Below are positions 1 through 64,000 of a DNA stretch of 64,000 bases, piece after piece (positions within the stretch are counted from its first letter, which is position 1; every line of letters begins with the position of its first letter). Location of the stretch: the IMG/VR virus record IMGVR_UViG_3300047445_000122. The stretch is one strand, 5' to 3'. The stretch comes from a virus (lineage: Duplodnaviria > Heunggongvirae > Uroviricota > Caudoviricetes). A model generated the notes under the pieces. The model was not told the origin of the DNA. It saw nothing but the letters and a program-made list of their open reading frames with translations, and searched no databases. The position numbers and the translations under genes were made by a program.

Positions 1-69
1 TGGTTGGTGTCTCTCCAGATGGGATGCCTTCAGCATCTTCATGGAGTTTCGCCCGGTATTCCTTGAAAC

Positions 70-402
70 TCATGGGTTGATTTCCTTGATCAGACGTTTG
101 TAGAGTTCGACATCATGATCTGGTAGTTGAGCTGCGCCTATGGCATTCAAGACAGAGCGGGCTTTAGAGCCATTCTCAGTCTCTGCCAGTAGGAGGTACA
201 GTTCAGTAGCCGCAGAGGGCAGGAAGGTGTTGAAGAACGTCACAGCACTGTTGATTGCTGCCCTGACGTTTCCTTCCTCCAGACTCTGTCCCAGCTGAGT
301 TGGCAACAGCAAGACTGAGGCCAGGTCATTGACCATGATCGGCCTCCGCTTGAGGTTGTCAATAGCAAAGGGCAGATAATTGTCCTTGCTAAGGGCTTCC
401 AT
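70..402 (-). CDS. hypothetical protein (110 aa)
   Basis: Complete ORF sharing 1 nt stop/start overlap with the upstream ORF 402..731 in the same orientation. No recognisable motif. Confidence 0.45.
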   Translation of the reverse strand: MEALSKDNYLPFAIDNLKRRPIMVNDLASVLLLPTQLGQSLEEGNVRAAINSAVTFFNTFLPSAATELYLLLAETENGSKARSVLNAIGAAQLPDHDVELYKRLIKEINP

Positions 403-731
403 TACTCAGCAGATTCAGTCTTCACTTCTTCAACTGGCTTTGGTTTTGGACCTGGTTTCGGGCCTGGCTTCTTCGGGGCAACAGGAGCCGGGGCGGCTTC
501 CTTCTCTGGCTCAGCAACAGCCACTTCTGGAGCCTTGCGGGCTTCTTCAGTGTACAGGGCGAAGGCTTCAGGGAACAGTTGGTCAATGGCTGGATAGCTG
601 ACAAGCAGCTCCTCGAAGCCGTTGGCCAGGCGTTGAGCAACGCCTTGGGGCACCAGATAGGCTTTCTCATCAACCAGATGAGAGGCCACTACGGTTGGGA
701 AATGTTCAAATGGGTTCTTGGTAGCAGACAT
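402..731 (-). CDS. hypothetical protein with a Pro/Lys-rich C-terminal tail (109 aa)
   Basis: Complete ORF. The conserved promoter motif lies about 40 nt upstream (around 770..830 on the minus strand). Low-complexity PKPGPKPKP tail. Confidence 0.45.
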   Translation of the reverse strand: MSATKNPFEHFPTVVASHLVDEKAYLVPQGVAQRLANGFEELLVSYPAIDQLFPEAFALYTEEARKAPEVAVAEPEKEAAPAPVAPKKPGPKPGPKPKPVEEVKTESAE

Positions 732-783
732 GTTAGTTCCTTGTGGAATGGTTGTTCGATGAAGTATTTAGGCGGTTGTGAGC

Positions 784-831
784 AAAATATTTCTCGGAAC
801 CACTTTACTTCCTCAAGAAATGGTCTATAAT
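784..831 (+). promoter_or_regulatory. conserved phage promoter (AAATATTT upstream element, CACTTTACTT at about -35, GGTCTATAAT at -10)
   Basis: Motif 29 nt upstream of ATG 860. The same roughly 50-bp architecture recurs at least 9 times in the window. Confidence 0.6.
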
Positions 832-859
832 CCTGAATATCAACTCAACGGAGCCTAAC

Positions 860-1135
860 ATGACCAAGCTGAATGAACACCAGAAGCGCACTCTCATCCG
901 CCTGACCAACCGCATCCACACTTTCTATGGTTGCGGCGACAGAGGTTTCCGCAACGGTGTCGCCTTCCACGTTGAGCACCATCCAAGCGGCAGCATCATG
1001 TTGGTATTCAACAACTCTGACGGTCTGCCTTGGTACGAGACCTTTTACATGGGTTGTATCAACATCGGCGTCCGGGGAGGTATCCACCACTACAATGGCG
1101 AAGGCGTCAAGTGGAAATACATCATCGGGAATTGA
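860..1135 (+). CDS. hypothetical protein (91 aa)
   Basis: Plus-strand ORF immediately downstream of the conserved promoter (AAATATTT / CACTTTACTT / GGTCTATAAT at 784..831). ATG with upstream GGAG. Confidence 0.5.
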   Translation: MTKLNEHQKRTLIRLTNRIHTFYGCGDRGFRNGVAFHVEHHPSGSIMLVFNNSDGLPWYETFYMGCINIGVRGGIHHYNGEGVKWKYIIGN

Positions 1136-1138
1136 ACC

Positions 1139-1188
1139 AAAAATATTTCTCGAAACAGCTTTACTTTCTCAATATCCAGGCGTATGAT
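1139..1188 (+). promoter_or_regulatory. conserved phage promoter (variant with a TATGAT -10)
   Basis: AAATATTTCTCG...GCTTTACTTT...GCGTATGAT upstream of ATG 1231. Confidence 0.55.
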
Positions 1189-1230
1189 TCTCTTCATTGG
1201 TAGCGAAACTCAACTGAAAGGAACTACACC

Positions 1231-1545
1231 ATGACCAACATCGCCAAAATCGTCCCAGGCACCTTCAAGACCGAACAGGACATGACCAACCTCAACTATC
1301 GTGAAGAAGTTGAGGGCGTCGTGACGGTTGAGTTCGAGGGCAAGACCTTCGAGACCAAAGCAACCTTCACTGCCGGCGTCGATATCATCATCGCCCACGG
1401 TTTCGTTGGACAAGCCAAGACCGGCAAGGTTGTGTGGGAGGCGCGTGTATCCTACCGTGTGAAGAGCGATGAACACGACTGCCGACTGGGCGGTGCAATC
1501 GCCCTGGACAAGATGTGGTACGATCCTGAAGCAAAAATCGGCTGA
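1231..1545 (+). CDS. hypothetical protein (104 aa)
   Basis: Plus-strand ORF downstream of a second copy of the promoter motif (1139..1188), followed by a bidirectional terminator at 1560..1595. SD-like AAAGGAAC upstream. Confidence 0.55.
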   Translation: MTNIAKIVPGTFKTEQDMTNLNYREEVEGVVTVEFEGKTFETKATFTAGVDIIIAHGFVGQAKTGKVVWEARVSYRVKSDEHDCRLGGAIALDKMWYDPEAKIG

Positions 1546-1559
1546 TCAAGGACAGACAA

Positions 1560-1595
1560 AGAAAAAGCCCCTGGTCTCCCAGGGGCTTTTGTTTT
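1560..1595. terminator. bidirectional rho-independent terminator
   Basis: AAAAAGCCCCTGG-tctc-CCAGGGGCTTTTGTTTT, located between convergent genes. Confidence 0.7.
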
Positions 1596-1800
1596 AGGCC
1601 ATATTCAAGACGGTCAGACCACGAGAAACCATTGCCTGGCCCAGCTTGATCAACTCGCCCGGAGGCATGTTGATGACACTGGCAATTTGGTCACCTTGAG
1701 TACGAACAGACAGGATGGTGGAACCATTGTCCTGACCACTCAAGTTCACGTATTCAGGATACGAGGCAAATGGGGCTGTGTAGGCGTAGATGTTGTCCAT
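1594..1800 (-). CDS. hypothetical protein (about 68 aa; ATG at 1800 preferred over the TTG at 1824)
   Basis: The internal ATG at 1800 is preceded by AAGGAA. The track start at 1824 would be a TTG. Confidence 0.4.
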   Translation of the reverse strand: MDNIYAYTAPFASYPEYVNLSGQDNGSTILSVRTQGDQIASVINMPPGELIKLGQAMVSRGLTVLNMA

Positions 1801-1820
1801 GTGTTCCTTGTGTAAGTTGA

Positions 1821-2603
1821 TCAACCAAGCAGAGCAGCGACTGGCTTGGACTTGTTATCCTTCTCGGAGTACAGAGCTGTCAGGAACTTCTTCACGAAGT
1901 CGGAACGCACGATATCATCAAGACCGAACTTCACAACCGGGATGCCAATGTCATTGCGGCGTGCGAACTTCTCCAACCAGCTGATGCCAGGCTCACCCTG
2001 GAGGTCATGCTGGAACGGATCGCCCATCAGAACAGTCCGGCCTGACTCGAAGCGGGTGCACACGGCGACCACATCATCAGGCTTCAGGTTTTGGGCTTCA
2101 TCAACGATCACGAAGGTGTCTTTGAAGCTCAAGCCCCGGACGTACTCAAAGGGCAACATCTCAATTTTCTTCTTGCGCAGACAGTACTCATATACAGCAT
2201 CCCCCAGCTGACGCCGCAGGACGTTGAGAATTGGGAGGAGCAGTGGGGTCATCTTCTCCTCCAGGGTACCAGGAAGCATACCAATGGACTTGCCTACAGT
2301 CTCATTGGCGCGAGTCAGAATGATCTTGTCAATCTGGTGATCGCAAATCATTTGGGCAGCGAGTGAGGCGACAGTGTATGTCTTACCAACTCCTGCTGGA
2401 CCGATGGCCACGGTCACTTCGTTCGAGCGTACAGAGGTTGCCAACGTCTTCTGATTGTCCGTCTTTGGATGGAATTCGATCCGCTTGTGGAACTTTACAT
2501 TCTCCATGCGGTATTCATCAGCAGCTTGTTGGTTACGCTGTTCAGCTTGAGCTTCAGCAACAGCGGAATGTCGTTTTTGACGCTTGGTCAATTGTTTGGC
2601 CAT
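1821..2603 (-). CDS. phoH: PhoH-like phosphate-starvation-inducible ATPase
   Basis: Walker A motif GPAGVGKTY, a DEAQN-type Walker B motif, and overall PhoH-family length and order. A strong SD (AGGAG) precedes the ATG at 2603. Confidence 0.85.
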   Translation of the reverse strand: MAKQLTKRQKRHSAVAEAQAEQRNQQAADEYRMENVKFHKRIEFHPKTDNQKTLATSVRSNEVTVAIGPAGVGKTYTVASLAAQMICDHQIDKIILTRANETVGKSIGMLPGTLEEKMTPLLLPILNVLRRQLGDAVYEYCLRKKKIEMLPFEYVRGLSFKDTFVIVDEAQNLKPDDVVAVCTRFESGRTVLMGDPFQHDLQGEPGISWLEKFARRNDIGIPVVKFGLDDIVRSDFVKKFLTALYSEKDNKSKPVAALLG

Positions 2604-2760
2604 GAACTACTCCTGGTGGATTGGGGCAATTAAGGGCTTGCTGCACCCTTCTGAGTAGTTAGCGCTTAGAATCTGCCCTTCACGTTGATGTTGATGGTGA
2701 TCGTCTTGAGCTGCTTCAACAGCCGCCCGATCAAGTCACCAAGCTTGTCCCAGAACTTCT

Positions 2761-3306
2761 TCATTGGTTGAACTCCAACTTGGTTTCATGTTCCAGGCAA
2801 TCATGGATGTTGGTCTCAGTGCACTTGGGCATGAGCTTGCTTTGTTCCAGCCTGAAGAAGCGCTCCAGGCGGCGGTCATAGCGGTAGACCTTCACACCAT
2901 GATCAAGCAGGTACTTGATGCCATCCCGGTCGCGGTAGTCATTCTCATACACGAAGCCAACCACGCCAGACAGTACCATGTCGGTTGCACATGGATAGCA
3001 AGCTGCGTGGGTACAGAACATGACGGAGCCTTCGGAAGACTCTGAGGACTTGCGCAGCTTGTTCAGGGCGTTGATCTCAGCATGGCGAACATCAGAGCGG
3101 GTCTTCAACCCACCATGACCATCGCACTCTTCGCAGACATTCGGTTCGCCGGGGAGGCGTCCATTCCAACCTTGGGCAACCGGAATGTCTCCGGTCTCGC
3201 CCTTGACGAGCAAAGCGCCCACACGCAGACGTTGAGCATGGGAGTTGGCAGCGTAGCAGGCCGCAGCGTTCAGGTGGGCAATTGCGTGGCGGGTCTTGAT
3301 GTTCAT
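2761..3306 (-). CDS. dCMP deaminase (cytidine/deoxycytidylate deaminase zinc-binding family)
   Basis: HAEINAL followed by CTHAACYPCA (HxE ... PCxxC zinc motif). Start reassigned to ATG 3306 (MNIKTRH), which has a perfect AAGGAAA SD; this creates an ATGA overlap with ORF 3303..3608. Confidence 0.8.
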   Translation of the reverse strand: MNIKTRHAIAHLNAAACYAANSHAQRLRVGALLVKGETGDIPVAQGWNGRLPGEPNVCEECDGHGGLKTRSDVRHAEINALNKLRKSSESSEGSVMFCTHAACYPCATDMVLSGVVGFVYENDYRDRDGIKYLLDHGVKVYRYDRRLERFFRLEQSKLMPKCTETNIHDCLEHETKLEFNQ

Positions 3307-3608
3307 GCGTTTCCTTTGTTGTCGTACCAGAAGGCATCGCCCTTCTTCAGTGGGTTGGGCGTGAGGAACCTGTCTTGGTGCCACTTCTGTCCATCATAGG
3401 TCCAGAAGATAGCAATCAGGGTACGGATACCGGGGATGACGATGTTGTATTGACCAGGTTCAGCAGGAGGGTCTTCAGCGCAGTCGCGTGGGCCGTTGCT
3501 TGGTGGGGCGGGTTCTTTCTTGCCAAAGATGGCATCCCAACCCTTTTGGTACATGGGAGTTGATGTGCGGGTGGCGATGCGGTCGCCAGTGATGTCGTTG
3601 TGACTCAT
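3303..3608 (-). CDS. hypothetical protein (101 aa)
   Basis: Complete ORF translationally coupled to the dCMP deaminase gene. A -10-like TATAAT (minus strand, 3641..3646) lies upstream. Confidence 0.45.
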   Translation of the reverse strand: MSHNDITGDRIATRTSTPMYQKGWDAIFGKKEPAPPSNGPRDCAEDPPAEPGQYNIVIPGIRTLIAIFWTYDGQKWHQDRFLTPNPLKKGDAFWYDNKGNA

Positions 3609-3654
3609 GATTCCTTTCGAGAGGGGTTGCTATGGTCAGGATTATACCGTCAAC

Positions 3655-3775
3655 CCATGGCCGTTGACCCCTGGTGTGGGGACTGGAATATTCCAGTTCT
3701 AAGTGGTTGATATTACAAGCTTGAAATCTTGACTTCAGGCGTTTTGCTGTTGTGAATTCGGAGTCGCCCGTACAT
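3655..3775. repeat. intergenic repeat element, copy A (degenerate)
   Basis: Shares TGACCCCTGGTGTG, TAAGTGGTTGAT, TTGACTT and TGCTGTTGTGAATTC with copies B-D. Confidence 0.5.
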
Positions 3776-4144
3776 TGCCTCAAACTTCCACAACAAGCCA
3801 TAGGCAACGGCCTCCGCTTCCTCCTCATAATGGTCAGTGTGCTTGACGTGATGAGAGTGATCGACGGCGTGGGAGAGTTGTTGTACATGAGCCAGTTCGT
3901 GGAACAGCGTATGGACAATTTCACGAAGGTCAGAGCAGGAGCCAGCATAGACGATGACTGACAGGTTCGTGGGGGTAGAGTTGGTGAGACCGCGATGCGT
4001 TGAACTGCGGCTCGATACGACACGCAGGTTCAGGTTTTTAGACAGGGTCTGTTCGCTGATGGACAGCTCTTGGAGACCGAAGGCAACGGCAGCACTCACC
4101 AGCCTCTCCTCCGGGACAGAGGGATAGACTTTGGTGGTGATCAT
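3713..4144 (-). CDS. putative Zn-metallopeptidase-like protein (HExxH motif; SprT-like?)
   Basis: HELAHV motif followed by additional His residues. Family assignment from memory only. Confidence 0.35.
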   Translation of the reverse strand: MITTKVYPSVPEERLVSAAVAFGLQELSISEQTLSKNLNLRVVSSRSSTHRGLTNSTPTNLSVIVYAGSCSDLREIVHTLFHELAHVQQLSHAVDHSHHVKHTDHYEEEAEAVAYGLLWKFEAMYGRLRIHNSKTPEVKISSL

Positions 4145-4248
4145 TAGGTGGGGATTGAGAAGTACAGACGAAAAAAGACCCGCCAGGGGAGGGGCGGGTC
4201 AAAGCCTTTGGAGAGGCTGGTTGATCTGATAGGATCGGAGACTGGGGA

Positions 4249-4890
4249 TTACTTGAAGACGATGTTGATGTTGTCCGGCTTACTCAGCTTGTACACGCGA
4301 TCCTTACCGGCCTTTGCTTCAGACAGAAGCTCGCAGCCGTATTGTTTCGGGTAGTAGTACAGGTACGAGGTCACGCCGGTCTCGGACACATCCATCGCCT
4401 TCATCAGCTTCGGCACGGTGGAGCCGTCCTTCAGCATCAGTTGGCTCATGAGCTTGCCGATCTTGCTTGCTTTCTTGATCGTGACCGTGGTGATGCCGTT
4501 TTCGGTCACTGGAGAACCAGCAGTTGGAACACCAGACGCTGCCTGAGCTGCGTCTTGCTTCGCTGCGGGCTTCACAGCCGGTGCCGCGCCGCCTTTAGCT
4601 TGATTCGCCGCCTTCGTTGCCGGAGCCTTAGCGGCTGGGGCAGCACCGACAGCACCCAGGTTCTGGAGGGTCATCGCTGCCATTACGCCGGGGTGGATAC
4701 CTGCGGCGGTCAGCTTCGAGACATCCATGAACGGAATCACCGGTTTCGGCAGCACTTCAACTTCCATCATGATCTGTACGCTCTTTACCGTACCGAACTG
4801 ACCGGTGGAGGCGTCCAGGATGCTTAGGGCTTCAGCGCCTTCAACGGAGCCGGTGGACAGTTTCAGGTTGATGGTTTTGGTGTTCGACAT
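4249..4890 (-). CDS. hypothetical protein with an Ala/Lys-rich low-complexity centre (213 aa)
   Basis: Start reassigned to ATG 4890 (MSNTKT) with GGAG 8 nt upstream. AAKAPATKAANQAKGGAAPAVKPAAK repeat-like segment. Confidence 0.45.
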   Translation of the reverse strand: MSNTKTINLKLSTGSVEGAEALSILDASTGQFGTVKSVQIMMEVEVLPKPVIPFMDVSKLTAAGIHPGVMAAMTLQNLGAVGAAPAAKAPATKAANQAKGGAAPAVKPAAKQDAAQAASGVPTAGSPVTENGITTVTIKKASKIGKLMSQLMLKDGSTVPKLMKAMDVSETGVTSYLYYYPKQYGCELLSEAKAGKDRVYKLSKPDNINIVFK

Positions 4891-5034
4891 TTTGATTCTC
4901 CATTTCAAAGTAAGTTTGTATTTGTTGATGAGACTTGTTTCACTTCAAGGCCACTTGGGTCTTTTCGCTACTCCGGTTTTTCTCAACCGATGAATAGAAT
5001 CATAGTCTTGGTCTTTTGAAAAGTAAAGAGATTT

Positions 5035-5511
5035 TTAGAAAATTTTCTCGACCTCAATATTTTCCCGGCTACGTTGTTGAATGCCGTACAACTCCAAGAC
5101 ACCTTGAGTTCCACCGTATGCCTCGATTTCCCAGGGCAGAGCAATGAATTGCTCAGCATTCTCAGGCGGGCGGTAAAGAGTCCCATCCCAGAGGAAACCC
5201 CACTTAATACCGGCGTCAGTGCGCATCAAGGTATATTGCAAACGACCCTCGGAGAGCTGACGAGCGTGAATCGATTCGTGGGCCAACACCTCACGGATTT
5301 TGTCCAAGCTGTCGTTATCATTGCGGTTGTAGTACACCAGCAAGTTGCCCTTTTCCTCTTGAACGAACGCCTTACACAGCCCGGAGTCATCAAACTGCTG
5401 GAAGCGGATGATGACGTCATTGTATCGGGTTTGTGAGAACGCGAACAGACCGAAGTGTTCAATGTCCTTCACGGCGGATTGCGTCAAACCTACAGATTCT
5501 ACATATAGCAT
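5035..5511 (-). CDS. hypothetical protein with an HExxH motif (possible metallopeptidase)
   Basis: AHESIHARQ motif. A promoter -10 (TATAAT on the minus strand at 5585..5590) and a terminator at 5645..5680 lie upstream. Confidence 0.35.
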   Translation of the reverse strand: MLYVESVGLTQSAVKDIEHFGLFAFSQTRYNDVIIRFQQFDDSGLCKAFVQEEKGNLLVYYNRNDNDSLDKIREVLAHESIHARQLSEGRLQYTLMRTDAGIKWGFLWDGTLYRPPENAEQFIALPWEIEAYGGTQGVLELYGIQQRSRENIEVEKIF

Positions 5512-5644
5512 ACAGCTTAATCCCCTTTCTCCGAGGTACGCGGTTATTCATGTCTTGTTGTGTCTATGCTGCTTGACCGGGGGAATTATAGGCGCGTTAA
5601 TCGTTATTCTCCTAGAGAAATATTTCTATTGAGCGGCTTGACAA

Positions 5645-5680
5645 GAAAAATGCCGGGCCAAGAATCACCCGGCATTTCAT
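5645..5680 (-). terminator. rho-independent terminator
   Basis: GCCGGG..CCCGGC hairpin flanked by A and T runs. Confidence 0.5.
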
Positions 5681-5699
5681 AGAGCGAGAGGAAGGAAAA

Positions 5700-6710
5700 T
5701 CAACCGCGCAGCATCATCGTTTCTGCGGTGTCCAACCACTCATCGCCGTCCGTCTTCATATAGCTCGCCAGCTTCAGCACGGAGCGGATCGACAACTCAC
5801 GCATACGCTCGGCATGAGTAGACAGCCATTCGATCAGCATCTCACCCTCTTCTTCATTCAGGCCTTGCTCCGAGATCAGGTCAGAGGTGGCGATGACTTG
5901 CTTGATGCGGATCAAGATTTCACGGTTGGTGTGAACTTTCAAGTCCAGGTAGTTCGAGCGGGAGATCAGCGCCTTGAAGTGCTCCGACATCGTGCCGCCC
6001 TTCTCGATCACGCGGTCAAAGTCCTTGTTGGTGATGAAGGCGATGGTGCCTTCAAAATCAAACTCTTGAGGGATGCCGTTTTCCTCGAACCAGGAGGAGG
6101 CGGAAGGGTAGGACAGGTTGCGAGAGCCGGTGTCCAGCGCTGCCTTCAGGAAGTTCAGGCAATCCTCGTCAGCGAACACGGAGTCAATATCATCGAACAC
6201 CAGAACTTGACCCGGATTCGAGTGTTGGAACAGTTGGGTGTACAGGCCCAGTGGGGTGATCTTGCCGCGCAGGTGGGTGAACTTCTCAATCTCACGACCG
6301 CGCAGGGCTTTGTGAAGGCGCTTCTCCAGGGTGTAGGTCTTACCCACGCCTGGGGCTGCGGAAATGATCAGGGCTTTCACGGAGCCGGTCACCAGGCCTT
6401 CCACCATACGATCCATCACGCGGAAGCGCTTGGCGATGATCTCACCCAGTTCTTCGTCAGTCAACTCAATCGAAGCAGCGTGAGGCTGGACCATCGGGCT
6501 GTTAGCGCCGGTCATCTCAGCAGGTACGCCGTCAATCGTCATGTCCTTACGCCAAGCCTGAACGCCGATCTTCTTGCCGTCGCGGATGATGTACACGTAC
6601 ACATCGCGCTTGTTCTCCTTGTCGCCGCTGATGATTTCCACCAGAGGGAAGGTGCCGGTCAGTTCACGGCCATAGTAGGTTGCGGAGGTCAGGGTGATGG
6701 TTTTGAACAT
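5700..6710 (-). CDS. AAA+ family ATPase
   Basis: Walker A motif AAPGVGKTYT and Walker B motif VLVFDDIDS. Start reassigned to ATG 6710 (AAGGAAA SD), because the conserved promoter -10 at 6751..6756 lies inside the longer track ORF. Confidence 0.6.
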   Translation of the reverse strand: MFKTITLTSATYYGRELTGTFPLVEIISGDKENKRDVYVYIIRDGKKIGVQAWRKDMTIDGVPAEMTGANSPMVQPHAASIELTDEELGEIIAKRFRVMDRMVEGLVTGSVKALIISAAPGVGKTYTLEKRLHKALRGREIEKFTHLRGKITPLGLYTQLFQHSNPGQVLVFDDIDSVFADEDCLNFLKAALDTGSRNLSYPSASSWFEENGIPQEFDFEGTIAFITNKDFDRVIEKGGTMSEHFKALISRSNYLDLKVHTNREILIRIKQVIATSDLISEQGLNEEEGEMLIEWLSTHAERMRELSIRSVLKLASYMKTDGDEWLDTAETMMLRG

Positions 6711-6750
6711 GATGTAGTTTCCTTCAGTTGATATTGTTTCGATGAGGTCT

Positions 6751-6798
6751 ATTATACGCCAATTATTGAGCAAGTAAAGTGGTTTCGTAAAAATATTT
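6751..6798 (-). promoter_or_regulatory. conserved phage promoter for the AAA+ ATPase gene
   Basis: Minus strand reads AAATATTTT..CCACTTTACTT..GGCGTATAAT. -10 lies 35 nt upstream of ATG 6710. Confidence 0.55.
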
Positions 6799-6838
6799 TC
6801 GACCCACCGAAGCAGCGCCCCGGAGGGCGCTTTTCATC

Positions 6839-7306
6839 TTACATCAACCAGAGGAGAGGTTGAGCCTTGCCCATCAACTTCTCGTTGAAATCCTCATCCC
6901 AAGGGAACTTGCCCTTGTCGTCAGTCAGAACCATTTGAAGGTAGACAGGAGCCGATTCACCCTTGTTGTAGTAGTATTCCAGACCCTGAACAGCCCAGTC
7001 ATCGACTTGCTTGGTGGTCAGCTTCTTGAACACCACCGGGAACCTTCCAACGTTCAGGGAGGAGGAACCGTCAGTGAACTTGCGACCGGACTTGATCTCA
7101 TCCACAGCTTTGTGAATCAGGTAGTGACCGATTTCCTGACGGACACCCATGACGATGATTTCTGGGTGGTCAAGGGTATCTTTCAGACCGACAGTGTAGC
7201 AGAACGGTGGAGTCATGGCGTCAGGATCAGCGAAGACGCCCATCACAGCAAAGCCATAGTCTGGGTTCTTGATGTCACTCTTGATCTTTTGTTGGATGAT
7301 GTCCAT
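6839..7306 (-). CDS. DUF4262-like protein (155 aa)
   Basis: Size and the CYTVGL / HPEIIV pattern are reminiscent of the DUF4262 family. Start reassigned to ATG 7306 (AAAGGA SD). Low certainty. Confidence 0.3.
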   Translation of the reverse strand: MDIIQQKIKSDIKNPDYGFAVMGVFADPDAMTPPFCYTVGLKDTLDHPEIIVMGVRQEIGHYLIHKAVDEIKSGRKFTDGSSSLNVGRFPVVFKKLTTKQVDDWAVQGLEYYYNKGESAPVYLQMVLTDDKGKFPWDEDFNEKLMGKAQPLLWLM

Positions 7307-7375
7307 TCTGTAGTTCCTTTCAGTTTGATCTCGCGGTATTGCTCGACCTGAAAAGATTATACTTGGTAACTTGAT

Positions 7376-7424
7376 AAAAGAAAAGCCCCTGAGACGAATC
7401 TCAGGGGCTTTTTCGTTACTTCGT
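7376..7424. terminator. bidirectional rho-independent terminator
   Basis: AAAAGCCCCTGAGA-cgaa-TCTCAGGGGCTTTTT. Confidence 0.7.
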
Positions 7425-7712
7425 GGCTCTGTTGTACGTATCCCACGATTCCTTGTGGCGTTCATACTCACGCACTACGTCCCGGAACCAGGCGGTCATC
7501 TCATTCACAGGGAAGCGACTGGCTTGACCCTCGTTGTACTGGATCCCCGTTCCCGGCGATTCCCAGACCCGCTTGTGGTACTTGAACTTGAAGCCAAAAA
7601 TCTTGACTTCCTTCTGAACATACAAGCGGACAACAGCCTTGGAGTATTCAGCAACCGTCCAGCGACATTGATAGTCACCCAGACGGCCTTTGATCAACAT
7701 GGAGTTGCGCAT
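7416..7712 (-). CDS. hypothetical protein (98 aa)
   Basis: Complete ORF, coupled to the upstream ACP-fusion gene, followed by the terminator at 7376..7424. Confidence 0.4.
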   Translation of the reverse strand: MRNSMLIKGRLGDYQCRWTVAEYSKAVVRLYVQKEVKIFGFKFKYHKRVWESPGTGIQYNEGQASRFPVNEMTAWFRDVVREYERHKESWDTYNRATK

Positions 7713-9070
7713 TACTTGGTGTTGTACAGTTCGCGGCCATAGGCCTGGCTGACATCACCCAGCACGATGTACTTACAGCAACGGCACTTGTCGAAGTTGT
7801 AGTCAGTCGGTACGGACACGATGTCGCGTGGATCGACCTTGACTTCAACCAGGCGGTCGCCGCCGCTGGAGCTGGAGAAGTGACGGACATAGCCCGGAGC
7901 ACAGATGTGCAGACCGTGGGAGCAAGTCACGTTGTCGCGGTCATCGACCTTGGAACGTGGCATCTCGACAGTCAGGCCTGGGTTGTTCTTCATCGTACCA
8001 GTGTACTTGTCCAGGTAGTTGTTGCGTACAACCTTCAGGGCGATGATGTCGCCGTCGCCGTCGATGCGGAGGCCAGTCTTGGTCACGAAGTTGAACAGGT
8101 TCTTGTTGACGCGGAAGGAATGGGATTCTTCCAGCTTCTCGAAGAAGCGGCTGAACTTCTCCAGACCCTTTTCATCGGAGTCTTCCAGGCAGCGCATCAT
8201 CACGCCAGCCAGTTCGGAGTCGATGCGCTTGCCATCGAACGTCACACCCTGGGCGGTCACGACCATCTTGCCACTGGACCAGCGCGACAGAGCACCAACC
8301 ATGTCGATCAGATCGTACAGCAGTTGCAGGTCTTTCTTGTAAATCTGGTTGTTCTGGACGTTGGCCACAATCGCGCTGATCTTGTCATAGTTCTTGTGGG
8401 TCTTGTCAATCTGCAGTGGAGTGCTGTCGCGCACCACAGTCAGAACTTGAGGCAGGACGATGGCCTGGAACGGCACCAGAACATCAGGCTCGGTGTCATC
8501 CGCAGCCAGGGAGTTGGTAGGCAGTTCATCGACCGCCTTCATGATGAACAGAACAGCATCCTTGACGGTCTTGATCTTCTCAACATCTTCATCTGGAATC
8601 TCGATGTCGAACTCATCTTCCAGAGCCATAGCCAGCTCAACGGTGTCCAGGGAATCAGCGCCCAGGTCATCGATGAAGTGGGATTCTGGGGATACATCAC
8701 CGGCATCAACGCCCAGTTGATCAATGATGACTTCGATGGTCTTGTTCAGGATGGTGGTGTTCAGCTCAGGCTCCGGGGCCGGAACGATCTTGGCTTCAGC
8801 CGGGATCGCCTTGGACTTGCGTGGCTTGGCTTCCTTCTTCGCCTTCGGTTTGCGCACACGCTTCGGCGCGGCTGCTTTCTTGGCCTTCTTGGTGGTCTTG
8901 GCCTCAACCTGTTCTTCGGTTGGCTTCGGTGCGTTCTCTGCTACAGCCCAGCGAGCCAGGGTGGAGCGGGAGATACCAACCTTGTCAGCCGCTTCCGACT
9001 TGCTCAGACCATTGGCCTGGTAGTTCTGGAAGCTGATAACTGCTTGGATTTGTTGACTCGTCAGAATCAT
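7712..9070 (-). CDS. multidomain protein: N-terminal HTH, Lys-rich linker, acyl-carrier-protein (ACP) domain, and a C-terminal 250-aa domain of unknown function
   Basis: Residues about 115..185 ([59 protein letters not shown]) match bacterial AcpP almost motif-for-motif, including the DSL phosphopantetheine-attachment serine. N-terminal [20 protein letters not shown] helix-turn-helix. Strong SD before ATG 9070. Confidence 0.7.
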
Positions 9071-9145
9071 GTAGTTATTCCTTTCAGTGGATAATACAGG
9101 GAATTATAGCGTCAAGTGGGTTCAACCAAGAACCCACTTACTTGA

Positions 9146-12058
9146 TCAAGGCATCAAGATTGACTTGGCTTTCTCAAGCGCCGCTTCAAACTCCAGGGTG
9201 TCCCGGTCAAAGAAGCTGCCAAACAACACGGCCTTGTACTGTTCCTTGATGTATTGCTCACGGAACTTCTTGAAGTTGCCCTTGGCATGCTCATACAACT
9301 CATTGTGGTAGAAGCGGCCTGGTTTGGATGGCTCGAAGCCGGGAGCGAAGGTGGTGCGCTTCGCAAAGTCCATCGCCAGACGACTTGCCTCAACCAGAGA
9401 CAGCTTCACGCCGTAGTGTTGGGCGTATCGATAGCCGAAGGCGATCACAGGCGGAATGTCATATTGATCGTGATGATACAGAGCACCGCCATTCTTCAGC
9501 GAGTACAATGCCATCTTCAAGTGCTTGTTGATCCGGGACGGCGGGAGGTTCGTGGACTCCTGGAAATTCAGGAACTTGGACGACCACACTTTCGTGTAAT
9601 AATCCTTCTTCCGCAGGGCGATGTCTGTACCTGGGCTGTCCTTGTAGGCATTGGCCAAAGTGAACGCCTTGTAACGGCGCTGGAATTGACGGGAGCCCAC
9701 TTGGTTGTAACCAACGCTGTCAAGGAAGTCGGACAGAGGTGTGATATTCAACTCATCCTTGTACTTGTCAACGTTCTTGAAGTTCATCGGAGTGATGCGG
9801 TACAGGTTGAAGTTCTCTTCAGCCAGGGAGGCCACTGTGACCAACAATCCCATGTTCAGGCTCATTGGGAACTCGCGTGTCAACTCCATGTCCAGGTAGG
9901 ACTTCTCAGACTTGCCGTCATTGTACAACAAGAAGCCTGGTTCAACCTTGTCTGTCGAAGCCGGGATGGCTGAGAAGGAACTGCGCTGGTTGTTATTGAG
10001 ATTGGCCGGGGATTGCATACCATACTTCATGGAGCGTTTCTCAATCTCCAGGATGCGCATACCGCGCACAGAGACCTTCAGAGGATCGCGCTCAGCCTTC
10101 GGTACAGTCACAGTGCTCAGGCGGATGATCTTGGGTTTGTACTCCAGGCTCTGGCTCCAAGCCTCATAGAAGGCAAAGCCGTCTTCAGTGTCGGAACGCA
10201 CCAAAACCACACGGCAACGCAGCTCCCATGGATTGAGGGTCAAGCGGTCTTGAACATCAGCAATACCGCGTTGCTCACCCAGGGTGTTGCGCATGATCCA
10301 AGTGATGCGCCTTGACATCTCATTGTCGGTATCAACATACACAACAATGTCGTTGTGGCGGAAGTGTTGGTCATTCACCGGAACTTGAGACAGGTCGGTG
10401 TAGCTACCGTAACTTGGGCTGACAGTGCCATGGCTTGGAACCACAGAGTGGGTCGCCCGGAGGACAGGCAGGTATTGCTTGACATTGCGCTTGAAGAGAA
10501 CGCGCTGGGCAGTCATGTAGCCGCCCTGTTCCCAGTCACGAACTTGTTCAGGTTCCCCAGACAAGGCAGCGAAGTCAGGTTCCCAACCAGCAGCCACCAT
10601 AGCACCAATTTGGTCATTGCCACGAGCAGTGTACTCGATAGAGCGGTTGGTGGTGACGACTTGAGTGATGCCGTTGACAACCACATCCATGGTATCGGTC
10701 TCAACTGAAACATCAACAGCCACGTGTTTGGTTTCCTCAACCTCACGCTCCATGTGAGGGAATGTGATCTTGACGTCCTGGGTGAGGCGGCGCGGCTGGG
10801 ATGCGTTCAACTGCAGCTTGCCGTTGACTGGCAAGCCCTTGGAGTTGATCACAGGCGGGAGGTTGCAACCCATGTCCATTTCCCACTCGACCTCCTTCAT
10901 GGCAAAGATCATCTCACTGTTCACGCCATGGTTGGTCCAATCGCAGTAGTTCAACACACGTAACAGACTGGCGGACAGAGTCTGGATGCTGGTGTCGTCA
11001 GTGACCGCTCGAACGTGGTTCTGTAAGGTTGGGATGAACTCCTCAACCAACTTCTCCAGGCGCAGGAGGATGTTGTAACAAGTCTGAGCGTCATACTCCA
11101 GCGCTTCCCGGCTCGGCGGAATCTCAAGGTCACCGATCCCGAAGAACAGAGCAAACACTGAGTCCTTGGCGGATGGGGAGAACTTCTCAACTTGGCGGAT
11201 GACCTCACCAATGCGACCGGACAGACCTTCCACATACACGCCGCTTTCCTTCAGGGTGTTGATGTAGTCATCTTCCAAGTCGATGTTGATCAACTGGTTC
11301 ATGTCCAGAGGGTAGGACACGCCGCCCATGTTGGCCAGGAATTGACCATAATAGCGAGACAGACCCTGGGAGTGTACATACTTCCAGTCGGTGCCTTCAA
11401 ACTTGATGTCGCCGTAGTTCTCCCAGATGTCAGCGGAGTTTTGACCCACAACGATTGGGCGCGGCTCGAAGAAGAACAGCTGCGCCGCGACAGAGCGCGC
11501 ATAGGTCTCGTAACGCCCAACGCTGGACGGAACCTTGTACGTGATGCCGTTTGGCTCCTCCGTTGGCTTAGAGCCAATGTGAACCAGCTTCGGGATGCTA
11601 CCCTTGGCACGGAAGAATGAGAAGCTGTGTAGCTGGCCCTCGAACCGGCTCTCAATGATGTAGGAGTCAGTGACGGCGAACGGCGACTTGGAACCCAGAC
11701 CATAGGCACCAATGGACATGTTCTCGTTCTCTTTCGTGGACTCAAACAGGTTGCCCAGATAGCGCTTGACGTTCTCGATGGACAGGCCGGTGCCGTTGTC
11801 GCTGATGATCAGCTCGTGAGTCATGTGGCTCGGCAGATGGATGTGCCATTGACCAGGGGCCGTACCAGTGAGGCGTGCGAGGTCATGCATTGCGTCGCGG
11901 GCATTCGCGCCTAGCTCACGCACCACCGCATCTTCCTTCTTGGTATACAGTTTGTCAATCATCAGGGAGAACGACTTGCCGTTCATCTTGGCGCCCATGT
12001 CACTGACGCCCCCGATGTTGCTAACTGTTACGACTGATTCTTGTTCATGTGTGATCAT
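9146..12058 (-). CDS. large GHKL/Bergerat-fold ATPase-domain protein (970 aa), function unknown
   Basis: N-terminal N-box ELGANARDAMHD, G1 box ISDNGTGL and G2 box GAYGLGSKSPFAV (Hsp90/GyrB/MutL-like). No toprim or topoisomerase active-site motifs were found in the remaining 800 aa. Confidence 0.5.
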   Translation of the reverse strand: MITHEQESVVTVSNIGGVSDMGAKMNGKSFSLMIDKLYTKKEDAVVRELGANARDAMHDLARLTGTAPGQWHIHLPSHMTHELIISDNGTGLSIENVKRYLGNLFESTKENENMSIGAYGLGSKSPFAVTDSYIIESRFEGQLHSFSFFRAKGSIPKLVHIGSKPTEEPNGITYKVPSSVGRYETYARSVAAQLFFFEPRPIVVGQNSADIWENYGDIKFEGTDWKYVHSQGLSRYYGQFLANMGGVSYPLDMNQLINIDLEDDYINTLKESGVYVEGLSGRIGEVIRQVEKFSPSAKDSVFALFFGIGDLEIPPSREALEYDAQTCYNILLRLEKLVEEFIPTLQNHVRAVTDDTSIQTLSASLLRVLNYCDWTNHGVNSEMIFAMKEVEWEMDMGCNLPPVINSKGLPVNGKLQLNASQPRRLTQDVKITFPHMEREVEETKHVAVDVSVETDTMDVVVNGITQVVTTNRSIEYTARGNDQIGAMVAAGWEPDFAALSGEPEQVRDWEQGGYMTAQRVLFKRNVKQYLPVLRATHSVVPSHGTVSPSYGSYTDLSQVPVNDQHFRHNDIVVYVDTDNEMSRRITWIMRNTLGEQRGIADVQDRLTLNPWELRCRVVLVRSDTEDGFAFYEAWSQSLEYKPKIIRLSTVTVPKAERDPLKVSVRGMRILEIEKRSMKYGMQSPANLNNNQRSSFSAIPASTDKVEPGFLLYNDGKSEKSYLDMELTREFPMSLNMGLLVTVASLAEENFNLYRITPMNFKNVDKYKDELNITPLSDFLDSVGYNQVGSRQFQRRYKAFTLANAYKDSPGTDIALRKKDYYTKVWSSKFLNFQESTNLPPSRINKHLKMALYSLKNGGALYHHDQYDIPPVIAFGYRYAQHYGVKLSLVEASRLAMDFAKRTTFAPGFEPSKPGRFYHNELYEHAKGNFKKFREQYIKEQYKAVLFGSFFDRDTLEFEAALEKAKSILMP

Positions 12059-12074
12059 TCTTGATTATTGTTCC

Positions 12075-12353
12075 TTATTGGTTAATGACCAGGATCGCCA
12101 GATTGACGCAGCCCGGATACTTCAACTCAGATTGTTTGGTGGGATGGTAGATCCAATTATCCACCCGCCCTTCAGTTTTCTCTACCTGGGACAGCTCGAA
12201 GGTCACACAAGCCCCGGTAAGCTGCGAGGTGAGGCTAATTTTGGTGTCCTGCGGGTCTTCCTTCGTGAAGTCGGTCATCTCAGACGCCTCAACAACATAA
12301 CGGCCAGTGGTCTTGCTAAAGTGAAACAGTTCGGAGGCAAAGATGAGATTCAT
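12075..12353 (-). CDS. hypothetical protein (92 aa)
   Basis: Complete ORF. Minus-strand -10 TATAAT at 12394..12399 upstream. Confidence 0.4.
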   Translation of the reverse strand: MNLIFASELFHFSKTTGRYVVEASEMTDFTKEDPQDTKISLTSQLTGACVTFELSQVEKTEGRVDNWIYHPTKQSELKYPGCVNLAILVINQ

Positions 12354-12429
12354 GAGACCAGTATTCCCTAAGTGGTGCGGTTACGATAGGGAAATTATAC
12401 CGGCCAGAGGAGGCGTTGAGTTAGCCATT

Positions 12430-12580
12430 GATATTGGGTCGCCACACAGTGGGTCAACCCAATCAATATTCCAACCGTAAGTGCTTGATTCTACAGGTTG
12501 AGAAAATTGACTTTATTGGAATTGCTGTTGTGAATTCCGAGACAAGAAAAAGCCCCTGGTGGGAACCAGGGGCATGTTGT
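12430..12580. repeat. intergenic repeat element, copy B
   Basis: CCGTAAGTGCTTGATTCTACAGG ... TTGACTT ... GGAATT-GCTGTTGTG-AATTCC hairpin ... AAAAAGCCCCTGG..CCAGGGGC terminator ... ATGTTGTTA. Confidence 0.65.
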
Positions 12581-12858
12581 TACTTGAGAATCGCCAGACA
12601 GCTTTCTCGGTCTTTGTTCAGAGAGTCAGTCCACTGAACCACTGCCATGTCGCGGATCGAAGTGACCAGGGCTTCGACATCCCAATTGGTCAGATCGGCT
12701 TCGATGAACATGACCTTGCCATCATCCAGACGCCAGTTACACACCAGGTCAACCTTCAGTGTCTTCGGGCCGTTGTCTACATCGACACGCATCCAAGACA
12801 CGAACCAACCGGCGTTGATGGTGGCCAGGAGCTCATCAACAGTATACAGACGGCGCAT
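12580..12858 (-). CDS. hypothetical protein (92 aa)
   Basis: Complete ORF with an ATGA overlap to the TAXI gene. Followed by repeat-element copy B with its terminator. Confidence 0.4.
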   Translation of the reverse strand: MRRLYTVDELLATINAGWFVSWMRVDVDNGPKTLKVDLVCNWRLDDGKVMFIEADLTNWDVEALVTSIRDMAVVQWTDSLNKDRESCLAILK

Positions 12859-13841
12859 TACTTCTTGGCCTTAGCTGCTGGGCCGTTGAAGCGCGGCAGA
12901 TCGGATACCGTGGCGTCAACGTTCTTGATCTCATTCCAGCCCGGTTCATAGCGGCCTTCCTTCAGTTCCTCCAGGTTGGAGGCGATGAGTTGCTTCAGGC
13001 GGGCAACTTCTTGAGCCTTCTGGCCAGTGAACGGGCGGGTTACCAGGACGTTTTGGATGGCCAGGGCTGGGATGTTGTAGGCGCCAATGTTCTTGTAGTT
13101 GAACGGCTTGACGTTGTATGGACTACCAATCGGAGCATCGAACGGGATCAGGGTCAGACCGCTGTTCGCATCCAGAGCCTTGATCGAGGCAACCGGCCAA
13201 CCGGCGACAGTGAAGGCAGCTGCGACTTTGCCGGTGCGCACCAGTTCAAATGCAGCTTCATCAGTCTTCACCGAAGTGAAGCGCATGCCGTAGCCCAGTT
13301 GCTTGTTCAGAACAGCGCCCAGGAGCTCAGCACTGCCCACGGCGGCGACGTTCTGGCCGCGCAGGGAGCTGAAGGAGGTCATGCGGACGTTCTTCAGGTC
13401 GCCGTCCATGAAGCCATACTTCTTCTCGCCACGAACGTTGTAGCCGTTGGCCAGGGCCACAATGTGCAGGTAGTTGTTGTTCAGCGGCATGACCACTTGC
13501 AGGGAGGCGATGTTGTCGTCACCTTGACCCATGGTCTTCAGGGTATCGACTTGAGCCAGGCCCAGATCAGCTTGCTTCTCGCTCAGATCAGTCAGGTTGT
13601 CAAGACCGCCCTTGGTGGTCTTTTCGCAGATCGCCATGTTGTTGCCGACAACCTTCTTGATGTCGCGGTACATGGCTGCGTAGCCTTTGTTGGAAGCGCC
13701 GGTGGCGATGGTCAGACCGTCGCAATCAGCTGCTGGAGCGCCGTCCATCTTGGCTGCGTGAGCCGGGAGGGACATAGTTACAGCAGCCAAGATGCCGAGA
13801 GCGCTGATGCTGGACAGGGCGATGAGTTTGGACAGTTTCAC
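12858..13841 (-). CDS. TAXI-family TRAP-transporter periplasmic solute-binding protein (secreted)
   Basis: Signal peptide MKLSKLIALSSISALGILAAVTMSLPAHA. Segments GLTIATGASNKGYAAMY, KGGLDNLTDLSEKQADLGLAQVD, YLHIVALANGY and GKVAAAFTVAGWP align to the TAXI consensus remembered from bacterial proteins. Likely GTG start with AAGGAG SD. Confidence 0.7.
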   Translation of the reverse strand: MKLSKLIALSSISALGILAAVTMSLPAHAAKMDGAPAADCDGLTIATGASNKGYAAMYRDIKKVVGNNMAICEKTTKGGLDNLTDLSEKQADLGLAQVDTLKTMGQGDDNIASLQVVMPLNNNYLHIVALANGYNVRGEKKYGFMDGDLKNVRMTSFSSLRGQNVAAVGSAELLGAVLNKQLGYGMRFTSVKTDEAAFELVRTGKVAAAFTVAGWPVASIKALDANSGLTLIPFDAPIGSPYNVKPFNYKNIGAYNIPALAIQNVLVTRPFTGQKAQEVARLKQLIASNLEELKEGRYEPGWNEIKNVDATVSDLPRFNGPAAKAKK

Positions 13842-13853
13842 GGTATAGCTCCT

Positions 13854-14002
13854 TACAGGTTGAAGTTGGTTGCAGGCGGATGATCCTGCGGAGTTGTTAC
13901 AACAGGGGTCTCGCCTTCCGGCGTTGCTGGCTTGGAGGTGAACACATAGAGCGCACCCAGGACAGCCAGCATCAACACGATACCAATGACGGTGAGTTTC
14001 AT
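13854..14002 (-). CDS. small single-pass membrane protein (49 aa), not in the ORF track
   Basis: ATG 14002 with AAGGA 7 nt upstream. Sequence MKLTVIGIVLMLAVLGALYVFTSK followed by a Pro/Thr-rich tail. Sits 12 nt upstream of the TAXI gene. Confidence 0.35.
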
Positions 14003-14011
14003 GATGATTCC

Positions 14012-14782
14012 TTATGCGACAGAGAGGGCCGGAGCCTTCAGCTTGTTGATGTCCAGGATGCTACCCAGGACAGGGGCGCCAGCAGCGTCATATTGGACTT
14101 GACGGGTCTGCTCGGTCTGGGTGATGTTCTTCTTCACGAAGTCATCATCCACCAGTGCCATACGCAGGTTGGCCAGGGCTGTGGAGTTGGCCTTGTCGAT
14201 AGCATCGAAGGCTGTTTTCTCACGGTAGATCGCCATGAAGTCCTTGCCCTTGTTGAACGACTTGCCCAGTTCAGCATCAGCCACAGCCATCTCATAGATC
14301 GCTTCTGCCTTCTCCACGACGGCCATGAAGTTCTGGGTTTCCGCCTTGGCTTGCTTGAACATGTCGGTACGATACACAAACAACTGTTCATAACCAGCCA
14401 GCTGTTCGTTGATCTCAGCGCTGTCTTCAGGGTAGCGCTTGTTGAAGTTCATGGCCTTGCGCTTGAACTCTGCCAGAGCTGCAGCTTGCTGGTGCAGGAT
14501 ATCGCGCTGCTCAGCCAGATCGTCTGAACGCTCCTTCGCACGTTGGTGAAGGGTCTCGACCGGGGCGCGGCTGATCACAACCTTCATGGCCTGGAACTTC
14601 AGCTGCGCCATCTTCTCGGTGAAGGCTGGCGTCAGTGCCATCACCAGACCGCCAATCACAGCCGCCGCAACCAGACCCACGAGACCGGTGATGGCCAGGA
14701 AGATGATTGGCGCTACGAACAGACCCGCAGCTAGCATCACGCCAACGCCCAGGTACTTCTTGAACTTCTCACGTTTGTCCAC
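14012..14782 (-). CDS. membrane-anchored coiled-coil protein (2 N-terminal TM helices; PspA/TelA-like?)
   Basis: Hydrophobic stretch at residues 10..55, then a long predicted coiled coil. The conserved promoter lies upstream (14822..14873). Confidence 0.45.
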   Translation of the reverse strand: MDKREKFKKYLGVGVMLAAGLFVAPIIFLAITGLVGLVAAAVIGGLVMALTPAFTEKMAQLKFQAMKVVISRAPVETLHQRAKERSDDLAEQRDILHQQAAALAEFKRKAMNFNKRYPEDSAEINEQLAGYEQLFVYRTDMFKQAKAETQNFMAVVEKAEAIYEMAVADAELGKSFNKGKDFMAIYREKTAFDAIDKANSTALANLRMALVDDDFVKKNITQTEQTRQVQYDAAGAPVLGSILDINKLKAPALSVA

Positions 14783-14821
14783 TTACCGCTCCTTTGTTTG
14801 ATTGGATGTAACTGGAGAGCT

Positions 14822-14873
14822 ATTATAGACCAGTTGATTTCGCAAAGTAAAGTGATATTGAGAAAATAAAAAT
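14822..14873 (-). promoter_or_regulatory. conserved phage promoter
   Basis: Minus strand reads TTTTTATTTTC..TCACTTTACTTT..CTGGTCTATAAT, 40 nt upstream of ATG 14782. Confidence 0.5.
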
Positions 14874-14899
14874 GCCCCGGATTTCTCCGGGGCTTTTCT
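14870..14899. terminator. rho-independent terminator
   Basis: AAAAATGCCCCGGA-tttc-TCCGGGGCTTTTCTT. Confidence 0.65.
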
Positions 14900-15072
14900 T
14901 AGCTGACTTTGATGCGGTAGTCGTTATCTGGCCATCCAGCCTGGTACCACTTCAAGCCGCGCTCCGCATCGGCCATTGTTGGGAATGACCACTCTGACTT
15001 GTCCCCGTTGAAGCGGGATGGATTCCGACAGATGACCTCTCCACCTTCCCTATTCAGGACGATCTGGATCAT
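14900..15072 (-). CDS. small hypothetical protein (57 aa), not in the ORF track
   Basis: ATG..TAA ORF located just before the terminator at 14874..14899. Weak. Confidence 0.25.
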
Positions 15073-15126
15073 GCGAACATCATGTGTTTGAAGGCTTGGC
15101 TTACGATGCGTGTTGCTGAGTCTGGC

Positions 15127-15321
15127 TCAGGTTCGCATAGTGCCCACTGCGCGAAGTCGGCAGGACATGTTGGGATTCAACAGACCCAATGCCTTGTCTG
15201 TGTACTGGCCACGCATCGACATACGCAGACACACCAGCTTCAGGAACTGGGGATTCACCAGCCGCTCCTCGGAGGTCATCGCCTTCAGATGGTCCTCCAA
15301 CATTACCAGAGGCGTCTTCAT
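15127..15321 (-). CDS. small hypothetical protein (64 aa)
   Basis: ATGA overlap with the upstream ORF 15321..15707 suggests a genuine coupled gene. Confidence 0.3.
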   Translation of the reverse strand: MKTPLVMLEDHLKAMTSEERLVNPQFLKLVCLRMSMRGQYTDKALGLLNPNMSCRLRAVGTMRT

Positions 15322-15707
15322 TAGGCTTGACCAGTGGCTTCATTGATCGCTGCCTGGATGACATCTTCTGGAGCATCCAGGACGACAGTGGCGCCGCCCA
15401 GAGCAACAGCCTTGTTGACGTTGGGGTTGTTGATCGCCACGTACAGGGCTTCCAGGTTCTCAACCTCATCGGTCAGCTTCTGGACGCCGCCCTCGTTGAT
15501 CACATTAGCCAGCTTGCGCAGGGTGTTGTTCGGCAGCTTGGTGGCTTCCGCCAGTTCCTTGAAGATCGCAGTCTGGAGGTCGCGCTCAGCGGCGGCGCGC
15601 ACTTTCGATTCCTCCACCTTGTTCAGGTCGGTACGGATGCGAGCCAACAGCAGTGGGTCTTTTGGGATGTCGAATGCTTGGGTTTCTTCTGCGGTTACGA
15701 TGGTCAT
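15321..15707 (-). CDS. hypothetical protein (128 aa)
   Basis: Complete ORF directly downstream of the helicase gene. Confidence 0.45.
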   Translation of the reverse strand: MTIVTAEETQAFDIPKDPLLLARIRTDLNKVEESKVRAAAERDLQTAIFKELAEATKLPNNTLRKLANVINEGGVQKLTDEVENLEALYVAINNPNVNKAVALGGATVVLDAPEDVIQAAINEATGQA

Positions 15708-15722
15708 GTGGTTTCCTTTCTG

Positions 15723-17111
15723 TTAGGTCGATGCGAATGTCCAATCTGCGGCCTTCTTCGAGACCGGAGTTGGTGTTTGTACGGAGGCGTGGGCTGCGTA
15801 TTCGGAGTCATCCATCACAGCCCGTTGATCGTCATCGCTGACGTCATAATACTTTTGCTTGTCATTGTTAAGTCCTATCATGAACTTACCAATGGTCTGC
15901 TTGTTAGCAAACCTGTTCTTGAGAACCTTGCCGAGCGCCTTACCCAGCTTTGCGATATCATCAGGAGCCATGAAGGCCACCATGAAGTCTGCTACAGCCG
16001 CGATACCAATGGCCGCACCGATGTCGGACATGGACACGTTATCACTGTCTTGACCAGTCCTGTTGAACTGAGCAGCAGTCCATCCGATCACATCAAACTC
16101 GATCATCAGGCCGCGCAATTCTTCAGCGACAGAGGTGAAGTAGGTGTTGGTGTTGGATTTAGCGGAGGAAGGCAGGAGGGAGGACAACATCAGGGTCAGG
16201 TAATCGACAATGATGACGTCGATCTTGATGTTTTCCTTGGTCTTGATCTCATTCAGCGCATGGCGGAAGTGACCAACGTGAACGGAGGAGGAGGGGAACT
16301 CACGGATGATGAACTCACCCTTGGTCTTGTCGCGCAGCTTCTTGACTCGGTTGAGGTATGGAACCTTCTCCATCGCCCGGAGCTCATCAAACGTCAAATC
16401 ATTGAAGCAGACGTCAGAGCGCTCACGGATCACTTCCTCAGCCACCTCTAGCGTGAAATACGCCACGTTCAGGCCTTGTTCCAGGTAGTTCTCTGCCATG
16501 TTGATGAGCCATGTGGTTTTACCCACGTTAATACCGGCTTGAACGATGGACAGCGTCTTCCTGGTGCAACCGCCCTTTGTCACTCGATTCATGATGTCCA
16601 GGTTGAAGGGCACCTTGTTGAGTACGTTGTGGTAGTATTCCCACTGCAGTTCCGCGTCACGGAAGTAGTTGTGACCAACCCGGCTATCGAAGCAGACTCC
16701 CAGGGCGTCCTGGAGAATCTTTGGGATGGCGTGTTTATCATGCTTCTTGTCGTTCCCTTCGAGGATCGAAATGGATTGCATGATGCTGTTGTAAATTGCT
16801 CTTTCTTGACACCACTTCTCGGTCGTGTCCAACAACCATTGATCATCAGAAGGCTCATGAATAGCGAACTGGATGATCTGGGAGGCTTCCTTGTGGATGC
16901 CATCGCCCATTTGCTTCTCGTTCAGTTCGATCAACAGGGCTTCTTTGGGGGGGATGGTGTTGTACTTGCCGACGAATGCTTTGACCAGCTTGAAGACTTC
17001 TTGGTATGCACCAGATGAGAAATACTCATTGGTGATGAATGGGAGGACTTTTCGGGTGTAACGCTCGTTGTGGATCAAGTTGTTAATGACTGTTTGTTCG
17101 AGGTCGGCCAT
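15723..17111 (-). CDS. replicative DNA helicase (DnaB family; T4 gp41-like)
   Basis: Walker A motif GINVGKTTWLINMA, plus the RecA-like core and an arginine finger region. AAGGAG SD before ATG 17111. Gene order helicase then UvsX matches T4. Confidence 0.8.
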   Translation of the reverse strand: MADLEQTVINNLIHNERYTRKVLPFITNEYFSSGAYQEVFKLVKAFVGKYNTIPPKEALLIELNEKQMGDGIHKEASQIIQFAIHEPSDDQWLLDTTEKWCQERAIYNSIMQSISILEGNDKKHDKHAIPKILQDALGVCFDSRVGHNYFRDAELQWEYYHNVLNKVPFNLDIMNRVTKGGCTRKTLSIVQAGINVGKTTWLINMAENYLEQGLNVAYFTLEVAEEVIRERSDVCFNDLTFDELRAMEKVPYLNRVKKLRDKTKGEFIIREFPSSSVHVGHFRHALNEIKTKENIKIDVIIVDYLTLMLSSLLPSSAKSNTNTYFTSVAEELRGLMIEFDVIGWTAAQFNRTGQDSDNVSMSDIGAAIGIAAVADFMVAFMAPDDIAKLGKALGKVLKNRFANKQTIGKFMIGLNNDKQKYYDVSDDDQRAVMDDSEYAAHASVQTPTPVSKKAADWTFAST

Positions 17112-17150
17112 GTAACTCCTTGTTGTTGCTAGGCGGTTATTATACCCTGT

Positions 17151-17438
17151 TTAGGTACCAGAAGGGGACAGGCAGAATGTATTGACAAGGAGTTCATCAA
17201 GGATCGTATTGATCAGCTCCTTGAAGTTGCGGTCGTTGTCCAGGTCCAGGTTGTTCGGGTTCTTCAACACCTCAAACATGTAACGCACAACTGGTTCCCC
17301 ACGGACAGTCTCGAATTTGAGATTGCCATAGGCGTACACAACGCCTTCATACGGGGTCTTCATCAGCTCAACATGAGACTGGTTGGTAGGACCAGTGTCG
17401 ATCAACTTGTAGTGCTCGGTCAACTTCTCTTGGGTCAT
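17151..17438 (-). CDS. hypothetical protein (about 95 aa)
   Basis: Start reassigned to ATG 17438 (MTQEKL), which has an AAGGAG SD. Confidence 0.4.
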   Translation of the reverse strand: MTQEKLTEHYKLIDTGPTNQSHVELMKTPYEGVVYAYGNLKFETVRGEPVVRYMFEVLKNPNNLDLDNDRNFKELINTILDELLVNTFCLSPSGT

Positions 17439-17501
17439 GGGTTTCTCCTTGGTAATCTGAATCAAGCCACCTCCGGGGAGGAGGCTTTGTTCAAACAACT
17501 G

Positions 17502-17759
17502 TTAGGTTGTCTTGACTTGGTGTTGCAGTACGCCCATCGGGATAGCCTCACGACGCAGTTGCGCCTGGCTGTCGAAGAAGATGGTGTGTACGCTATCACC
17601 CACAACGTGATCGACGGTCATCAGAGGCCAGCAGTTGCCCTTCAGATGGACTACATCGCCAGTCTTGTACTCCGGGGTTGGGATGATCCGGCGTTCCCCG
17701 ATAGGGCCGTAGCCCGTATCAACTTGTTTGTCCCATGCTTTATCAGCAGAGCTACCCAT
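17502..17759 (-). CDS. small protein, DUF2158-like (85 aa)
   Basis: KTGDVVHLKGNCWPLMTV resembles the DUF2158 KxGDxVxLKSGGPxMTV motif. Confidence 0.35.
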   Translation of the reverse strand: MGSSADKAWDKQVDTGYGPIGERRIIPTPEYKTGDVVHLKGNCWPLMTVDHVVGDSVHTIFFDSQAQLRREAIPMGVLQHQVKTT

Positions 17760-18844
17760 TACTTCACCTCGCCGGTGTCAGGATCAACAGTCTCATCACC
17801 CTGGACGCCCAGCTTCTGGGAGGTCAGAGCATACTCATCGCGCACAAAGTCGCGGAACCCTTGGTTGACGATGATCGGCTCCCAGAAGGCATCATCAGCC
17901 ATCAGTTCCTTCAGGCGATACTTCTTGTCGTCCTTGACGCCGCACAGAGGCGTGCGCTGGTAGTAGCCAGAGGTTGGCATGATGATGTAGCCTGCCTTCT
18001 TGGCCAGCTCGAACATGGAGCTGCGCTTGTCGATACCGCCGTCATACGTGACGTGGATCGTGAACTTGGCTTTCTCCTTGACAAAGCGCGACTTCATGAT
18101 GCTGTAGTTGAAGTTCCAGCCCAGCAGTTCCTTGGTGGTGTCGTCCTTGTCTTGGGAACGAGTCACGAACCAGATAGCATCAGAGCTCAGGAAGTTCTGC
18201 TTGCCACCCTTAATGATCGGCTCGGCGTATGGGCTGGACGTGTCATCGTAGTAGGAGTTGATGAAAAAGAAGGGTTGGCCCTTCAGATTCAGTTGTGGAG
18301 TGATGATGCGGAAGAAGGAGTTGATGGACTTCGCACGAGTCATGTCAGTTACAGACTTTTGATCCTCAGCGTCTTCCGCTTCCTTCTTGGAGGCCACCTG
18401 ACTGATGGAGTCCACGAACCACAGGACTTTCTCACCAATCTTCGCCTCACCCAGCATACCCACGACTTGGAAGGTCAGTTCCTCAACGTTGGTGAACGGT
18501 ACGTGGATGATGCGGGTCATATCACAGCCGCGAGTTTCAAACGCAGCCATACCGCCGAATTCACAGTCACCGAAGATGACGATGGCCTCAGGATCGTGTT
18601 GGAGCCATGCGTAGATGATTTCCACACAGAGGTTGGTCTTGAAGGTACGGGAATCACCAACAATCTGGGTGATACCGGCAGTGATACCGCCGTCCATGTG
18701 ACCGGAGCACATGACGTTCAGGATATCAACCATTGTTTTACAGATCACGCGTTTGTCGCCAAACGCGGAGGCATCCAGGGTAGTTGCCAGGGTTTTCGGG
18801 CCTGCTGCCTTGATGAGGCGCGAGGCCAGACTTGAAATTGCCAT
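17759..18844 (-). CDS. uvsX: UvsX recombinase (RecA-like)
   Basis: Close collinear similarity to T4 UvsX as remembered: SRLIKA at the N-terminus; DSISQVASKKEAEDAEDQKSVTDMTRAKSINSFFRIITP versus T4 DSLGNLASKKETEDALNEKVVSDMTRAKTMKSLFRIVTP. Start reassigned to ATG 18844 with AAGGAA SD. Confidence 0.9.
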   Translation of the reverse strand: MAISSLASRLIKAAGPKTLATTLDASAFGDKRVICKTMVDILNVMCSGHMDGGITAGITQIVGDSRTFKTNLCVEIIYAWLQHDPEAIVIFGDCEFGGMAAFETRGCDMTRIIHVPFTNVEELTFQVVGMLGEAKIGEKVLWFVDSISQVASKKEAEDAEDQKSVTDMTRAKSINSFFRIITPQLNLKGQPFFFINSYYDDTSSPYAEPIIKGGKQNFLSSDAIWFVTRSQDKDDTTKELLGWNFNYSIMKSRFVKEKAKFTIHVTYDGGIDKRSSMFELAKKAGYIIMPTSGYYQRTPLCGVKDDKKYRLKELMADDAFWEPIIVNQGFRDFVRDEYALTSQKLGVQGDETVDPDTGEVK

Positions 18845-18854
18845 GCGGGATTCC

Positions 18855-19460
18855 TTATTGGATTGTGACGAACGATTGTTCAATGAAGTCATCGTCCTCC
18901 ATGCCCAACTTATCTGCCATGCGACGCAGGAGATTCATGAGGCTGTTGGTATGGACGATTTGTGAGTTGTAAACCTTGAGACCTGCCAGCTGCTCTTGGA
19001 ATTTAGCAACTTGGTTCTTCAGACTCACGACCTCGGAGAGAGCCGAAATTATAGTGGATTTGGTCTCGAAAGTAAAGGAGCTGAGCTTGTTGAACAAGGC
19101 CTGTTCCTCAACTGTGATCGTGCCATAGATGTGGGCTCCCACAAAGCAAACCTCATCATACTCAAACCCCAGTTCCTCCAGCTTGCTGCTGTTCATGCTC
19201 ATCAGCTCGAAAGCCGCGTCCATGGTCAGCGGCCACAGAGTCCGGTCCAGGACGTTCACTTGGGCAACAACGATGTGTGTCCCGATGACGTCTTTCTGGT
19301 CGTTAGGCAAGATTCCGGCGGCTGGTGACCCGAATTGGTTGAGGTGGTGAGAAAGCTCAACGTACAAGCGTTTAGCCACCTCCTCGGTCAAGCACACGAA
19401 GCGCATGCTCAGAGTCTTCGCGGTCGGGTTCTCCTTGAAGTTCTTCACGTCGTCAAGCAC
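18855..19460 (-). CDS. hypothetical protein (201 aa)
   Basis: Complete ORF between the MazG-like gene and uvsX. Confidence 0.4.
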   Translation of the reverse strand: MLDDVKNFKENPTAKTLSMRFVCLTEEVAKRLYVELSHHLNQFGSPAAGILPNDQKDVIGTHIVVAQVNVLDRTLWPLTMDAAFELMSMNSSKLEELGFEYDEVCFVGAHIYGTITVEEQALFNKLSSFTFETKSTIISALSEVVSLKNQVAKFQEQLAGLKVYNSQIVHTNSLMNLLRRMADKLGMEDDDFIEQSFVTIQ

Positions 19461-20065
19461 AGAGCCTCCTCATTGGCTTTCACATCGACTCCCTTCATCA
19501 CGCCCTTCGCCACGCGCTCATGGTTGCGCTTGTTCTTGAGCATGTAGGCTTCATACAACTCATCGTTGTTGTAGCCCAGGAAGGCGATGCCATGTTGGAT
19601 GAAGTCGATCAAGTACGACATCGTGAACTTGGCTTGGGACATTGCCAACTTGTATGTGTTGGAGCGTGCCGGGCTGATGTCATTCCAGAAATGACGGTAG
19701 GCATCAGACAACTTCGAGTAGAAGTTGGGCTGGTCTGGGGTGACCACATAGCCGGTCGGGAGCGCTTCAATGTCGTCAATCTCGATCATTGGGTAGTGCT
19801 TGACGTATCCGGCGAGCATGAAGTGGATCACATCTACCAGCTCGAACAGGGCTGCTTCACGGTTGAAGACAGGCTTGCGTTCATACCACTTCCACTTCTC
19901 CGTGACTTCCTCCAGGAATTCAGCCAGTTCAGTGTCTGCGGCGGCGTTGAAACGCCAAGCGAATGTTGGGTCAGTTCTCCAGCCGTCGCCATTGTAAGCC
20001 GTGTTGAGGGCTTCTTGAGAACGGCACATGGAACGAATTTGATGGAGGGTCACGATATGGGACAT
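19445..20065 (-). CDS. MazG-like NTP pyrophosphatase (T4 gp56 dCTPase/dUTPase-like)
   Basis: KWKWYERK...ALFELVDVIHFMLAGYV parallels T4 gp56 KWKARYIEAQEK...EIKFELVDIFHFVLNMFVG. Confidence 0.65.
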   Translation of the reverse strand: MSHIVTLHQIRSMCRSQEALNTAYNGDGWRTDPTFAWRFNAAADTELAEFLEEVTEKWKWYERKPVFNREAALFELVDVIHFMLAGYVKHYPMIEIDDIEALPTGYVVTPDQPNFYSKLSDAYRHFWNDISPARSNTYKLAMSQAKFTMSYLIDFIQHGIAFLGYNNDELYEAYMLKNKRNHERVAKGVMKGVDVKANEEALCLTT

Positions 20066-20646
20066 TAGTAGGTCACGCCTTTCTGTTCAGCGAAGTGTTT
20101 GAAGAAGTCAAGGAACGGACCAGTGCCATCCAGACAGTTGTTGAAGGTCGCATGGAAGTCGTTGAAACCACGGATGTACTCCTCGAAGGGGTGTGGAGCG
20201 AGACCTGATTTGCGTTCAACCTTGATGATGGGAACGTCCAGAGGCTTCAACAGCTCCTCATACTCATCCTCAGTGCGGAAGTCAGTGATCACGTACAGGC
20301 GTTCTGGATTTGCGATCACAGCCGGCATCTGATTCTTGATGAAGGCACGGACGAAATACTTGGAGTCCACTTCACGTACCTTGCCGGCCACCAGGATGAT
20401 GTCCCGGCCTGTCGCGCCTGTGGTATTGTTCGGGTGTTCATACACCTTGTCTTTCTGTTCATCGGGCATGTATGCGTTGAACCAAGGGAACATAACCTGT
20501 GCCAGGTTCCGTACTTCATCACTGAAGGACAGACGGACAGCATTATGTTCCTTGACGAGGATGGAGGCAAGGTAATCCTTGCCCACCCTACGTTCACCAC
20601 ACAAACACACCAGATTCTTTCGAGCTGGGCGTGCGATGGTATTCAT
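20065..20646 (-). CDS. deoxynucleoside monophosphate kinase (T4 gp1-like)
   Basis: P-loop CGERRVGKD (T4 gp1 has GVKRSGKD) and the YVITDFRTEDE region (T4 has YIVPDTRQDHE). Translationally coupled to the neighbouring genes. Confidence 0.65.
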   Translation of the reverse strand: MNTIARPARKNLVCLCGERRVGKDYLASILVKEHNAVRLSFSDEVRNLAQVMFPWFNAYMPDEQKDKVYEHPNNTTGATGRDIILVAGKVREVDSKYFVRAFIKNQMPAVIANPERLYVITDFRTEDEYEELLKPLDVPIIKVERKSGLAPHPFEEYIRGFNDFHATFNNCLDGTGPFLDFFKHFAEQKGVTY

Positions 20647-20647
20647 G

Positions 20648-21724
20648 TTACTCCATAATGTTGAATTTGCGGAACGGCGACCAGGTCACGGCGCTCAGGA
20701 GGTCGCCTTGGAGGCGGCGCGTTACGCGGTGTTGGTAGATCACACCCTTCTTCGACAGGATATATCCATACACCAGAGCAGCGTATTCATACATCAGGTC
20801 GCCGTAACCGACAGCATAGCGATCAAAGATGTCTTCGATCTGGTTCCAGTGTTTGCCCCTCTCAGCTTCCAGGATTTCAGTGGTCTGGGTGATCATGGAA
20901 CCGTATTGAGCAATCAGCTCGCTGAAGAAGTGTTCCCACACCAGGTGACCGCCAACTGGACCAACCAGAGCAACATCATTCTCATGGAAGTTCTGTTTCT
21001 CCTCCAGGACAGCATCGAACTGGTCAATGAAGTCGCTGTAGACGTGGGCATTGGTGACGTGCCAGCGGTAGGAACCCAGCTTCACAGTCGGGTGGATCTT
21101 CTTCACCTCATTGTACATCAGCTCGTGGATGAAACTGAACTCGAATGGGTTGATCGAGCCAGTACCAAACAACAGGTCGCCAGAGCGTTGGATACACTTG
21201 GTGTGGAACTCACCATTCTCCACATAGAAGTGGAGCTCACGATTGCATGGGATGTCTTTTGGTACATGACCTTCACCATACACAGCTTCGATGGCTTCCA
21301 GGTTGTCGATGGTTGGGTCAGCAATCGTGACGAAGGAGCGGCGGGTGTTGATACCGTCATTGCGGAATTGATCAACAGCAGTCTGGAACTGGCTGTAACG
21401 ATGGAGGCGAGGGCCGTATGCGCCGTGCCAGGTAACTCCATCATCGCTGTAGTTCTTTGCGCGGGGCAGGAAGAAGTCCAGGTATGGGGTCACTGCGTTG
21501 GCTCCAGCCATGACCCAGAAGGTCTCAGCGATCAGCTGGAAGATGTTGGATTTGCGTCCGTGGAGGTGTAGGTGGCGGGAGCGGGGATTTTTGAACTCCA
21601 GCGTCGTGTCGTACATCGCCAGAGCGTACCCATTGCGGGTGTCTTGTTTGATACCTTCCTTTTGAAGGGCTTGGAAGGCTCGGTGGATTGTGTGTGAGAC
21701 GGTGTTGCCTCGGATAGTTCTCAT
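20648..21724 (-). CDS. ThyA-superfamily enzyme (thymidylate synthase or dUMP/dCMP hydroxymethylase) with about 90-aa C-terminal extension
   Basis: ThyA landmarks in order: RNGYA, ETFWVM, YGP, NTRRSFVT, catalytic PCN, QRSGDLLFG...N, AHVYS. The sequence continues a further 90 aa beyond the canonical fold. Confidence 0.75.
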   Translation of the reverse strand: MRTIRGNTVSHTIHRAFQALQKEGIKQDTRNGYALAMYDTTLEFKNPRSRHLHLHGRKSNIFQLIAETFWVMAGANAVTPYLDFFLPRAKNYSDDGVTWHGAYGPRLHRYSQFQTAVDQFRNDGINTRRSFVTIADPTIDNLEAIEAVYGEGHVPKDIPCNRELHFYVENGEFHTKCIQRSGDLLFGTGSINPFEFSFIHELMYNEVKKIHPTVKLGSYRWHVTNAHVYSDFIDQFDAVLEEKQNFHENDVALVGPVGGHLVWEHFFSELIAQYGSMITQTTEILEAERGKHWNQIEDIFDRYAVGYGDLMYEYAALVYGYILSKKGVIYQHRVTRRLQGDLLSAVTWSPFRKFNIME

Positions 21725-21802
21725 GAAACTCCTTCTTGTTGCTAGAGGTCGTATTATACCTCAGGCTGTTGGTAGTTGGAAACCCAGGGGTCAAGACCAA
21801 GA

Positions 21803-22003
21803 TCAATCGAATAGCGCTGTATATTGATGGCGCTTGTTGTCGTATTGAGGATGCTCTCTGTAGTTACACCCTTGGCGCATTGCCCACACTGTGAAATCGT
21901 TCTTCAGAGCCAGCAACCCACAGCCCGAACAAATGGGCCATGGCAGTCGCTTGGTCTGGACGAATGAGTGTGGATCAGGCTTATACGCTGGCTGTTTTGC
22001 CAT
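21803..22003 (-). CDS. small Cys-containing hypothetical protein (66 aa)
   Basis: Complete ORF in the same orientation as its neighbours. Confidence 0.3.
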   Translation of the reverse strand: MAKQPAYKPDPHSFVQTKRLPWPICSGCGLLALKNDFTVWAMRQGCNYREHPQYDNKRHQYTALFD

Positions 22004-22093
22004 TGGTTGCGGGAGCCGGGGGAGGAGGGGGAGGCGGGAACCAGAGACTGAAGATCATCATCCCCAGAATCTGGCTGACCGCTGATGCGCTGA

Positions 22094-23275
22094 TCATTTC
22101 TGTTTCTTCTCTTTGGCGAGCAGGTAGCTGTTGGAGATAACCTTGAAGGTGAACTCCGGGCGGGTCGTGGACTTGTACACATGGCCCTCACGCTTGACGT
22201 CCTTGTTCATGCCTGGGCCTTCAGCCAGTTCCAACAGCTTTGGAACAATCAAGTCGCCCTCGTTCATCAGTTCACTCAGTGGACCAATGAAGTCGATTGG
22301 GGTGTGCTTGACCTCGAATTCATCGGCCATCGCTTGGCGCTCGGCGGCAGTCCAGTACTTCTGCTTGTCAATGTCATACACATCAAACAGGCGGAACTCC
22401 AGGCCTTTGACCTTCTCGTGGTTGTCCTGGATGTTAGGTGCCAGGAGCTCACCTTGGAGGGCATGGGAGCCGTCCAGGCATTCCAGAACTTGGATCAGTT
22501 GTTGGTTATTCACAGCGGCCCAGAAGTTCGAGCCGTCATCGTCGCGCAGTTGCAGGTTGCGCGAGCAAACAGCAGTCACAGGCTCCTTGTACAGACCGAA
22601 CTTGAGCTTGAAGCCGTGTATCAGCTTCCGAATCAAGCCTGGATTCGAGGCTTTGAACTTGAGGTTGATCGCTTCATTGAAGTGTTTCGAGTCCGGGCGA
22701 ACCAGATACGCAGTCAGGGAGGAGCCATCCAGCTTGATCGTGCGCTCAAACACCTCACCCTTGTGGGTGGCAGAGCTCACGGTTTGAACCATGTTCTGGA
22801 CACGCGGTTGATCGGTCTTCGACACGAAGGAAGGAAACACGCGGATTGCGCCGCCGCCATTCGATGCGCCGCCGTTGTTGGTCTTGGCTTCCTCAACAGG
22901 CTCCCACTTCACAATCTTCAGATCGCTGGTGACGTCATCGCCTTCTTTCCAGTTGATCAGCTTCAGTTCCTTGAACTCCTGGATTGGCATCAACAGACCC
23001 TGGGACAGAGTACCACGCAGCTTGATGGTCTTGACACGCATACCGCGACGGCCATCCCAGTTGCTAAAGCGCTCCTCAAAGGAAGCATAGCGTGGATCAG
23101 AGGCATCAAGCCAGCTGTCCACTTCCATGTACACGGCCAGATCGCCTTCCATGTACAGTCCTTTCTGGACCACACATTGCCAGCCGTCGATCAGGGCCAG
23201 TTGAATCTTGTCAGCGCCTTCGATAGGCAGCAGTTGTGAGATGCGGCGAATTGTCGCCAGCTTACGTTCAGTCAT
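22094..23275 (-). CDS. ATP-dependent RNA/DNA ligase-family nucleotidyltransferase with a 180-aa N-terminal domain (Rnl5/DraRnl-like architecture)
   Basis: Motif I KLDGSS about 180 aa from the N-terminus. Start reassigned to ATG 23275 (MTERK) with GGAG SD. Confidence 0.45.
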   Translation of the reverse strand: MTERKLATIRRISQLLPIEGADKIQLALIDGWQCVVQKGLYMEGDLAVYMEVDSWLDASDPRYASFEERFSNWDGRRGMRVKTIKLRGTLSQGLLMPIQEFKELKLINWKEGDDVTSDLKIVKWEPVEEAKTNNGGASNGGGAIRVFPSFVSKTDQPRVQNMVQTVSSATHKGEVFERTIKLDGSSLTAYLVRPDSKHFNEAINLKFKASNPGLIRKLIHGFKLKFGLYKEPVTAVCSRNLQLRDDDGSNFWAAVNNQQLIQVLECLDGSHALQGELLAPNIQDNHEKVKGLEFRLFDVYDIDKQKYWTAAERQAMADEFEVKHTPIDFIGPLSELMNEGDLIVPKLLELAEGPGMNKDVKREGHVYKSTTRPEFTFKVISNSYLLAKEKKQK

Positions 23276-23399
23276 TGATACTCCGGGAATAGGATATGAA
23301 GATGCGTCCTGGACACGCGAGAGCATGGCTAGGAGCAGTGAGGAGGGGATGACCCAAGGATAGGGTCACAAAGCGGGAGGAGACAGCCCGGAACGGGCC

Positions 23400-23432
23400 T
23401 TAAAACGGAAAGCGCCCCGGAGGGCGCTTGAT
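23400..23432 (-). terminator. rho-independent terminator (minus strand)
   Basis: GCGCCCCGG-a-GGGCGC with a T-run on the minus strand. Confidence 0.55.
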
Positions 23433-23436
23433 GGAA

Positions 23437-23721
23437 CTACTGACGTATGATGCGGTGCGCGTAGACTTCAACCGCGACTTTGATCATTGAGGGTTGCCCA
23501 TCCACCACTTGGGCGATGTAGAGTAGACCTTGCGGCAATTGGAACTTGTCCAATTGCGACTTGATGCCCTCTTCTGTACTGTATAAAGCCGGATCAAGCT
23601 TCATACGAACTCCCATGAAGGTCGCGTGATCGCACTTGTCAATCAACTTTCGATCTTCTGCTGAGTACGTCAAAAGTTCAAGGATGGTCTTGGTGTGACC
23701 AACACTCTTGATTCGGTCCAT
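23437..23721 (-). CDS. hypothetical protein (94 aa)
   Basis: Complete ORF followed by a terminator. Confidence 0.4.
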   Translation of the reverse strand: MDRIKSVGHTKTILELLTYSAEDRKLIDKCDHATFMGVRMKLDPALYSTEEGIKSQLDKFQLPQGLLYIAQVVDGQPSMIKVAVEVYAHRIIRQ

Positions 23722-23722
23722 G

Positions 23723-23905
23723 TCAGGCGAAGAACCAGCTGAAGGTCTGCTTGATGACAGACAGGGTCAGTTTGTGAGTGATCAGCCAGTACGGCAGTGA
23801 GATCCACCAGAAGATCCAGTTCAGGATCGCGTAACCGATGCTGTGGTGGAGAGTCCATCCCACCATCGCGCTGAAGCAAGCCACCAGAACGTAGAGCACT
23901 TTCAT
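23723..23905 (-). CDS. small membrane protein (60 aa)
   Basis: Two hydrophobic helices; coupled to its neighbours. Confidence 0.3.
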   Translation of the reverse strand: MKVLYVLVACFSAMVGWTLHHSIGYAILNWIFWWISLPYWLITHKLTLSVIKQTFSWFFA

Positions 23906-24333
23906 TCGCAGCCTTTCAAGTGGTTGTCAACAACTTGAGCAGCCAGCTTGCCATCGTACATGCCGTTGAAGTTGTCCTTGAGGTACTTCATCAGCGCACC
24001 TTTGTTCATAGGCAGGGTCACGGCGCGGAGAGCAGCGGTCAGATCGGCCACGCCCATTTGTTTCGGCAGGTACGCTTCCAGGATCGAGCGCTCAGCCAAC
24101 AGTTCATTGACGCGGGTCTCGGCCTTCGTGAAGCTGTGCTCCTCGTCAACCGTCTTGATGGATTTGCGAACTGCGTCAACGGCGTCAGCGTCAGTCGCTT
24201 CGCGGTTGCCGTCTTTCTTGGCCACAGCTGCGATTGCGCCGATGAGGTTGGCCAGTTTCCCGGCCTTGAACTTGTCGCCAGCCTTCAGGGCGTCTTCACG
24301 GTCTTGCTTGATACGGTCAATCAGAGTCGTCAT
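23902..24333 (-). CDS. GatB/YqeY-domain protein
   Basis: Length and sequence pattern typical of the YqeY family. Confidence 0.45.
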   Translation of the reverse strand: MTTLIDRIKQDREDALKAGDKFKAGKLANLIGAIAAVAKKDGNREATDADAVDAVRKSIKTVDEEHSFTKAETRVNELLAERSILEAYLPKQMGVADLTAALRAVTLPMNKGALMKYLKDNFNGMYDGKLAAQVVDNHLKGCE

Positions 24334-24518
24334 CTGTTTCCTTTCATGATATTGTCGATCAGCGCCTCAGCCGACTGGATTTGTACCAGGGCCAGGCGCA
24401 GGGTTTCGTTGCCTTGGAGGGTCACCGGGCAGTCATACTGCAAGGCTTCCTTGATGCCACGCTTGTCCTTCCAGTACTCCCACATGTGGCGTTCGGTTGG
24501 TTCAACGAATTTGTTCAT
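24330..24518 (-). CDS. small hypothetical protein (62 aa)
   Basis: ATGA-coupled ORF. Confidence 0.3.
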   Translation of the reverse strand: MNKFVEPTERHMWEYWKDKRGIKEALQYDCPVTLQGNETLRLALVQIQSAEALIDNIMKGNR

Positions 24519-24753
24519 CTTTCTTCCTCCAAGGCCAGTAGGTTTCCAGGCAGTGAGCCAGGATGAGTGTGTTGAGGATCGGAACCAGGATGGCGATCAG
24601 AAGGAGGGTCAGAGCGGCCAGCTTGTCTTCCATAACGCGGGTTGGGCGTGTAGTCTTATTGACCATATCGTACCAACCGCTCAACATCCAGATGATCTGG
24701 ACGCCGACGCCGATTGCTGAGACCAGGTAGACGATGACCAGGAATTTGATCAT
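24502..24753 (-). CDS. small membrane protein (83 aa)
   Basis: Hydrophobic helices. Confidence 0.3.
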   Translation of the reverse strand: MIKFLVIVYLVSAIGVGVQIIWMLSGWYDMVNKTTRPTRVMEDKLAALTLLLIAILVPILNTLILAHCLETYWPWRKKDEQIR

Positions 24754-25028
24754 TTGTCTTCCTTCATGAACTTCTCCACGAACAGAGCCTCAGCTTTCGC
24801 CACGGTCTCGGATTCAACCCACTTCATCTGCGTCCACAGACGGCCATTGCCGTTCAGGAAGTCCGCAGCCACAGCGAAGGTCTTGTGCTCTTCCTTCGTG
24901 AGGGCGGTCTTGATTTTCATCGCGCCGATGATGTTGAAGGCTTGGGCCTTCTTGCCGGCATTGAAGCACTCAATCGCCTTGGCGATGTTGTTCATTGGAG
25001 GCAGGGATGGTTTGGTGGAGTTGTTCAT
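24750..25028 (-). CDS. hypothetical protein (about 92 aa)
   Basis: Start reassigned to ATG 25028, preceded by AAGGAAC and located 29 nt downstream of the promoter -10 at 25057..25062. Confidence 0.4.
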   Translation of the reverse strand: MNNSTKPSLPPMNNIAKAIECFNAGKKAQAFNIIGAMKIKTALTKEEHKTFAVAADFLNGNGRLWTQMKWVESETVAKAEALFVEKFMKEDK

Positions 25029-25056
25029 AATGTAGGTTCCTTTCACAGATGAGTCT

Positions 25057-25104
25057 ATTATACGGACAACATCTGTGAAAGTAAAGTGGTCTGAAGAAAT
25101 ATTT
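25057..25104 (-). promoter_or_regulatory. conserved phage promoter
   Basis: Minus strand reads AAATATTT..CCACTTTACTTT..GTCCGTATAAT. Lies upstream of ATG 25028. Confidence 0.55.
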
Positions 25105-25123
25105 TATTGACCTGCGCGCTTGA

Positions 25124-25324
25124 CTACCTTTTGAATGTGATCCAGTTGGTGAACATGAAGACTGCCAGGAGGGCAACTAACATCACCCAGAGAGCCCATT
25201 GGGTCTTGGAGGTTGGTTGGTCATTGATTGGCCAGAGACACCAGAGCGCCAGGAAGCCGGAACCGCCGAAGAAGAACATGGCCTTCATACAGCCTTCGAG
25301 GAATTTGAGGATTGAGATTTCCAT
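25124..25324 (-). CDS. small membrane protein (66 aa)
   Basis: Two TM helices. Terminator at 25336..25358 upstream. Confidence 0.3.
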   Translation of the reverse strand: MEISILKFLEGCMKAMFFFGGSGFLALWCLWPINDQPTSKTQWALWVMLVALLAVFMFTNWITFKR

Positions 25325-25329
25325 GATGT

Positions 25330-25358
25330 AAAGAAAAAGCGCCCCGGAGGGCGCTGGG
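25330..25358 (-). terminator. rho-independent terminator (minus strand)
   Basis: AAAGAAAAAGCGCCCCGGAGGGCGC. Confidence 0.55.
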
Positions 25359-25362
25359 TTAA

Positions 25363-25773
25363 TCAGAACAGCTTTTCAAAGCCGAAGGATTTGATCATCC
25401 AGAATTCATCACCCATCTGGATGATGTTGCCCACGCTCATGGAGGTGTGGCTGAGACCCTTGCTGATGATCAACTCGCGCGCTTGACCGTCTGGAGACCA
25501 GAAGTCACCCTGGAGAACGCCATAGATGTGTTCCAGATGCTCAAACACGGTCTCGCCTTCGTTGATGGCTGGACCGACAAAGCTGCCCAGCTCCACATAC
25601 TTCTCGGTCAGGGTTTCGCGGGTCGGCAGCAAGCCCTCTTCCTTCATGAAGTTGTAGCCCATCAGGGAGTCGCGCACGAAGGTGGAGTTGGCGTACCAGG
25701 CCTTGTACTTGTCGCCAACAGCGAGGATCGGTTGGTGTTGGGCTGCGTCGTTGAGGGTCTTGAACATTTCCAT
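25363..25773 (-). CDS. hypothetical protein (136 aa)
   Basis: Complete ORF; terminator downstream. Confidence 0.45.
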   Translation of the reverse strand: MEMFKTLNDAAQHQPILAVGDKYKAWYANSTFVRDSLMGYNFMKEEGLLPTRETLTEKYVELGSFVGPAINEGETVFEHLEHIYGVLQGDFWSPDGQARELIISKGLSHTSMSVGNIIQMGDEFWMIKSFGFEKLF

Positions 25774-25841
25774 GATGTAGTTTCCTGTAGTTGAGGTTGA
25801 CCGGATTGATCAACTTGAGAAGGATTATAAACCCATTCCAG

Positions 25842-25875
25842 GAAAAAGAAAAGCCCCTTTCGGGGCTTATTTTAA
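25842..25875. terminator. bidirectional rho-independent terminator
   Basis: AAAAGAAAAGCCCC-tttc-GGGGCTTATTTT. Confidence 0.6.
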
Positions 25876-26474
25876 ACTTGCTGAGACCACTCTTGGAGGG
25901 CTGTCTGGAACAAGTCATACATCTTGTCGCGCTTGTCGTTGTCGCTGAAGGGCATGGAGCCGCTGCGGGTGTCATCAGAACAACCCAGAAGCCAGATGCG
26001 GTCTGTTTGGATGTCCATCCGGCTGCGAGTGATGACCTCCACACCGTTGCTGGCCTTGAACACGATAGGCGTGTCGTCAGTCCCGCGATTGCGTGTGTAC
26101 TCATCCTGGTAGATGATGTCGAACGTGAGGCGGCGCTCGGTCTTGATAAGGCTGTAGCGCAGCAACACACGGTCGCGCTTGTCCAACAGGTCGTGGTACG
26201 AGGGGACAGGCGGGTTGTACATGTTGGTGATACGCCTGTGTTGTTCCTTCTGCCACTTCAGGAATTCATCCATCATGCCCATAGCCATACCGGCTTCGGA
26301 GTCCTCGTCATCAGGGTCGCCGCTGTAGAAGGAGCGGATGAACTCACGCGCCTTCATCTTGTCGGGCATGGGCACTTGTCCCAGTTGATGTTCAACACCG
26401 TCCTTGATGCCGATGCCTTCACACATCTCAGGCAGGTTGGTGCTCATGTCTTGTGGTTTGTACTTGGTTTCCAT
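25872..26474 (-). CDS. hypothetical protein (about 200 aa)
   Basis: The ATG at 26474 (METKYK) is preferred over the TTG at 26492. Confidence 0.45.
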   Translation of the reverse strand: METKYKPQDMSTNLPEMCEGIGIKDGVEHQLGQVPMPDKMKAREFIRSFYSGDPDDEDSEAGMAMGMMDEFLKWQKEQHRRITNMYNPPVPSYHDLLDKRDRVLLRYSLIKTERRLTFDIIYQDEYTRNRGTDDTPIVFKASNGVEVITRSRMDIQTDRIWLLGCSDDTRSGSMPFSDNDKRDKMYDLFQTALQEWSQQV

Positions 26475-26481
26475 TGTTCCC

Positions 26482-26844
26482 TCAGTGTACAACGATTGCG
26501 TTCATATAGCCTTCCCAGAACAGGTCTTGCTGCTCGCGGGTTGGTTCCGGTTCGGCACCAAACAGAATGTCCTGGGCCTTCTCAACTTCCATCTTCATCA
26601 CCTTGCAGTTGCGTCCCCAGAGGTAGAAGTCTGGGTTGAGAGTGTCGATGGACACGACTGGGGTGAGCTCAACAGCCGGCTGTTGGGTCTGCTCTTCCAG
26701 GTGGATCAAGCTCAAGGTCGGGGTGAAGCGCTCGGTCTCCTTGTCCTTCCAGAACATGTGTTGGGCCTTCTCGAACACACGGTGGCCGATGCGTACTTGA
26801 GTGCCCAAGAGATAGGCGTGCAGCTTGGTCTGTTGTGGTGCCAT
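26482..26844 (-). CDS. hypothetical protein (120 aa)
   Basis: Complete ORF. Confidence 0.4.
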   Translation of the reverse strand: MAPQQTKLHAYLLGTQVRIGHRVFEKAQHMFWKDKETERFTPTLSLIHLEEQTQQPAVELTPVVSIDTLNPDFYLWGRNCKVMKMEVEKAQDILFGAEPEPTREQQDLFWEGYMNAIVVH

Positions 26845-26859
26845 GATATAGTCCCTTCG

Positions 26860-27246
26860 TTAGCTGAGGAGGTCGGTCAGGTGTTCATCCATCTGATCAA
26901 AGAATCCATCTGGCGGCCAGCAGATGGTTCCATACTTGCTGATTGGGACTTCCACCGCGCCGCCTGGACGGTGGAACATGAACACCACTTCGTCCAGGAT
27001 ATGGCTGCGCTCGCCCCTGTCCATATCCTGGAACTTCTGGCGGATCGCAACGCGGAGGCCGTTGAAGACCACGTCAATGTTGCTGAAAACAACTTGTTCG
27101 ATGTGCTCTGCATCAGCCAGCAGTTGTTTACCAATGTCCGACATATGCTTGCCAGTCTGCCAGACTTGACTGATGACGCGGAGGCTGGCTTGCGTCTTCG
27201 GGTCGATTTGACTCCAGTCACCACAATGGAATGTGAGTTTCTTCAT
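26860..27246 (-). CDS. hypothetical protein (128 aa)
   Basis: GGAG SD. The conserved promoter lies 33 nt upstream of the ATG. Confidence 0.45.
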   Translation of the reverse strand: MKKLTFHCGDWSQIDPKTQASLRVISQVWQTGKHMSDIGKQLLADAEHIEQVVFSNIDVVFNGLRVAIRQKFQDMDRGERSHILDEVVFMFHRPGGAVEVPISKYGTICWPPDGFFDQMDEHLTDLLS

Positions 27247-27278
27247 GTTTTCTCCAGTTTGCTACCAACATTGAAGCG

Positions 27279-27326
27279 ATTATAGACCACTTTATTGAGA
27301 AAGTAAAGTGGTCTCAGGAAATATTT
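27279..27326 (-). promoter_or_regulatory. conserved phage promoter
   Basis: Minus strand reads AAATATTTCC..CCACTTTACTT..GTGGTCTATAAT, 33 nt upstream of ATG 27246. Confidence 0.6.
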
Positions 27327-28030
27327 TCTGACACGCCTCGTGGACCAAAGTTGTCCAACTTGAAGTCCAACATGTCTGTGATCTTGATAGGACGCACCCC
27401 AGTCAGCTTCAGGTCAGCAGGGATGATATAGGGGCGCTCCTTCAGGATTTTCACTGTAGCGCGTCCATCAACAATTGGACCAACTTCAATAATCGGCGCT
27501 TCCTGGTCAATCTGTCTCTCGACATACTTGGCGTTTTCGATTGGGACGCAATGCTCCATCCCATCCTCGAAGTTGAGAGCCGAAGTGACGTTGACAGACT
27601 TGTAGTTGGCGTGATGGCTATACTCGATCACGCCAACGCACTCAGGGCGCTTGATATCCGCCATCCCCTTGCACCATTCCTCATGACGCTTGAAATGGAT
27701 CTCAATGTCCTTGACGATGTTGCGTACAGTATCGCCGGAAGCCACGAAGTCATCCAGGATCAGGTAGCGGGTCACATCAACGTTCCGCGTGCCTTCAATC
27801 TTCTCTCCGTGGCTCGATTCACCATCCTTGCGAACAACAATCAACGGGAAGTCGATCAACATCAGGGTGGCGAAGGCGAACGACAGACCGCTTTTGCCGG
27901 TCACTGCAATCGCCTGGGCGTCATACTTCTTCAGGAGGAATGGGATGACCTTGGACAGCCTCTGGGCGTGATGACGCAGAGAGACTGGATCGAACTGGAT
28001 GTCTGAGTAACCGCTGGGGCGAAATTCCAT
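27314..28030 (-). CDS. phosphoribosyltransferase (type I PRTase) domain protein with a C-terminal extension
   Basis: Canonical PRPP-binding motif RYLILDDFVASGDTV. Confidence 0.55.
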   Translation of the reverse strand: MEFRPSGYSDIQFDPVSLRHHAQRLSKVIPFLLKKYDAQAIAVTGKSGLSFAFATLMLIDFPLIVVRKDGESSHGEKIEGTRNVDVTRYLILDDFVASGDTVRNIVKDIEIHFKRHEEWCKGMADIKRPECVGVIEYSHHANYKSVNVTSALNFEDGMEHCVPIENAKYVERQIDQEAPIIEVGPIVDGRATVKILKERPYIIPADLKLTGVRPIKITDMLDFKLDNFGPRGVSENIS

Positions 28031-28109
28031 GAGTGGCTCAATGAGTGGTTGAAGTTACCGGAAGTATAATGTCAACCACTTCTCCCGGTCTAGAACTTTT
28101 TTACCAATA

Positions 28110-28262
28110 TCAACCACGCTCTGACCCCTGGTGTGTCCTGTGGGATTTACCACTCGTAAGTGCTTGATTTTAAAGAGCGTAAAACTTGACTTCTCCCGAA
28201 ATGCTGTTGTGAATTTCGGGCAATAAAAAGCCCCTGGAGGCCGAAGTCCAGGGGCAGATGTT
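28110..28262. repeat. intergenic repeat element, copy C
   Basis: TGACCCCTGGTGTG ... TCGTAAGTGCTTGATT ... GCGTAAAACTTGACTT ... CCCGAAAT-GCTGTTGTG-AATTTCGGG hairpin ... AAAAAGCCCCTGG..CCAGGGGC ... GATGTTGTTA. Confidence 0.65.
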
Positions 28263-28271
28263 GTTATCTTG

Positions 28272-28502
28272 TTAGCGTCTTAGTTGCTCTACAGCTTTGT
28301 TGAAGTCTTGAACCGGAATCTTGACCCCTTTCTTCCAGAGGTCACCGTGCATTTCTTCCCAACACTCAACTGACAGAGTCCAAGATAACGTCGTCTGGGG
28401 CAGGGTCAACTGAACAAACAGGACTTCTGGCACTCCTAACTTCCGTTTCAATACCCTCAAGTTAGCACTGTAGTCTTTGAACACAAATTCCAGACTCTCC
28501 AT
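28272..28502 (-). CDS. small hypothetical protein (about 76 aa)
   Basis: Start reassigned to ATG 28502 (AAAGGGGG SD) to remove the 108-nt overlap with ORF 28565..29611. Confidence 0.3.
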   Translation of the reverse strand: MESLEFVFKDYSANLRVLKRKLGVPEVLFVQLTLPQTTLSWTLSVECWEEMHGDLWKKGVKIPVQDFNKAVEQLRR

Positions 28503-28564
28503 AGCGCCCCCTTTGTTGAGGAAGGCATAGTATAACGTTAACGATTCACAACCGTAAAGGAAAA

Positions 28565-29611
28565 TTAAATCAGGCTGTGCGTTGTCGCTTTCGGCTGGGG
28601 AGCGCCTGCGCCGTTGTACTTCGAGCGTACTTGACCACCTTCCTTCAGCCGCAGATACTTGTCTGTTTCGCACAACAGGTTACTGCCGATGTTGTGGGCA
28701 TCTTCGAGGTGGAATTGTACAAGGGCTTCAACTTCAGCGCTGTAGCCATGCTGAATAGCAACTTGTGGCAATGCGACCTTCACCGCCTCCGACAGTTGAG
28801 CAAGCTCAAGGTAGTGTTGAGCTACCGGGATGGACTTGGTCAGTGGGCGACCATGAAGGCGATTCAAGAAGCGAACCGGGCCAGGGCCGATTGGCGCCCA
28901 GGTCTTCCAATCCGGGGCATCGCGCATGGTCATGTACTTCAAGTCTGCGATTTGCTGACCTGCCATGAAGTCACCGTTGGACTTGGCCTTGGTGAGGCGG
29001 CTGTGATAGCTCTGAAGGGTCTCCCCGGCTTCTGGCGGGCCAATTTCATAGATCGCCTTGAAGACGACATGAGCCAGGAAGTAGCGCTTGTCCTTGCACT
29101 TCTCGTACAACTCCAGGTCACCATCGACTTCAGCCGGGTTCCCGCAACCACGGATCATGTAGGCACCGGTGAACAGCTTGTCTTCCCTGCCGACAGCGCA
29201 GAAGCGGGTATACAGGTCATCAGCGTCATAGCCGTTCGTCAAGTCAGTCCAACCCAGCTTCAGGACGGTCGGAGACCAGTTGATCCAGCGCGCTACAGCG
29301 ACGTTGAACCACATGTCCTTGGAGTGATGATGTGGAGTGTAGAACTCCTTGAACAAAATCTCAGTCTCCTTGTCGTGCATGCGGTTGACGTTACAAAAAC
29401 GATGGTCGCGGATGAAGGTGTCTTCGGTCCACGGCTTGGGTTGACCTTCAGCTTTCTTGATGCGGACGGTCTCCCGCTCCAGTGCCCACTCACAGGCAGC
29501 GATCACATGGTTATGATAGTTGGCGGCGAACTCACCGTTGGCCTTGATCTGGTCTTCCAGGGTCTGGGACAGTTCAACAGCCTTGTCAAGTTTTTCAATC
29601 AGTGTGTTCAT
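28565..29611 (-). CDS. hypothetical protein (348 aa); candidate DNA-modification enzyme
   Basis: Conserved-looking globular protein with no motif I can name. Coupled by an ATGA overlap to the downstream P-loop kinase gene. Confidence 0.45.
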   Translation of the reverse strand: MNTLIEKLDKAVELSQTLEDQIKANGEFAANYHNHVIAACEWALERETVRIKKAEGQPKPWTEDTFIRDHRFCNVNRMHDKETEILFKEFYTPHHHSKDMWFNVAVARWINWSPTVLKLGWTDLTNGYDADDLYTRFCAVGREDKLFTGAYMIRGCGNPAEVDGDLELYEKCKDKRYFLAHVVFKAIYEIGPPEAGETLQSYHSRLTKAKSNGDFMAGQQIADLKYMTMRDAPDWKTWAPIGPGPVRFLNRLHGRPLTKSIPVAQHYLELAQLSEAVKVALPQVAIQHGYSAEVEALVQFHLEDAHNIGSNLLCETDKYLRLKEGGQVRSKYNGAGAPQPKATTHSLI

Positions 29612-30396
29612 ACAAAGAACCCTCCCAGGGCATTGGATGTTGGTTTCGGCTCCTCCTTCGGAGCAGGAGCATATTGGGCGATCATTTCTGGGGTCGGCGC
29701 CACTTGACCCATATCAGTCCAGCGCTTGAGCTCAGCGTTGCGCTTGTTGATGTCGAACTTGCGAATGAGGCGATAATCCACATCAGACAAACCGTCAGTA
29801 GCAAGCAAATTCAACATCTGTAAGACATCATTCCGGTCGCCATAGTGCGTCCAGATACCATAGTCAACCGCCTTGTTATGGGAGGTCATGACTGGGCGAT
29901 ACTTGGCACAGACCTTGTCAGTATCCAGAGGATCAATGTTGCCCTTCGAGACCCGGCGCTTCAGGATCGAGTTGAACACCACTTCAGGGTCAATATCAAT
30001 GGTGAACCAGAAGTATGGCACGTTGGCTGTCTTGAGGTCATCATAGATCACTTGAGAACCCTTGAAGGTTGTAGACGACAGCACACCCTCTGCCAGAGTG
30101 GTCTTGATCTTGGCCAGGTGCATGATAGCACGCTGTCCGGCCTCAAACGACTTCATGCCTTGGTCAGTCTTCTTGTCGTGGGTGCCCTTTACAGCGTCCA
30201 GACCACCACAGTCAGTCTCATACTTGCCAACGATGTGATGGGTACCACAGTCATAGTAGTGACAGCCGAACTCCGGGAGGTGTTTCAGCTCAGCATTGGG
30301 CGGCAGGAAGTTGCGGATGATGGTGCTCTTGCCAGTACCATTGGTGCCACGGATATTGATGTATCCAGGATCACCCCATTTCCAGTTTGGGTTCAT
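29608..30396 (-). CDS. P-loop kinase-family protein (polynucleotide / nucleotide kinase-like)
   Basis: Walker A GTNGTGKST within the first 30 residues. No HAD phosphatase DxDGT motif. Confidence 0.5.
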   Translation of the reverse strand: MNPNWKWGDPGYINIRGTNGTGKSTIIRNFLPPNAELKHLPEFGCHYYDCGTHHIVGKYETDCGGLDAVKGTHDKKTDQGMKSFEAGQRAIMHLAKIKTTLAEGVLSSTTFKGSQVIYDDLKTANVPYFWFTIDIDPEVVFNSILKRRVSKGNIDPLDTDKVCAKYRPVMTSHNKAVDYGIWTHYGDRNDVLQMLNLLATDGLSDVDYRLIRKFDINKRNAELKRWTDMGQVAPTPEMIAQYAPAPKEEPKPTSNALGGFFV

Positions 30397-30477
30397 GTTG
30401 CTCCTTTCATTGTTTGGGGGATTATACTACCAATCGAGAAAAATAAATAGCCCCCAGATTTCTCTGGAGGCCATTGT

Positions 30478-30663
30478 TCATTGAAGCAGAGAGGCGCGCA
30501 CGAAGCAGTCTTTGGCCTCCAGCAGCTTGCGCATACCAGCTTCCTTCTCAGGACTGGTTGGCAGCTCATCCATCTTCAGCATGAGCTCGAAGATCGGCTC
30601 ACTGACATCTTGAAGATGTGGAGGTAGGTGGGCGAAAGCGAAGAAGCGGCGATCAACTCTCAC
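30478..30663 (-). CDS. small hypothetical protein (61 aa)
   Basis: Complete ORF preceded by the terminator at 30445..30470. Confidence 0.3.
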   Translation of the reverse strand: MRVDRRFFAFAHLPPHLQDVSEPIFELMLKMDELPTSPEKEAGMRKLLEAKDCFVRASLLQ

Positions 30664-31010
30664 TTGCAGTCCTTGTTCTTCTGCTTGTCGCAGGTCGGTT
30701 GCGAGGCCACAGGAGTTACCGGGCGGGCCGGGAACATGAATGGCGTAGCAGCCGATTGACGAGCCGCCGTCACATGAGCAGGTTCAGTAACCACAGGAGC
30801 AGGACGCGGGGCCGGGGCCGGGGTTGCTGGACGGGCAGTCACCGTCGCAGGGCGAGCATACATCGTTGGATGGGATGCCACGCTCACGTGAGGCGAGACA
30901 TGAGCCACGCTAATGGCCCAGGCGCTGGAGGCGAACACGGAACCAACCAGAGCGGCGATCAGGGCCAGGTTACGCACTTGCCTTCTCCTTCTTCTGGGTC
31001 TTGATACCAC
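30660..31010 (-). CDS. secreted Pro/Ala-rich small protein
   Basis: An RRRRR stretch followed by a hydrophobic segment ending in AWA (signal-peptide-like), then PAPAPRPAP repeats and a C-terminal Cys pair. Confidence 0.35.
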   Translation of the reverse strand: MVSRPRRRRRQVRNLALIAALVGSVFASSAWAISVAHVSPHVSVASHPTMYARPATVTARPATPAPAPRPAPVVTEPAHVTAARQSAATPFMFPARPVTPVASQPTCDKQKNKDCK

Positions 31011-31179
31011 GAGCCTTCTTGCCGGCCTCAGTCAGACCGTCCTTGTCGTAGTACACACGGTCAGGCGATTTGCCGTGCTTGGCGGTAGTGGTTGCTGGAC
31101 CACGAGCGCCGTTCAGATGCATCTTGGTGATGGACTTTGCCAGTTCTTTGGTCTTGGCTGCTTTGGATTGGCGGGACAT
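30970..31179 (-). CDS. small basic protein (69 aa)
   Basis: Lys-rich; possible nucleic-acid binder. Weak. Confidence 0.3.
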   Translation of the reverse strand: MSRQSKAAKTKELAKSITKMHLNGARGPATTTAKHGKSPDRVYYDKDGLTEAGKKARGIKTQKKEKASA

Positions 31180-31210
31180 AGTGTTTCCTTTCAGTTGTTA
31201 CGTGTGTTGT

Positions 31211-31324
31211 TTATTTTGCTACCAGATAGCCGATGCCGATCCCTACAGCGAGGAGACCTACACCGACTACCAGAATGATCTTCACTACAAAGCCTGCAGC
31301 GGCGTCAGCGAGTTCAGTCAGCAT
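31211..31324 (-). CDS. tiny hydrophobic peptide (37 aa), not in the ORF track
   Basis: ATG..TAA. Sequence MLTELADAAAGFVVKIILVVGVGLLAVGIGIGYLVAK. Confidence 0.25.
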   Translation of the reverse strand: MLTELADAAAGFVVKIILVVGVGLLAVGIGIGYLVAK

Positions 31325-31326
31325 GG

Positions 31327-31449
31327 TTAGTGAGTCAGGAATTGTACCAGGGAGTATACACCCCAGATTGTTAGGCCCAGCATCGACAGGGCGCTGAAAA
31401 TGATGGCCGCGAAGGCCAACTTGAAGAAACCAGCAAAGCCATCAGCCAT
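31327..31449 (-). CDS. tiny hydrophobic peptide (40 aa), not in the ORF track
   Basis: ATG..TAA. Sequence MADGFAGFFKLAFAAIIFSALSMLGLTIWGVYSLVQFLTH. Confidence 0.25.
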   Translation of the reverse strand: MADGFAGFFKLAFAAIIFSALSMLGLTIWGVYSLVQFLTH

Positions 31450-31469
31450 GATTTTAACTCCGTCAGTGA

Positions 31470-32327
31470 TCATTGCGCCGACTTGAACATGGTAGGCATG
31501 GTACCCAGATACTGGATCTTGGTATCGCGCAGTGCTTCAGCCTGCATGCGAGCAATTTCCATCTGCATGACTTGCGGGTTGTTACGATAGGCTTGACCAC
31601 GCAGTTCGATGGCCTTGGCTTCAGCTTGAGCGACTTCCACTTGGGCTTGAGCGGTCACAACAACCTTCTCTTGCTCGGCCTTGGTGCGGCGCACTTCGTT
31701 CTCCACCTTCATGGCGTCCTGAGTCGCTTGAATCTTGGCATTGATCGAGGCCACAACGTTATCCGGGAAGTGCAGCTTGCCCAGGTAGCTGATGGATTCA
31801 ACCGTGATACCGATGGTGGCGGCGCGTTTGATTACAGCGTCATTGACTTCCTTCAGCAGCTTGGCCTTGCCGTCGCCTTGCAGGGACTCAACATCATACT
31901 TGGTGCCGGCTTCGTTGAACTCGTCACGAACGAACGTGCGCAGGAAACTGTCGCTGATGACGTCGATGGGCTGGCGGTACTTCTGGAACACCTTGATGGC
32001 GTTCGCCTTCTCCACATGGTAGGAGATTTGGATGTCCGTGGACACGCCGATACCACCGGCCACCTGGAACTGGATCGACTGATCCGGCTTCTTGCTCTCT
32101 TCACTGCGGGCTGTCCACATGTCGGCTTGGGTGAAGGTCGGCAGCAGTTCCACGCTGGTGTTCCAGCCAGCCATGTAGCGACCTGGATCCAGAACCTTGG
32201 AGTCAACGCCACGGTCATCACCGAACTTGTTGAACTGGACGCCAACAAAGCCGTTCGGGACGTTGTTACAGGCCGACAGGCCCAGAGCCAGGGCGGCGAT
32301 AGCTACGAAACGCATCAGACGGTTCAT
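31470..32327 (-). CDS. SPFH/band-7 (stomatin/HflC-like) domain lipoprotein
   Basis: SPFH core with a coiled-coil tail (EVRRTKAEQEK...). Start reassigned to ATG 32327, giving the lipobox MNRLMRFVAIAALALGLSAC. The stop of the upstream small membrane ORF overlaps this ATG. Confidence 0.65.
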   Translation of the reverse strand: MNRLMRFVAIAALALGLSACNNVPNGFVGVQFNKFGDDRGVDSKVLDPGRYMAGWNTSVELLPTFTQADMWTARSEESKKPDQSIQFQVAGGIGVSTDIQISYHVEKANAIKVFQKYRQPIDVISDSFLRTFVRDEFNEAGTKYDVESLQGDGKAKLLKEVNDAVIKRAATIGITVESISYLGKLHFPDNVVASINAKIQATQDAMKVENEVRRTKAEQEKVVVTAQAQVEVAQAEAKAIELRGQAYRNNPQVMQMEIARMQAEALRDTKIQYLGTMPTMFKSAQ

Positions 32328-32536
32328 TGACATACCACCTTGTTCTGGTTGTACAGATGGGTCAGGTACTTGATAGTGAAGTACGCCGCCAGGGCGGTTC
32401 CGACCAGAGCCAGGACCAGCAGAATGGAGGATGCGATTTTCAGGATCGCAGGCAGGACGAAGCCGGTGAAGACCAGCCACAGTACGATGACCAGCAGCAG
32501 TCGCACCACCAGGCCAAATTCTTTGGAATTAAACAT
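32324..32536 (-). CDS. small 2-TM membrane protein (NfeD-like partner of the SPFH protein?)
   Basis: Hydrophobic 70-aa ORF, translationally coupled (ATGA) to the SPFH gene. Confidence 0.4.
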   Translation of the reverse strand: MFNSKEFGLVVRLLLVIVLWLVFTGFVLPAILKIASSILLVLALVGTALAAYFTIKYLTHLYNQNKVVCQ

Positions 32537-32617
32537 GTTTCTCCTTGTTTGTTATCGGGGATTCGATAGGGAGAATTATATGGAACCCTCCCATGATCGT
32601 AAATCTTGATTGGTTGA

Positions 32618-33199
32618 TCAAGCCCACCAACGATCAAGCTCAATGTTGGAGTCGTACACTGTGGTCTCCAGCTTGACCTCAAGGACTTCGATCTGTGGGT
32701 TGTTGATCTTCAGCAGCTGCGCATAGGCGTTGCACCAGGTATCCACTCCATGAACCTTCCCATAGCGATACCGGGCGTTCAGGAAGACGGTCTTGTGGCT
32801 GTCAGTGACCTCCATAGGGTTCCTGGACTCCACAAAGTCCTTCAGTGGGTTATCCAAGACAAGATCAACAGGCATCCTGATCTTGATATGGCACTCCCTG
32901 TAGTTGTTGTCCGAAGGAGTCAGGGTTGGAAGGTTTTCATGCTCCAGCTTCTGGCGCGTCACCCTCCTGCGGTTCATGGTCAACGACAACCCAGCCCTGC
33001 GGATTTCAGCCATGATGTCGTTGATGTTATTGTAGCCGCCCTTGCCAAGGACAAAGTGGCGAGTGATCATGACATCAGTTTGCTCGCGCTCCTCGCCCTT
33101 CAAGAGGATGATGGTGGGCTTCCAACCGGGGATATGGTACTGATCCCCGGTGTAGGTGACGTGGGCATGGAAATGCCCCTTCAGCTCGGAGACCTTCAT
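32618..33199 (-). CDS. hypothetical protein (193 aa)
   Basis: Complete ORF coupled to the helicase gene. Confidence 0.45.
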   Translation of the reverse strand: MKVSELKGHFHAHVTYTGDQYHIPGWKPTIILLKGEEREQTDVMITRHFVLGKGGYNNINDIMAEIRRAGLSLTMNRRRVTRQKLEHENLPTLTPSDNNYRECHIKIRMPVDLVLDNPLKDFVESRNPMEVTDSHKTVFLNARYRYGKVHGVDTWCNAYAQLLKINNPQIEVLEVKLETTVYDSNIELDRWWA

Positions 33200-34833
33200 T
33201 CTGGGATCACCAGAGACTCAAGGTACCAGTCAGGGAACATGTCCATGTTCTCCCGCAGCAGGCGCGTGAAGTTCGAGTCAAGGATGTATGTCTTCGCGTG
33301 GTCATTCACACCCCGGATGGAACGACCGGAGGCCTGGACAATGCGGAGGATGGCTTTGCGTGCGTACCAGCGCGGTCGGCGCTCTACGTTGAGTTTCACC
33401 AGAGGGTCACCCAGGTACAGGAACGGCACCTTGGCGATGATCTGGAACCTTGACATGTCGTCCTTGAAGTCATATCCCTTCTCGATGGAAGCCGACAGGA
33501 TCACACGCCCGGAGTTGTGTTGCTTCAACTCGTTCATGATCTCATGGCGCTCCTTGGAGACCAGCATCTGCTTGCGCTTCGTGGAGTTGAGGTAGATTTG
33601 GTTGGCCAAGGCATAGGACACAGTGTGAATGATACCGTTCGCCGGGGCATGCAGTTGGATCAGCTTGTCGACGTGGTTCGCCAACTTCTTGATGTCGAAG
33701 GCTCCGCTGATCCTTTGTTGGCCCAAGACATACACCTTGCGGTTCGCAACCGGGATTGGGTTGGGAATGTCAAAGAACTCATACTCACCCTCAACGATAC
33801 CCAGGGAGCCAGCATACTCCTCAACCCCACAGATGGTGGCTGACAGATGTAGGAAATGTTGGGCCTTGCGGAACAGAGCATAGTTGGATACTTGCCATGC
33901 GTACACTGGCTTGATGCTGACATAGCCGGTATCATACTCATCAATCATCCACTCGCCACCGTTCACAGAGTCGAAAATCTCTGTCTTGTCCCCGATTTGT
34001 TGGAGCTGTTCCAGAGCTTCGCCCACCTGGTCGTGATCGCGGCGGTTGGTATCCTTCATCATGTCCTCGAAGGTGTCGATCAGTTCCTCAACCTTGTCGT
34101 GCATGATGGCCATGCCTTCCATCATCTCACGAGTCACAGAGAACGGCTCACCAATCCGCACGCTCTTGAAGCTATTGATGTAATTCTCCATGTCCTTCAC
34201 GAATCCGCCATAGCCGAACTTGGTCAGCATCTGATACTCGTTGGCGCGGAGGCGGATGGTGGTGTGATCCACGATAGCATCATCCAACTCATGGCACTCA
34301 TCCGCGATGATGAGGGTTGCCTTGTTCTCATCCTTCATACACAGAGAGGTACATGCCTCAATCTGGAAGGAGTTGTTGGTCATGCGCAGATCGGCCTTGT
34401 TGCACCATTGAATCCGGCGCTGGACGTATGGACACTCATACTTCGGGGAGCAAGCCTTGCGACCCACATGAGCACGACAAGCACCAGAGTTGTACGGGCC
34501 TTTGTCGTGTGGGCAGCTGTAGTTGGTCTTGCCCTTCAAGTCAAACACATCCTTGAACTCGTTGAGGATTTGATCCTGGAGACCCTTGGACGCAGTGATG
34601 ATAGTCGTGCGATGCTTGTCGAACAACTCCTTCATCATCTTGTGAACAGTGTAAGAAATGGCCGATTTGCCGATTCCTGTTGGGGCTTGGGCGATGACAT
34701 GTTTCCGCCCCAAGCGGAACATTCGGACAGCTTCTACACACACTTCCAGCTGTCCTGGGTTCGGGGTGGGATAAGGAAACCATTTGCGAGCCAGCGCCAG
34801 GAGCATTTCACGTTCTTGATCAATAGTTGTCAT
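33196..34833 (-). CDS. DinG/Rad3 (XPD)-family Fe-S DNA helicase
   Basis: Motif I AQAPTGIGKS, DEAH box IADECHELDD, and a 4-Cys cluster between them (YSCPHD...ACRAH...CSPKYECPY). Start reassigned to ATG 34833 with AAGGAAAG SD. Confidence 0.7.
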   Translation of the reverse strand: MTTIDQEREMLLALARKWFPYPTPNPGQLEVCVEAVRMFRLGRKHVIAQAPTGIGKSAISYTVHKMMKELFDKHRTTIITASKGLQDQILNEFKDVFDLKGKTNYSCPHDKGPYNSGACRAHVGRKACSPKYECPYVQRRIQWCNKADLRMTNNSFQIEACTSLCMKDENKATLIIADECHELDDAIVDHTTIRLRANEYQMLTKFGYGGFVKDMENYINSFKSVRIGEPFSVTREMMEGMAIMHDKVEELIDTFEDMMKDTNRRDHDQVGEALEQLQQIGDKTEIFDSVNGGEWMIDEYDTGYVSIKPVYAWQVSNYALFRKAQHFLHLSATICGVEEYAGSLGIVEGEYEFFDIPNPIPVANRKVYVLGQQRISGAFDIKKLANHVDKLIQLHAPANGIIHTVSYALANQIYLNSTKRKQMLVSKERHEIMNELKQHNSGRVILSASIEKGYDFKDDMSRFQIIAKVPFLYLGDPLVKLNVERRPRWYARKAILRIVQASGRSIRGVNDHAKTYILDSNFTRLLRENMDMFPDWYLESLVIPE

Positions 34834-34854
34834 TGACTTTCCTTTGTTCGTAAA

Positions 34855-34892
34855 GAAAAAGCCCCTGGACGGACCAGGGGCTTTTTGTATTT
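34855..34892 (-). terminator. terminator at the end of the tRNA array
   Basis: AAAGAAAAAGCCCCTGGAC-g-GACCAGGGGCTTTTTG, immediately 3' of the last tRNA (minus sense). Confidence 0.7.
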
Positions 34893-34970
34893 TGGTGCCC
34901 GTTGCACGGATTTGAACCTGCGACCCCACCCTTACAGGGGGCGTGCTCTACCAGACTGAGCTAAACGGGC
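34893..34970 (-). tRNA. tRNA, probably Thr (anticodon TGT)
   Basis: Perfect acceptor stem GCCCGTT/AACGGGC plus encoded CCA, and a D-arm TAGCTCAGTCTGGTAGAGC. Anticodon loop reads CCTGTAA. T-stem is imperfect by eye. Confidence 0.5.
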
Positions 34971-34971
34971 T

Positions 34972-35046
34972 TGGCATACCGGGATGGGATCGAACCACCG
35001 ACACCAGGTTTTGGAGACCTGTGTTCTACCACTGAACTACCGATAC
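34972..35046 (-). tRNA. tRNA-Trp (CCA)
   Basis: Manual cloverleaf: anticodon loop CTCCAAA, T-loop TTCGATC, encoded CCA end. Confidence 0.7.
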
Positions 35047-35228
35047 ATTGTGTTGTTACTTATACTGCTTGGCCAGAGCCATCAGACCCTTCGCAGCTTC
35101 ATCGCCATAGGTCTTGAAGAATGCTTCAGTGGTCTTGTCATAGATGCTCTTGGCCAGAGCTGGATTCTTGTCGTCCAGAGCCTTAGCCAGCTGACTACCT
35201 TTGGCGGCGTGCGTATCCTTGTAGCGGA

Positions 35229-35516
35229 TCACTTGATCACAACCAGGATGTCTTCGTTGGACAGGATCAGATATTCCACGCCGTCAACCTTCACACCCTG
35301 ACCGGCGCCACGCTTGTGGACGATCTTGTCGCCCTTGTGGAAGGGTTCTGATTCACGCAGAGCGCCGGTGCTGACGTGGGAGACTTCAACCACAATGCCT
35401 TCAGAGACAGAAGCAGCAGGAGCCGGGGCGACGATGATACCGCCAGCTGAGGTTTCAGGGGCGGATTCACGCGTGATCACGCAGTAGCCTGGAGTTGGCT
35501 TGATTTGTTTGGACAT
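35229..35516 (-). CDS. GroES-like co-chaperonin (Hsp10; T4 gp31 analogue)
   Basis: IVHKRGAGQGVKVDGVEYLILSNEDILVVI matches the GroES C-terminus. Start set to ATG 35516 (MSKQIKPT) with AAGGAAA SD, because the longer track ORF would run into tRNA genes. Confidence 0.7.
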   Translation of the reverse strand: MSKQIKPTPGYCVITRESAPETSAGGIIVAPAPAASVSEGIVVEVSHVSTGALRESEPFHKGDKIVHKRGAGQGVKVDGVEYLILSNEDILVVIK

Positions 35517-35534
35517 GGTTTCCTTTTGATTGAA

Positions 35535-35608
35535 TGGAGGCGTGTGGGTGAATCGAACACCCGTCTTAGGCTTTGCAGGCCCAGACCTAACCACTCAGAC
35601 AACACGCC
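35535..35608 (-). tRNA. tRNA-Cys (GCA)
   Basis: Perfect acceptor stem, anticodon loop CTGCAAA, T-arm GGGTG TTCGATT CACCC. D-arm is unusual. Confidence 0.6.
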
Positions 35609-35614
35609 ATTGAT

Positions 35615-35697
35615 TGGTGGGGATACAGGGACTCGAACCCAGACGCCGAAGCCGGAGCGTTTGAAACTCCTGTGTCTACCAATTTCACCATATCCCC
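35615..35697 (-). tRNA. tRNA-Leu (CAA), class II
   Basis: Anticodon stem GGAGT/GCTCC with loop TTCAAAC, and a long variable arm. Confidence 0.6.
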
Positions 35698-35818
35698 AAA
35701 TTTCAACACCATCCTTACGCCCTCGCCCATCTATCGTGACAAGTTAGCAGAACTTCGGTGCACCTCACTTCAAGCAGTGCTGGCTACGCTGCACGGACTG
35801 CCGAATGATGTTGAAATT

Positions 35819-35894
35819 TGGAGCGGGTGACAGGTCTCGAACCTGCGCATGCCGGCTTGGAAGGCCAGTGCTTTACCAACTTAGCTACACCCGC
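35819..35894 (-). tRNA. tRNA-Gly (TCC)
   Basis: Perfect acceptor stem GCGGGTG/CACCCGC, anticodon loop CTTCCAA, encoded CCA. Confidence 0.8.
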
Positions 35895-35896
35895 AA

Positions 35897-35972
35897 TGGC
35901 GCCCAGGGCCGGAATCGAACCAGCGACACGTGGATTTTCAGTCCACTGCTCTACCAACTGAGCTACCTGGGC
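35897..35972 (-). tRNA. tRNA-Phe (GAA)
   Basis: Acceptor stem GCCCAGG/CCTGGGC, anticodon loop CTGAAAA, T-loop TTCGATT. Confidence 0.8.
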
Positions 35973-36107
35973 ATTGAAGCGTTTTGCATGGAAGTAGACT
36001 TCAATGCTATTCATGGACAATATACGCTGACTAGAACTGTAGAGACAGGGATGAGAACGTACAATGCTGCTTCACCACATATCAGGGAGCGACCCAGAAC
36101 ATTCAAT

Positions 36108-36193
36108 TTGGTGCGAACGGAGGGACTCGAACCCATCACGCCTAGTGGCACATCCCCCTCAAGGATGCGTGTCTGCCAATTTCACCACGTTCG
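36108..36193 (-). tRNA. tRNA-Leu (GAG), class II
   Basis: Anticodon stem CATCC/GGATG with loop TTGAGGG, and a long variable arm. Confidence 0.65.
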
Positions 36194-36269
36194 CATTGCC
36201 CCGGAGCCTGAAGAAACCATCCGGGCAGACCTGCTTCAGATCAAGTCTGGGGAGCAACCCCGCTAGAAC

Positions 36270-36524
36270 TCAATTCAACAAGCGACTCAACAACCGCTGG
36301 CTCTTGTTTCCATGTTTGGGTGAGTTGATGGTGACGTCCGGGAAGTCTGACTTGTTGAGCTGACGCCCAATCCGAGTCTCAAGACAACCCACGCACAACA
36401 TACCAACTATCGACCCAACAACCTTCATCCACAAATCAGTGTTGATGAAGTAGTGCTCGTTGGCCTTGCCGGTGTCTACACAGCAATCCAAACACAGCCA
36501 CTTTCGTCTTGATTTACACGCCAT
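36270..36524 (-). CDS. small Cys-rich protein (84 aa) embedded in the tRNA array
   Basis: The CLDCC...CVGC pattern suggests a zinc-ribbon-like fold. No tRNA overlaps it. Confidence 0.35.
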   Translation of the reverse strand: MACKSRRKWLCLDCCVDTGKANEHYFINTDLWMKVVGSIVGMLCVGCLETRIGRQLNKSDFPDVTINSPKHGNKSQRLLSRLLN

Positions 36525-36541
36525 GTGACTCCCATATCAAT

Positions 36542-36618
36542 TGGCGCGCCGAAGTGGACTTGAACCACTGACCCTGGGATTAGAAGGCCCATGCTCTATC
36601 CAGCTGAGCTACCGGCGC
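36542..36618 (-). tRNA. tRNA-Arg (TCT)
   Basis: Acceptor stem GCGCCGG/TCGGCGC, anticodon loop CTTCTAA (one mismatched closing pair), T-loop TTCAAGT. Confidence 0.55.
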
Positions 36619-36629
36619 GGCGCTGTTCG

Positions 36630-37151
36630 TTATGGAAGAATTATAAGTGAGGAGGTCAGAGGAGCAGAAACTTGTACTTGCTTCTCAACCACAACGTAGA
36701 AGCGGGAGAATGCCGCTGCCTTCTTGGACACTGGATACGGTCGCCTCATCAACTGACACTTAACCTTAGTCCAGAATCCCACCTTGATATCCACCAATTC
36801 AGTGATGTCAGCGGCGAAGCGGAACAGACCTCCAGTGGTATCAGCATCCAACATCTTACGCAGTTGTTCGCCGCCAGGAGTGTTGAAGACTGAGATCAGC
36901 ATGGTCTTGTCATGATCCATCTTGGTGACCAGGAAGTCGGCATATTCACTCGACTTGTCCAGACTGCCATAGATCACATCCACGAGGCCGTATTGAGCCT
37001 TGGTAGGGCGCTTACCCTCTCCCAGCCATTCCACGTTTTGAGCTTCCTGGGCTTTGTTCAGGGCATCGATGGCGTCAGTGTAGTCCAAGTCTGCCAGTGC
37101 GCCACGAGGCTCGAACTGGACTTGGTACTCACCAATGATTTCTTGTAGCAT
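36630..37151 (-). CDS. hypothetical protein (173 aa) within the tRNA array
   Basis: Complete ORF flanked by tRNA genes. Confidence 0.45.
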   Translation of the reverse strand: MLQEIIGEYQVQFEPRGALADLDYTDAIDALNKAQEAQNVEWLGEGKRPTKAQYGLVDVIYGSLDKSSEYADFLVTKMDHDKTMLISVFNTPGGEQLRKMLDADTTGGLFRFAADITELVDIKVGFWTKVKCQLMRRPYPVSKKAAAFSRFYVVVEKQVQVSAPLTSSLIILP

Positions 37152-37231
37152 ACACGCCCTCTTGATGTTCGGAGCAGCCTTCCACTGAAGGAGGTCAAGG
37201 AAAGGAGGAAAACTTGACGGCTGCGGTTGAT

Positions 37232-37309
37232 TGGTCTCCGCGACAGGATTTGAACCTGCGACCCCTCGCTCCCAAAGCGAGTGCTCTACACGGGCTGAGC
37301 TACACAGAG
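37232..37309 (-). tRNA. tRNA-Pro (TGG)
   Basis: C1-G72 acceptor stem (typical of tRNA-Pro), anticodon stem CTCGC/GCGAG with loop TTTGGGA. Confidence 0.7.
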
Positions 37310-37506
37310 AATGTTAGGTGTCAATGCTGGATTGTTGTGGAAGGATTTCAAGTGTTATGCCCTTGTTCTCCAACATTGACGGGGATGGTCGGCAGACTAC
37401 CCTTATGTAGTGTGACATTCCTCCAACCGGACATATTCTAACGCATGTTGGCGTCTAGTCTATCCGGCGGAATGCCGTTTTGGTTTTAAACTACTGCCGT
37501 TTGATC

Positions 37507-37582
37507 TTGGTGGTAGGGGCAGGGATCGAACCTGCGACCTGTGGATTATCGGTCCACTGCTCTGCCAACTGAGCTACCCCAC
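37507..37582 (-). tRNA. tRNA-Ile (GAT)
   Basis: Perfect anticodon stem GTGGA/TCCAC with loop CCGATAA. Note C at position 33. Confidence 0.6.
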
Positions 37583-37597
37583 CGGGTTGGTACTTAG

Positions 37598-37685
37598 ACC
37601 ATACATAACAACACTCGCGCCTTCTCTGAACATGTAGGCACTGTAGTGGGTTTCTGTTCCTCAGGAGGAGTGTTGTTATGTATGG
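37598..37685. repeat. 18-bp perfect inverted repeat (CCATACATAACAACACTC / GAGTGTTGTTATGTATGG) with a 52-nt loop
   Basis: Seen directly in the sequence. The right arm overlaps the 3' end of tRNA-Ser(TGA) by 3 nt. Confidence 0.6.
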
Positions 37686-37775
37686 CGGAAATGGTGAGAC
37701 TCGAACTCACACAGCGGTTGCCCGCCCTTCAGTTTTCAAGACTGCTGCCGCTAGGCCAACTCGGCTAACATTTCC
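37683..37775 (-). tRNA. tRNA-Ser (TGA), class II
   Basis: Acceptor stem GGAAATG/CATTTCC, anticodon loop CTTGAAA, long variable arm. Confidence 0.65.
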
Positions 37776-37776
37776 G

Positions 37777-37868
37777 TGGCGGAGACTGTTGGATTTGAAC
37801 CAACGGAGCCACTTGCGTGACTCGGTGCCTTAGCAGGGCACTGCAATAGACCGCTCTGCCAAGTCTCC
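37777..37868 (-). tRNA. tRNA-Ser (GCT), class II
   Basis: Acceptor stem GGAGACT/AGTCTCC, anticodon stem GTGCC/GGCAC with loop CTGCTAA, long variable arm. Confidence 0.7.
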
Positions 37869-38221
37869 AGTGTTTGGTGTGATCTCCTTGATACCGCCTC
37901 AGACCCTGTCTATGCATTCGGGCGTCACACTCTTCAGGTTTCAATCCCGGTTACAGCGTCCGGGGAACTAACGCCAGGCCCACTAGACGGAGGCTGGTGC
38001 TCTGTTGTACTGACTCTCTCAAATTGCACTTGAGGGCGTGTGCGCGGGAGTCTGCTTTTGCCCTGAATTCTGTCCACCCGAAAATCAAGTACATCCACTG
38101 TCCGCTGACTGGAAGCGGGGTTCGTATCAATCTTGATGTTGGGAAAGGGTGTCTCCATCTGATTCCAACGTTGCCTCCAACCCCTCTCGACCAGTCAGCC
38201 CGATACTCATTGGATATTCTG

Positions 38222-38296
38222 TGGCCGGAAGGACAGGAATCGAACCTGTGTACCAAGGCTATCCCGCCCCTGCTCTACCAACTGAGCTACCTCCCG
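38222..38296 (-). tRNA. tRNA-like gene with unresolved anticodon (possibly degenerate)
   Basis: Good acceptor, D and T arms (ACAGG TTCGATT CCTGT) and an encoded CCA. The anticodon arm does not fold canonically by eye. Confidence 0.4.
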
Positions 38297-38369
38297 GAAG
38301 CACAACCCATATTCCTGCAATCAGCATGCGTTCCCAATGGATTGTGGCCGTTCTATCACGACTGTCAAC

Positions 38370-38447
38370 TGGTTGCGACGGGCTGGATTTGAACCAGCGA
38401 CCTGAGGATTATGAGTCCTCTGCTCTACCTGACTGAGCTACCTCGCC
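38370..38447 (-). tRNA. tRNA-Met-like (CAT) with an imperfect acceptor stem
   Basis: Anticodon stem GAGGA/TCCTC with loop CTCATAA. The 3' end GCAACCA resembles an initiator tRNA. Two acceptor-stem mismatches including 1-72. Confidence 0.5.
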
Positions 38448-38454
38448 TTTGATC

Positions 38455-38530
38455 TGGCGCCGTGAGCTGGATTTGAACCAACGTGACACCCGCAACATGG
38501 GTGCATCCTAAGCCTCTAGATGATCACGGC
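38455..38530 (-). tRNA. tRNA with a GTT anticodon (Asn-like) and an atypical anticodon loop
   Basis: Perfect acceptor stem GCCGTGA/TCACGGC. Anticodon stem CACCC/GGGTG with loop ATGTTGC. Confidence 0.4.
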
Positions 38531-38618
38531 AAAACTACTGAAGTGAGAATCCTCTACATCGCGGCGGCAAGGACGCATCAGGCGTCCAATGTAGTTGACT
38601 CTCGCTTCAGGAGTCTGA

Positions 38619-38694
38619 TGGCGTCTCCAACGAGATTTGAACTCGTGTACCCACCTTGAAAGGGTGGTGTCCTAGACCGCTAGACGATGGAGAC
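38619..38694 (-). tRNA. tRNA-Glu (TTC)
   Basis: Near-identical architecture to E. coli tRNA-Glu: TCGTCTAGCGGTCTAGGACACC..CTTTCAA. Confidence 0.8.
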
Positions 38695-38696
38695 AG

Positions 38697-38778
38697 TGGA
38701 AGGGGCGACAGGATTTGAACCTGTGACGTATGCTGGGATCAAAACCCAGTGCCTTGAACCGAACTTGGCGACACCCCT
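38697..38778 (-). tRNA. tRNA-Gln (TTG)
   Basis: Anticodon stem CTGGG/CCCAG with loop TTTTGAT. A1-U72 acceptor stem. Long D-loop. Confidence 0.55.
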
Positions 38779-38786
38779 ATTGTTTT

Positions 38787-38863
38787 TGGCTCCCCAGGCT
38801 GGACTCGAACCAGCGACCAACACATTAACAGTGTGCTGCTCTACCAAACTGAGCTACTGAGGA
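38787..38863 (-). tRNA. tRNA-Asn (GTT)
   Basis: Anticodon loop CTGTTAA, D-arm TAGCTCAGTTTGGTAGAGC, T-loop TTCGAGT. Confidence 0.75.
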
Positions 38864-38920
38864 TTTGTTACTACAGCAGGGTATCAGTTCGCCGGAGCGG
38901 AATTGCTCGACGTGAAGAGA

Positions 38921-38953
38921 ATTATAGACCACTTCTGCTAAGAAGTAAAGCTC
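38921..38953 (-). promoter_or_regulatory. promoter of the tRNA array
   Basis: Minus strand reads GCTTTACTT..GTGGTCTATAAT, about 55 nt upstream of the first (highest-coordinate) tRNA. The 24-nt leader is identical to the one at 43684..43711. Confidence 0.55.
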
Positions 38954-38972
38954 AACTTACTTGACAACCGAA

Positions 38973-39890
38973 TTACATGTTGTTGTCGTACATCCACTGC
39001 ATCTGCGCCTTCACGTTTGCGAGGGAACCCACGATCACGTAGTTGACGAAGATGTAAACGCCGTCTGGGACGATGTTAGGGATGCGGAACACAGCATTCC
39101 ACTTCACAACCGGGTTGATGCCAGTCGCCTGATAGTTCCAGCGACCGAAACCCGCACCAGGGTAAGTCGATTGTGGCAGGGAACGGTTGTAGATACCCAT
39201 TGCATGAGTACCATTGCTGTTAGCGAAGATCAGCGGAAGACCTTGTTCAGGGCTGCAAGTCGCATAGGGCGGCGTGCAGTAGCTGATCGAGGCCAGTTGA
39301 CGACTGCCCTTCACATCCAGGGTGTAGAAGTTGTTGAACTCAACAGGCATGTAGCCGGTCAGGGTCTCGAACTTACCACGCACCCAGGATGGTTCGCCGG
39401 TGCTCTTGGGTGCTGCGTATTGAACTTCATAGCGCATGTAGGTCGCATAGGAACCTTCATACAGCTGGATGTTCTTGGTCAGCAACCAGTTGGACCGGGC
39501 CACACCGTTCACAGGGCGCCAGTACGACATCATGTTCACGCCCTTGACGGTCGGAGGAGTCGCCAGGGTGCTGTAGTTCACAGCGATACTCGTGGAGGCA
39601 GAAGGATTGACGCCGTTGTAGGGCACTTCCGCCCCGGCTTCGTTGGGGTTGTAGTTCTCTTCCAGGTCGCCAGACGCATTGCTGACAGTCATGGAGGATT
39701 GGAGTTGACGGCCATGGTCATAGTCGTCAATGAACTCCTTGCCGCTCCACTTCACGGAGCAAACTGCTTCAGCATCCCAGGAGCAGGTCTTAACAGTCAC
39801 ACCACGCGACGGCGAGGTGATAGTGTAGTCTGCCCAAGCCGGGGAGGAGATACCAACGATCATTGCCATTGCTGCGATAATACGCTTCAT
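38973..39890 (-). CDS. secreted protein of unknown function (306 aa)
   Basis: Start reassigned to ATG 39890 (AAGGAAA SD), giving the signal peptide MKRIIAAMAMIVGISSPAWA. Several Cys pairs. Confidence 0.5.
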   Translation of the reverse strand: MKRIIAAMAMIVGISSPAWADYTITSPSRGVTVKTCSWDAEAVCSVKWSGKEFIDDYDHGRQLQSSMTVSNASGDLEENYNPNEAGAEVPYNGVNPSASTSIAVNYSTLATPPTVKGVNMMSYWRPVNGVARSNWLLTKNIQLYEGSYATYMRYEVQYAAPKSTGEPSWVRGKFETLTGYMPVEFNNFYTLDVKGSRQLASISYCTPPYATCSPEQGLPLIFANSNGTHAMGIYNRSLPQSTYPGAGFGRWNYQATGINPVVKWNAVFRIPNIVPDGVYIFVNYVIVGSLANVKAQMQWMYDNNM

Positions 39891-39989
39891 GCCATTTCCT
39901 TTATGGTTGTTTTCTTTCGCGCCGCCCCGAATGAGGCGACGGAAAGAATTATAAACCACAATATCAACGGCGTAAAGATCAATATTTTA

Positions 39990-40511
39990 TCAACCCATCT
40001 TCTTCCCCGCTTGGATCAGGCGTTTCCGCTTGATCTTGAAGCTGTCGGATGAAGTCCCGCCGAACATCTCAGCATTCGCATACAGTTCGGCCCAGGCAGT
40101 GAGGTACAACATGTGAGAGAGTGGATGTTTCCACAACTCCACTACGTCATCCCCGCGCCGGGTGTGGAACTCCATGTCCATCCTCATGAGTTCAGCAACG
40201 GTATTGTCCTCAGGATAGAGGGCCAGCCATTGAGCAGCGCTCGCTTGGGCATGATCCGGGAACCTACCAGACCCGTCAGCAACAAGTGGCTTCCCGCAGT
40301 CGTGATAGATTTGATAGGTCTCCAGGATCAAGTCATCGTGGACATCGATCTTGCTTTTCAAGAAGGAGTAGTGAGGGCAGGTATCATCAGTCAGCTTCAG
40401 ATACGCCTCCCGCACCCTATAACCATGCTCTAAGACATTCAAGCTGGTTGTTTGGGACGTTTCCTGCATCAGCTGCTCTAAAGCGCCTATAGTGGCCGCT
40501 AGATGTCTCAT
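39990..40511 (-). CDS. HD-domain phosphohydrolase
   Basis: H...HD motif (HYSF...IYHDCGK). Start ATG 40511 overlaps the stop of the PTH2-like gene (ATGA). Confidence 0.5.
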   Translation of the reverse strand: MRHLAATIGALEQLMQETSQTTSLNVLEHGYRVREAYLKLTDDTCPHYSFLKSKIDVHDDLILETYQIYHDCGKPLVADGSGRFPDHAQASAAQWLALYPEDNTVAELMRMDMEFHTRRGDDVVELWKHPLSHMLYLTAWAELYANAEMFGGTSSDSFKIKRKRLIQAGKKMG

Positions 40512-40813
40512 TTCGTACCTCCCTTGAACAGGCGGTACTTCTTGAAGGCAGGGCGCTGATGTTGATACACAGGCTCCGACGCGAATGAGGTGAACCCATA
40601 GTCCCAATCGGGCTCATGGAACCTCACGAACTTTATCCCGCTGTCTTGAAGTTTGGCATACGCCTTCTCCAGTTCATCCTTGTTCTTGACTTGGATGACA
40701 ATCAGCGAGTTGGGTTCAGCTGTCGGATTCGGGAAGGCCAGGCCGCTCTCTTGGGCAGCGTGGCAAGACTGAACCAGTATTTGCTCAATAGGCAAGTCCA
40801 TGCGAATGAACAC
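40508..40813 (-). CDS. peptidyl-tRNA hydrolase, PTH2 family-like
   Basis: VQSCHAAQ (PTH2 motif is QCxHAA) and LIVIQVKNKDELEKAYAKL...GIKF parallel the PTRH2 family core. Probable GTG start. Confidence 0.5.
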   Translation of the reverse strand: MFIRMDLPIEQILVQSCHAAQESGLAFPNPTAEPNSLIVIQVKNKDELEKAYAKLQDSGIKFVRFHEPDWDYGFTSFASEPVYQHQRPAFKKYRLFKGGTK

Positions 40814-40874
40814 ATAGATCCATGCCTTGTCAGTGCACCTACTGGTTGATGATTGTTTCTTGGGATTTCATGGA

Positions 40875-41222
40875 TTACTCCTGAGGTTTGGTTGAGAAAA
40901 TACTGCGATATGTGTAGCTCTGATGGCGTCCACTTCCGTGGGTCTTGCGAATCATGAGGTTCCACTTGTTGAAAGCGAAGCACTCATCATTGACCGTCTT
41001 GCCCCACACAAACATACTGATCAGGAAGCCAACCAGATTCTGGGCAATCACCAGAGGCGAGAGGAACGCTGCGACAGTGAGGTGGACGATCATGACGCCG
41101 ATAGTTTGGGCGACATTGTGAGTCTTGGCCTCCATAGTGAACGGAGTCCAGGTTGCCATCGTCTCAGAGAACACTGTCAGAACGACGCCGACGCAATAAG
41201 CCAAGAAAATCAAGCTAGACAT
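40875..41222 (-). CDS. small 3-TM membrane protein (115 aa)
   Basis: Start reassigned to ATG 41222 (MSSLIFL) with GGAG SD. Three hydrophobic helices. Confidence 0.4.
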   Translation of the reverse strand: MSSLIFLAYCVGVVLTVFSETMATWTPFTMEAKTHNVAQTIGVMIVHLTVAAFLSPLVIAQNLVGFLISMFVWGKTVNDECFAFNKWNLMIRKTHGSGRHQSYTYRSIFSTKPQE

Positions 41223-41350
41223 AAAATCTCCATTTGTTGACCACATTGGAACACCCTCAACTCCCATCAACCGCGCACTTGCGGTCTATGAAGATCGACC
41301 TCTGTCAAGGCCATTTCTGAGTGACAGCTCATCTCAAGGACGTTCTAATG

Positions 41351-41428
41351 TGGTGCGTCGTACAGGAATCGAACCCGTGACCTGTCTGGTTAGGCGCCAG
41401 ACTGCTCTGCCAACTGAGCTAACAACGC
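41351..41428 (-). tRNA. tRNA-Arg (CCT)
   Basis: Acceptor stem GCGTTGT/ACGACGC, anticodon stem TCTGG/CCAGA with loop CGCCTAA, T-loop TTCGATT. Confidence 0.5.
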
Positions 41429-41432
41429 ATTA

Positions 41433-41519
41433 TGGTGGGCGTGGTTGGATTTGAACCAACGAAGTACAGAGACACCGGATTTACAGTCCAGCGCAGATTA
41501 CCGCATCTGCAACACACCC
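41433..41519 (-). tRNA. tRNA-Tyr (GTA), class II
   Basis: Anticodon loop CTGTAAA, long variable arm, acceptor stem GGGTGTG/CACGCCC. Confidence 0.65.
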
Positions 41520-41557
41520 ATTACTGCTGGCTACAGTGTATATAGCCAGCAGGTTTC

Positions 41558-41761
41558 TTACATTTCCGACAACGCCGATTCGATCTGGCGCTTGCTATGC
41601 TTGTCCCGCTTTGGGACTACATGAGCCCCGCCCTTGCGAAGGATATTGCTATCCTCACTTGGCTTGTGACGGGGCTTCATAGCCTGTTGACGCTGTTCAC
41701 GGCTGCTCTTCGTCATGACCGCGTCTTGCACGAAGCCATTGCGATACTGGTTGGTACGCAT
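41558..41761 (-). CDS. small basic protein (67 aa)
   Basis: Lys/Arg-rich and probably disordered; coupled to the upstream gene. Confidence 0.3.
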   Translation of the reverse strand: MRTNQYRNGFVQDAVMTKSSREQRQQAMKPRHKPSEDSNILRKGGAHVVPKRDKHSKRQIESALSEM

Positions 41762-42186
41762 TACTGAGCCTTCACCAGTTCGTAAGTGGCAACCACATCG
41801 CGGTCTTTCCAGTTGAACTCTGGGTACAACCGGTTGATGTCAGCCATGCGACCGGAACTGATATCCAGAATCACCAGACCAGGATGCAAGCTCTTGCTCT
41901 GGTCATAGATGTCCTTGGCTTCCTTCAGACCACTGTTGGTGATCGTGCGGATCATCTTGATCGTTGGCACTGCCCACTCATTGTTAGTGGTGTAGGCAGG
42001 GTAGTTGATCGTGACGCGATAGCGCTCACCGAAGGCTTCTGGCTTTTCCAGTCGCTTTTGGAGCGAGTTCAAGTCCACGGTGTTAACGTACATGGGTTCA
42101 TCATCGCCAGCACGATGACGGTGGCGATTCACCTCAGGGAGGATCATCGCAGCCAGTACCTTGGCTTCATTATCAGTCAGGTTCAC
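41761..42186 (-). CDS. protein with a ribosomal L7/L12 C-terminal-domain-like segment
   Basis: TIKMIRTITNSGLKEAKDIYDQSK versus E. coli L7/L12 [25 protein letters not shown]. Confidence 0.45.
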   Translation of the reverse strand: MNLTDNEAKVLAAMILPEVNRHRHRAGDDEPMYVNTVDLNSLQKRLEKPEAFGERYRVTINYPAYTTNNEWAVPTIKMIRTITNSGLKEAKDIYDQSKSLHPGLVILDISSGRMADINRLYPEFNWKDRDVVATYELVKAQ

Positions 42187-42236
42187 AGTTCTCTTTCAAG
42201 AAAGAGGCTCCAGGCCTTCCCGGAGCCGGTAGTTGA

Positions 42237-42896
42237 TTACAGAGCCAGCTTGATGTGGGTAGTGGCGTTCACAGCCGACAGGGCGTAGTCGATTTCATCG
42301 GTCACGGCTGCGATCTCATCTTCCAGAGTCTTGATCAGGGTCTTGACGTCCAGTGGGTCGATCATGTTCAGCTCGTGCATGTCCATGATCGCATCCTTGG
42401 TGGAAGTGATCAGAGCCTGGTTCTGCTCGACTGCGGACTTGTTCTTCACATCAGTGCCCAGCAGGCGGTCGATGGAGCCTTGAACATTGGTCTCGATCTC
42501 CAGGCGGGAGCGTTCCATGTTGTTGGCGGCTTGTGCCAGCTGCAGCTTCAGAACGGCGACCAGGGATTGCTTGTAGGCAACAACATTCTTCATGTCGATT
42601 GCTTCCACGATGGACATTTCCTTGCCATTGATGGTGACCTTGGTTTTGACGTTCGCTTCAGCGATGGCGAACTTGATCGCACTGCGGCGCTTGATCAGAT
42701 CGTCCAGGGACTGATGATTGGACTTGATCGCGGCGGCGACTTCGGCGGCGTCCTTGAACTGGGCCAGAATCGGCTTCGGTTCCTTGCGACCCTTGGTCAG
42801 GGACACGAACAGGGTGGTTGGCTTGGTAGCCGCCAGGATACGTGCATCCAGGGTCTTCAGCTCGACCAGAGCGCGGTTCAGCAGAATTTCAGACAT
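42237..42896 (-). CDS. coiled-coil hypothetical protein (219 aa)
   Basis: Complete ORF downstream of a roughly 800-nt untranslated leader. Confidence 0.45.
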   Translation of the reverse strand: MSEILLNRALVELKTLDARILAATKPTTLFVSLTKGRKEPKPILAQFKDAAEVAAAIKSNHQSLDDLIKRRSAIKFAIAEANVKTKVTINGKEMSIVEAIDMKNVVAYKQSLVAVLKLQLAQAANNMERSRLEIETNVQGSIDRLLGTDVKNKSAVEQNQALITSTKDAIMDMHELNMIDPLDVKTLIKTLEDEIAAVTDEIDYALSAVNATTHIKLAL

Positions 42897-42911
42897 TATG
42901 TAGCTCCTTTA

Positions 42912-43105
42912 GGGTTGATCTTTACGTGTATCCATTGAGATGTTCACCACATTACAGCCTGGCGTACACTCATGGGCCTATTATTGGTCACCACTCAAAC
43001 GATAGCCCAGGATTTCATGAACTGTCAGCTTTGTCGTTTGCGAGAAGCATCTTTACCAATAGTCATCTTTGCGGGTTGATCTTTGCCCATTAATCTTTGA
43101 CCTTT
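42912..43105. repeat. cluster of short direct repeats (T/C)ATCTTT(A/G)C(C/G), at least 5 copies (iteron-like)
   Basis: TTGATCTTTACG 42915, GCATCTTTACC 43047, GTCATCTTTGCG 43063, TTGATCTTTGCCC 43076, TAATCTTTGACC 43091. Confidence 0.45.
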
Positions 43106-43325
43106 GACTGGTCGTCCCATAGAATAGGACAAGAAATGGTTGACATTTAGTTCATCGCTCTACCACTGAGCTACCTATCGGGCAGGAGTCGAACCTGCGA
43201 CATATGAATTGGATTAGTCGTTATCACGCCGGATAATTTTTGGTTGCCACTTTTTATACGGGGTGGCTTACCCCGCCAATAAGTTCTGAGTGTTCGTAAC
43301 TGATGAACATCTCAATGGATACATC
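42927..43325. repeat. 20-bp perfect inverted repeat pair (TGTATCCATTGAGATGTTCA at 42927..42946; reverse complement at 43306..43325) flanking about 360 bp
   Basis: Seen directly in the sequence. The enclosed segment contains ATCTTT(G/A)C direct repeats and tRNA-half-like fragments. Confidence 0.6.
43155..43200 (-). other. tRNA-derived fragments in a permuted order: T-arm plus 3' acceptor-like segment immediately followed by a D-arm-like segment
   Basis: Minus-strand RNA reads ..GCAGG TTCGACT CCTGC CCGATAG | G TAGCTCAGTGGTAGAGC G... No anticodon arm is present, so it cannot fold into a cloverleaf. Confidence 0.4.
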
Positions 43326-43706
43326 ATTAAAGACCCTCATGGGAAGGTATTTAATGATGCGGTCTGACGACTACAGTGGTTGGTCACCGTAGCGGTTCCG
43401 ACAGACCTGATGAAGTTGGGATGGCCGTCCCATTCACGCGTCTGGTCAGCTGAAAGCACGACCTCGGCGGGAACTTCACTTAACATCACCTGGGAGCCCA
43501 AAGCTCTTCGCAGTATCTCCCAGTATCGGGTGGTTGAGCACTAAGCCACCCTAGGTCATTCTCTCCGACAGGCTATGCGGAGTCAGCCTCACCGTGGGAC
43601 TACGGCGACTTGTTTGAGGCTGTACCAGATTCCACGACCCTTGCTCAAGGGTGTCGTTTAGTCCCTCTTGTTATTCGGTAACTTCATTTGCTCGACGTGA
43701 AGAGAA

Positions 43707-43740
43707 TTATACTGTATCCATCCAACCACGTAAAGGGGAC
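43707..43740 (-). promoter_or_regulatory. promoter driving the roughly 800-nt untranslated leader upstream of gene 42237..42896
   Basis: Minus strand reads CCCCTTTACGTG..ACAGTATAAT, followed by the same 24-nt leader (TCTCTTCACGTCGAGCAA) as the tRNA-array promoter. Confidence 0.45.
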
Positions 43741-43765
43741 CAAACTTGACAAGTGGTTGGTATTG

Positions 43766-44092
43766 TCAACCGAAGAACACAGTTTGCATCCTGAGCATGC
43801 GCGGATATACATCTTCCATGTAGGTCTGGAATGTTGGGTCGATGGCATAGCCGGTGAAAGCCTTATATTCCTTCACTTCAGGAGCAGCATCTGGTTGGCG
43901 CTTCAGGGAGATACTTAGCCCGCCTTTATCCCATATGGCTACAGAGCCGTTGTTGTCGAAGTAGTCGATGAAGCCCCGCAGGTTTTGATCGATGTGTAGA
44001 CCGAAGTGGCGGGAGGTAGAGACCTCCACGATAACACCGGGGATCGGCAGTTGGCGTTTTTGGACTTTGATTTCCATTTGTTGGTTGTTCAT
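43766..44092 (-). CDS. hypothetical protein (about 108 aa)
   Basis: Start reassigned to ATG 44092 (AAAGGA SD). Confidence 0.4.
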   Translation of the reverse strand: MNNQQMEIKVQKRQLPIPGVIVEVSTSRHFGLHIDQNLRGFIDYFDNNGSVAIWDKGGLSISLKRQPDAAPEVKEYKAFTGYAIDPTFQTYMEDVYPRMLRMQTVFFG

Positions 44093-44529
44093 GTCATTCC
44101 TTTCACAATATAACACATTAGGGCGAAGCCCGTTTAATTCAGGGTAGGTGAGGAGAAAGGCAAAACAGTCCCACAGAATCTCCCCAGTTAGGTTCTGATT
44201 CTGTCGGAGTTCTGCCTGTTTCAGTGCCGGAGCCGGATCAGGAAGCGCCATTCAATATCGTCTGGGCGCTCTAGTTCCCACATTGACTCGCGAACGTGTG
44301 AGCCGTAACACCCCTGGGAACGTCCAGACCAGATAGCCTGGGAACAGTGGGGCGGAGATTCGTTACACCCTGGTATCTCCGAGAACAACAAGTCATAGCC
44401 ACGTACAACAAAGAACCGCCTATGACGAACGCAGGATTATATAGACAAGTGGACTACCAAGTAAAGACACACTGGTTGACAACCCAATCCTGCCTAAGTA
44501 AAGGGATTCATACACTATAAGGTGACGAT

Positions 44530-46326
44530 ATGTCTAATACCAGATTCACCACCAGTTTCGACTACGCCGACATCATCAATGCTCTGCAGACATTCATGCG
44601 AGCCTCAGATGACTTCCGCGATGTGAACTGGGACGGCAGCATGGCCAAGACTCTGTTGAGAGTGCTGTCCTACAATACCCAGCTTCAACAAGTAGCCAAC
44701 GGCTTCCTGTTCAATGAGCTCAGCATCGACAGCGCGACGATCCAGAACAACGTCAACTCCATCGCTTCCGGCGCTCTGGGCTACATGCCACAGGGTATCC
44801 GCGCTGCTGTGTACTACGCCGATGTGACTGTGTCCGTCCCGGTAGGCACCAACAACCCTCCTCCATACATCAACATCGACCGCAGCTCCAAGTTCTTCGC
44901 AGCCAAGGACGGTGTGGCCCTGAACTTCGTGGCAGATACCAGCTACACAGCCCCTCTGTCAGAAGACGGACTGACCTATCAATTCAAGGGCGTGAAGCTG
45001 ATCCAAGGCAATTGGGTCTCCAATTCCTTCGTTTGTCAGGTATCCAACAACGTTGAATCATACGTCCTGCCGAATAAGGACATCGACGTTGACTATTTGA
45101 GCGTGGCTGTGACCGTACCCACAGCACTCCAATCTCTGGCTGCGTATAAGCGCGTTAGAGGTGTCTTTGATCTGGGTGCAACCAACAAGTCCTACTTCCT
45201 GAGTTTGAACAAGGCCGGGAACTACGCACTTGAGTTTGGTGATGACAAGCTCGCACGCCGCATCCAGTATGGCGAGGTGGTGTTGGTTGACAGTCTCCAG
45301 ACCCTGGGTTCACTTGGCAATAACGCATCGAACGTGTCTGCTGTCGGTTCCATCGGCGGCTTCTTCGACATCAAGGTTGTAGGCAACCAAGAGTTCTCCT
45401 ATGGCGGTGACGAAGCAGAGGACATCGAGACCACACGTAAAATCGCCCCTATGGCGTTTTCAGCACAGGGGTCAGCCGTATCCAGTGGCGACTATGTTGC
45501 GCTGACGAAAGAGCTGTTCTCAGAGGCCGATAGTGTGTCTTCATGGGGTGGTGAGTATGATGAGCCTCCGAAGTTCGGCTATCAGATCGTTGCGGTCAAG
45601 CCAAAGAACAGCAAGACCCTGAACGACAGCCAGAAACAAGTTCTTGCTGGGATTCTCCAAGAGCGTTGCGTGGGCTCCATCAGTCCTATCATCAAAGACC
45701 CGGACTACACCTACATCAACCTTGAATCCAACGTTGTGTATGCCAAGAACTCAACCCTGCTGAGTGAACAATCCCTGCGGGTGAAGATTGATCAATCCCT
45801 GAAGACCTATTCCAAGAATGTGTTGGAGTTCTTCGGCGGCGACTATCTGCACTCCAACCTCACGACCTTCATCACTGCGGTCGATCCATCCTTCACTGGC
45901 AACGTGACGACTGTGAAGTTCACGAAGAAGTTTCTGCCTGTCCTCAAGGCCACCGGCACATACACCTTCAACTTCGGCGTCCCAATCCGCCCGAACAGCG
46001 TTGATGTTGTCAACTTCAAGATTCTGGATGCGACGTACAGCACCTGGGACTTCCACTTGATTGATGACGGCAACGGGAGTGTCTTCTGCCAGCGCGTGAA
46101 CCCTGTACTGTCCTCGGACACTTACACGTACCCAACGGCTGTAGGAACAGTGGATTACGCTGGCGGGATCGTGGTGCTCAACAAGTTCGCGCCTATCTCT
46201 GTGTTGGGGATTGAAGGAATGGTGGCCTTGACCATCACCCCGGATGCCCAAGACCCATCGTTGCTGTCCACTCGCTCCTCGATCAACGTGATCGACAAGA
46301 CTGTGATCAGCTTCACTGCCCGTTGA
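44530..46326 (+). CDS. baseplate wedge protein (T4 gp6 / P2 gpJ family)
   Basis: The N-terminal region (DYADIINALQTF...AKTLLRVLSYNTQL) parallels T4 gp6 (LNVLCDLLAYNTLY). Size 598 aa. First gene of the plus-strand virion module. Confidence 0.5.
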   Translation: MSNTRFTTSFDYADIINALQTFMRASDDFRDVNWDGSMAKTLLRVLSYNTQLQQVANGFLFNELSIDSATIQNNVNSIASGALGYMPQGIRAAVYYADVTVSVPVGTNNPPPYINIDRSSKFFAAKDGVALNFVADTSYTAPLSEDGLTYQFKGVKLIQGNWVSNSFVCQVSNNVESYVLPNKDIDVDYLSVAVTVPTALQSLAAYKRVRGVFDLGATNKSYFLSLNKAGNYALEFGDDKLARRIQYGEVVLVDSLQTLGSLGNNASNVSAVGSIGGFFDIKVVGNQEFSYGGDEAEDIETTRKIAPMAFSAQGSAVSSGDYVALTKELFSEADSVSSWGGEYDEPPKFGYQIVAVKPKNSKTLNDSQKQVLAGILQERCVGSISPIIKDPDYTYINLESNVVYAKNSTLLSEQSLRVKIDQSLKTYSKNVLEFFGGDYLHSNLTTFITAVDPSFTGNVTTVKFTKKFLPVLKATGTYTFNFGVPIRPNSVDVVNFKILDATYSTWDFHLIDDGNGSVFCQRVNPVLSSDTYTYPTAVGTVDYAGGIVVLNKFAPISVLGIEGMVALTITPDAQDPSLLSTRSSINVIDKTVISFTAR

Positions 46327-46334
46327 GGTGACCA

Positions 46335-47129
46335 ATGAAGTATGAACTCGGACAATTCGTCCAGACCCAATTGCCGCGACACTTCTTGGATGAGAATCCA
46401 AGGTTTGTCCGGCTCATGGAGTTGTACTACCAGTGGTTGTATCGCAAGGATGGACCCGCTGAGGATGAGATTGACTTCGTGCGGGCTGACATCAGCAAGT
46501 GGTCCAAGGTAGACATCGACCGCTTTGTTCAAACCAACTCTCCGCGCTTCAACTCCTTCCGGGGTTCAGATGAAGCTGTGGTTGCTGAGGTCTTGAGTTG
46601 GCGCGCTCCGGGCGCTATCTCTGAGCGCTTCCAAGCCCAATACTTCCTGGAGCGTGAGTTTGACAGCTTCGTGACGGCTGATGGTGACTACTTTCTTGAT
46701 GGATCAGGTGTCCCGCTTGAGACCTCATTCGTGATTGAGGATGTGATTCAGAACTGGGCCAACAAGTTCAACATGGAACGCCTTGTGGACTCCGTGAGCT
46801 TGAACCCGCACGATGAGATTCTGCTCTTGAAGAGCATGAAGATGATGTACGCGGCGAAGGGCACTCAGAAGTGTATTGAGTTGTTCTTCAAGGTGTACTT
46901 CAACGAGGACATCACTGTCTACATTCCAAAGCATGATATCCTGGCGATTGATGGTGCGCCCTCGATTGACATGCCGATATTCGTGAGGGACGACTGGCGC
47001 TTCCAAGAATTCTGCTACGTGATCCAGACCACCAATGATCCAGCTCCATACCGCGATGTGTTTGAACGCATCTACCTCAAACAATTCCATCCAGGTGGCT
47101 TCAATGTCATCATGGAACAGAAACCATAA
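46335..47129 (+). CDS. baseplate protein (P2 gpI / Mu gp48-like?)
   Basis: Assignment by position (directly after the gpJ/gp6-like gene) and size only. Confidence 0.3.
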   Translation: MKYELGQFVQTQLPRHFLDENPRFVRLMELYYQWLYRKDGPAEDEIDFVRADISKWSKVDIDRFVQTNSPRFNSFRGSDEAVVAEVLSWRAPGAISERFQAQYFLEREFDSFVTADGDYFLDGSGVPLETSFVIEDVIQNWANKFNMERLVDSVSLNPHDEILLLKSMKMMYAAKGTQKCIELFFKVYFNEDITVYIPKHDILAIDGAPSIDMPIFVRDDWRFQEFCYVIQTTNDPAPYRDVFERIYLKQFHPGGFNVIMEQKP

Positions 47130-47137
47130 GGGACATC

Positions 47138-48010
47138 ATGTCAGATAACAGCCAAACAACTCAATTCCCACAAGGGATCAACACCCCTTCGTTGAGTGGT
47201 GTATCAACTATCTCATTCAATGATGGGTTGGTGATCAACTCCACTCCGACTCCTGTGTCTCTGGCCTTGGGTGGCGCGAATGTAGGAACGTTCACCCATG
47301 CCATCGTCACAGGTAACGCCATCAACGGCACATATCAAATCAAGGCGTCTATGGGCGGCGCTCTGAGTCTGGTGAACTTGGAGATTGCTGTCCAATCCTT
47401 CGTGGGTGCAACCTCTGTGACCAACCAAGTGACGGTCACCAGTGTATCCGACAGCGACAAGAGTGTGTTGTGTTTCAAATACGCTTCAGTCCAAAAGAAC
47501 ACCATCAACAATGAGATGGCCGTCCTGTTGTCCTACACATGTAACTCTCCGGGATCAACGAACATGAGTGTGAATGTGGACTCGATTGGCAACCCGGCGA
47601 CGATGAACGTCACCACGACCATCGCTCCATGGAACACTTCGGTCAGCTACCGCTATGTGGATTCCCGCGACATGATGCTGGCCCTGTCGCAACGCGTGAA
47701 TGGTTCCGTGATCTCTCTGAACTCCATCACGGTTCCAAGTACAGTGTCTTGCAACCCTGCTGACGTACCTTCCCGCCCAACCGGCTCGAACGGCTATGGC
47801 TCTTGTATCACGATCAGCGGCGGCGACACCAAGTTGCAACTGTCTCAGATTTTCCATGACACCCAAACCGGACGTATGTGGTCACGCTTCATGACTGGTG
47901 ATGGAGTTACCTGGAGTGCATGGAACAACATGATCACCCAGGCCGATATCTCAGACACTCTGGCGAAGTCAGCCCAAGCAACAATCATGGATTCCATTAT
48001 CTTCGGGTAA
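47138..48010 (+). CDS. tail fibre / baseplate structural protein (290 aa)
   Basis: Ser/Thr/Asn-rich beta-type sequence within the structural module. Confidence 0.35.
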   Translation: MSDNSQTTQFPQGINTPSLSGVSTISFNDGLVINSTPTPVSLALGGANVGTFTHAIVTGNAINGTYQIKASMGGALSLVNLEIAVQSFVGATSVTNQVTVTSVSDSDKSVLCFKYASVQKNTINNEMAVLLSYTCNSPGSTNMSVNVDSIGNPATMNVTTTIAPWNTSVSYRYVDSRDMMLALSQRVNGSVISLNSITVPSTVSCNPADVPSRPTGSNGYGSCITISGGDTKLQLSQIFHDTQTGRMWSRFMTGDGVTWSAWNNMITQADISDTLAKSAQATIMDSIIFG

Positions 48011-48090
48011 TGGCTCAATAAGTACACAATGTGGCCAGGAGGGTGTTCCTCCTGGCCTTTATTACCATATAATCCACAAGGATCAAGAGA

Positions 48091-48423
48091 ATGAGCACTT
48101 TGAATTCCTACGCCAGCGCCGATCTTGGAACGTCCCAGATTGCTGTCTATACTTGTCCCGGTAGTAAGGTGGCTGTGATTGTCGGCTCCAACATCGCCAA
48201 CAAGCTGGACGTGTCCATCACTGTCGACATCAAGATTCGCAAGGGCGGCACCGACTACTGGTTGCTGCGCCAAGTCCTGATTCCACCATTTACTGCCTAT
48301 GTGTCTTCTGGCGACGAACAGAAGACTGTTCTGAACGCAGGCGACAGCATCCAAATGAAATCCAGCGCTGTTGCATCCGCTGATATTCTGATGTCTGTTT
48401 CTGAATTCGCTGACACTGTTTAA
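48091..48423 (+). CDS. hypothetical structural-module protein (110 aa)
   Basis: Complete ORF with its own SD (AAGGA..GAGA). Confidence 0.3.
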   Translation: MSTLNSYASADLGTSQIAVYTCPGSKVAVIVGSNIANKLDVSITVDIKIRKGGTDYWLLRQVLIPPFTAYVSSGDEQKTVLNAGDSIQMKSSAVASADILMSVSEFADTV

Positions 48424-48436
48424 TTGGAGGTGACAT

Positions 48437-50545
48437 ATGTCTCTCGCAGGTTTTCCATCTGGCGGTCAGCCGCCACTGTTTGCGTATCCTGATGGGTACA
48501 ATGCCACATCGACCACCTCTTTGGCGGTTGGTACTGGCTCGAAGACTTTGACTGTCCAGCCCAATAAGGCATACGCCATTGGCAACAACATCAAGGTCTT
48601 GAAGGACGTCAACAACTGGATGTTTGGTGACGTCACTGCCTACAACTCCTTGACAGGGGTTTTGACGTTCAACTGTGTAACCATTGCTGGATCTGGGACT
48701 TACACGAGCTGGAACATCACCATGTCGGGTCCACAAGGTATCCAAGGCAATCCTGGTGTGAACGCCCCAGGTCTTGGAGGCACCACCACGACCGGCGACA
48801 TTGTGATCAGCGCGTCTGTCTCTGCGATCTTCGCAACACCACCAAACCCAGGTTATTTCGCCACTCTGCCTGACGCCACAACCCTCTCCGGTAAGGGTAC
48901 AGCCGCCATCAGCATCTACAATGATGGTGACTTTGACTATGGTATCCGCGACTCGACCGGGAAGAAGTTGGGTTGGGTTCGTGCCCACACTGGTGCGGTT
49001 CTGGGTTGTGCAGACAATTCGACTGCCGGCGGCATCTGGACGATGTATGGTGTTGAGAAGACCGGTCTGACCGCCTCTCTGTATCACTCCACGTTCAACA
49101 ACAACAGCTCTGTCCGATTCCAGCGACTCACGTATGATGCGACCCGTGATGTGATCTTGTATGCGAATCCGTCTGGTGGCGATTTGTATGGTATGGTATA
49201 TGACAAGACCACTAAGTTGATCGGCAATCCCACGTTGATTATTGCGGCAACCAACTGTTGGGCGGCTTGTAAGACATCTGTGGCTGGTCAGTTGGCATTG
49301 TTCGCAGCCACCAACCCAACAGCTTGTTATGCTCGCATCCTTACAATCTCCTCTGGCGTCGTTGCCTCAATTGGTGCCGCCTCCTGGACGGCTACGACAA
49401 CCCAATCCAACGCAGTTGCTATCAGCAACTCATCTGGTGGCAGCGGTAATGCCACAGCATCCGGGACGATATCAGTAGCAGCTATCACCCAAGTTGGGAC
49501 GAGCAATCAATTTGTGGTGGCGTTCAGCGACACATCGCCACAAACATTCACATACGCATTCACCACTTCCAATGGCGGCACCACTCTAACTGTGGGGAGT
49601 GAGAAGTTCATCAATAACTCAAGTTCCAGTTACTATAAAAGGTTGTATTCCATTGACAACACGACAGTTGTCCTTGCTTACATGTATTCCGGTTCGGCGT
49701 TTTTCGTTCCAATTCGATTGGCCGGTAACGTTCAAACTCTTGGGGGCACAATTGCTAACATGAACGTAGGTGGATCGTATGAGAGTTATTGCAAGTTTTA
49801 CGACATTCTTTCTGACGGTCGCATTCCTTGTCACTCATACCAAGGCGCCAGCGGCAATTTCTTCGCCTTGATCAATGTCAACTCAGGCGCATTGACGACT
49901 ACTACATATCAATCTTCCTCAACGACTATGGCCGATGTCGGGTCCCTCCCAACTGTCAGCGATTACATTGCTATGAGCGGTACGTCAACTTTCGCAACGT
50001 TCTCAGCATCAACTTCCAATAGCGGAGGAGGGTCTGTTGCAATTTGTACAACCAGCGGAACGACTTTGACCACCAACTCAGTGTTGGTATTGCCCACGTT
50101 CGTACCTCAATGGCAAACTAGCGCAGGAGCGATTCTGTCCTATTCAGCAACCACTAACAAGCTGAGGGTGGTGTTCAGAGGCGCGTTGTACGTGATCGAC
50201 ACGACTAACATCAACGCGCCATTCATTGTTGATGTCACTATGCCGGCAGTCACTAGCACATCAGGTTATACGACGATTCTTAGCCCAAGCGGTATGTCGC
50301 CATATGGTGAGCGTGATTTCCGCTTCCTCTGGGCTCCTGACAACAAGAACGTGATCGGCATCAACGCAGGTAACACTGGTGCTGGTTATCCTTGGACCGC
50401 GTGGTATGGCACCAACCGCATCAAATTGATCACTCCGATTGGCAACATGTTGGATCAATACAGCGGTGTGACCGGCGATCCTGGGGCTGGTGAATCGTGG
50501 GCCATGAGCAAATATGTCCTCCAAAAATTCGAGAGTGCAGCATGA
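48437..50545 (+). CDS. tail fibre protein (702 aa)
   Basis: Gly/Ser/Thr/Asn-rich and repetitive; directly followed by a chaperone-like ORF with an ATGA overlap. Confidence 0.45.
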   Translation: MSLAGFPSGGQPPLFAYPDGYNATSTTSLAVGTGSKTLTVQPNKAYAIGNNIKVLKDVNNWMFGDVTAYNSLTGVLTFNCVTIAGSGTYTSWNITMSGPQGIQGNPGVNAPGLGGTTTTGDIVISASVSAIFATPPNPGYFATLPDATTLSGKGTAAISIYNDGDFDYGIRDSTGKKLGWVRAHTGAVLGCADNSTAGGIWTMYGVEKTGLTASLYHSTFNNNSSVRFQRLTYDATRDVILYANPSGGDLYGMVYDKTTKLIGNPTLIIAATNCWAACKTSVAGQLALFAATNPTACYARILTISSGVVASIGAASWTATTTQSNAVAISNSSGGSGNATASGTISVAAITQVGTSNQFVVAFSDTSPQTFTYAFTTSNGGTTLTVGSEKFINNSSSSYYKRLYSIDNTTVVLAYMYSGSAFFVPIRLAGNVQTLGGTIANMNVGGSYESYCKFYDILSDGRIPCHSYQGASGNFFALINVNSGALTTTTYQSSSTTMADVGSLPTVSDYIAMSGTSTFATFSASTSNSGGGSVAICTTSGTTLTTNSVLVLPTFVPQWQTSAGAILSYSATTNKLRVVFRGALYVIDTTNINAPFIVDVTMPAVTSTSGYTTILSPSGMSPYGERDFRFLWAPDNKNVIGINAGNTGAGYPWTAWYGTNRIKLITPIGNMLDQYSGVTGDPGAGESWAMSKYVLQKFESAA

Positions 50546-51132
50546 TTAAACTTTTGGTATCTGATAAATCCATCCTCTATGTCGGGGCTTCCTACACACT
50601 GGAAGGCAAGAACTATGTGTGTAAGAACCCAGACATGGTCATCAACATTGAGTCGTTCCCCAACATCTATGAAGCATCCGCTGAGTCTCTCCCGGCTGAC
50701 TTCAATGTTGGTAAGTATGGCTTCGACAACAACGCCTTCTTCTTGAAGTCTGTACCACCGGAGTTGTTGAAGACTATGCGTGCCCAGAAGATGCTTGACA
50801 TCTACAACTGGCGCGACCGCATGAACACCTCCACCTTCCCACACATTGGTCATCGCATCAAGTGCGACCGCTTGGCGCGCTCTGACATTGAGGCAACTGA
50901 AGGCTACATTGCTCTGTATGATGAATACCATCCTATGTTTCCGAGGGCTTGGGAAACTGCGGATGGAGTCATCATCCCGATGCCTGATCCGGCTGACTTC
51001 AAGGCCATGTACGGCTCTATGGTAACACAAGGGTTGATCTTGTACGGCATGTCCCGTCAATTCGAGGCTCTGGCTGCTATTGCACAGAACCAAGCTGAGC
51101 TGGATGCCATCATCCTCCCTGATCAGGTGTAA
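50542..51132 (+). CDS. putative tail-fibre assembly protein (196 aa)
   Basis: Start reassigned to ATG 50542 (MIKLLV), which overlaps the stop of the fibre gene. Size and position typical of Tfa proteins. Confidence 0.3.
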   Translation: MIKLLVSDKSILYVGASYTLEGKNYVCKNPDMVINIESFPNIYEASAESLPADFNVGKYGFDNNAFFLKSVPPELLKTMRAQKMLDIYNWRDRMNTSTFPHIGHRIKCDRLARSDIEATEGYIALYDEYHPMFPRAWETADGVIIPMPDPADFKAMYGSMVTQGLILYGMSRQFEALAAIAQNQAELDAIILPDQV

Positions 51133-51134
51133 CC

Positions 51135-51383
51135 ATGTCGGTAGCGAAAGTGGAACGCTACTTTTGGAACATCTTCCTGTGGTTGGACCAGGGTCTCAAT
51201 ACTCTCTTGGGCGGTGACCCAAGAGAGACCCTGTCCAGTCGCATGGGTAAGTATCTGAGAGACAAACGAAAATGTGTCCTATGTAAGGTCTTGTGTACCC
51301 TCTTGAACGTGATTGACAAAAATCACTGTGCTGAGAACATCGAAGACTCACTGGGATCAAAATCACTTACAGGGAGATACTGA
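51135..51383 (+). CDS. small hypothetical protein (82 aa)
   Basis: Complete ORF. Confidence 0.3.
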   Translation: MSVAKVERYFWNIFLWLDQGLNTLLGGDPRETLSSRMGKYLRDKRKCVLCKVLCTLLNVIDKNHCAENIEDSLGSKSLTGRY

Positions 51384-51967
51384 TGACATACGCTGGATGG
51401 GATCCAGCGTTTCGCACTTTCCAAACGTCACAATTCGTGGCGGTTGGCGGTGAAACTACGATCCCGAACAAGGGAGTGCCTGAATCGGTACTCTTCAAGA
51501 ATGGCGCCCTGTTGGACCCCAGAACTGACTACTCTCTCGACTACAACACAGGCGTCATCACGCTGACTGTAGCGGCGACGGCTGGTCAGAGGTTCCAACT
51601 GGTCAATTTTTCAACCTATCACATTTCTGATACCTACACCAAGGCACAGATCGACGCGATCACACTTTTTAGCACGTTTGTGACCGCAACCAATGCTTCC
51701 CCTGTCGCGTTGACGACAGCTGCTACGGTAGTGGATATGGACTGTTCTGCGGGCAACGCTTATGCGACTCTGCCGGCAGTTCCGAAGTCTGGTGTTGTGT
51801 ACCGCTTCCGCGATAAGTTGGCTACTGTATCTACAGTCAATCGCTTCACAGTGAAGCGCAATGGCGGAACTGGTACCATTATGGGCATTGCTGAAGACAT
51901 GGAAGTGACTCAACCGCGAGCCAGCTTTGGTATGATGTGGAATGGTTCCGATTGGAGGGTTTTCTAA
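51383..51967 (+). CDS. structural protein (194 aa)
   Basis: Thr/Ala/Val-rich; in the structural module. Confidence 0.35.
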   Translation: MTYAGWDPAFRTFQTSQFVAVGGETTIPNKGVPESVLFKNGALLDPRTDYSLDYNTGVITLTVAATAGQRFQLVNFSTYHISDTYTKAQIDAITLFSTFVTATNASPVALTTAATVVDMDCSAGNAYATLPAVPKSGVVYRFRDKLATVSTVNRFTVKRNGGTGTIMGIAEDMEVTQPRASFGMMWNGSDWRVF

Positions 51968-53838
51968 TGAGTAATCTTGCCCAATTTCTGGGTCAATATA
52001 GCAACGCAGGTGGATTTGAACTGTTGAATAACGGTTCGATTGAGATGGCCGGTTCAAGTATCAATCGTGCTGTCGTTATCAACCCAGTGACTCTGGCGTC
52101 TTTGAACACCACACCCGCCACCATCGGTGCGTATCTGAACATTGAAGGGTTCGCGCCTGTTCGGTTCAGCACTGCGTTCCCGCCTAGTGCAACGTCTGGT
52201 GTACAAATGACCGTCCCCAATTCTGTTCCGCAACAGCTGATTGACAACACCGTCCCGCAGGGTATTTGGCAACCACTTGTCGCCACTCCATCTACCGCCC
52301 CGGATACTCAACGCATCACTTATGGTCGTGCAACTCAGTTGTCCGGCAAGTCCTACAAGGCGTCAGTTGTAGTCAACGCGAATTGTACTTTGATTGTGAC
52401 GGCTGACGCCCTGAACTTCTATGTGTACGCCTACAATCCAACCACAAGGGTGCTCAGCGCCCCGTTTACGTACAGCGCTTTGAGTTTGCACACCAACTGG
52501 GGTTCCGGTAATGGCGTCCACTTGATGGGTTGTGTGGTTAGGTTGTTCCCAATCGACTCATCAAACGTGATGATGACTGTGAACACCAGCAACCAGTACT
52601 TCTATCAAGGCACTCCGGCAGGCTGGGGAGCAGTTGTTTTGTCAGTCAACGGATCGAACGTTGTTAGTGCTGGAGCGACCACGCAACAATCGAAGGTTCC
52701 TGTGGCGCCTTCATACAGCTATGCGCATTATGTTGAATTCGTCCAATTGACTTCTACAACGTTCGCCTATGTCCTTCAAGCAGCAACGACCAATGTTGAT
52801 GTCGGGGTCATCACAACCAGCGGCACGACAACCACTTTCAACACAGCTTTGAACTGGAACGTTGGGAACAGCAGCGACATTTGCGATTTGATTGTTGTTT
52901 CGCCCACGCTGCTTCTGCTCAGCGGCCACAAAGGCTCCTATATATCATTCGTGACCACATTTAGCATTTCCGGCACCACGGTCACTCTAGGAAACACAGT
53001 AAGTCCGTTTATTACGGGCGATTCCTCAGGATCATTCGCAACAATTTCGTTGTTCAAGATTGATGCAAGCAACTACGTCCAAGTGGCACAGGACAATGTC
53101 GGTGCCTATACATTCCGCTCACGTCCTTTCAGTTTGACTGGGTCCACTATCAACCCAGGCACTGCACAAACTTGGGCTGTTACTGGTATCAATGGTGCGA
53201 ATCAAAACCCATCACGCGACTACATCGTGACGAGGACTGATGCTTATAAAATCAGACACATCATCGGCATCGGCGGTGGCGGCGGGAATCCAATATTTAC
53301 AAACGGCACTTTGGTTATTCCTCGTGTTGTTTATGGACCGCTTGTGTTCTCTGTCAGCGGTACTGGCGTGCTCACTAGTGCCAATGGATCGAATCTCACT
53401 GAATACACAGGAATGACTTGGGGTGGCAACGCAACGCGCCAATGGTGGACGACTGATGGTAAGTTGTATCTCAGTCCCTATGACGGCTCGGCCATTAAAC
53501 TAGCCACCATCGGGAGCGGCACCATCACTCTGGGTGCTGACTACTTTGTGCCTCCGAGCACCATTGGAGCTGGGTCTGATTTTCCGCGATCTTCCGAAGG
53601 GTTCATTGTCACAGACACTTTTGGATTCGGTACACTCAAGACTTCATCTGGTAATAGAACCTATCCGTTGACTGTCTCGAATAGATTCAACGTCAACGTT
53701 ACCTTGACAGTACCTGCATACAGCGCCGAAGCTGCTCTGACAGCCAACGGTTCTGCTTTGGTTGTTTCTGATCAAACCAGATGTTGGGCTGGCGGTATCG
53801 CTAACAACTCAGTCTATCTGCTGGATGGTTGTGTATAA
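51937..53838 (+). CDS. tail fibre-like protein (633 aa)
   Basis: Ser/Thr/Gly/Asn-rich. Followed by a plus-strand terminator at 53851..53882. Confidence 0.4.
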   Translation: MEWFRLEGFLMSNLAQFLGQYSNAGGFELLNNGSIEMAGSSINRAVVINPVTLASLNTTPATIGAYLNIEGFAPVRFSTAFPPSATSGVQMTVPNSVPQQLIDNTVPQGIWQPLVATPSTAPDTQRITYGRATQLSGKSYKASVVVNANCTLIVTADALNFYVYAYNPTTRVLSAPFTYSALSLHTNWGSGNGVHLMGCVVRLFPIDSSNVMMTVNTSNQYFYQGTPAGWGAVVLSVNGSNVVSAGATTQQSKVPVAPSYSYAHYVEFVQLTSTTFAYVLQAATTNVDVGVITTSGTTTTFNTALNWNVGNSSDICDLIVVSPTLLLLSGHKGSYISFVTTFSISGTTVTLGNTVSPFITGDSSGSFATISLFKIDASNYVQVAQDNVGAYTFRSRPFSLTGSTINPGTAQTWAVTGINGANQNPSRDYIVTRTDAYKIRHIIGIGGGGGNPIFTNGTLVIPRVVYGPLVFSVSGTGVLTSANGSNLTEYTGMTWGGNATRQWWTTDGKLYLSPYDGSAIKLATIGSGTITLGADYFVPPSTIGAGSDFPRSSEGFIVTDTFGFGTLKTSSGNRTYPLTVSNRFNVNVTLTVPAYSAEAALTANGSALVVSDQTRCWAGGIANNSVYLLDGCV

Positions 53839-53850
53839 GGTATAATACCT

Positions 53851-53882
53851 GAGCCCCTGGATTCGTCCAGGGGCTTTTCTTT
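53851..53882 (+). terminator. rho-independent terminator (plus strand)
   Basis: GCCCCTGGA-ttcg-TCCAGGGGCTTTTCTTTT, after fibre gene 51937..53838. Confidence 0.7.
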
Positions 53883-53934
53883 TGTCTTCCACTAAATACA
53901 CTATAAATTCAACCATGTTCCGATAGGGGAATTC

Positions 53935-56900
53935 ATGTCACTTCAAAAAACCGACCTCAATGTCGCCCCGTTCTATGATGATTACGATGAGTCCAAAGGA
54001 TTCCATCGTGTGCTGTTCCGCCCAACCAAGTCCGTTCAGGCCCGTGAACTGACTCAGGCTCAAACCATCCTCCAAGAGCAAATCAACCGCTTCGGTCGTC
54101 ACTTCTTCCAAGAAGGCTCTGTTGTCGTTCCTGGTGGCATCAACGCCATCCCTGCCAAGGACACCATCGCAGTATCCCTGGGTGGCAACATTGATCCAAA
54201 CGTCCTGACCCTCAACAAAGACAAGCTGTACATTGTGTCCACCTCCTCTGGTGTGGAAGCCCACATGGTCAAGTTTGTTCCTGCTGCTAATGGCGACCCA
54301 ACTGCCTTCGCACTCGACTACCGCAAGACCGCAACTGACGGCGTGACTCGCACATTCCAAGCTGGAGAGACCTGCAACTTGGTGATCCGCGACGACAGCG
54401 GCGATACCATCGTCATCAACATGGTGGTGAACTCTGTCCAGAAGGGCACGTATGTTGCTGTTCTGCCTGGTGTGTACTTCGTGCGTGGCCATATGGTGCG
54501 TTGCGAGTCCCAAGACATCGTCGCCACACCATTCCGCAACGATCAGAACGTGCATGTGGGCTTCAAGATCAATGAGTCCATCATCAGCGAGACCCAAGAC
54601 GCCTCCCTGTTGTCGAACGCCCTGGGCGCTCCCAACTACAAGGCTCCGGGCGCTGCTCGCCTGAAGATCGAACTGACCCTGGCGTCCTACATTGGCGACT
54701 ACAACGACAACTCCTTCGTGGAGATTGTGACGTTTGCCAACGGTGAGCTGCAAAACAAGGTTGTCTCGACTGACTACAGCTACCTGATGAACAACATCGC
54801 GCAGCGTCAGTATGAGACCAACGGCAACTTCACTGTCGCGCCGATCCCGCTGAACATCTATGACCACATGCGGAATGAAGACTTCAAAGACGGTCTGTAC
54901 ACCCCTGCTCTGGGCGGCGACGCAACCAAGCTGGTGTATCGTCTGGGTCGTGGTATTGCCTACACCAACGGCTTCCGTTCTGAAATCCAGAACTACTACG
55001 ACATTGTAGCAGACAAGGCCATCGATACCAACACCCTGCGCAACGCAGTGTTGCCAACCTCCTTCGGCTCCTACTTCCTGTGTACGACTGCGACGGCTGT
55101 ATCTCTGCCACCACTCGACCTGAAGAAGCGTGTGAACCTGTTGGACGGCTCCAACGCTGTGATCGGTACTTGCCTGGTGCGTTCCGTGAAGTACAATGGC
55201 TATGACGCCATCATCGCCGGTAACACCATCCGCCTGTATGTGATGGACGTGCGGTTCAACACTGGCAAGAGCCTGGCTGACTTGGCTTCTGTGAAGTATC
55301 AAGACTCATCCAACAACTTCTCCGCTCCTGTGTATGGCAAGCGTGTGTACGACAGCACTGTGGACTCCATGCTCTTCAAGCTGCCGTATGATGCTGTGAA
55401 GTCTCTCTCGACCCAATCAGGCATCAACACCTCATACAGCGTCGTGCGTTCCTACGACATCACCCTGAACGGCTCTGGTGTTGGCTCTGTGTCTCTCCCA
55501 GCGAATGAGTATTTCGTGGCTCTGAACGGCTTCGATTATGCTGCTGCTCTGACCGGTTCCGGGACTCCAGGCACTGCGTTCGGTACAGACAAGCTCGCCC
55601 TCGGCGGTACGGGTGGGAATAAGACACTGACAGTGAATGTTGGTGCGTCGTACAGCGGTCAGGTCGTTCGCGTCATCGCGCCAGTCTATAAGGCCGTTAC
55701 GGGTCACAAGACGAAGACCCTCACCAGCCGTACCCAAACCATCGCCTTCGCAAACCAGAGCTCAGCAATCCTCGACCGTTGTGATGTGTACAAGCTCGAC
55801 AGCGTGATCTTGGTGAACCCTGATCTGACTGAAGTTGACGTGTCCAATCAATTCGGTATCAACTCAGGCAGCAAGCCGAACTGGTATGAGAACGGGAGCC
55901 TGTACAAGCTCGACAGCACGAAGGTGACTGGCAACTACCGTGTGACCTATGAGTATTTCAACCACTCCAGCGGCGACTACTTCACTGTGGACTCGTATGG
56001 TGGTATGCTGCGTGAAGACATCCCGCTGACGTCTGACACATTTGACAAGACCGTCGTGAGCTTGGCCGACTGTCTGGACTTCCGCCCTCTGCGCGATGCC
56101 TCGACAGCTACTGGCTCTGTGATTGGTGACTTCACCTCCGCTTCTTGGCTGGGTGACCTCATTGACCCGAACGACAGCGTCAACTATGACGTCACGTACT
56201 ACACCAACCGCATGGACTTGGTGTTTGCGGCTCCTGATGGCAGCTTCAGTGCTATGCGTGGTATCCCTGGCGACAACCCAAGCCCACCTCCTGTTCCGAA
56301 CGATTGTATGGCTTTGTACCAAGTGTACATTCCGGCCTACACTGTGGACGTGTCTAAGGTGCGTCTGTTCTCCTTCGACAACAAGCGCTACACGATGCGC
56401 GACATTGGCAAGCTGGAAGGTCGCATCGGCAACCTGGAATACTACACCTCTCTGAACCTCTTGGAGAACAAGGTGGAGCGTACCCAGGTGTTGGATCAGA
56501 ACGGTCTGAACCGTTTCAAGAACGGCTTCAGCGCCGACAACTTCCTGAGCACGACTCTGGGCGATGTGACTGATCCTCTGTGGGCTGCGTCCTATGACTT
56601 GAAGAACGGTCTGTTGCTGGGTTCCTACAAGGAAAGCCCTGCCGACATGATCTACAAGTCCGGTACCAATCACAAAATCGGCCGTTCTGCTGTGATGGAC
56701 TTCACGACCTCCGTTGCGATCAAACAGCCTCTGGCCACGCAAACTATCAACGTCAACCCATATGCTGTGTATACCTGGTCTGGCTCTGTGGAACTGTTCC
56801 CGGCGTCTGACTTCTGGAAAGACACTGTGTACTTGCCACCGATCACCCGCTCAGCTAATGGCCGTGTGACTTCCTCTGGCAATTCGTCTGGTCCAAGCGC

Positions 56901-59097
56901 TTCTGCGATCCAGGACTACAACGATCAGTATCTGTACCTCAAGGCGACTCCTGAGACTATGCAGAAAATCTGGGGCAGCGACTCCTCGATTCAAACCCCT
57001 GGCGCTCTGTTGACTTGGCAAACGCAATCTGGTACAGTGGTGACGATTCCTAACACCACCATCCCTGGTTCAAGTGTTGGCGGTCTCCCGGTTCCGACCT
57101 GGGCCATCACACCATACACCTTGGCAGACGTACCTGGCTTCACTCCCGGCACCACACTGGCTGGCTTCCCGCTGCCTCCTGCTGGTATCCCGATCTGGTC
57201 TCCATCCGCACCTACACAGGGCAACTCTGTACGTTGGGGCGTGACTGGTAGCCATGTGGAAACGACTGTCACCAATCAGTACTTCGATGACTTGATCGCA
57301 ACCGCAGTGATCCCATGGATGCGTAGTATCCAAATCACAGCCCGCCTCAAAGGCTTCCGCCCATTCACCAAGTTGTTTGCATTCTTCAACGGTATCAGTG
57401 TTGACGCTTACATCCAGCAGACGAAACCGGCGTTGGGAACCCTGGGTGCGAACATTGTGGTTGATGATACTGGTGCAGCTGAAGCAGTCTTCACGATCCC
57501 AAGCGATGTCAACATGCGCTTCCCTGTAGGCGATGCGACTCTGCGGTTCACTGATGACCCTGTGAACGGCGCGACCAACGCTCAATCCTTCACCTCTGGC
57601 GAGACTGTGTTCAAGTCCGGTGGTACTCTGGAAACCCGCCAGCAGACAACCGTGACCACTGTCACTCAAACCGTTGTGGAAGACTGGGGCTGGGTATCTC
57701 CTCCGCGAGACCCTGTTGCTCAAACCTTCTATGTGTCTGACTCTGGTGGTATCTGGGTTCCGAAGATTGACGTTGCATTCTCCACGAAGGCCAAGAAGCT
57801 GCCGATCACTCTGCAAGTGCGTTCTGTGACGGCTGGTCTCCCAACCAACGTTGTCGCTGCTGGCGGTCAAGTTATTCTGGACCCGTCCCAAGTGAATGTG
57901 TCTGCTGACGGCTCCGTGATGACCTCGTTCGTGTTTGATGACCCGATCTACCTGGCTGGCAAGACTGAATACGCCATCGTGCTCCTGGCCGACACCCAAG
58001 AGTACAACGTGTTCATCGCTACCATGGGTCAACGTGTGATTGGCAAGAACTTGAATGTGGCGGAGCAGCCTAACATCGGCGTGTTCCTGACCTCATCCAA
58101 CGCTTCAACCTGGTCTCCCGATCAACTGAGCGATCTGACCTTTGCTGTTCACAAGTGCGTGTTCGACACCAACACGACGACTCAAGTTGTCTGGGAGTGC
58201 TTCCGCCCTATGGCCCAGATCACAACTCTGCATCCGATCACTACCACTTCCGGTAGCAACATTGTGAAGTTGAATGTGCGTTCCCACTCTCTGAAGGCGG
58301 GTGACACGTTCCCGATCTACGTTGCTGAGGACGGTGCTGGTATCCCATCTACAGAGTTCATCGGCACGAAAACAGTTTTGTCCTCCGGTCTTGACTGGGT
58401 GACTTTCGCTGTAACAACCAATGCCAATGCATCAACTAACGTTGGTGGTGTGGTCAGCTTGACGGCGAACTATCCTGTGACTGAGTTCCGTCCTGATATC
58501 ATCCAGAACACTCTGCCAGGTACCACAGTTGCTTGGGAATATCAATATGTGTCTCAAGCCAGCCGCGCAACCTCTGCTTGGACGTTGTTCACGAACACAA
58601 ACGAAACCAATGGTCTTCCTTCTGAAGGCGTCATCCGCCAAGATGGTGACTTTAAGATTCGCGCCACGTTCAAGACGACTGATCCAAACCTGACCCCTCA
58701 GGTGAAGTTGAACGGTATGGGTGTCCAGCTGATTGGTCGCCGTCTCACAAACGACGCAACCAACCCAGCATTCAACTATGTGACGAAGGCTGTGAAGTTT
58801 GATAATGCCAACACCTCCATGCGCGCCTACATCGGTGTGAACCTCCCTGGTTCTACCAACATGAAAGCGTACTACAAGCTGTTGGCAACCGGCTCCGATG
58901 ATCTGAGCAAGGTAGCATGGACTGAGGTTCTTCCTCAGACCTCAATCATCAACCAACAGAAGGGCTTCGTTGAGTATGAGTACCGTGTGAACTCAACCAC
59001 CCCGTTCGTTGGCTACAAGATGATGATTTGCTTCTTTGGTCCAGACCCTGTCGATTGCCCAATCGTTCAGGACTTCCGCTCGATAGCGTTGGCATGA
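53935..59097 (+). CDS. very large virion structural protein (1720 aa)
   Basis: Uninterrupted 5.2-kb ORF in the tail/baseplate module immediately upstream of the gp13-like gene. Confidence 0.5.
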   Translation: MSLQKTDLNVAPFYDDYDESKGFHRVLFRPTKSVQARELTQAQTILQEQINRFGRHFFQEGSVVVPGGINAIPAKDTIAVSLGGNIDPNVLTLNKDKLYIVSTSSGVEAHMVKFVPAANGDPTAFALDYRKTATDGVTRTFQAGETCNLVIRDDSGDTIVINMVVNSVQKGTYVAVLPGVYFVRGHMVRCESQDIVATPFRNDQNVHVGFKINESIISETQDASLLSNALGAPNYKAPGAARLKIELTLASYIGDYNDNSFVEIVTFANGELQNKVVSTDYSYLMNNIAQRQYETNGNFTVAPIPLNIYDHMRNEDFKDGLYTPALGGDATKLVYRLGRGIAYTNGFRSEIQNYYDIVADKAIDTNTLRNAVLPTSFGSYFLCTTATAVSLPPLDLKKRVNLLDGSNAVIGTCLVRSVKYNGYDAIIAGNTIRLYVMDVRFNTGKSLADLASVKYQDSSNNFSAPVYGKRVYDSTVDSMLFKLPYDAVKSLSTQSGINTSYSVVRSYDITLNGSGVGSVSLPANEYFVALNGFDYAAALTGSGTPGTAFGTDKLALGGTGGNKTLTVNVGASYSGQVVRVIAPVYKAVTGHKTKTLTSRTQTIAFANQSSAILDRCDVYKLDSVILVNPDLTEVDVSNQFGINSGSKPNWYENGSLYKLDSTKVTGNYRVTYEYFNHSSGDYFTVDSYGGMLREDIPLTSDTFDKTVVSLADCLDFRPLRDASTATGSVIGDFTSASWLGDLIDPNDSVNYDVTYYTNRMDLVFAAPDGSFSAMRGIPGDNPSPPPVPNDCMALYQVYIPAYTVDVSKVRLFSFDNKRYTMRDIGKLEGRIGNLEYYTSLNLLENKVERTQVLDQNGLNRFKNGFSADNFLSTTLGDVTDPLWAASYDLKNGLLLGSYKESPADMIYKSGTNHKIGRSAVMDFTTSVAIKQPLATQTINVNPYAVYTWSGSVELFPASDFWKDTVYLPPITRSANGRVTSSGNSSGPSASAIQDYNDQYLYLKATPETMQKIWGSDSSIQTPGALLTWQTQSGTVVTIPNTTIPGSSVGGLPVPTWAITPYTLADVPGFTPGTTLAGFPLPPAGIPIWSPSAPTQGNSVRWGVTGSHVETTVTNQYFDDLIATAVIPWMRSIQITARLKGFRPFTKLFAFFNGISVDAYIQQTKPALGTLGANIVVDDTGAAEAVFTIPSDVNMRFPVGDATLRFTDDPVNGATNAQSFTSGETVFKSGGTLETRQQTTVTTVTQTVVEDWGWVSPPRDPVAQTFYVSDSGGIWVPKIDVAFSTKAKKLPITLQVRSVTAGLPTNVVAAGGQVILDPSQVNVSADGSVMTSFVFDDPIYLAGKTEYAIVLLADTQEYNVFIATMGQRVIGKNLNVAEQPNIGVFLTSSNASTWSPDQLSDLTFAVHKCVFDTNTTTQVVWECFRPMAQITTLHPITTTSGSNIVKLNVRSHSLKAGDTFPIYVAEDGAGIPSTEFIGTKTVLSSGLDWVTFAVTTNANASTNVGGVVSLTANYPVTEFRPDIIQNTLPGTTVAWEYQYVSQASRATSAWTLFTNTNETNGLPSEGVIRQDGDFKIRATFKTTDPNLTPQVKLNGMGVQLIGRRLTNDATNPAFNYVTKAVKFDNANTSMRAYIGVNLPGSTNMKAYYKLLATGSDDLSKVAWTEVLPQTSIINQQKGFVEYEYRVNSTTPFVGYKMMICFFGPDPVDCPIVQDFRSIALA

Positions 59098-59162
59098 CCT
59101 AAGCAGGTAACACAATGGAGGGGCTTCGGCTCCTCCATTGTTCTTGTACAGGAGTGACATGA

Positions 59163-59363
59163 ATGGACGAAATGAAAGTGAAAGACCATCCCCACCTGGT
59201 GCGCCGGAATGGGGTGATTGTAAACAAAGACCGGGAAGGCTTTGAGAGGTACGTGGCGACCCGCGAGGCACAAGAGACCAAGGATCAACAGATCAAGTCT
59301 CTGGGTGAGCGTGTGGATCAACTGACTGATCTAGTGAACCGGCTCCTGGAGGAACGAAAATGA
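59163..59363 (+). CDS. small coiled-coil protein (66 aa)
   Basis: ATGA-coupled to the gp13-like gene. Confidence 0.3.
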   Translation: MDEMKVKDHPHLVRRNGVIVNKDREGFERYVATREAQETKDQQIKSLGERVDQLTDLVNRLLEERK

Positions 59364-60118
59364 ATCGCAATAGCACACGTGCCGATCTCAAGAAGGAGAT
59401 TTTCACTGCCCTGGGTGCTCCTCTGATCAAGGTCAACTTGACTGACGAACAGATGGACTACATCATCAACTACTCAATCAAGAAGTACTGGCGTTGGCAC
59501 TATGAAGGCTCCTTTGAGACCTACTACTATGTGGATGTCACCCAAGCCGATGTCGATGCCGGGTATCTGACTGTCCCGCAACACTTCGACAGCGTGACCC
59601 AGATCATCCCCACGAACAGCCTCTCTTCCCAGCTTAATTGGGCCACTACGCAGTGGCAAATGACCGCCTCCAATATCCTCGCACAGAACCGCTTCATGCC
59701 CCTGAGTCTGGTTGACTATGTGGCAACCCAACAACTGGTGACTAACACTCGTGTGATCATGGGTGAGGACTACAAGCTGTTTGAGTTCGTGAAGCACCAG
59801 CGCCGGGTGAATCCTCACTTCCGCTGGGCGGCTGGCGATAGGCTGGTGTTGAAAGTGTTTGAGGTGATCGACCCTGACCGCACCGATCCGGCCGCAGTAA
59901 ACAGCTCCCTGCTGTTTGACGATGACGTTTTGCGCGACCTCTGCGTGGCCAAGGCGAAACAACAATGGGGTTCGATCCTTGAGCGCTTCTCCGGGGCGGT
60001 ACTTCCGGGCGGCGTCACCATCAGCGGCTCCCGCTTGATTGAGGAGGGCAAGGCTGAGGAAGAGGCTTGGCAACAACTCGTGCGTGACCAAACGGTTGAC
60101 TTTATGGTGGTGGGCTGA
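59360..60118 (+). CDS. neck protein (T4 gp13-like)
   Basis: IFTALGAPLIKVNLTDEQMDYIINYSIKKY versus T4 gp13 [30 protein letters not shown]. C-terminus AVLPGGVTISGSRLIEEGKAEEEAW versus T4 [25 protein letters not shown]. Confidence 0.8.
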   Translation: MNRNSTRADLKKEIFTALGAPLIKVNLTDEQMDYIINYSIKKYWRWHYEGSFETYYYVDVTQADVDAGYLTVPQHFDSVTQIIPTNSLSSQLNWATTQWQMTASNILAQNRFMPLSLVDYVATQQLVTNTRVIMGEDYKLFEFVKHQRRVNPHFRWAAGDRLVLKVFEVIDPDRTDPAAVNSSLLFDDDVLRDLCVAKAKQQWGSILERFSGAVLPGGVTISGSRLIEEGKAEEEAWQQLVRDQTVDFMVVG

Positions 60119-60250
60119 CCCCTGGTACAGCCCCATGGATTTATGGCCCGTAAGTGGTTGATTCTACAGGGCGTAAAATCCCACTTAACTGGATTTGTTG
60201 TTGTGAAATCCAGACAATAAAAATGCCCTGGGACTTCCTCCCAGGGCATT
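60110..60250. repeat. intergenic repeat element, copy D
   Basis: TGACCCCTGGTACAG ... CCGTAAGTGGTTGATTCTACAGGGCGTAAAAT ... CTGGATTT-GTTGTTGTG-AAATCCAG hairpin ... AAAAATGCCCTGGG..CCCAGGGCA ... CTTGTTATTA. Confidence 0.65.
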
Positions 60251-60257
60251 CTTGTTA

Positions 60258-60560
60258 TTACAACATCATGACACTGATGCCGTTCTTTCTCAGGGTCTCG
60301 ATCAGGCAGGGGAATGTGTAAGTTTCAATCGCATCGCTGATCGACTCAACCGGGATATGAGCCCGGTCTAGCGCCGTCCGTAAGTCTGACGCGTGATCCC
60401 AAAACGCCTCCTTCAGCTGACGCCTTGTGATCACGCCGTTCAGTGACTTCTCTCGACAGTCTTGGACAAATACGGCGGTCGCATAGTCCTCAACCTTGTC
60501 CATGATCATGCCGCTAACGCCACCTTGTCTATCCGGGTCACTACTGGGCGGGTGCCACAT
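60258..60560 (-). CDS. hypothetical protein (100 aa), minus-strand insert in the structural module
   Basis: Complete ORF convergent with gp13. Confidence 0.35.
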   Translation of the reverse strand: MWHPPSSDPDRQGGVSGMIMDKVEDYATAVFVQDCREKSLNGVITRRQLKEAFWDHASDLRTALDRAHIPVESISDAIETYTFPCLIETLRKNGISVMML

Positions 60561-60997
60561 GCGACCGTATTCACGAGAGACAGAAATTGCTCATTGCCGG
60601 TGGCCAGACTGATCCCCCGCGATTCCGCGAGATACTTGGCGGCGTTATTGGCCACCATGTGTCGAATCGTCGCCATTCGGCCCTCAGCCTCAATGTACTG
60701 GTTGACGAGGCCCATCAGATGAGTGTCGATTGCGCGCATATTGTTCCCTTCAGGTTGGTCAAACATACGATTATCAGGTATCACTCCATTAAAGGCATCT
60801 AAAGCAGCCAACACGGCATTGTACTTGTCTGAACCCGGAGCGAGGTCACAGGCCGGTACGATCTGGTACACCGATCTGGGGCTCATACCCATTGAGCGAA
60901 CAATGAAGGCTTCCCCAGTGTCGAAATTGATATATTGCTCACTGTCCCAAAGACCGGGAAGGCTTGAGGCAACTACGTGTAGTGCTTTCATATCCAT
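60506..60997 (-). CDS. hypothetical protein (about 160 aa), minus-strand insert in the structural module
   Basis: Start probably at ATG 60997/60991 (MDMKALHV). Promoter motif upstream at 61026..61057. Confidence 0.35.
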   Translation of the reverse strand: MDMKALHVVASSLPGLWDSEQYINFDTGEAFIVRSMGMSPRSVYQIVPACDLAPGSDKYNAVLAALDAFNGVIPDNRMFDQPEGNNMRAIDTHLMGLVNQYIEAEGRMATIRHMVANNAAKYLAESRGISLATGNEQFLSLVNTVACGTRPVVTRIDKVALAA

Positions 60998-61025
60998 CCT
61001 AGTTGAGAAGTGACAGGTTAATACA

Positions 61026-61057
61026 ATTATACCTGAATTTTCCGAAAAGTAAAGCTC
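61026..61057 (-). promoter_or_regulatory. promoter for the minus-strand insert genes in the structural module
   Basis: Minus strand reads GAGCTTTACTTTTCGG..TCAGGTATAAT, upstream of ATG 60997. Confidence 0.45.
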
Positions 61058-61110
61058 TAAAGGGGAGTGGGACACTAAGTACAGGATAGAACTCAATAAG
61101 GAATGCTGAA

Positions 61111-61779
61111 ATGACGACAATCAGCCTATTGAACAATCAAGATAACTGGCTCACTAATGAGATGGATGTGGTCCAGGACTTGATTGACGAAAACATTCAA
61201 GCGACAGGCTCTGACTTGCGCTACTTCCCGAAGGAACAACTGAACCTCAATGAGATGTTCGGTGAATCCACAGTGTCCAAGTTCAAGAGCGGCTTTGACA
61301 TTGAAATGTACCTCGCTCGCGTGACCCACCATAACGGCGAGGATGACATCTTCAGCAAGTTCGGCATGGTACGCAATGACGAAGCAACCTTGCTCGTGTC
61401 CGTGCGGCGCTTCTCTATCGTGGGGCAAGACCATGGGTTGAAGCAACCTCTCGAAGATGACGTGATCTACATGCCATTCTCCAATACCCTGTGGAAGATC
61501 AGGAAGGTGAAGCATGACGAAGAGTATTTCCAATTCGGACAGAACCGCGTGTGGCGTCTTGAAGTGGGCTTGTTCGATCCGTCCCACGAGACCTTTGAGA
61601 ATGACGACATCACACCTGAAGACCTCCAACAAGTGGCGCGCCAGGTTGATGATCTTGGGTTGACTTCCCTCTTGGGTATCTCGGAGGAGTTGAAGCAAGA
61701 TGAAGGTGAGGTCTTCAAGGAGGTGATTGAACAATCGCTCCCAACGACCTTTGACTCAGACAATCCATTCGGAGAGTAA
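61111..61779 (+). CDS. neck protein (T4 gp14-like, by position)
   Basis: Sits between the gp13-like and gp15-like genes. Acidic 222-aa protein. Confidence 0.45.
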   Translation: MTTISLLNNQDNWLTNEMDVVQDLIDENIQATGSDLRYFPKEQLNLNEMFGESTVSKFKSGFDIEMYLARVTHHNGEDDIFSKFGMVRNDEATLLVSVRRFSIVGQDHGLKQPLEDDVIYMPFSNTLWKIRKVKHDEEYFQFGQNRVWRLEVGLFDPSHETFENDDITPEDLQQVARQVDDLGLTSLLGISEELKQDEGEVFKEVIEQSLPTTFDSDNPFGE

Positions 61780-61781
61780 CC

Positions 61782-62543
61782 ATGGGACTGTTCGGTAAAG
61801 AGAAAGCATTCTATCAAGGACAAGTCAAGAAATACTCTGCCCTGTTCGGCAATCTGTTCTCCGACCTCTACATTGTGAGGAAGACAGACACGAAGACAGA
61901 GTATGTCCATGTACCAATCAAGTATGGACCAGGCAACCTCCGCAACAAGGCCAACACTGACTTTGGTTTGGTGCGTACTGGAATTCACCTCCCGGCGATG
62001 TCGTTTGAGTTGCGAGGGATCGAGAAAGACCCAGGACGGCTGATCAACCAGAATCTAGGCTATCGCCGGGGATCGCCTGAGGTGGGTACGTTGAACGAAT
62101 TGACGACACGTGTGCCCGTACCCCATGACATCAACTATCGTCTCACTATCGCCACTAAGACCATTGAGGAAATGCTCATGATCATCGAGCAGGTAGTGGA
62201 CGTGTTCAACCCCCAAGTCACAATCCGGCTTCTCGACAACAACCCAATCGGGATTGAGCGCGACATCACTGTGAAGATGACCAGTGATGGCTATGAGATT
62301 GACGATAACTATGAACGTTCACAGGAAGAGAACCGCCGCCTGGAAGTCTTCATTGACTTCACAGTGAAGGGCTATCTGTATCACAACAGCGTTGAAAAGC
62401 CTGTGACCCTGGAAATGGTGTTGGGTTCCGACGCATTCCAGTTCAACAGCGCAGCCTCATCCACTGAGGTCAAAGACTACATCCACTCAGCCACACCAAA
62501 CAATATCGGAGATAAGATGGCTGAGGTAACCAAAGGAATCTAA
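61782..62543 (+). CDS. tail sheath stabiliser / tail completion protein (T4 gp15-like)
   Basis: N-terminus MGLFGKEKAFYQGQVKKYSALFGNLFSDLYIVRK...HVPIKYG versus T4 gp15 MFGYFYNSSFRRYATLMGDLFSNIQIKRQ...RVPITYA. Confidence 0.75.
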   Translation: MGLFGKEKAFYQGQVKKYSALFGNLFSDLYIVRKTDTKTEYVHVPIKYGPGNLRNKANTDFGLVRTGIHLPAMSFELRGIEKDPGRLINQNLGYRRGSPEVGTLNELTTRVPVPHDINYRLTIATKTIEEMLMIIEQVVDVFNPQVTIRLLDNNPIGIERDITVKMTSDGYEIDDNYERSQEENRRLEVFIDFTVKGYLYHNSVEKPVTLEMVLGSDAFQFNSAASSTEVKDYIHSATPNNIGDKMAEVTKGI

Positions 62544-62545
62544 TC

Positions 62546-63154
62546 ATGAGTGGAACTCAAATGAGCGACGGCCTGGCGGCTCTGCTTGGAATAACTCCAT
62601 CTGGAGAGGACATTGTGGACCGCATGGACTCCTCCGGGGAGTTCGATGAGTTCAAGGATGAGCCACGGCCTGAAGTGAAGTTTGAGCTTCAGGTCAAGGA
62701 GACCTCTGTACCAGACCTGCAGTTGTCAGACGCGAAGGTGGACTATGCCTATGCGCGCTCCATGAACTACACGCTCTTGGAAATGACGACCCAGGCTCTG
62801 GCTCGTGCTCTGGCCGTGGCGAATGAAACTGAACACCCACGCGCATTTGAGTCGTTCAACTCACTGGCAACCACTGCCCGTGGACTCACCCAAGACTTGT
62901 TGGCCCTCCAGAAGGTGTTCAAGGAAGTCACGAAGGGACGTACAGAGCTGGATCCACCGCCTGTTGCCCAAACCAACATCCAAATCAACGGTGATGTCAA
63001 TACAGGCGGCGCCAAGGGCGGATCGTCAGTGGACATCATGAACTTGCTCCGCGACTCCATCGCCAGAGGCGAGATCAGCCCATTGGGCGTTGGTCACGTC
63101 AGCGATGTTGAGGACGTGGAAGTGAAGGAGGTCAAAGATGGCGAAGCAAGCTGA
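62546..63154 (+). CDS. terminase small subunit (T4 gp16-like)
   Basis: Central region VDYAYARSMNYTLLEMTTQALARALAVANETEHPRAFESFNSLATTARG parallels T4 gp16 [49 protein letters not shown]. Overlaps the TerL start. Confidence 0.65.
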   Translation: MSGTQMSDGLAALLGITPSGEDIVDRMDSSGEFDEFKDEPRPEVKFELQVKETSVPDLQLSDAKVDYAYARSMNYTLLEMTTQALARALAVANETEHPRAFESFNSLATTARGLTQDLLALQKVFKEVTKGRTELDPPPVAQTNIQINGDVNTGGAKGGSSVDIMNLLRDSIARGEISPLGVGHVSDVEDVEVKEVKDGEAS

Positions 63155-64000
63155 ATTTGCCCCAATCAAGGACGGTGGTGACTTCAAGTGGCCAGTTGCT
63201 GACGTCCAGATGCGCCTTGACCAGGTTCTGGTTGACAACAAGGCAGTGAAGCGTGCTGGGTCTACAGTCCGGTTCGAGACCCTGACGCCAGAACAACAGC
63301 TGGAGTACATGAAGTGTAAGCTGGATCCAATCTACTTCATTGAGACCTACTGCCGCATCATGTCTCTGGACCATGGTTTGATCCCGTTCAAGATGTACAA
63401 GTTCCAGAAGAAGATGGTGTTGGCTCTGGCGAACAACCGCTTCAACATCATTGCGACGGCCCGTCAGATGGGTAAGACCACGACTGTCGCCGCCTTCATC
63501 CTCTGGTATACCATCTTCAGCGACAAGCCGAAGCAATGCGCAGTTCTGGCCAACAAGGCTGACCAAGCCATGGAGATCATGGATCGTTGGCGTATGATGT
63601 ACGAGGAGCTGCCTTACTTCCTCCAACAGGGCGCTGACACCTTCAACCTGGGTGAGATTGAGCTTGAGAACAAGTCCAAAGTCTTCTCCGGTTCCTCCAA
63701 CCCCGACACTGTCCGTGGTAAGTCCATCAACTTTGTTATGTGGGATGAGGCAGCATTTACGGCGCGTGATGAAGAATTCTGGACATCCACGTTCCCTGTA
63801 CTGTCGTCCGGTAAAACCACCAAGATTGCTCTGGTGTCAACTCCCAAGGGCGCTCGTGGAGTGTTCCACAAGGTCTGGAAAGAGTCGCATTTGGATCAAG
63901 ACCATCCGATGTTCAATGGCTTCCATCACATCGAGATTCCATGGCACCACCACCCTGATCGCGATGAGAAGTGGAAGGCTGATACCATTTCCAAGACCAG
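63138..64000 (+). CDS. terminase large subunit (T4 gp17-like), 5' partial (runs off the window)
   Basis: AAGGAGG SD then ATG 63138. ETYCRIMS...ARQMGKTTTVAAFILWY (Walker A)...RGKSINFVMWDEAAF (Walker B) is collinear with T4 gp17. Confidence 0.9.
   Translation, partial: MAKQAEFAPIKDGGDFKWPVADVQMRLDQVLVDNKAVKRAGSTVRFETLTPEQQLEYMKCKLDPIYFIETYCRIMSLDHGLIPFKMYKFQKKMVLALANNRFNIIATARQMGKTTTVAAFILWYTIFSDKPKQCAVLANKADQAMEIMDRWRMMYEELPYFLQQGADTFNLGEIELENKSKVFSGSSNPDTVRGKSINFVMWDEAAFTARDEEFWTSTFPVLSSGKTTKIALVSTPKGARGVFHKVWKESHLDQDHPMFNGFHHIEIPWHHHPDRDEKWKADTISKT

Follow-up and report, generated by a model that had tools for sequence, protein, structure and literature searches.

Organization of the intergenic element

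The analyzed window is a 64,000-nt (64-kb) stretch from a large T4-type phage whose closest cultured relative infects Delftia. IHF, named repeatedly below, is a DNA-bending host protein. The element under study (28110-28262, copy C) is followed here along the minus strand, starting behind the 76-aa gene at 28272-28502 (minus). The sequence TAACAACA (28259-28266, minus) lies between the stop codon of this gene and the intrinsic terminator that serves it (28225-28255, minus), in which the stem GCCCCTGG..CCAGGGGC is followed by TTTTTATTG. Hairpin 1 (28195-28220) is formed by the arms CCCGAAAT and ATTTCGGG around the loop GCTGTTGTGA. Block 3 (28186-28192) reads TTGACTT on the plus strand, where it is -35-like, and AAGTCAA on the minus strand, where it ends 13 nt before the hexamer TAAAAT of block 2. 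Block 2 (28155-28172, minus; CGTAAGTGCTTGATTTTA on the plus strand and TAAAATCAAGCACTTACG on the minus strand) is an 18-mer that is widespread in mobile elements, and it includes a perfect match to the IHF consensus at 28157-28169 (AATCAAGCACTTA). It is followed by hairpin 2 (28140-28153, GTGG-gattta-CCAC), whose A/T-rich centre is kept between copies, and by block 1 (28122-28133, minus), which reads TGACCCCTGGTG on the plus strand and CACCAGGGGTCA on the minus strand and contains ACC-N3-GGT. GGTCAG ends 17 nt before a promoter-like TAAAAA (28103-28098, minus).

Number, layout and divergence of the copies

At least five diverged copies of this ~150-bp intergenic cassette, which contains a terminator, a fixed-loop hairpin, an IHF-consensus site and promoter-like boxes, were found in a search that covered ~85 kb of the ~165-kb genome. 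The four copies with ordered blocks that a sequence-only reading had listed were all recovered in their places, at 3655-3775 (A), 12430-12580 (B), 28110-28262 (C) and 60110-60250 (D), all in plus orientation. Copy E, outside the window, starts at L099 11096-11139 in the opposite orientation, with its flanking genes inverted too, and a remnant, copy F, lies at L099 ~8385-8435. Each of A, B and C is located between two minus-strand genes. No plus-strand ORF running through the element was common to the copies.

Alignment of the four copies in the window gave a gap-free block spacing of 35 nt from block 1 to the IHF core, 29 nt from there to TTGACTT and 17 nt onward to the loop, the same wherever the blocks are present. 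The core is 55-70% identical between copies, which differ from each other by 30-45%, and the flanks are unrelated (18-42%). The identical gap-free spacing, the limited core identity and the unrelated flanks show that the shared blocks are due neither to chance nor to recent duplication. The 12-mers TGYTGTTGTGAA and TAAGTGSTTGAT each have four exact matches in the 64 kb, confined to the element copies, and TGACCCCTGGTG is exact in A and C and carries one mismatch in D. The earlier statement that the copies share ordered blocks holds for their order but not for their full content, since B lacks TGACCCCTGGTG, D lacks TTGACTT, and A lacks the terminator and has a broken stem.

Copy A is truncated (3665-3764, minus). 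It retains block 1 (3665-3676), hairpin 2 (CTGGAATATTCCAG, 3683-3696), block 2 (3699-3715), block 3 (3729-3735) and the loop sequence (3746-3754), and the upstream ORF (3713-4144, minus) ends inside it. Copy B (12476-12582, minus) consists of block 2 (12476-12493), block 3 (12507-12513), hairpin 1 (12518-12538), the terminator (12547-12573) and an TAACAACA that holds the stop codon of the gene at 12580-12858 (minus); block 1 and hairpin 2 are missing. Copy D (60116-60260, minus) has block 1 (60116-60127), a weak hairpin 2 (60133-60146), block 2 (60149-60166), a degenerate block 3 (CCCACTT, 60180-60186), hairpin 1 (60189-60213) and a terminator (GCCCTGGG..CCCAGGGC, 60219-60247) for the minus-strand gene at 60258-60509. 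The truncation points of A, D and F coincide with block boundaries.

Terminator and promoter-like signals

In B, C and D, a GC-rich stem of nine pairs (7 GC) is followed on the minus strand by TTTTT, as TTTTTATTG or TTTTTCTTG, and qualifies as an intrinsic terminator of the upstream minus-strand gene. The stem GCCCCTGG/CCAGGGGC is present in B and C and a variant stem in D, and the same stem occurs without the element at 1565, 34860 and 53850. On the plus strand, the T-rich tail behind the GC stem is interrupted (AGATGTTGTT), and the conserved TGTTGTTA corresponds to TAACAACA on the minus strand. The terminator had been described as built into the element. A place in a plus-strand RNA gene is not supported, because the T-run lies on the minus strand, the preceding gene is what it ends, and the stem recurs elsewhere without the element.

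At the other end, a TATAAT-type hexamer follows block 1 after 17 nt in A and E (GGTCAA-N17-TATAAT; in A, the hexamer at 3646-3641 precedes an ATG at 3608). The version in C is weaker (GGTCAG-N17-TAAAAA), and the PhiW-14 copy upstream of gp218 has N19-TATAAT. Beyond copies A, B, C and E comes GTATAAT or TTATACT (in B, GTATAAT at 12400-12394, upstream of the ATG at 12353), with the ATG of the following minus-strand gene within 33-60 nt. Copy D lacks this arrangement, and no -10 hexamer was found after its block 1. Canonical CTTTAC-N17-GTATAAT promoters are present elsewhere in the window. Because GGTCAA does not fit the sigma-70 -35, promoter use would require an activator or a modified polymerase; in addition, B has the hexamer without block 1 and the hexamer of C is weak. 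On the plus strand, -35-like TTGAC boxes are followed 17 nt on by -10-like hexamers, and no promoter for a discrete plus-strand transcript was found to be conserved across all copies.

Several known signals were compared with the element and rejected. The plus-strand sigma-70 candidate TTGACT-N17-GTGAAT has T, not A, at position -11, and the GG-N10-GC of sigma-54 promoters is absent. In the T4 middle promoter (MotA/AsiA), TAnnnT is preceded at a distance of 11-13 bp by the MotA box (a/t)(a/t)(a/t)TGCTT(t/c)A. The geometry is similar here, with AAGTCAA 13 nt ahead of TAAAAT, TAGAAT or TAATAT, but the box sequence differs; this hexamer belongs to the widespread IHF-type motif, and no MotA annotation was found in PhiW-14. 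An N4-type hairpin promoter was set aside on account of a loop of 9-10 nt rather than 3 nt and the absence of a virion RNA polymerase, and an antiterminator formed by block 1 and the terminator arm because the arm is changed in D and block 1 is not. A boxA-like CGCTCTTTAA occurs in copy C only, the DnaA box candidate TTCACAACA fits at seven of nine positions, and a Tus/Ter-like ATGTTGTTAC with one mismatch was judged a coincidence.

Two hairpins within the element

The stems of hairpin 1 are GGAATT/AATTCC in B, CCCGAAAT/ATTTCGGG in C and CTGGATTT/AAATCCAG in D, with arms of 6-8 bp around a fixed core of 9-12 nt (TTCACAACAGCA). As RNA, the three are predicted to fold at -4.8 to -10.5 kcal/mol, with copy C at -10.3 to -10.5 kcal/mol (-6.7 to -6.9 as DNA). 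The proposed co-varying hairpin with a conserved loop was confirmed in these copies by RNAalifold, with three base pairs changed on both sides, but not in A, where the stem is broken (-0.2 to -2.5 kcal/mol). Complementarity kept through differing stem sequences in three copies supports selection on hairpin 1 itself; the evidence of covariation comes from these three paralogues, because the sampled relatives lack the full element. Every stem pair within the 6-8 bp arms is Watson-Crick, and hence no G-U evidence favours either strand. Since a pure dsDNA model does not explain perfect Watson-Crick stems of differing sequence, hairpin 1 points to a single-stranded form, either RNA or ssDNA. The core without the terminator is not unusually structured (folding z -0.85 to -1.8). 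Hairpin 2, between blocks 1 and 2, is an addition to the sequence-only reading; A and C have it, D has a weak form and B has none.

The IHF-consensus block and its distribution

Block 2 contains CGTAAGTGSTTGATT, a perfect match to the IHF consensus (WATCAANNNNTTR). The matches are AATCAAGCACTTA in B and C, AATCAACCACTTA in D and TATCAACCACTTA in A, with an A/T-rich 5' flank (TAAA, TAGA or GTAA), and four of the five WATCAANNNNTTR matches in the window lie in elements (1.5 expected by chance). The block, CGTAAGTG(C/G)TTGATT, is not private to this phage and represents a widespread site fitting the IHF DNA-binding consensus. The 18-mer containing CGTAAGTGSTTGATT had more than 118 exact matches in unrelated viral contigs, 90% of them intergenic and often sandwiched between contig-specific short repeats; elsewhere it adjoins primase-helicase and integrase genes. 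In bacterial genomes, it lies at most 10 nt from a tRNA 3' end in 45 of the 120 matches listed, and an integrase is encoded within the next two ORFs at eight of these 45 loci. These surroundings match those in which IHF sites classically occur, namely attachment-site arms and replication origins with iterons.

The motif, AATCAANNACTTAC, is tighter than the IHF consensus. AC is kept before TTR in 48 of 101 extra sites, and no exact match to the 18-mer was found in 2.3 Gb of cultured-phage records. On these two grounds, a more specific reader of the 18-mer than IHF is possible.

Copy D locus and comparison with related phages

Between gp13 and gp14, two minus-strand genes form a cassette whose 3' edge is occupied by copy D; block 1 of this copy provides the TGA stop of gp13 (59360-60118, plus). 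In PhiW-14, gp13 directly adjoins gp14 and the cassette is absent. Relatives with 71-72% identical gp13 (no relative exceeds the 90% identity needed to map breakpoints) have different, mutually homologous cassettes without the element at this place. These cassettes contain no homologue of the D-side cassette, and gp13 of the relatives is directly followed by a bidirectional terminator. The placement of D at the boundary of a minus-strand insert was thus borne out by a cassette that is absent from PhiW-14 and replaced in the gp13 relatives, and the recombinogenic role suggested for it fits.

PhiW-14 has the left part of the element only, consisting of block 1, a hairpin and block 2. Absence from related genomes, which had been named beforehand as evidence against the family, was found in part: the sampled loci of relatives have no element and PhiW-14 has this left part. 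Block 1 is the source of the stop codon for three unrelated, co-oriented genes, gp13 at D and one gene at each of two PhiW-14 copies. The syntenic loci of the rIIA relatives (37-39% identity) do not carry the element, and megablast of 27000-29500 against cultured phages gave no match. The pattern TAAGTGSTTGAT-N28-38-TGYTGTTGTGAA had no match in viral and metagenome contig collections, so the full element is absent from these collections. The looser ACTT-N10-TGYTGTTGTGAA gave 90 matches, all at chance level by the element profile. A related-locus search with the 5-hmdU kinase found none, and the 238-aa PRTase-like neighbour was discarded as a synteny anchor, with homologues in unrelated podovirus-type contigs.

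Rfam searches of the whole window at the gathering threshold and of 28000-28320 at E<=10 returned tRNAs and two sub-threshold chance matches. Among the genes that flank each copy, Pfam and PHROG scans detected no nuclease, recombinase, transposase or RNA-binding protein, and no integrase was found in the phage sequence searched.

Interpretation and comparison with known systems

We tentatively regard the element, which belongs to a PhiW-14-like T4-type myovirus, as a PeSL-like composite cassette with regulatory and recombinogenic roles, acting mainly on DNA and transcription and not as an RNA gene, a reading to which we give a little less than an even chance. The cassette most likely organizes transcription between small early genes and marks places at which gene cassettes are swapped. 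Read on the minus strand, the cassette begins where the small early gene upstream has its stop codon and intrinsic terminator; a hairpin-forming inverted repeat around the fixed core (TTCACAACAGCA) and the AAGTCAA box follow. The IHF-consensus site and a second, A/T-centred inverted repeat come next, and then CACCAGGGGTCA where a -35 element would lie, 17 nt upstream of a GTATAAT-type -10 hexamer, behind which the next gene has its ribosome-binding site. The ~100-bp upstream region would be bent by IHF or an equivalent protein, and the conserved boxes, bound by RNA polymerase and/or a phage factor, would thereby be held in a fixed three-dimensional arrangement. Such an arrangement would explain why the spacing is strictly kept despite sequence drift. 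The cassette would insulate the downstream promoter from the upstream gene and set its activity, and the repeated unit could serve as a homology patch through which recombination inserts, deletes or replaces small gene cassettes, as proposed for PeSL.

The promoter-early stem-loop (PeSL/PmSL) elements of T4-like phages (Arbiol et al. 2010, PMC2839356; Comeau et al. 2014, PMC4122927) carry a stem-loop immediately upstream of a near-consensus sigma-70 or MotA-box promoter (PMC4122927). As in PeSL, composite units of terminator and promoter recur among the small early genes of a T4-type myovirus and include degraded "half" copies; a location where small ORFs were inserted, deleted or replaced may be shared as well, judging from copy D. 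A, B, C and E, although not D, lead into the Shine-Dalgarno sequence and start codon of the next gene, and the stem-loop sequence is common to many terminators (PMC4122927), as the element-free stems described above also illustrate. Unlike PeSL, ~105 bp of extra conserved sequence separates the terminator from the promoter-like hexamer here and contains the co-varying fixed-loop hairpin, the IHF-consensus site, the second hairpin and two TTGAC boxes. The -35 position is GGTCA(A/G) rather than TTGACA or TTTAC, and it differs in this respect from a PeSL promoter. For PeSL elements, Arbiol and coworkers reportedly used mini-circle PCR on infected cells.

Two other repeat types share parts of this anatomy. 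The perfect WATCAANNNNTTR with an A/T-rich 5' side appears similar to the IHF sites of attP arms, iteron origins and the IS10 outside end, and the same 18-mer is found elsewhere between element-specific repeats, by integrase or primase-helicase genes and behind tRNA genes. The motif here differs in being more constrained than the IHF consensus (AATCAANNACTTAC) and in belonging to a lytic T4-type phage. RIP/BIME-1 of E. coli consists of two REP palindromes with conserved stems that flank an IHF site. It is likewise a ~100-bp extragenic repeat at gene 3' ends, with the IHF site between two hairpin-forming palindromes. In contrast, the stems here are short (4-8 bp), vary between copies and show no REP resemblance by eye, and the unit is joined to a terminator and a promoter in a phage genome.

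Alternative explanations

Two alternatives place the function in RNA. The small RNA suggested by the sequence-only reading, taken here as a plus-strand transcript of ~100 nt, has little evidence in its favour, and we consider it unlikely. Its promoter would use TTGACC of block 1 as the -35 and the A/T centre of hairpin 2 (AATATT or AATTAT) as the -10, and it would start just before block 2. Blocks 2 and 3 would then form a single-stranded 5' region, with block 2 as an 18-nt antisense "seed" to the widespread motif UAAAAUCAAGCACUUACG, followed by hairpin 1 as the recognition stem-loop, the A-rich linker CAAUAAAAA and the GC hairpin as terminator. Hfq-type small RNAs have a 5' single strand, an internal hairpin, an A/U-rich linker and a Rho-independent terminator, which the plus-strand order of conserved 5' part, internal hairpin, A-rich linker and GC hairpin resembles. 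The co-varying hairpin 1 would fall inside the transcript, and the GC hairpin of B, C and D passes a lenient terminator scan on the plus strand. Copies A (TTGACC-N17-AATATT, with TG before the second hexamer) and E (TTGACC-N17-AATTAT) have a matching promoter-like site, but they are the only ones: the two complete copies, C and D, have a -10 GATTTA without the final T and a -35 CTGACC, B is without the -35, and A is without a terminator. The plus-strand U-tail is poor, being interrupted (AGATGTTGTT) where the minus strand has TTTTT, no Rfam match was obtained, the z-scores of the core are ordinary, and the all-Watson-Crick stems give no strand evidence. The stop codons of co-oriented genes within block 1 (D and two PhiW-14 copies) also speak against it. 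Alternatively, the element could act in minus-strand read-through transcripts, where hairpins 1 and 2, as part of the 5' leader of the mRNA downstream, would signal processing or stability; one possibility is a stem-loop that remains at the 5' end once the transcript has been cut in the U-rich stretch following the terminator. Terminator read-through certainly transcribes the element on this strand, and hairpin 1, with its co-varying stems, lies 4-9 nt after the U-run. However, a stabilizing 5' hairpin needs no conserved loop, the IHF-consensus block, the TTGAC boxes and the fixed spacing are left unexplained, and D is directed antisense into the gp13 3' end. We regard this proposal as highly improbable.

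The other two alternatives concern DNA. An IHF-bent nucleoprotein site could serve DNA metabolism, as one of several replication origins or as a substrate for cassette exchange that is site-specific and not simply homologous, with a phage protein recognizing, on bent or single-stranded DNA, the hairpin 1 loop together with the TGACC boxes. Multiple origins are in use in T4-type phages, and the copies are multiple and dispersed with strict helical block spacing. The 18-mer lies elsewhere between iteron-like repeats and adjoins primase-helicase and integrase genes, and hairpins that are read as ssDNA, such as those of rolling-circle and CRESS-virus origins and of N4 promoters, typically combine a fixed loop with perfect Watson-Crick stems. 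Yet no recombinase, HUH nuclease or initiator is encoded beside any copy, iterons are missing from the element, a loop as large as 9-10 nt on arms of 6-8 bp would extrude poorly from duplex DNA, and the orientation of the element tracks gene direction, which points to transcription. This role appears doubtful, and we rank it below the small RNA. The least probable of all is a miniature non-autonomous mobile element (MITE- or PATE-like) spreading among intergenic sites of these phages. Dispersed and truncated copies, partial homologues in PhiW-14 but not at the syntenic sites of closer relatives, and stop codons of three unrelated genes derived from block 1 would agree with it, as would the 7-8 bp inverted pair formed by the left box CCCCTGG and the right terminator arm CCAGGGG. 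This "terminal repeat" is, however, the common terminator stem, and in D the stem is changed (GCCCTGGG) but block 1 shows no corresponding change. Neither target-site duplications nor flanking direct repeats occur at the copy ends, no transposase lies nearby, and the 30-45% divergence speaks against a recent burst.

Implications of the PeSL-like reading

The shuffling of small accessory genes in T4-type phages is still explained mainly by the PeSL hypothesis, which is based on short terminator/promoter repeats. The PeSL-like cassette would carry this concept to a distant branch, the PhiW-14-like phages, which have hypermodified thymidine, and would add three ingredients: a site for a DNA-bending host protein, boxes in strict phase, and a hairpin whose folding is under selection. 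Their presence suggests that such cassettes can be organized nucleoprotein sites, beyond homology patches.

Searches of the literature for the 18-mer as DNA or RNA words returned primers only, and the searchable literature yielded no account that fits the motif. The block-2 motif (AAAATCAANNACTTAC) could be an undescribed signal common to att sites, origins, tRNA 3' flanks and phage cassettes across phyla, and its reader may be more specific than IHF. An 18-25 nt motif, of which the most conserved block of this phage is an example, is found with identical letters in unrelated mobile elements and directly downstream of tRNA genes in several Gram-negative phyla.

Copies of the element and their spacing

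The sequence-only reading had proposed a family of four intergenic copies, and all four were found in the window, every one in plus orientation: A (3665..3764), B (12476..12582), C (28122..28266) and D (60116..60260). Two 12-mers of the element had four exact matches each in 64 kb, solely at these copies. The parts, in plus-strand order, are block 1, hairpin 2, block 2, block 3 (TTGACTT), hairpin 1 and a terminator. Their spacing was gap-free and the same across copies, with 35 nt from the start of block 1 to the IHF-consensus core of block 2, 29 nt from there to TTGACTT and 17 nt to the hairpin 1 loop. Because pairwise identity reached only 55–70% over 105 core positions and the flanks were unrelated, the copies are old paralogues under constraint, and recent duplication was rejected.

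Among A–D, only C was complete. Copy A lacked the terminator, had a broken stem and was entered by the upstream ORF at 3713-4144; B lacked block 1 and hairpin 2; and CCCACTT replaced TTGACTT in D. A profile built from A–D retrieved a fifth copy, E, and a remnant, F, on L099, which is DNA of the same contig left of window position 1. Copy E (start at L099 11096-11139) was incomplete because the sequence covered stopped within it. Copy E and its flanking genes were all inverted, which ties element orientation to the direction of transcription. Remnant F (L099 8330-8435) comprised a reverse-strand GTATAAT, about 25 nt, the 3' half of hairpin 1 (GTGATTTCGGG) and the terminator (AAAAAGCCCCTGG..CCAGGGGC), and it looks like a deletion that took out blocks 1–3. 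This census covered about 85 of the ~165 kb of the genome.

Terminator, block 1 and promoters

On the minus strand, the order was the upstream gene's stop codon, a GC-rich stem and TTTTT. In at least five terminators the stem was identical, GCCCCTGG/CCAGGGGC, and the loops differed: at 12552-12573 and 28230-28255 and, without the remaining element, at 1565-1590, 34860-34885 and 53850-53875; those at 1565 and 34860 were bidirectional. The stem sequence is thus homogenised genome-wide. The claim of a built-in terminator as the 3' end of a plus-strand RNA gene was therefore abandoned, since the T-run lies on the minus strand behind a stop codon and the stem is reused elsewhere. The GC-rich stem is the preceding gene's ordinary terminator, one of a genome-wide family of look-alikes.

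Block 1 read CACCAGGGGTCA(A/G) on the coding strand. In A and E, exactly 17 nt separated GGTCAA from TATAAT downstream; C had the same distance between GGTCAG and TAAAAA, and an additional TTATACT nearer the gene. The copy upstream of the topoisomerase gene in Delftia phage PhiW-14 had 19 nt at the same interval. GTATAAT-type hexamers preceded many genes of the phage. One class of minus-strand promoters was T4-early-like, CTTTAC-N16/17-GTATAAT (61032, 43712, 25063, 6757 and, with TTATACT, 28535), and a second class had GTATAAT without the CTTTAC -35 (21759, 17145, 12400 and 3647). Block 1 probably occupies the -35 position of this second class. Since its sequence was unlike the -35 of sigma-70, such a promoter would have to depend on an activator or on polymerase modification.

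The TGA of block 1 was the stop codon of a co-oriented gene in copy D and in two PhiW-14 copies. These three genes, where block 1 read TGACCCCTGGTG / TGACCAGTGGTG, were unrelated: gp13 (window 60116-60118), PhiW-14 gp108 (85779; 35779-35790 of segment L105) and gp160 (106213; 6213-6224 of segment L106).

On the plus strand, CACTATAAGG (~44500-44520) and CACTATAAAT (~53905-53920) lay a short way ahead of two structural genes (gp6-like and 1720 aa) and are candidate late promoters. The window contained no exact T4-type TATAAATA.

Block 2 as a widespread IHF-consensus motif

Block 2 (3699-3715, 12476-12493, 28155-28172 and 60149-60166) read TA(A/G/T)(A/T)AT-CAA(G/C)CACTTA(C/G)(G/A) on the minus strand, with the perfect IHF consensus WATCAANNNNTTR inside. 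Four of the five IHF-consensus matches in the window fell within elements (1.5 expected).

Exact matches to the 18-mer TARAATCAASCACTTACG (general form AAAATCAANNACTTAC) numbered more than 118 in IMG/VR contigs, whose G+C ranged over 35–65% and whose flanks were unrelated, and more than 120 in species-representative genomes. As about 70 matches would be expected by chance in 596 Gb of genomes (our own calculation), the genome count is uninformative and the placement is what informs. Among the 120 genome matches listed, a tRNA gene lay within 120 nt upstream on the same strand in 48, on the opposite strand in one and downstream in none; the tRNA 3' end was within 10 nt in 45 of the 120, always on the tRNA strand. 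The tRNA-adjacent loci covered many isotypes and several Gram-negative phyla. A tyrosine integrase was among the next two ORFs at eight of them, and island-type genes were found at others.

The motif in viral contigs was 90% intergenic, showed no strand bias relative to ORFs and often lay between contig-specific, iteron-like short repeats. Its neighbours included integrases (8), primase-helicases (3), major capsid genes (9) and GIY-YIG/NUMOD3 endonucleases (9). Further copies within the same contigs kept AATCAA..ACTTA constant, and just two central bases varied. AC preceded TTR in 48 of 101 further IHF-consensus sites (~6 expected). Inverted motif pairs in some contigs formed bidirectional terminator-like palindromes. 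One AT-rich viral contig (L143; 600-630, 2986-3016 and 4718-4748) had such a pair as long palindromes, AAAATCAAnnACTTA-gcg-TAAGTnnTTGATTTT, flanked by A- and T-runs and lying between genes as bidirectional terminator-like hairpins.

IHF sites are best known from the arms of attachment sites and from iteron origins, which makes IHF the leading candidate reader of block 2. A search of 2.3 Gb of cultured-phage records gave no exact match to the 18-mer, and no paper in the searchable literature contained it. The lack of an exact cultured-phage match and the extra invariance leave room for a reader more specific than IHF.

Hairpins 1 and 2

Folding either strand of B, C or D gave hairpin 1, with energies of -4.8 to -10.5 kcal/mol under RNA parameters and -2.7 to -6.9 kcal/mol under DNA parameters. 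RNAalifold reported three pairs with both sides changed. Aligned by hand, the stems of B and D were in register and differed at two pairs, each changed on both sides, and the C stem was a third, unrelated sequence shifted by one base. The proposed co-varying stem around a conserved loop thus stood in B, C and D and failed in A, where hairpin 1 was essentially missing. Since A kept the loop sequence, that sequence matters in its own right as well.

That three diverged copies, the only ones with hairpin 1 intact, each keep 6–8 perfect pairs about a fixed loop is not explained by chance (~7e-4 per copy, our own estimate) and argues for selection on the hairpin. All pairs within the arms were Watson-Crick and thus equally compatible with either strand, and with RNA or single-stranded DNA, as the active form. 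Hairpin 2 ranged from good (A) through moderate (C) and weak (D) to absent (B), and its A/T-rich centre was better conserved than the stem. Once the terminator was left out, the core folded no better than shuffled controls (z -0.85 to -1.8), and an Rfam search returned no family for the element.

Relatives and the gp13-gp14 junction

PhiW-14 carried only the left part, in which block 1 and block 2 enclosed a hairpin whose stem differed; this part lay at 136.9 kb, with a variant of it at 24.0 kb. Block 1 and a hairpin were present at 85.8 and 106.2 kb. No copy was found in ~75 kb of syntenic DNA of metagenomic relatives, namely L349, L351 and L352 (gp13 71–72% identical) and L353 and L354 (rIIA 37–39%).

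The PhiW-14 gp13-gp14 junction (45780-45791) had no insert. In L349 (10806-11901), L351 (9312-11998) and L352 (8861-9916), gp13 was followed by a bidirectional terminator and three minus-strand genes homologous to one another, one insert also having a GDSL-lipase gene. In this phage, gp13 was followed by copy D and two minus-strand ORFs of 83 and 161 aa (60258-60991), unrelated to those inserts and without family matches. The earlier placement of copy D at the boundary of a minus-strand gene insert was thereby borne out. An insert that is absent, different or unrelated across phages makes the junction a hyperplastic site and suggests that copy D lies at the border of a cassette that was replaced, the relatives compared being too distant for recombination-breakpoint mapping.

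Interpretation of the element

We tentatively favour, at somewhat less than an even chance, a cassette like the promoter-early stem-loop (PeSL) enlarged into an IHF-organised upstream region. PeSL elements are described for other T4-like phages (PMC2839356; PMC4122927). The likeness lies in a unit that spans one small gene's stop codon to the next gene's promoter, is repeated and oriented with transcription, shares its terminator stem with other terminators and has truncated copies at junctions. The element differs in ~105 bp of extra, strictly phased sequence, in which two TTGAC-type boxes and two inverted repeats flank an IHF-consensus site; IHF would organise this region at its consensus site. 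Hairpin 1 is the piece that the PeSL-like reading does not explain: its co-varying stem and fixed loop call for a form that is single-stranded and for a reader specific to it.

A plus-strand small RNA would draw on block 1, which on that strand reads TTGACC, a good -35, with AATATT or AATTAT 17 nt after it in A and E. However, C and D have GATTTA at the -10 position and B has no -35, and we regard such an RNA as unlikely. Use as an origin or site-specific exchange site, for which the iteron-like repeats and the integrase and primase-helicase genes beside the block 2 motif elsewhere would speak, is a slimmer prospect. A leader-RNA signal seems very improbable, and a mobile miniature element, with copies too diverged for a recent burst, the least probable.

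Phage and genome layout

The window came from a ~165-kb metagenomic contig. Its protein families (rIIA, rIIB, DnaB-like helicase, RNA ligase, gp6, gp13, gp14, gp15, terminase and 5-hmdU DNA kinase) indicated a T4-type myovirus with hypermodified thymidine chemistry. PhiW-14 was the nearest cultured relative (kinase 54% identical in amino acids). Genes from 1 to ~44 kb were predominantly on the minus strand, including a cluster of 20 tRNA genes with small ORFs between them (34893-41519), and the structural module from 44.5 kb onward was on the plus strand.

The minus-strand gene adjoining copy C encoded a PRTase-like protein (27314-28030). Its best homologues (L344-L348), 44–64% identical over half its length, were in unrelated, podovirus-type contigs with a T7-like terminase and a family A polymerase, which suggests horizontal transfer. 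The rIIB-like protein (7712-9070, minus strand) combined an N-terminal helix-turn-helix with a phosphopantetheine-attachment (PP-binding) domain (E = 6e-14), an unusual pairing for rIIB.

Follow-up and report, generated by a model that had tools for sequence, protein, structure and literature searches.

Two coupled envelope genes of tailed phages, encoding a membrane hairpin and an SPFH lipoprotein, and two gene-like small ORFs behind them

Why a tailed phage should carry a gene for an SPFH protein, coupled to a gene for a small protein with two transmembrane segments (2-TM protein), is the question raised by a locus in the 64,000-nucleotide DNA stretch analysed here (IMG/VR record IMGVR_UViG_3300047445_000122; hereafter, the window). 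New structures of the cages formed by SPFH proteins (prohibitin, HflK/C, stomatin, flotillin, erlin) appear at a rapid pace, and the purpose of these cages in bacteria is still debated. As late as 2026, the reason for a phage-borne SPFH protein was stated to be one that "remains unclear" (PMC13239085). In a preliminary description of the locus, the two genes were likened to NfeD-stomatin pairs, and two tiny ORFs were noted next to them. Results of our analysis confirm that all four ORFs are present on the minus strand as described, and indicate that the hairpin-shaped 2-TM protein and the SPFH lipoprotein constitute a conserved two-gene phage envelope module, which is a catalogued family and not a new kind of system. 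The features of the cassette and of the genes downstream of it are as follows:

32575..32603, minus strand: sigma-70-like promoter candidate (TTTACG-17-TATAAT, 10/12 matches), just upstream of the cassette
32324..32536, minus strand: 70-aa inner-membrane helical hairpin (2-TM protein), partner of the SPFH lipoprotein (ORF, AAGGAG ribosome-binding site, hydropathy)
31470..32327, minus strand: 285-aa SPFH/Band 7 lipoprotein of prohibitin/HflK/C type (Pfam, PHROG, PDB profile, AlphaFold2, Foldseek)
31327..31473, minus strand: small ORF A, 48-aa single-pass membrane peptide; its ATG overlaps the SPFH stop (ATGA)
31327..31449, minus strand: ORF A from its inner start, 40 aa; GGAG 8 nt upstream of the ATG
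31211..31324, minus strand: small ORF B, 37-aa single-pass membrane peptide; starts 2 nt past the ORF A stop
30970..31179, minus strand: 69-aa very basic protein of the same putative operon (AAAGGAAA ribosome-binding site, log-likelihood 0.51)
30660..30977, minus strand: 105-aa predicted secreted protein; signal peptide ending AWA, mature part rich in Pro/Ala/Thr
30478..30663, minus strand: 61-aa ORF, last gene ahead of the terminator (log-likelihood 0.19)
30446..30475, minus strand: intrinsic-terminator-like hairpin, a 13-bp stem followed by a T-run, closing the putative operon

The coding sequence of the SPFH protein, starting MNRLMRFVAIAALALGLSAC, likely occupies 31470..32327 (285 aa), because AAGGTGG, a ribosome-binding site, lies 7 nt before the ATG that overlaps the stop of the hairpin gene (ATGA). 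Public gene callers picked the same start, and an in-frame ATG at 32333 was rejected as sitting too near the ribosome-binding site. The earlier assignment of this protein to the SPFH group is well founded both in sequence profiles and in the predicted fold. The protein matches Pfam Band_7 (PF01145) with 65.7 bits (cutoff 23.6; E 7e-18) over residues 25-222 and PHROG 200 with E 3.1e-63 over residues 3-281, and its best match in a PDB profile search is prohibitin (E 2.5e-9). The AlphaFold2 model of the single chain (pLDDT 83.5) comprises strands in residues 20-105, helices in residues 107-172, and helices 189-249 and 251-270. Foldseek aligned it with prohibitin, HflK/C, stomatin and erlin at probability 1.0, the cage subunits of prohibitin and HflK/C being the best matches. 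The modelled structure has the full architecture of a cage former: SPFH1 and SPFH2, next a long coiled-coil helix, and a segment at the C-terminus.

The signal peptide, MNRLMRFVAIAALALG, is followed by the lipobox LSAC, with Cys20 encoded at 32268..32270, and has the features of an SPase II substrate. The lipobox had been noticed in the preliminary description and is real: its Cys is conserved in 96 of 96 related loci examined, and those loci that seemed to be devoid of it all turned out on rechecking to carry non-canonical lipoboxes. A search among the latter for fusions of hairpin and SPFH protein found none. In 60 of 62 homologues the Cys is placed 6 residues ahead of the first SPFH strand, and since the domain starts 6 residues past the lipidated Cys, it must lie flat against the membrane in which the lipid is anchored.

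The hydropathy of the 2-TM protein is high across residues ~5-58, with a brief dip at the loop PAILKIASS; two helices, this ~9-residue loop and a short tail use up all 70 aa. The gene has a codon-usage log-likelihood of 0.41. The predicted topology of the hairpin is N-in/C-in, and the corresponding partner in phage KpCHEMY26 has been annotated independently as "2 TMDs N in C in". A loop motif, G-x3-P-x-L-[IVF]-S-x2-[S/D], is conserved across the hairpin family; in the window protein Lys takes the place of the motif Ser, with a Ser 3 residues on. Searches of 1.8-5.8 billion proteins with the single sequence returned only the protein itself and one 45%-identical relative, and a PHROG search gave no match at E<=0.001, so that phrog_1130, which is matched by 17 of 30 hairpin-family partners, was not reached. 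When the window hairpin subfamily was aligned with the rest of the family by hhalign, the probability was 96% (E 4e-9) and the invariant Pro residues coincided. The family is detectable only by position and by profile. Among Pfam families, the 2-TM protein gave only a weak chance match to VKOR.

Of 62 distinct loci, 59 have a hairpin gene upstream of the SPFH gene, 36 of these with the exact 4-nt overlap, and hairpin subfamilies track SPFH clades. The phage version of the SPFH protein is essentially never alone: a dedicated two-helix partner accompanies it in a fixed, translationally coupled arrangement. The coupling of the two genes pointed out earlier is supported by the ATGA overlap in the window as well as by the persistence of the pairing in very distant phages. 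The SPFH lipoprotein family was found in 604 of 50,697 phage records (~1.2%), including N4, P1-like, Stx2a, Mu-like, T4-like and Lak phages; the pair occurs also in Burkholderia phages, and the module is present in 536 of 5,426 complete E. coli genomes (~10%). The hairpin and the 4-nt overlap are common to phages of Proteobacteria and to divergent loci that are likely those of Bacteroidetes phages. The hosts of the pair run from Proteobacteria to Prevotella, with the addition of these Bacteroidetes-looking loci. No GenBank phage exceeds 41% identity to the window SPFH protein; a scan of IMG/VR for close relatives with the single protein gave only 26-29% identity, and the relatives used here came from a profile scan. 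The statements on gene neighbourhoods concern ~14 inspected contexts.

The SPFH lipoprotein of the window belongs to PHROG 200 ("lipoprotein") and the hairpin probably to PHROG 1130 ("membrane protein"). With the pairs of these families the window pair shares gene order, overlap, lipobox and, apart from the motif Ser, the hairpin loop motif. These pairs are exemplified by bas69_0061/0062 of N4 strain AlfredRasser, gp29/gp28 of KpCHEMY26, gp48/gp49 of phi1026b and 00058/00057 of Gekk3-15. In comparison with them, the window pair represents a divergent clade with a different SPFH C-terminus, and the tail of small peptides is found in the window clade only.

The module heads a putative self-promoted operon of ~2.1 kb for small envelope and secreted proteins, as indicated by the promoter, the terminator and the tight gene packing. 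The promoter search, which relied on consensus match only, found 3 sites vs. 1.5 expected in shuffled sequences. The 69-aa basic protein matches no Pfam or PHROG family. The gene of the 105-aa secreted protein is the least certain of the operon because its codon log-likelihood, computed on a 116-aa version, is as low as 0.04. A scan of the region against Rfam revealed no RNA element, its sole match being sub-threshold and located on the terminator-like hairpin. The cassette segment is placed between a helicase gene and a 5-hmdU-kinase-like gene, an interval that holds one gene in phage PhiW-14, in which the cassette is absent. Megablast with the locus as query gave no match among 50,697 phage genomes, and distant blastn detected similarity only to the PhiW-14 helicase and gp72, which sets the phage type. 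GC content gives no sign of recent acquisition. There are no lysis genes in the cassette or its flanks, hence no adjacent endolysin of the kind that accompanies a class II holin or pinholin, and none of the four proteins matches any NCBIfam model (E<=0.01).

What defines the NfeD family is an OB-fold domain at the C-terminus (PF01957). QmcA, stomatins and FloT, the SPFH proteins that go with NfeD proteins, face the cytoplasm, and the SPFH domains of HflK/C and prohibitin face the periplasmic side. In the SPFH-NfeD operons (QmcA-YbbJ, whose structure 8z5g is listed among the Foldseek matches; FloT-YuaF; PH1511-PH1510), a gene of a small membrane protein likewise accompanies an SPFH gene, and it was this arrangement, as in ybbJ-qmcA, yuaF-floT and PH1510-PH1511, that spoke for a canonical NfeD-stomatin pair. 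However, a search of 30 hairpin-family partners for PF01957 gave 0 matches at E<=0.01. The phage partner has no soluble domain, as 70 aa cannot hold an OB-fold, and the phage SPFH lipoprotein faces the periplasm, while the SPFH partners of NfeD face the cytoplasm. Taken as a family assignment, the likeness to NfeD drawn in the preliminary description is refuted by the lack of OB-fold and PF01957 and by the opposite topology, and the reading of the locus as a canonical NfeD-stomatin pair is almost certainly wrong.

The predicted fold superposes on that of E. coli HflK/HflC in complex with FtsH (PDB 7vhp, 7wi3, 9cz2), in which a periplasmic SPFH domain and coiled coil are anchored directly to the membrane at the N-terminus. 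The phage anchor is a lipid and not a TM helix, there is one SPFH paralogue instead of a hetero-oligomer, and the membrane span is provided by a separate hairpin. The identity of the window SPFH protein to HflK/HflC is ~15-18%, and an association with FtsH is considered here by analogy. NCBIfam HflK/HflC models do not match the SPFH protein at E<=0.01; this, the lipobox in place of a TM helix and the single SPFH gene in the operon rule out an HflK/C orthologue. One homologue is labelled in GenBank as "putative FtsH membrane protease modulator", and our literature searches found no experiment on FtsH association for any phage member. The best match, both by sequence profile and by Foldseek, is the cage of mitochondrial prohibitins PHB1/PHB2 (PDB 8rrh, 9o9z), which occupies the intermembrane-space side, equivalent to the periplasm; it is eukaryotic, anchored by a TM helix and hetero-oligomeric, with ~15% identity to the window protein.

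Phages of the Staphylococcus phage K group (Kayvirus) also have a small membrane-protein gene (mbpV) overlapping an SPFH gene (mbpS). MbpV, with one helix and a charged tail, is not homologous to the hairpin, the SPFH proteins are ~23% identical, and the Kayvirus pair is located inside the lysis region. The authors who described it speculate that it aids Sec export of Tgl (PMC7150955). Two-component spanins, in which the gene of an inner-membrane protein overlaps that of a lipoprotein, resemble the pair superficially. In spanins, it is the i-spanin that has a long periplasmic coiled coil, and the lipoprotein, the o-spanin, is tiny and Pro-rich, so that the proportions are opposite to those of the phage pair; given these reversed sizes, the lack of a nearby endolysin and the separate location of N4 spanins, the spanin reading was rejected. 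Class II holins are, like the hairpin, 2-TM proteins of ~70 aa, but no endolysin is encoded nearby here, and in N4 both the validated spanins and the pinholin are separate from the SPFH pair.

According to the E. coli +2 rule, the residue after the lipidated Cys decides between inner- and outer-membrane sorting of a lipoprotein. In 62 homologues this residue is S in 41 (mostly C-S-K), D in 6, T in 5, G in 4, E in 3, N in 2 and A in 1. Further enterobacterial phage versions have D (Stx2a phage, RCS47, KpCHEMY26), E (KB57, TH18), Y (N4) or N (phiEa21-4). The window lipoprotein has the context C-N-N; sorting rules are host-specific. By the E. coli rule, the C-N-N context and the Ser of 41 of the 62 homologues would direct these lipoproteins to the outer membrane, which counts against an inner-membrane model. 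The inner-membrane side is favoured by Asp at +2 in versions from E. coli, Klebsiella and Burkholderia phages (CDR, CDN), by the hairpin loop, which is too short to extend past the inner-membrane surface, and by the Kayvirus homologues, for which, in Gram-positive hosts, the cytoplasmic membrane is the sole membrane available. The periplasmic orientation itself follows from the presence of the lipobox Cys in every homologue examined.

We tentatively favour, at somewhat less than even odds for the model as a whole, a cage similar to those of prohibitin and HflK/C on the periplasmic face of the inner membrane. The hairpin and the lipoprotein would be made in about equal amounts and would assemble there into a multimeric cage, with the hairpins forming the membrane-spanning fence, a part that in HflK/C and prohibitin is built into the SPFH polypeptides themselves. 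Such a cage could enclose a patch of the host membrane together with a conserved host client. The family spans host phyla as well as lytic and temperate lifestyles, which makes a universal target more plausible than a specific phage receptor. By analogy only, FtsH, the partner of HflK/C, would be the first candidate client, and the predicted effect is either damped membrane-protein quality control or membrane insulation during infection; the two tiny membrane peptides may also be cage clients. The single-helix MbpV of Kayvirus, not being a homologue of the hairpin, speaks against the cage model as judged from sequence. There is a small probability that the lipid-anchored SPFH wall and the hairpin fence build a virus-made inner-membrane microcompartment that captures FtsH or houses small phage peptides, and the same slight chance extends to the joint proposal that its clients are the products of ORFs A and B (48 and 37 aa) and those of the five-gene array of the relative L009. 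The cage model turns a vague annotation into a concrete and testable two-protein proposal for a module that occurs in genetically tractable model phages (N4, P1-like, Stx and Mu-like phages).

A different function, unlikely but of some weight, is superinfection exclusion or envelope shielding, where the pair, made early or by a prophage, would block adsorption or DNA entry of competitors, and the lipoprotein may be located in the outer membrane. Precedents for exclusion include T4 Imm and Sp, P22 SieA, T5 Llp and HK97 gp15, and known exclusion proteins are narrow and diverse. The +2 residues of most homologues fit the outer-membrane location, and a candidate family member encoded by a Pasteurella prophage, an HflK/C-like protein of 25-35 kDa, is made in the lysogen and has been detected in outer-membrane vesicles (PMC9872710). 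The pair also behaves as an accessory one, present or absent among close relatives (e.g., absent in PhiW-14 and variable in Bruynogheviruses; PMC8540360), it has its own sigma-70-like promoter candidate, in the Stx2a phage it is encoded between cI and xis-int, on the same strand as cI, and in N4 it adjoins a gene annotated as superinfection exclusion. What weakens this reading is that the architecture is common to phages as different as crAss-like, Lak, N4, T4-like and Staphylococcus phages, suggesting a universal target, that none of the four proteins matches any defence component in PADLOC, and that no experiment ties any family member to exclusion. If either the FtsH or the exclusion reading is true, the module bears on lysogeny decisions, on prophage-conferred immunity and, considering the Pasteurella lead, possibly on virulence.

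We give little credence to a general membrane stabiliser, that is, a cage resembling those of flotillin or PspA-associated SPFH proteins that keeps the membrane tight and energised until lysis and has no specific client. It would fit the about equal match of the fold to all cage-forming SPFH families, the broad host range and the sharing of the operon with small membrane peptides and a secreted protein. The phage SPFH protein, however, sits on the periplasmic side, where no SPFH protein is known to protect the proton-motive force (PMF), and the strictly conserved motif of the hairpin loop suggests a specific protein contact. A role in lysis timing, in which the 2-TM protein would be a class II holin, pinholin or antiholin and the SPFH cage would sequester holin to delay lysis, is very improbable. 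Class II holins are of the same size and topology as the hairpin, the Kayvirus SPFH gene comes after holA-lysK (PMC7150955), and a Hydrolase_2 gene is found two genes upstream of the pair in locus L016. Against these stand the lack of lysis genes nearby in the window and in ~12 other annotated contexts, and the separate, experimentally defined lysis cassette of N4 (gp60-63). None of more than 60 rapid-lysis mutants of N4 maps to the SPFH pair (bioRxiv 10.1101/2025.11.12.688109), and specialist annotators of lysis genes labelled the pair merely as "lipoprotein" and "membrane protein".

For the window itself, the locus appears to be an ordinary accessory cassette with two plausible new micro-genes, ORFs A and B. 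As open frames alone they prove nothing, since chance ORFs of such length are common (5 kb contain 73 ORFs of 25 aa or more). Nevertheless, judging from sequence features, they look like real genes, and it is quite unlikely that they are untranslated chance frames in a spacer. Their codon-usage log-likelihoods per codon, 0.34 for ORF A and 0.35 for ORF B (range 0.33-0.35), are those of true genes: chunks of the latter average 0.34 and wrong frames -0.49, with 0.12% of wrong-frame chunks exceeding 0.3, i.e., a false-positive rate of ~0.1%. The start-stop coupling is tight, each ORF encodes one clean hydrophobic helix, and public pipelines predict the 48-aa gene in 5 of 5 contigs; ORF B is covered by 3 contigs, in 2 of which the 37-aa gene is predicted. 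The preliminary description was right about the ATG and stop codons, but the start it gave for the first ORF, at 31449, is probably an inner start of the 48-aa frame; either start is possible, that at 31473 being the more likely one.

Both ORFs have weak homologues in syntenic position in the two closest relatives. Small membrane ORFs are located at the syntenic site in L009, L010 and L011, and comparisons among family members give z-scores, corrected for composition, of 3.5-6.5. Among 810 window ORFs, ORF A is the top match for L010_A (E 0.024), L009_5 (E 0.011) and L011_C (E 0.2), and ORF B is the top match for L010_B with E of only 0.17; the support for ORF B is weaker than that for ORF A. 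This weak homology (E 0.01-0.2) and the disappearance of both ORFs in relatives with SPFH identity <=70% are what the chance-frame explanation can claim beyond the frequency of such ORFs. Conservation in related phages, suggested in the preliminary description as a check on the small ORFs, was not found beyond the two or three closest lineages. The tiny peptides would accordingly be a fast-evolving, lineage-specific add-on outside the core module, as far as sequence comparison can tell. Five public contigs with an identical SPFH protein are 100% identical over the cassette and hence offer no variation for dN/dS, and a search of the rest of the window gave no further paralogue of the small peptides. 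One of the relatives, L009, carries a five-gene array of small membrane peptides.

The minus strand of the window carries, between positions 32603 and 30446, a tightly packed string of genes with the following features:

32603..32575, minus strand: sigma-70-like promoter candidate TTTACG-17-TATAAT, matching the consensus at 10 of 12 positions
32324..32536, minus strand: very hydrophobic 70-aa protein (hairpin protein) with an AAGGAG ribosome-binding site
31470..32327, minus strand: 285-aa SPFH lipoprotein, with AAGGTGG 7 nt upstream of its ATG
31327..31473, minus strand: 48-aa ORF A, whose ATG overlaps the SPFH stop codon
31211..31324, minus strand: 37-aa small hydrophobic ORF B
30970..31179, minus strand: very basic, very lysine-rich 69-aa protein without a family match
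30660..30977, minus strand: 105-aa protein without a family match, starting with a cleavable signal peptide of the Sec type (…SSAWA); the body is rich in Pro, Ala, and Thr and its last residues are CDKQKNKDCK; codon-usage support is weak
30478..30663, minus strand: 61-aa open frame
30475..30446, minus strand: terminator-like hairpin at the end of the string

The gene junctions overlap or abut (two ATGA overlaps, a 2-nt spacer, and overlaps of 8 nt and 4 nt). The most likely start of the SPFH gene is 32327, because of the position of AAGGTGG, the overlap of the ATG with the preceding stop codon, and the agreement of public gene callers. The ORF coordinates of the preliminary description are correct except for one tiny ORF, placed at 31327..31449; this frame is open, but it represents an inner start of ORF A. 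The inner ATG is preceded by its own GGAG, and both starts are possible.

The assignment of the 285-aa protein to the SPFH superfamily, proposed previously from sequence inspection, is backed by matches to Pfam Band_7/SPFH (65.7 bits; cutoff 23.6) and to the phage family PHROG 200 'lipoprotein' (3e-63), as well as by comparisons with solved structures. A profile of 29 homologues retrieved prohibitins 1 and 2 first (2.5e-9), followed by QmcA, HflC, and HflK. In the AlphaFold2 model (pLDDT 83.5), the SPFH domains lead into a 60-residue helix and then another helix, and the top-ranked Foldseek matches of this model are cage subunits of prohibitin, HflK/C, stomatin, and erlin, all with a probability of 1.0. 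The protein is not an HflK/C orthologue. The N-terminal sequence MNRLMRFVAIAALALG-LSAC has the textbook form of a lipoprotein signal, and the lipobox noticed earlier is genuine, its cysteine being kept in every homologue examined. As a lipoprotein, the SPFH protein faces the periplasm. HflK/C are likewise located on the periplasmic side of the membrane, and prohibitin on the equivalent side. Since the first SPFH strand begins only 6 residues past the lipidated cysteine in 60 of 62 homologues, the SPFH domain must lie directly on the lipid-bearing membrane. Taken with the structural model, these results show an extracytoplasmic SPFH protein with a predicted complete cage-forming architecture, held tight against a membrane.

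The 70-aa protein consists of two hydrophobic helices, a link of about 9 residues (PAILKIASS), and a basic C-terminal tail. It has no match in Pfam, NCBIfam, or PADLOC, and single-sequence searches of billions of proteins returned one relative only. The analysis covered 96 loci with lipoprotein homologues, drawn from IMG/VR as well as from phage genomes and metagenome contigs and representing 62 distinct SPFH sequences. In 59 of the 62 distinct loci, a gene for a small hydrophobic hairpin runs up to the SPFH start, with the exact 4-nt ATGA overlap in 36 of those 59. The hairpins have in common the loop motif G-x3-P-x-L-[IVF]-S-x2-[S/D], with an invariant proline; 17 of 30 partners match PHROG 1130 'membrane protein', and hhalign aligns the window subfamily with the remaining hairpins at 96% probability (E 4e-9). 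The hairpin gene often escapes annotation, as in the GenBank records of a Stx2a-converting phage (L098, 3316..3504) and the P1-like phage RCS47 (L101, 1284..1520), and on the metagenome contig of the close relative L009 (1923..2120). The annotators of KpCHEMY26 described the hairpin as '2 TMDs N in C in'. These results show that an inner-membrane hairpin partner is inherited together with the SPFH lipoprotein and translationally coupled to it, and that the predicted periplasmic loop of this partner is conserved.

The preliminary description likened this pair to NfeD and stomatin. A scan of 30 partners gave no match to PF01957 (NfeD), and 70 aa is too small for an OB-fold domain, so that 'NfeD-like' describes no more than a similar operon logic. 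The topology is opposite, as NfeD pairs with SPFH proteins on the cytoplasmic side. The original observation is confirmed and its interpretation is partly supported, for the SPFH lipoprotein and the small ORFs but not for the NfeD family.

Unlike the lipoprotein, HflK/C and prohibitin carry transmembrane helices in cis. We suggest that the hairpins stand in for these helices, and that hairpin and lipoprotein may form a stoichiometric complex. This complex would be a cage seated on the inner membrane, at its periplasmic face, and would fence off a membrane patch together with a client. The short hairpin loop can reach only things on the inner-membrane surface. The aspartate at position +2 of the lipidated cysteine in E. 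coli, Klebsiella, and Burkholderia phage versions, as well as the existence of Gram-positive homologues, are consistent with an inner-membrane location. In E. coli, however, serine or asparagine at +2 directs sorting to the outer membrane, and serine dominates at this position in the family, with asparagine in the window protein. The finding of a Pasteurella prophage HflK/C-like protein, a possible family member, in outer-membrane vesicles would also speak against the inner-membrane cage; its loss altered envelope phenotypes (PMC9872710). The weakest reading is a role in lysis: of about 14 contexts inspected, just two have lysis genes next to the module, the validated lysis cassette of N4 lies elsewhere, and none of more than 60 N4 rapid-lysis mutants maps to the SPFH pair (bioRxiv 10.1101/2025.11.12.688109). 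As to the client of the inner-membrane cage, a universal one, with FtsH as the obvious candidate, would be favoured over a phage-specific receptor, since phages of different host phyla and lifestyles share the architecture.

Open frames as short as ORFs A and B are frequent by chance. Nevertheless, their codon-usage scores (0.33-0.35 per codon) lie at the mean of true genes in 44-codon chunks (0.34; wrong frames, mean -0.49, with 0.12% of chunks above 0.3); the scores of overlapping ORFs on the plus strand range from -0.42 to +0.17. Both products are predicted to contain a single clean hydrophobic helix. Single-helix small ORFs occupy the same site in the two closest lineages (two or three in L010/L011, five in L009) and form a loose family (composition-corrected z-scores 3.5-6.5). 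In a leave-one-out test against 810 window ORFs, ORF A ranked first for three of these small proteins (E 0.011-0.2), and ORF B for one (E 0.17). Public pipelines call the 48-aa gene in 5/5 contigs and the 37-aa gene in 2/3 contigs covering it. The earlier proposal that these are genes is thus favoured, very probably correctly for ORF A and with good likelihood for ORF B. Conservation is confined to loose syntenic counterparts in the two closest lineages; neither ORF was found in relatives with SPFH identity of 70% or less, nor were paralogues found elsewhere in the 64-kb window. The two ORFs are lineage-specific additions outside the core module. In L009 (SPFH 79% identical), the five consecutive ORFs of 31-56 aa following the SPFH gene (2970..3650), several ending G-V-I or G-I-L, are a tandem array of related micro-proteins.

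Among 50,697 phage records, 604 encode a homologue of the lipoprotein, including N4 (strain AlfredRasser), other Schitoviridae, P1-like RCS47, and Stx2a-converting and other temperate enterobacterial phages. Further carriers are Burkholderia phages phi1026b and phiE125, Mu-like Pseudomonas prophages, Vequintavirinae, Ounavirinae, and T4-like, crAss-like, and Lak phages; Kayvirus MbpS is a homologue at about 23% identity (PMC1524935; PMC7150955). In E. coli, 536 of 5,426 complete genomes encode the E. coli version, both chromosomally and on plasmids, under no other name than 'SPFH domain-containing protein | hypothetical protein'. Some GenBank phage homologues are labelled 'putative serine protease', 'transposase fusion protein', 'putative transposase', or 'putative ion transporter', which are probably inherited errors. 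In four Pseudomonas Mu-like prophages (L023, L031, L035, L052), the gene for a small protein resembling CsrA/RsmA (MLILTRRVGE…) directly follows the module, about 40-60 nt 3' of the SPFH gene.

The SPFH lipoprotein is an already catalogued phage family, with the name 'SPFH domain-containing lipoprotein, putative FtsH membrane protease modulator' given to homologues in GenBank, and the window pair is a divergent new member of this known kind. Papers of 2016-2026 touch on the lipoprotein briefly and describe its role as unclear; our literature search, of incomplete coverage, found none describing the near-invariant SPFH-hairpin coupling. The micro-genes trailing the SPFH gene are a small clade-specific novelty. 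The general interest of the cassette lies in its exemplifying a very widespread module of two proteins, for which a clear structural model is now open to testing.

In the window phage, a distant relative of Delftia phage PhiW-14, the module is an ordinary accessory envelope cassette. In PhiW-14, one gene separates gp72 from the helicase gene gp70, so the cassette sits in extra DNA in the window phage; its GC content is that of the flanks, and the closest relatives (SPFH 79% and 73% identical) retain the order helicase, hairpin, SPFH. The 348-aa gp72 homologue next to the cassette (28565..29611, minus strand) has the HMUDK_hel domain of 5-hydroxymethyl-dU DNA kinases, and a thymidylate-synthase-like gene lies nearby (20648..21724, minus strand); judging from these genes, the phage probably hypermodifies thymidine like PhiW-14. 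Between the cassette and this kinase-like gene, a 262-aa protein (29608..30396, minus strand) matches PHROG 800 'terminase small subunit' (5e-23), a label that is doubtful because of its P-loop-like N-terminus and DNA-metabolism neighbourhood. Just upstream of the helicase gene, 20 tRNA genes are clustered at 34893..41519 (minus strand).
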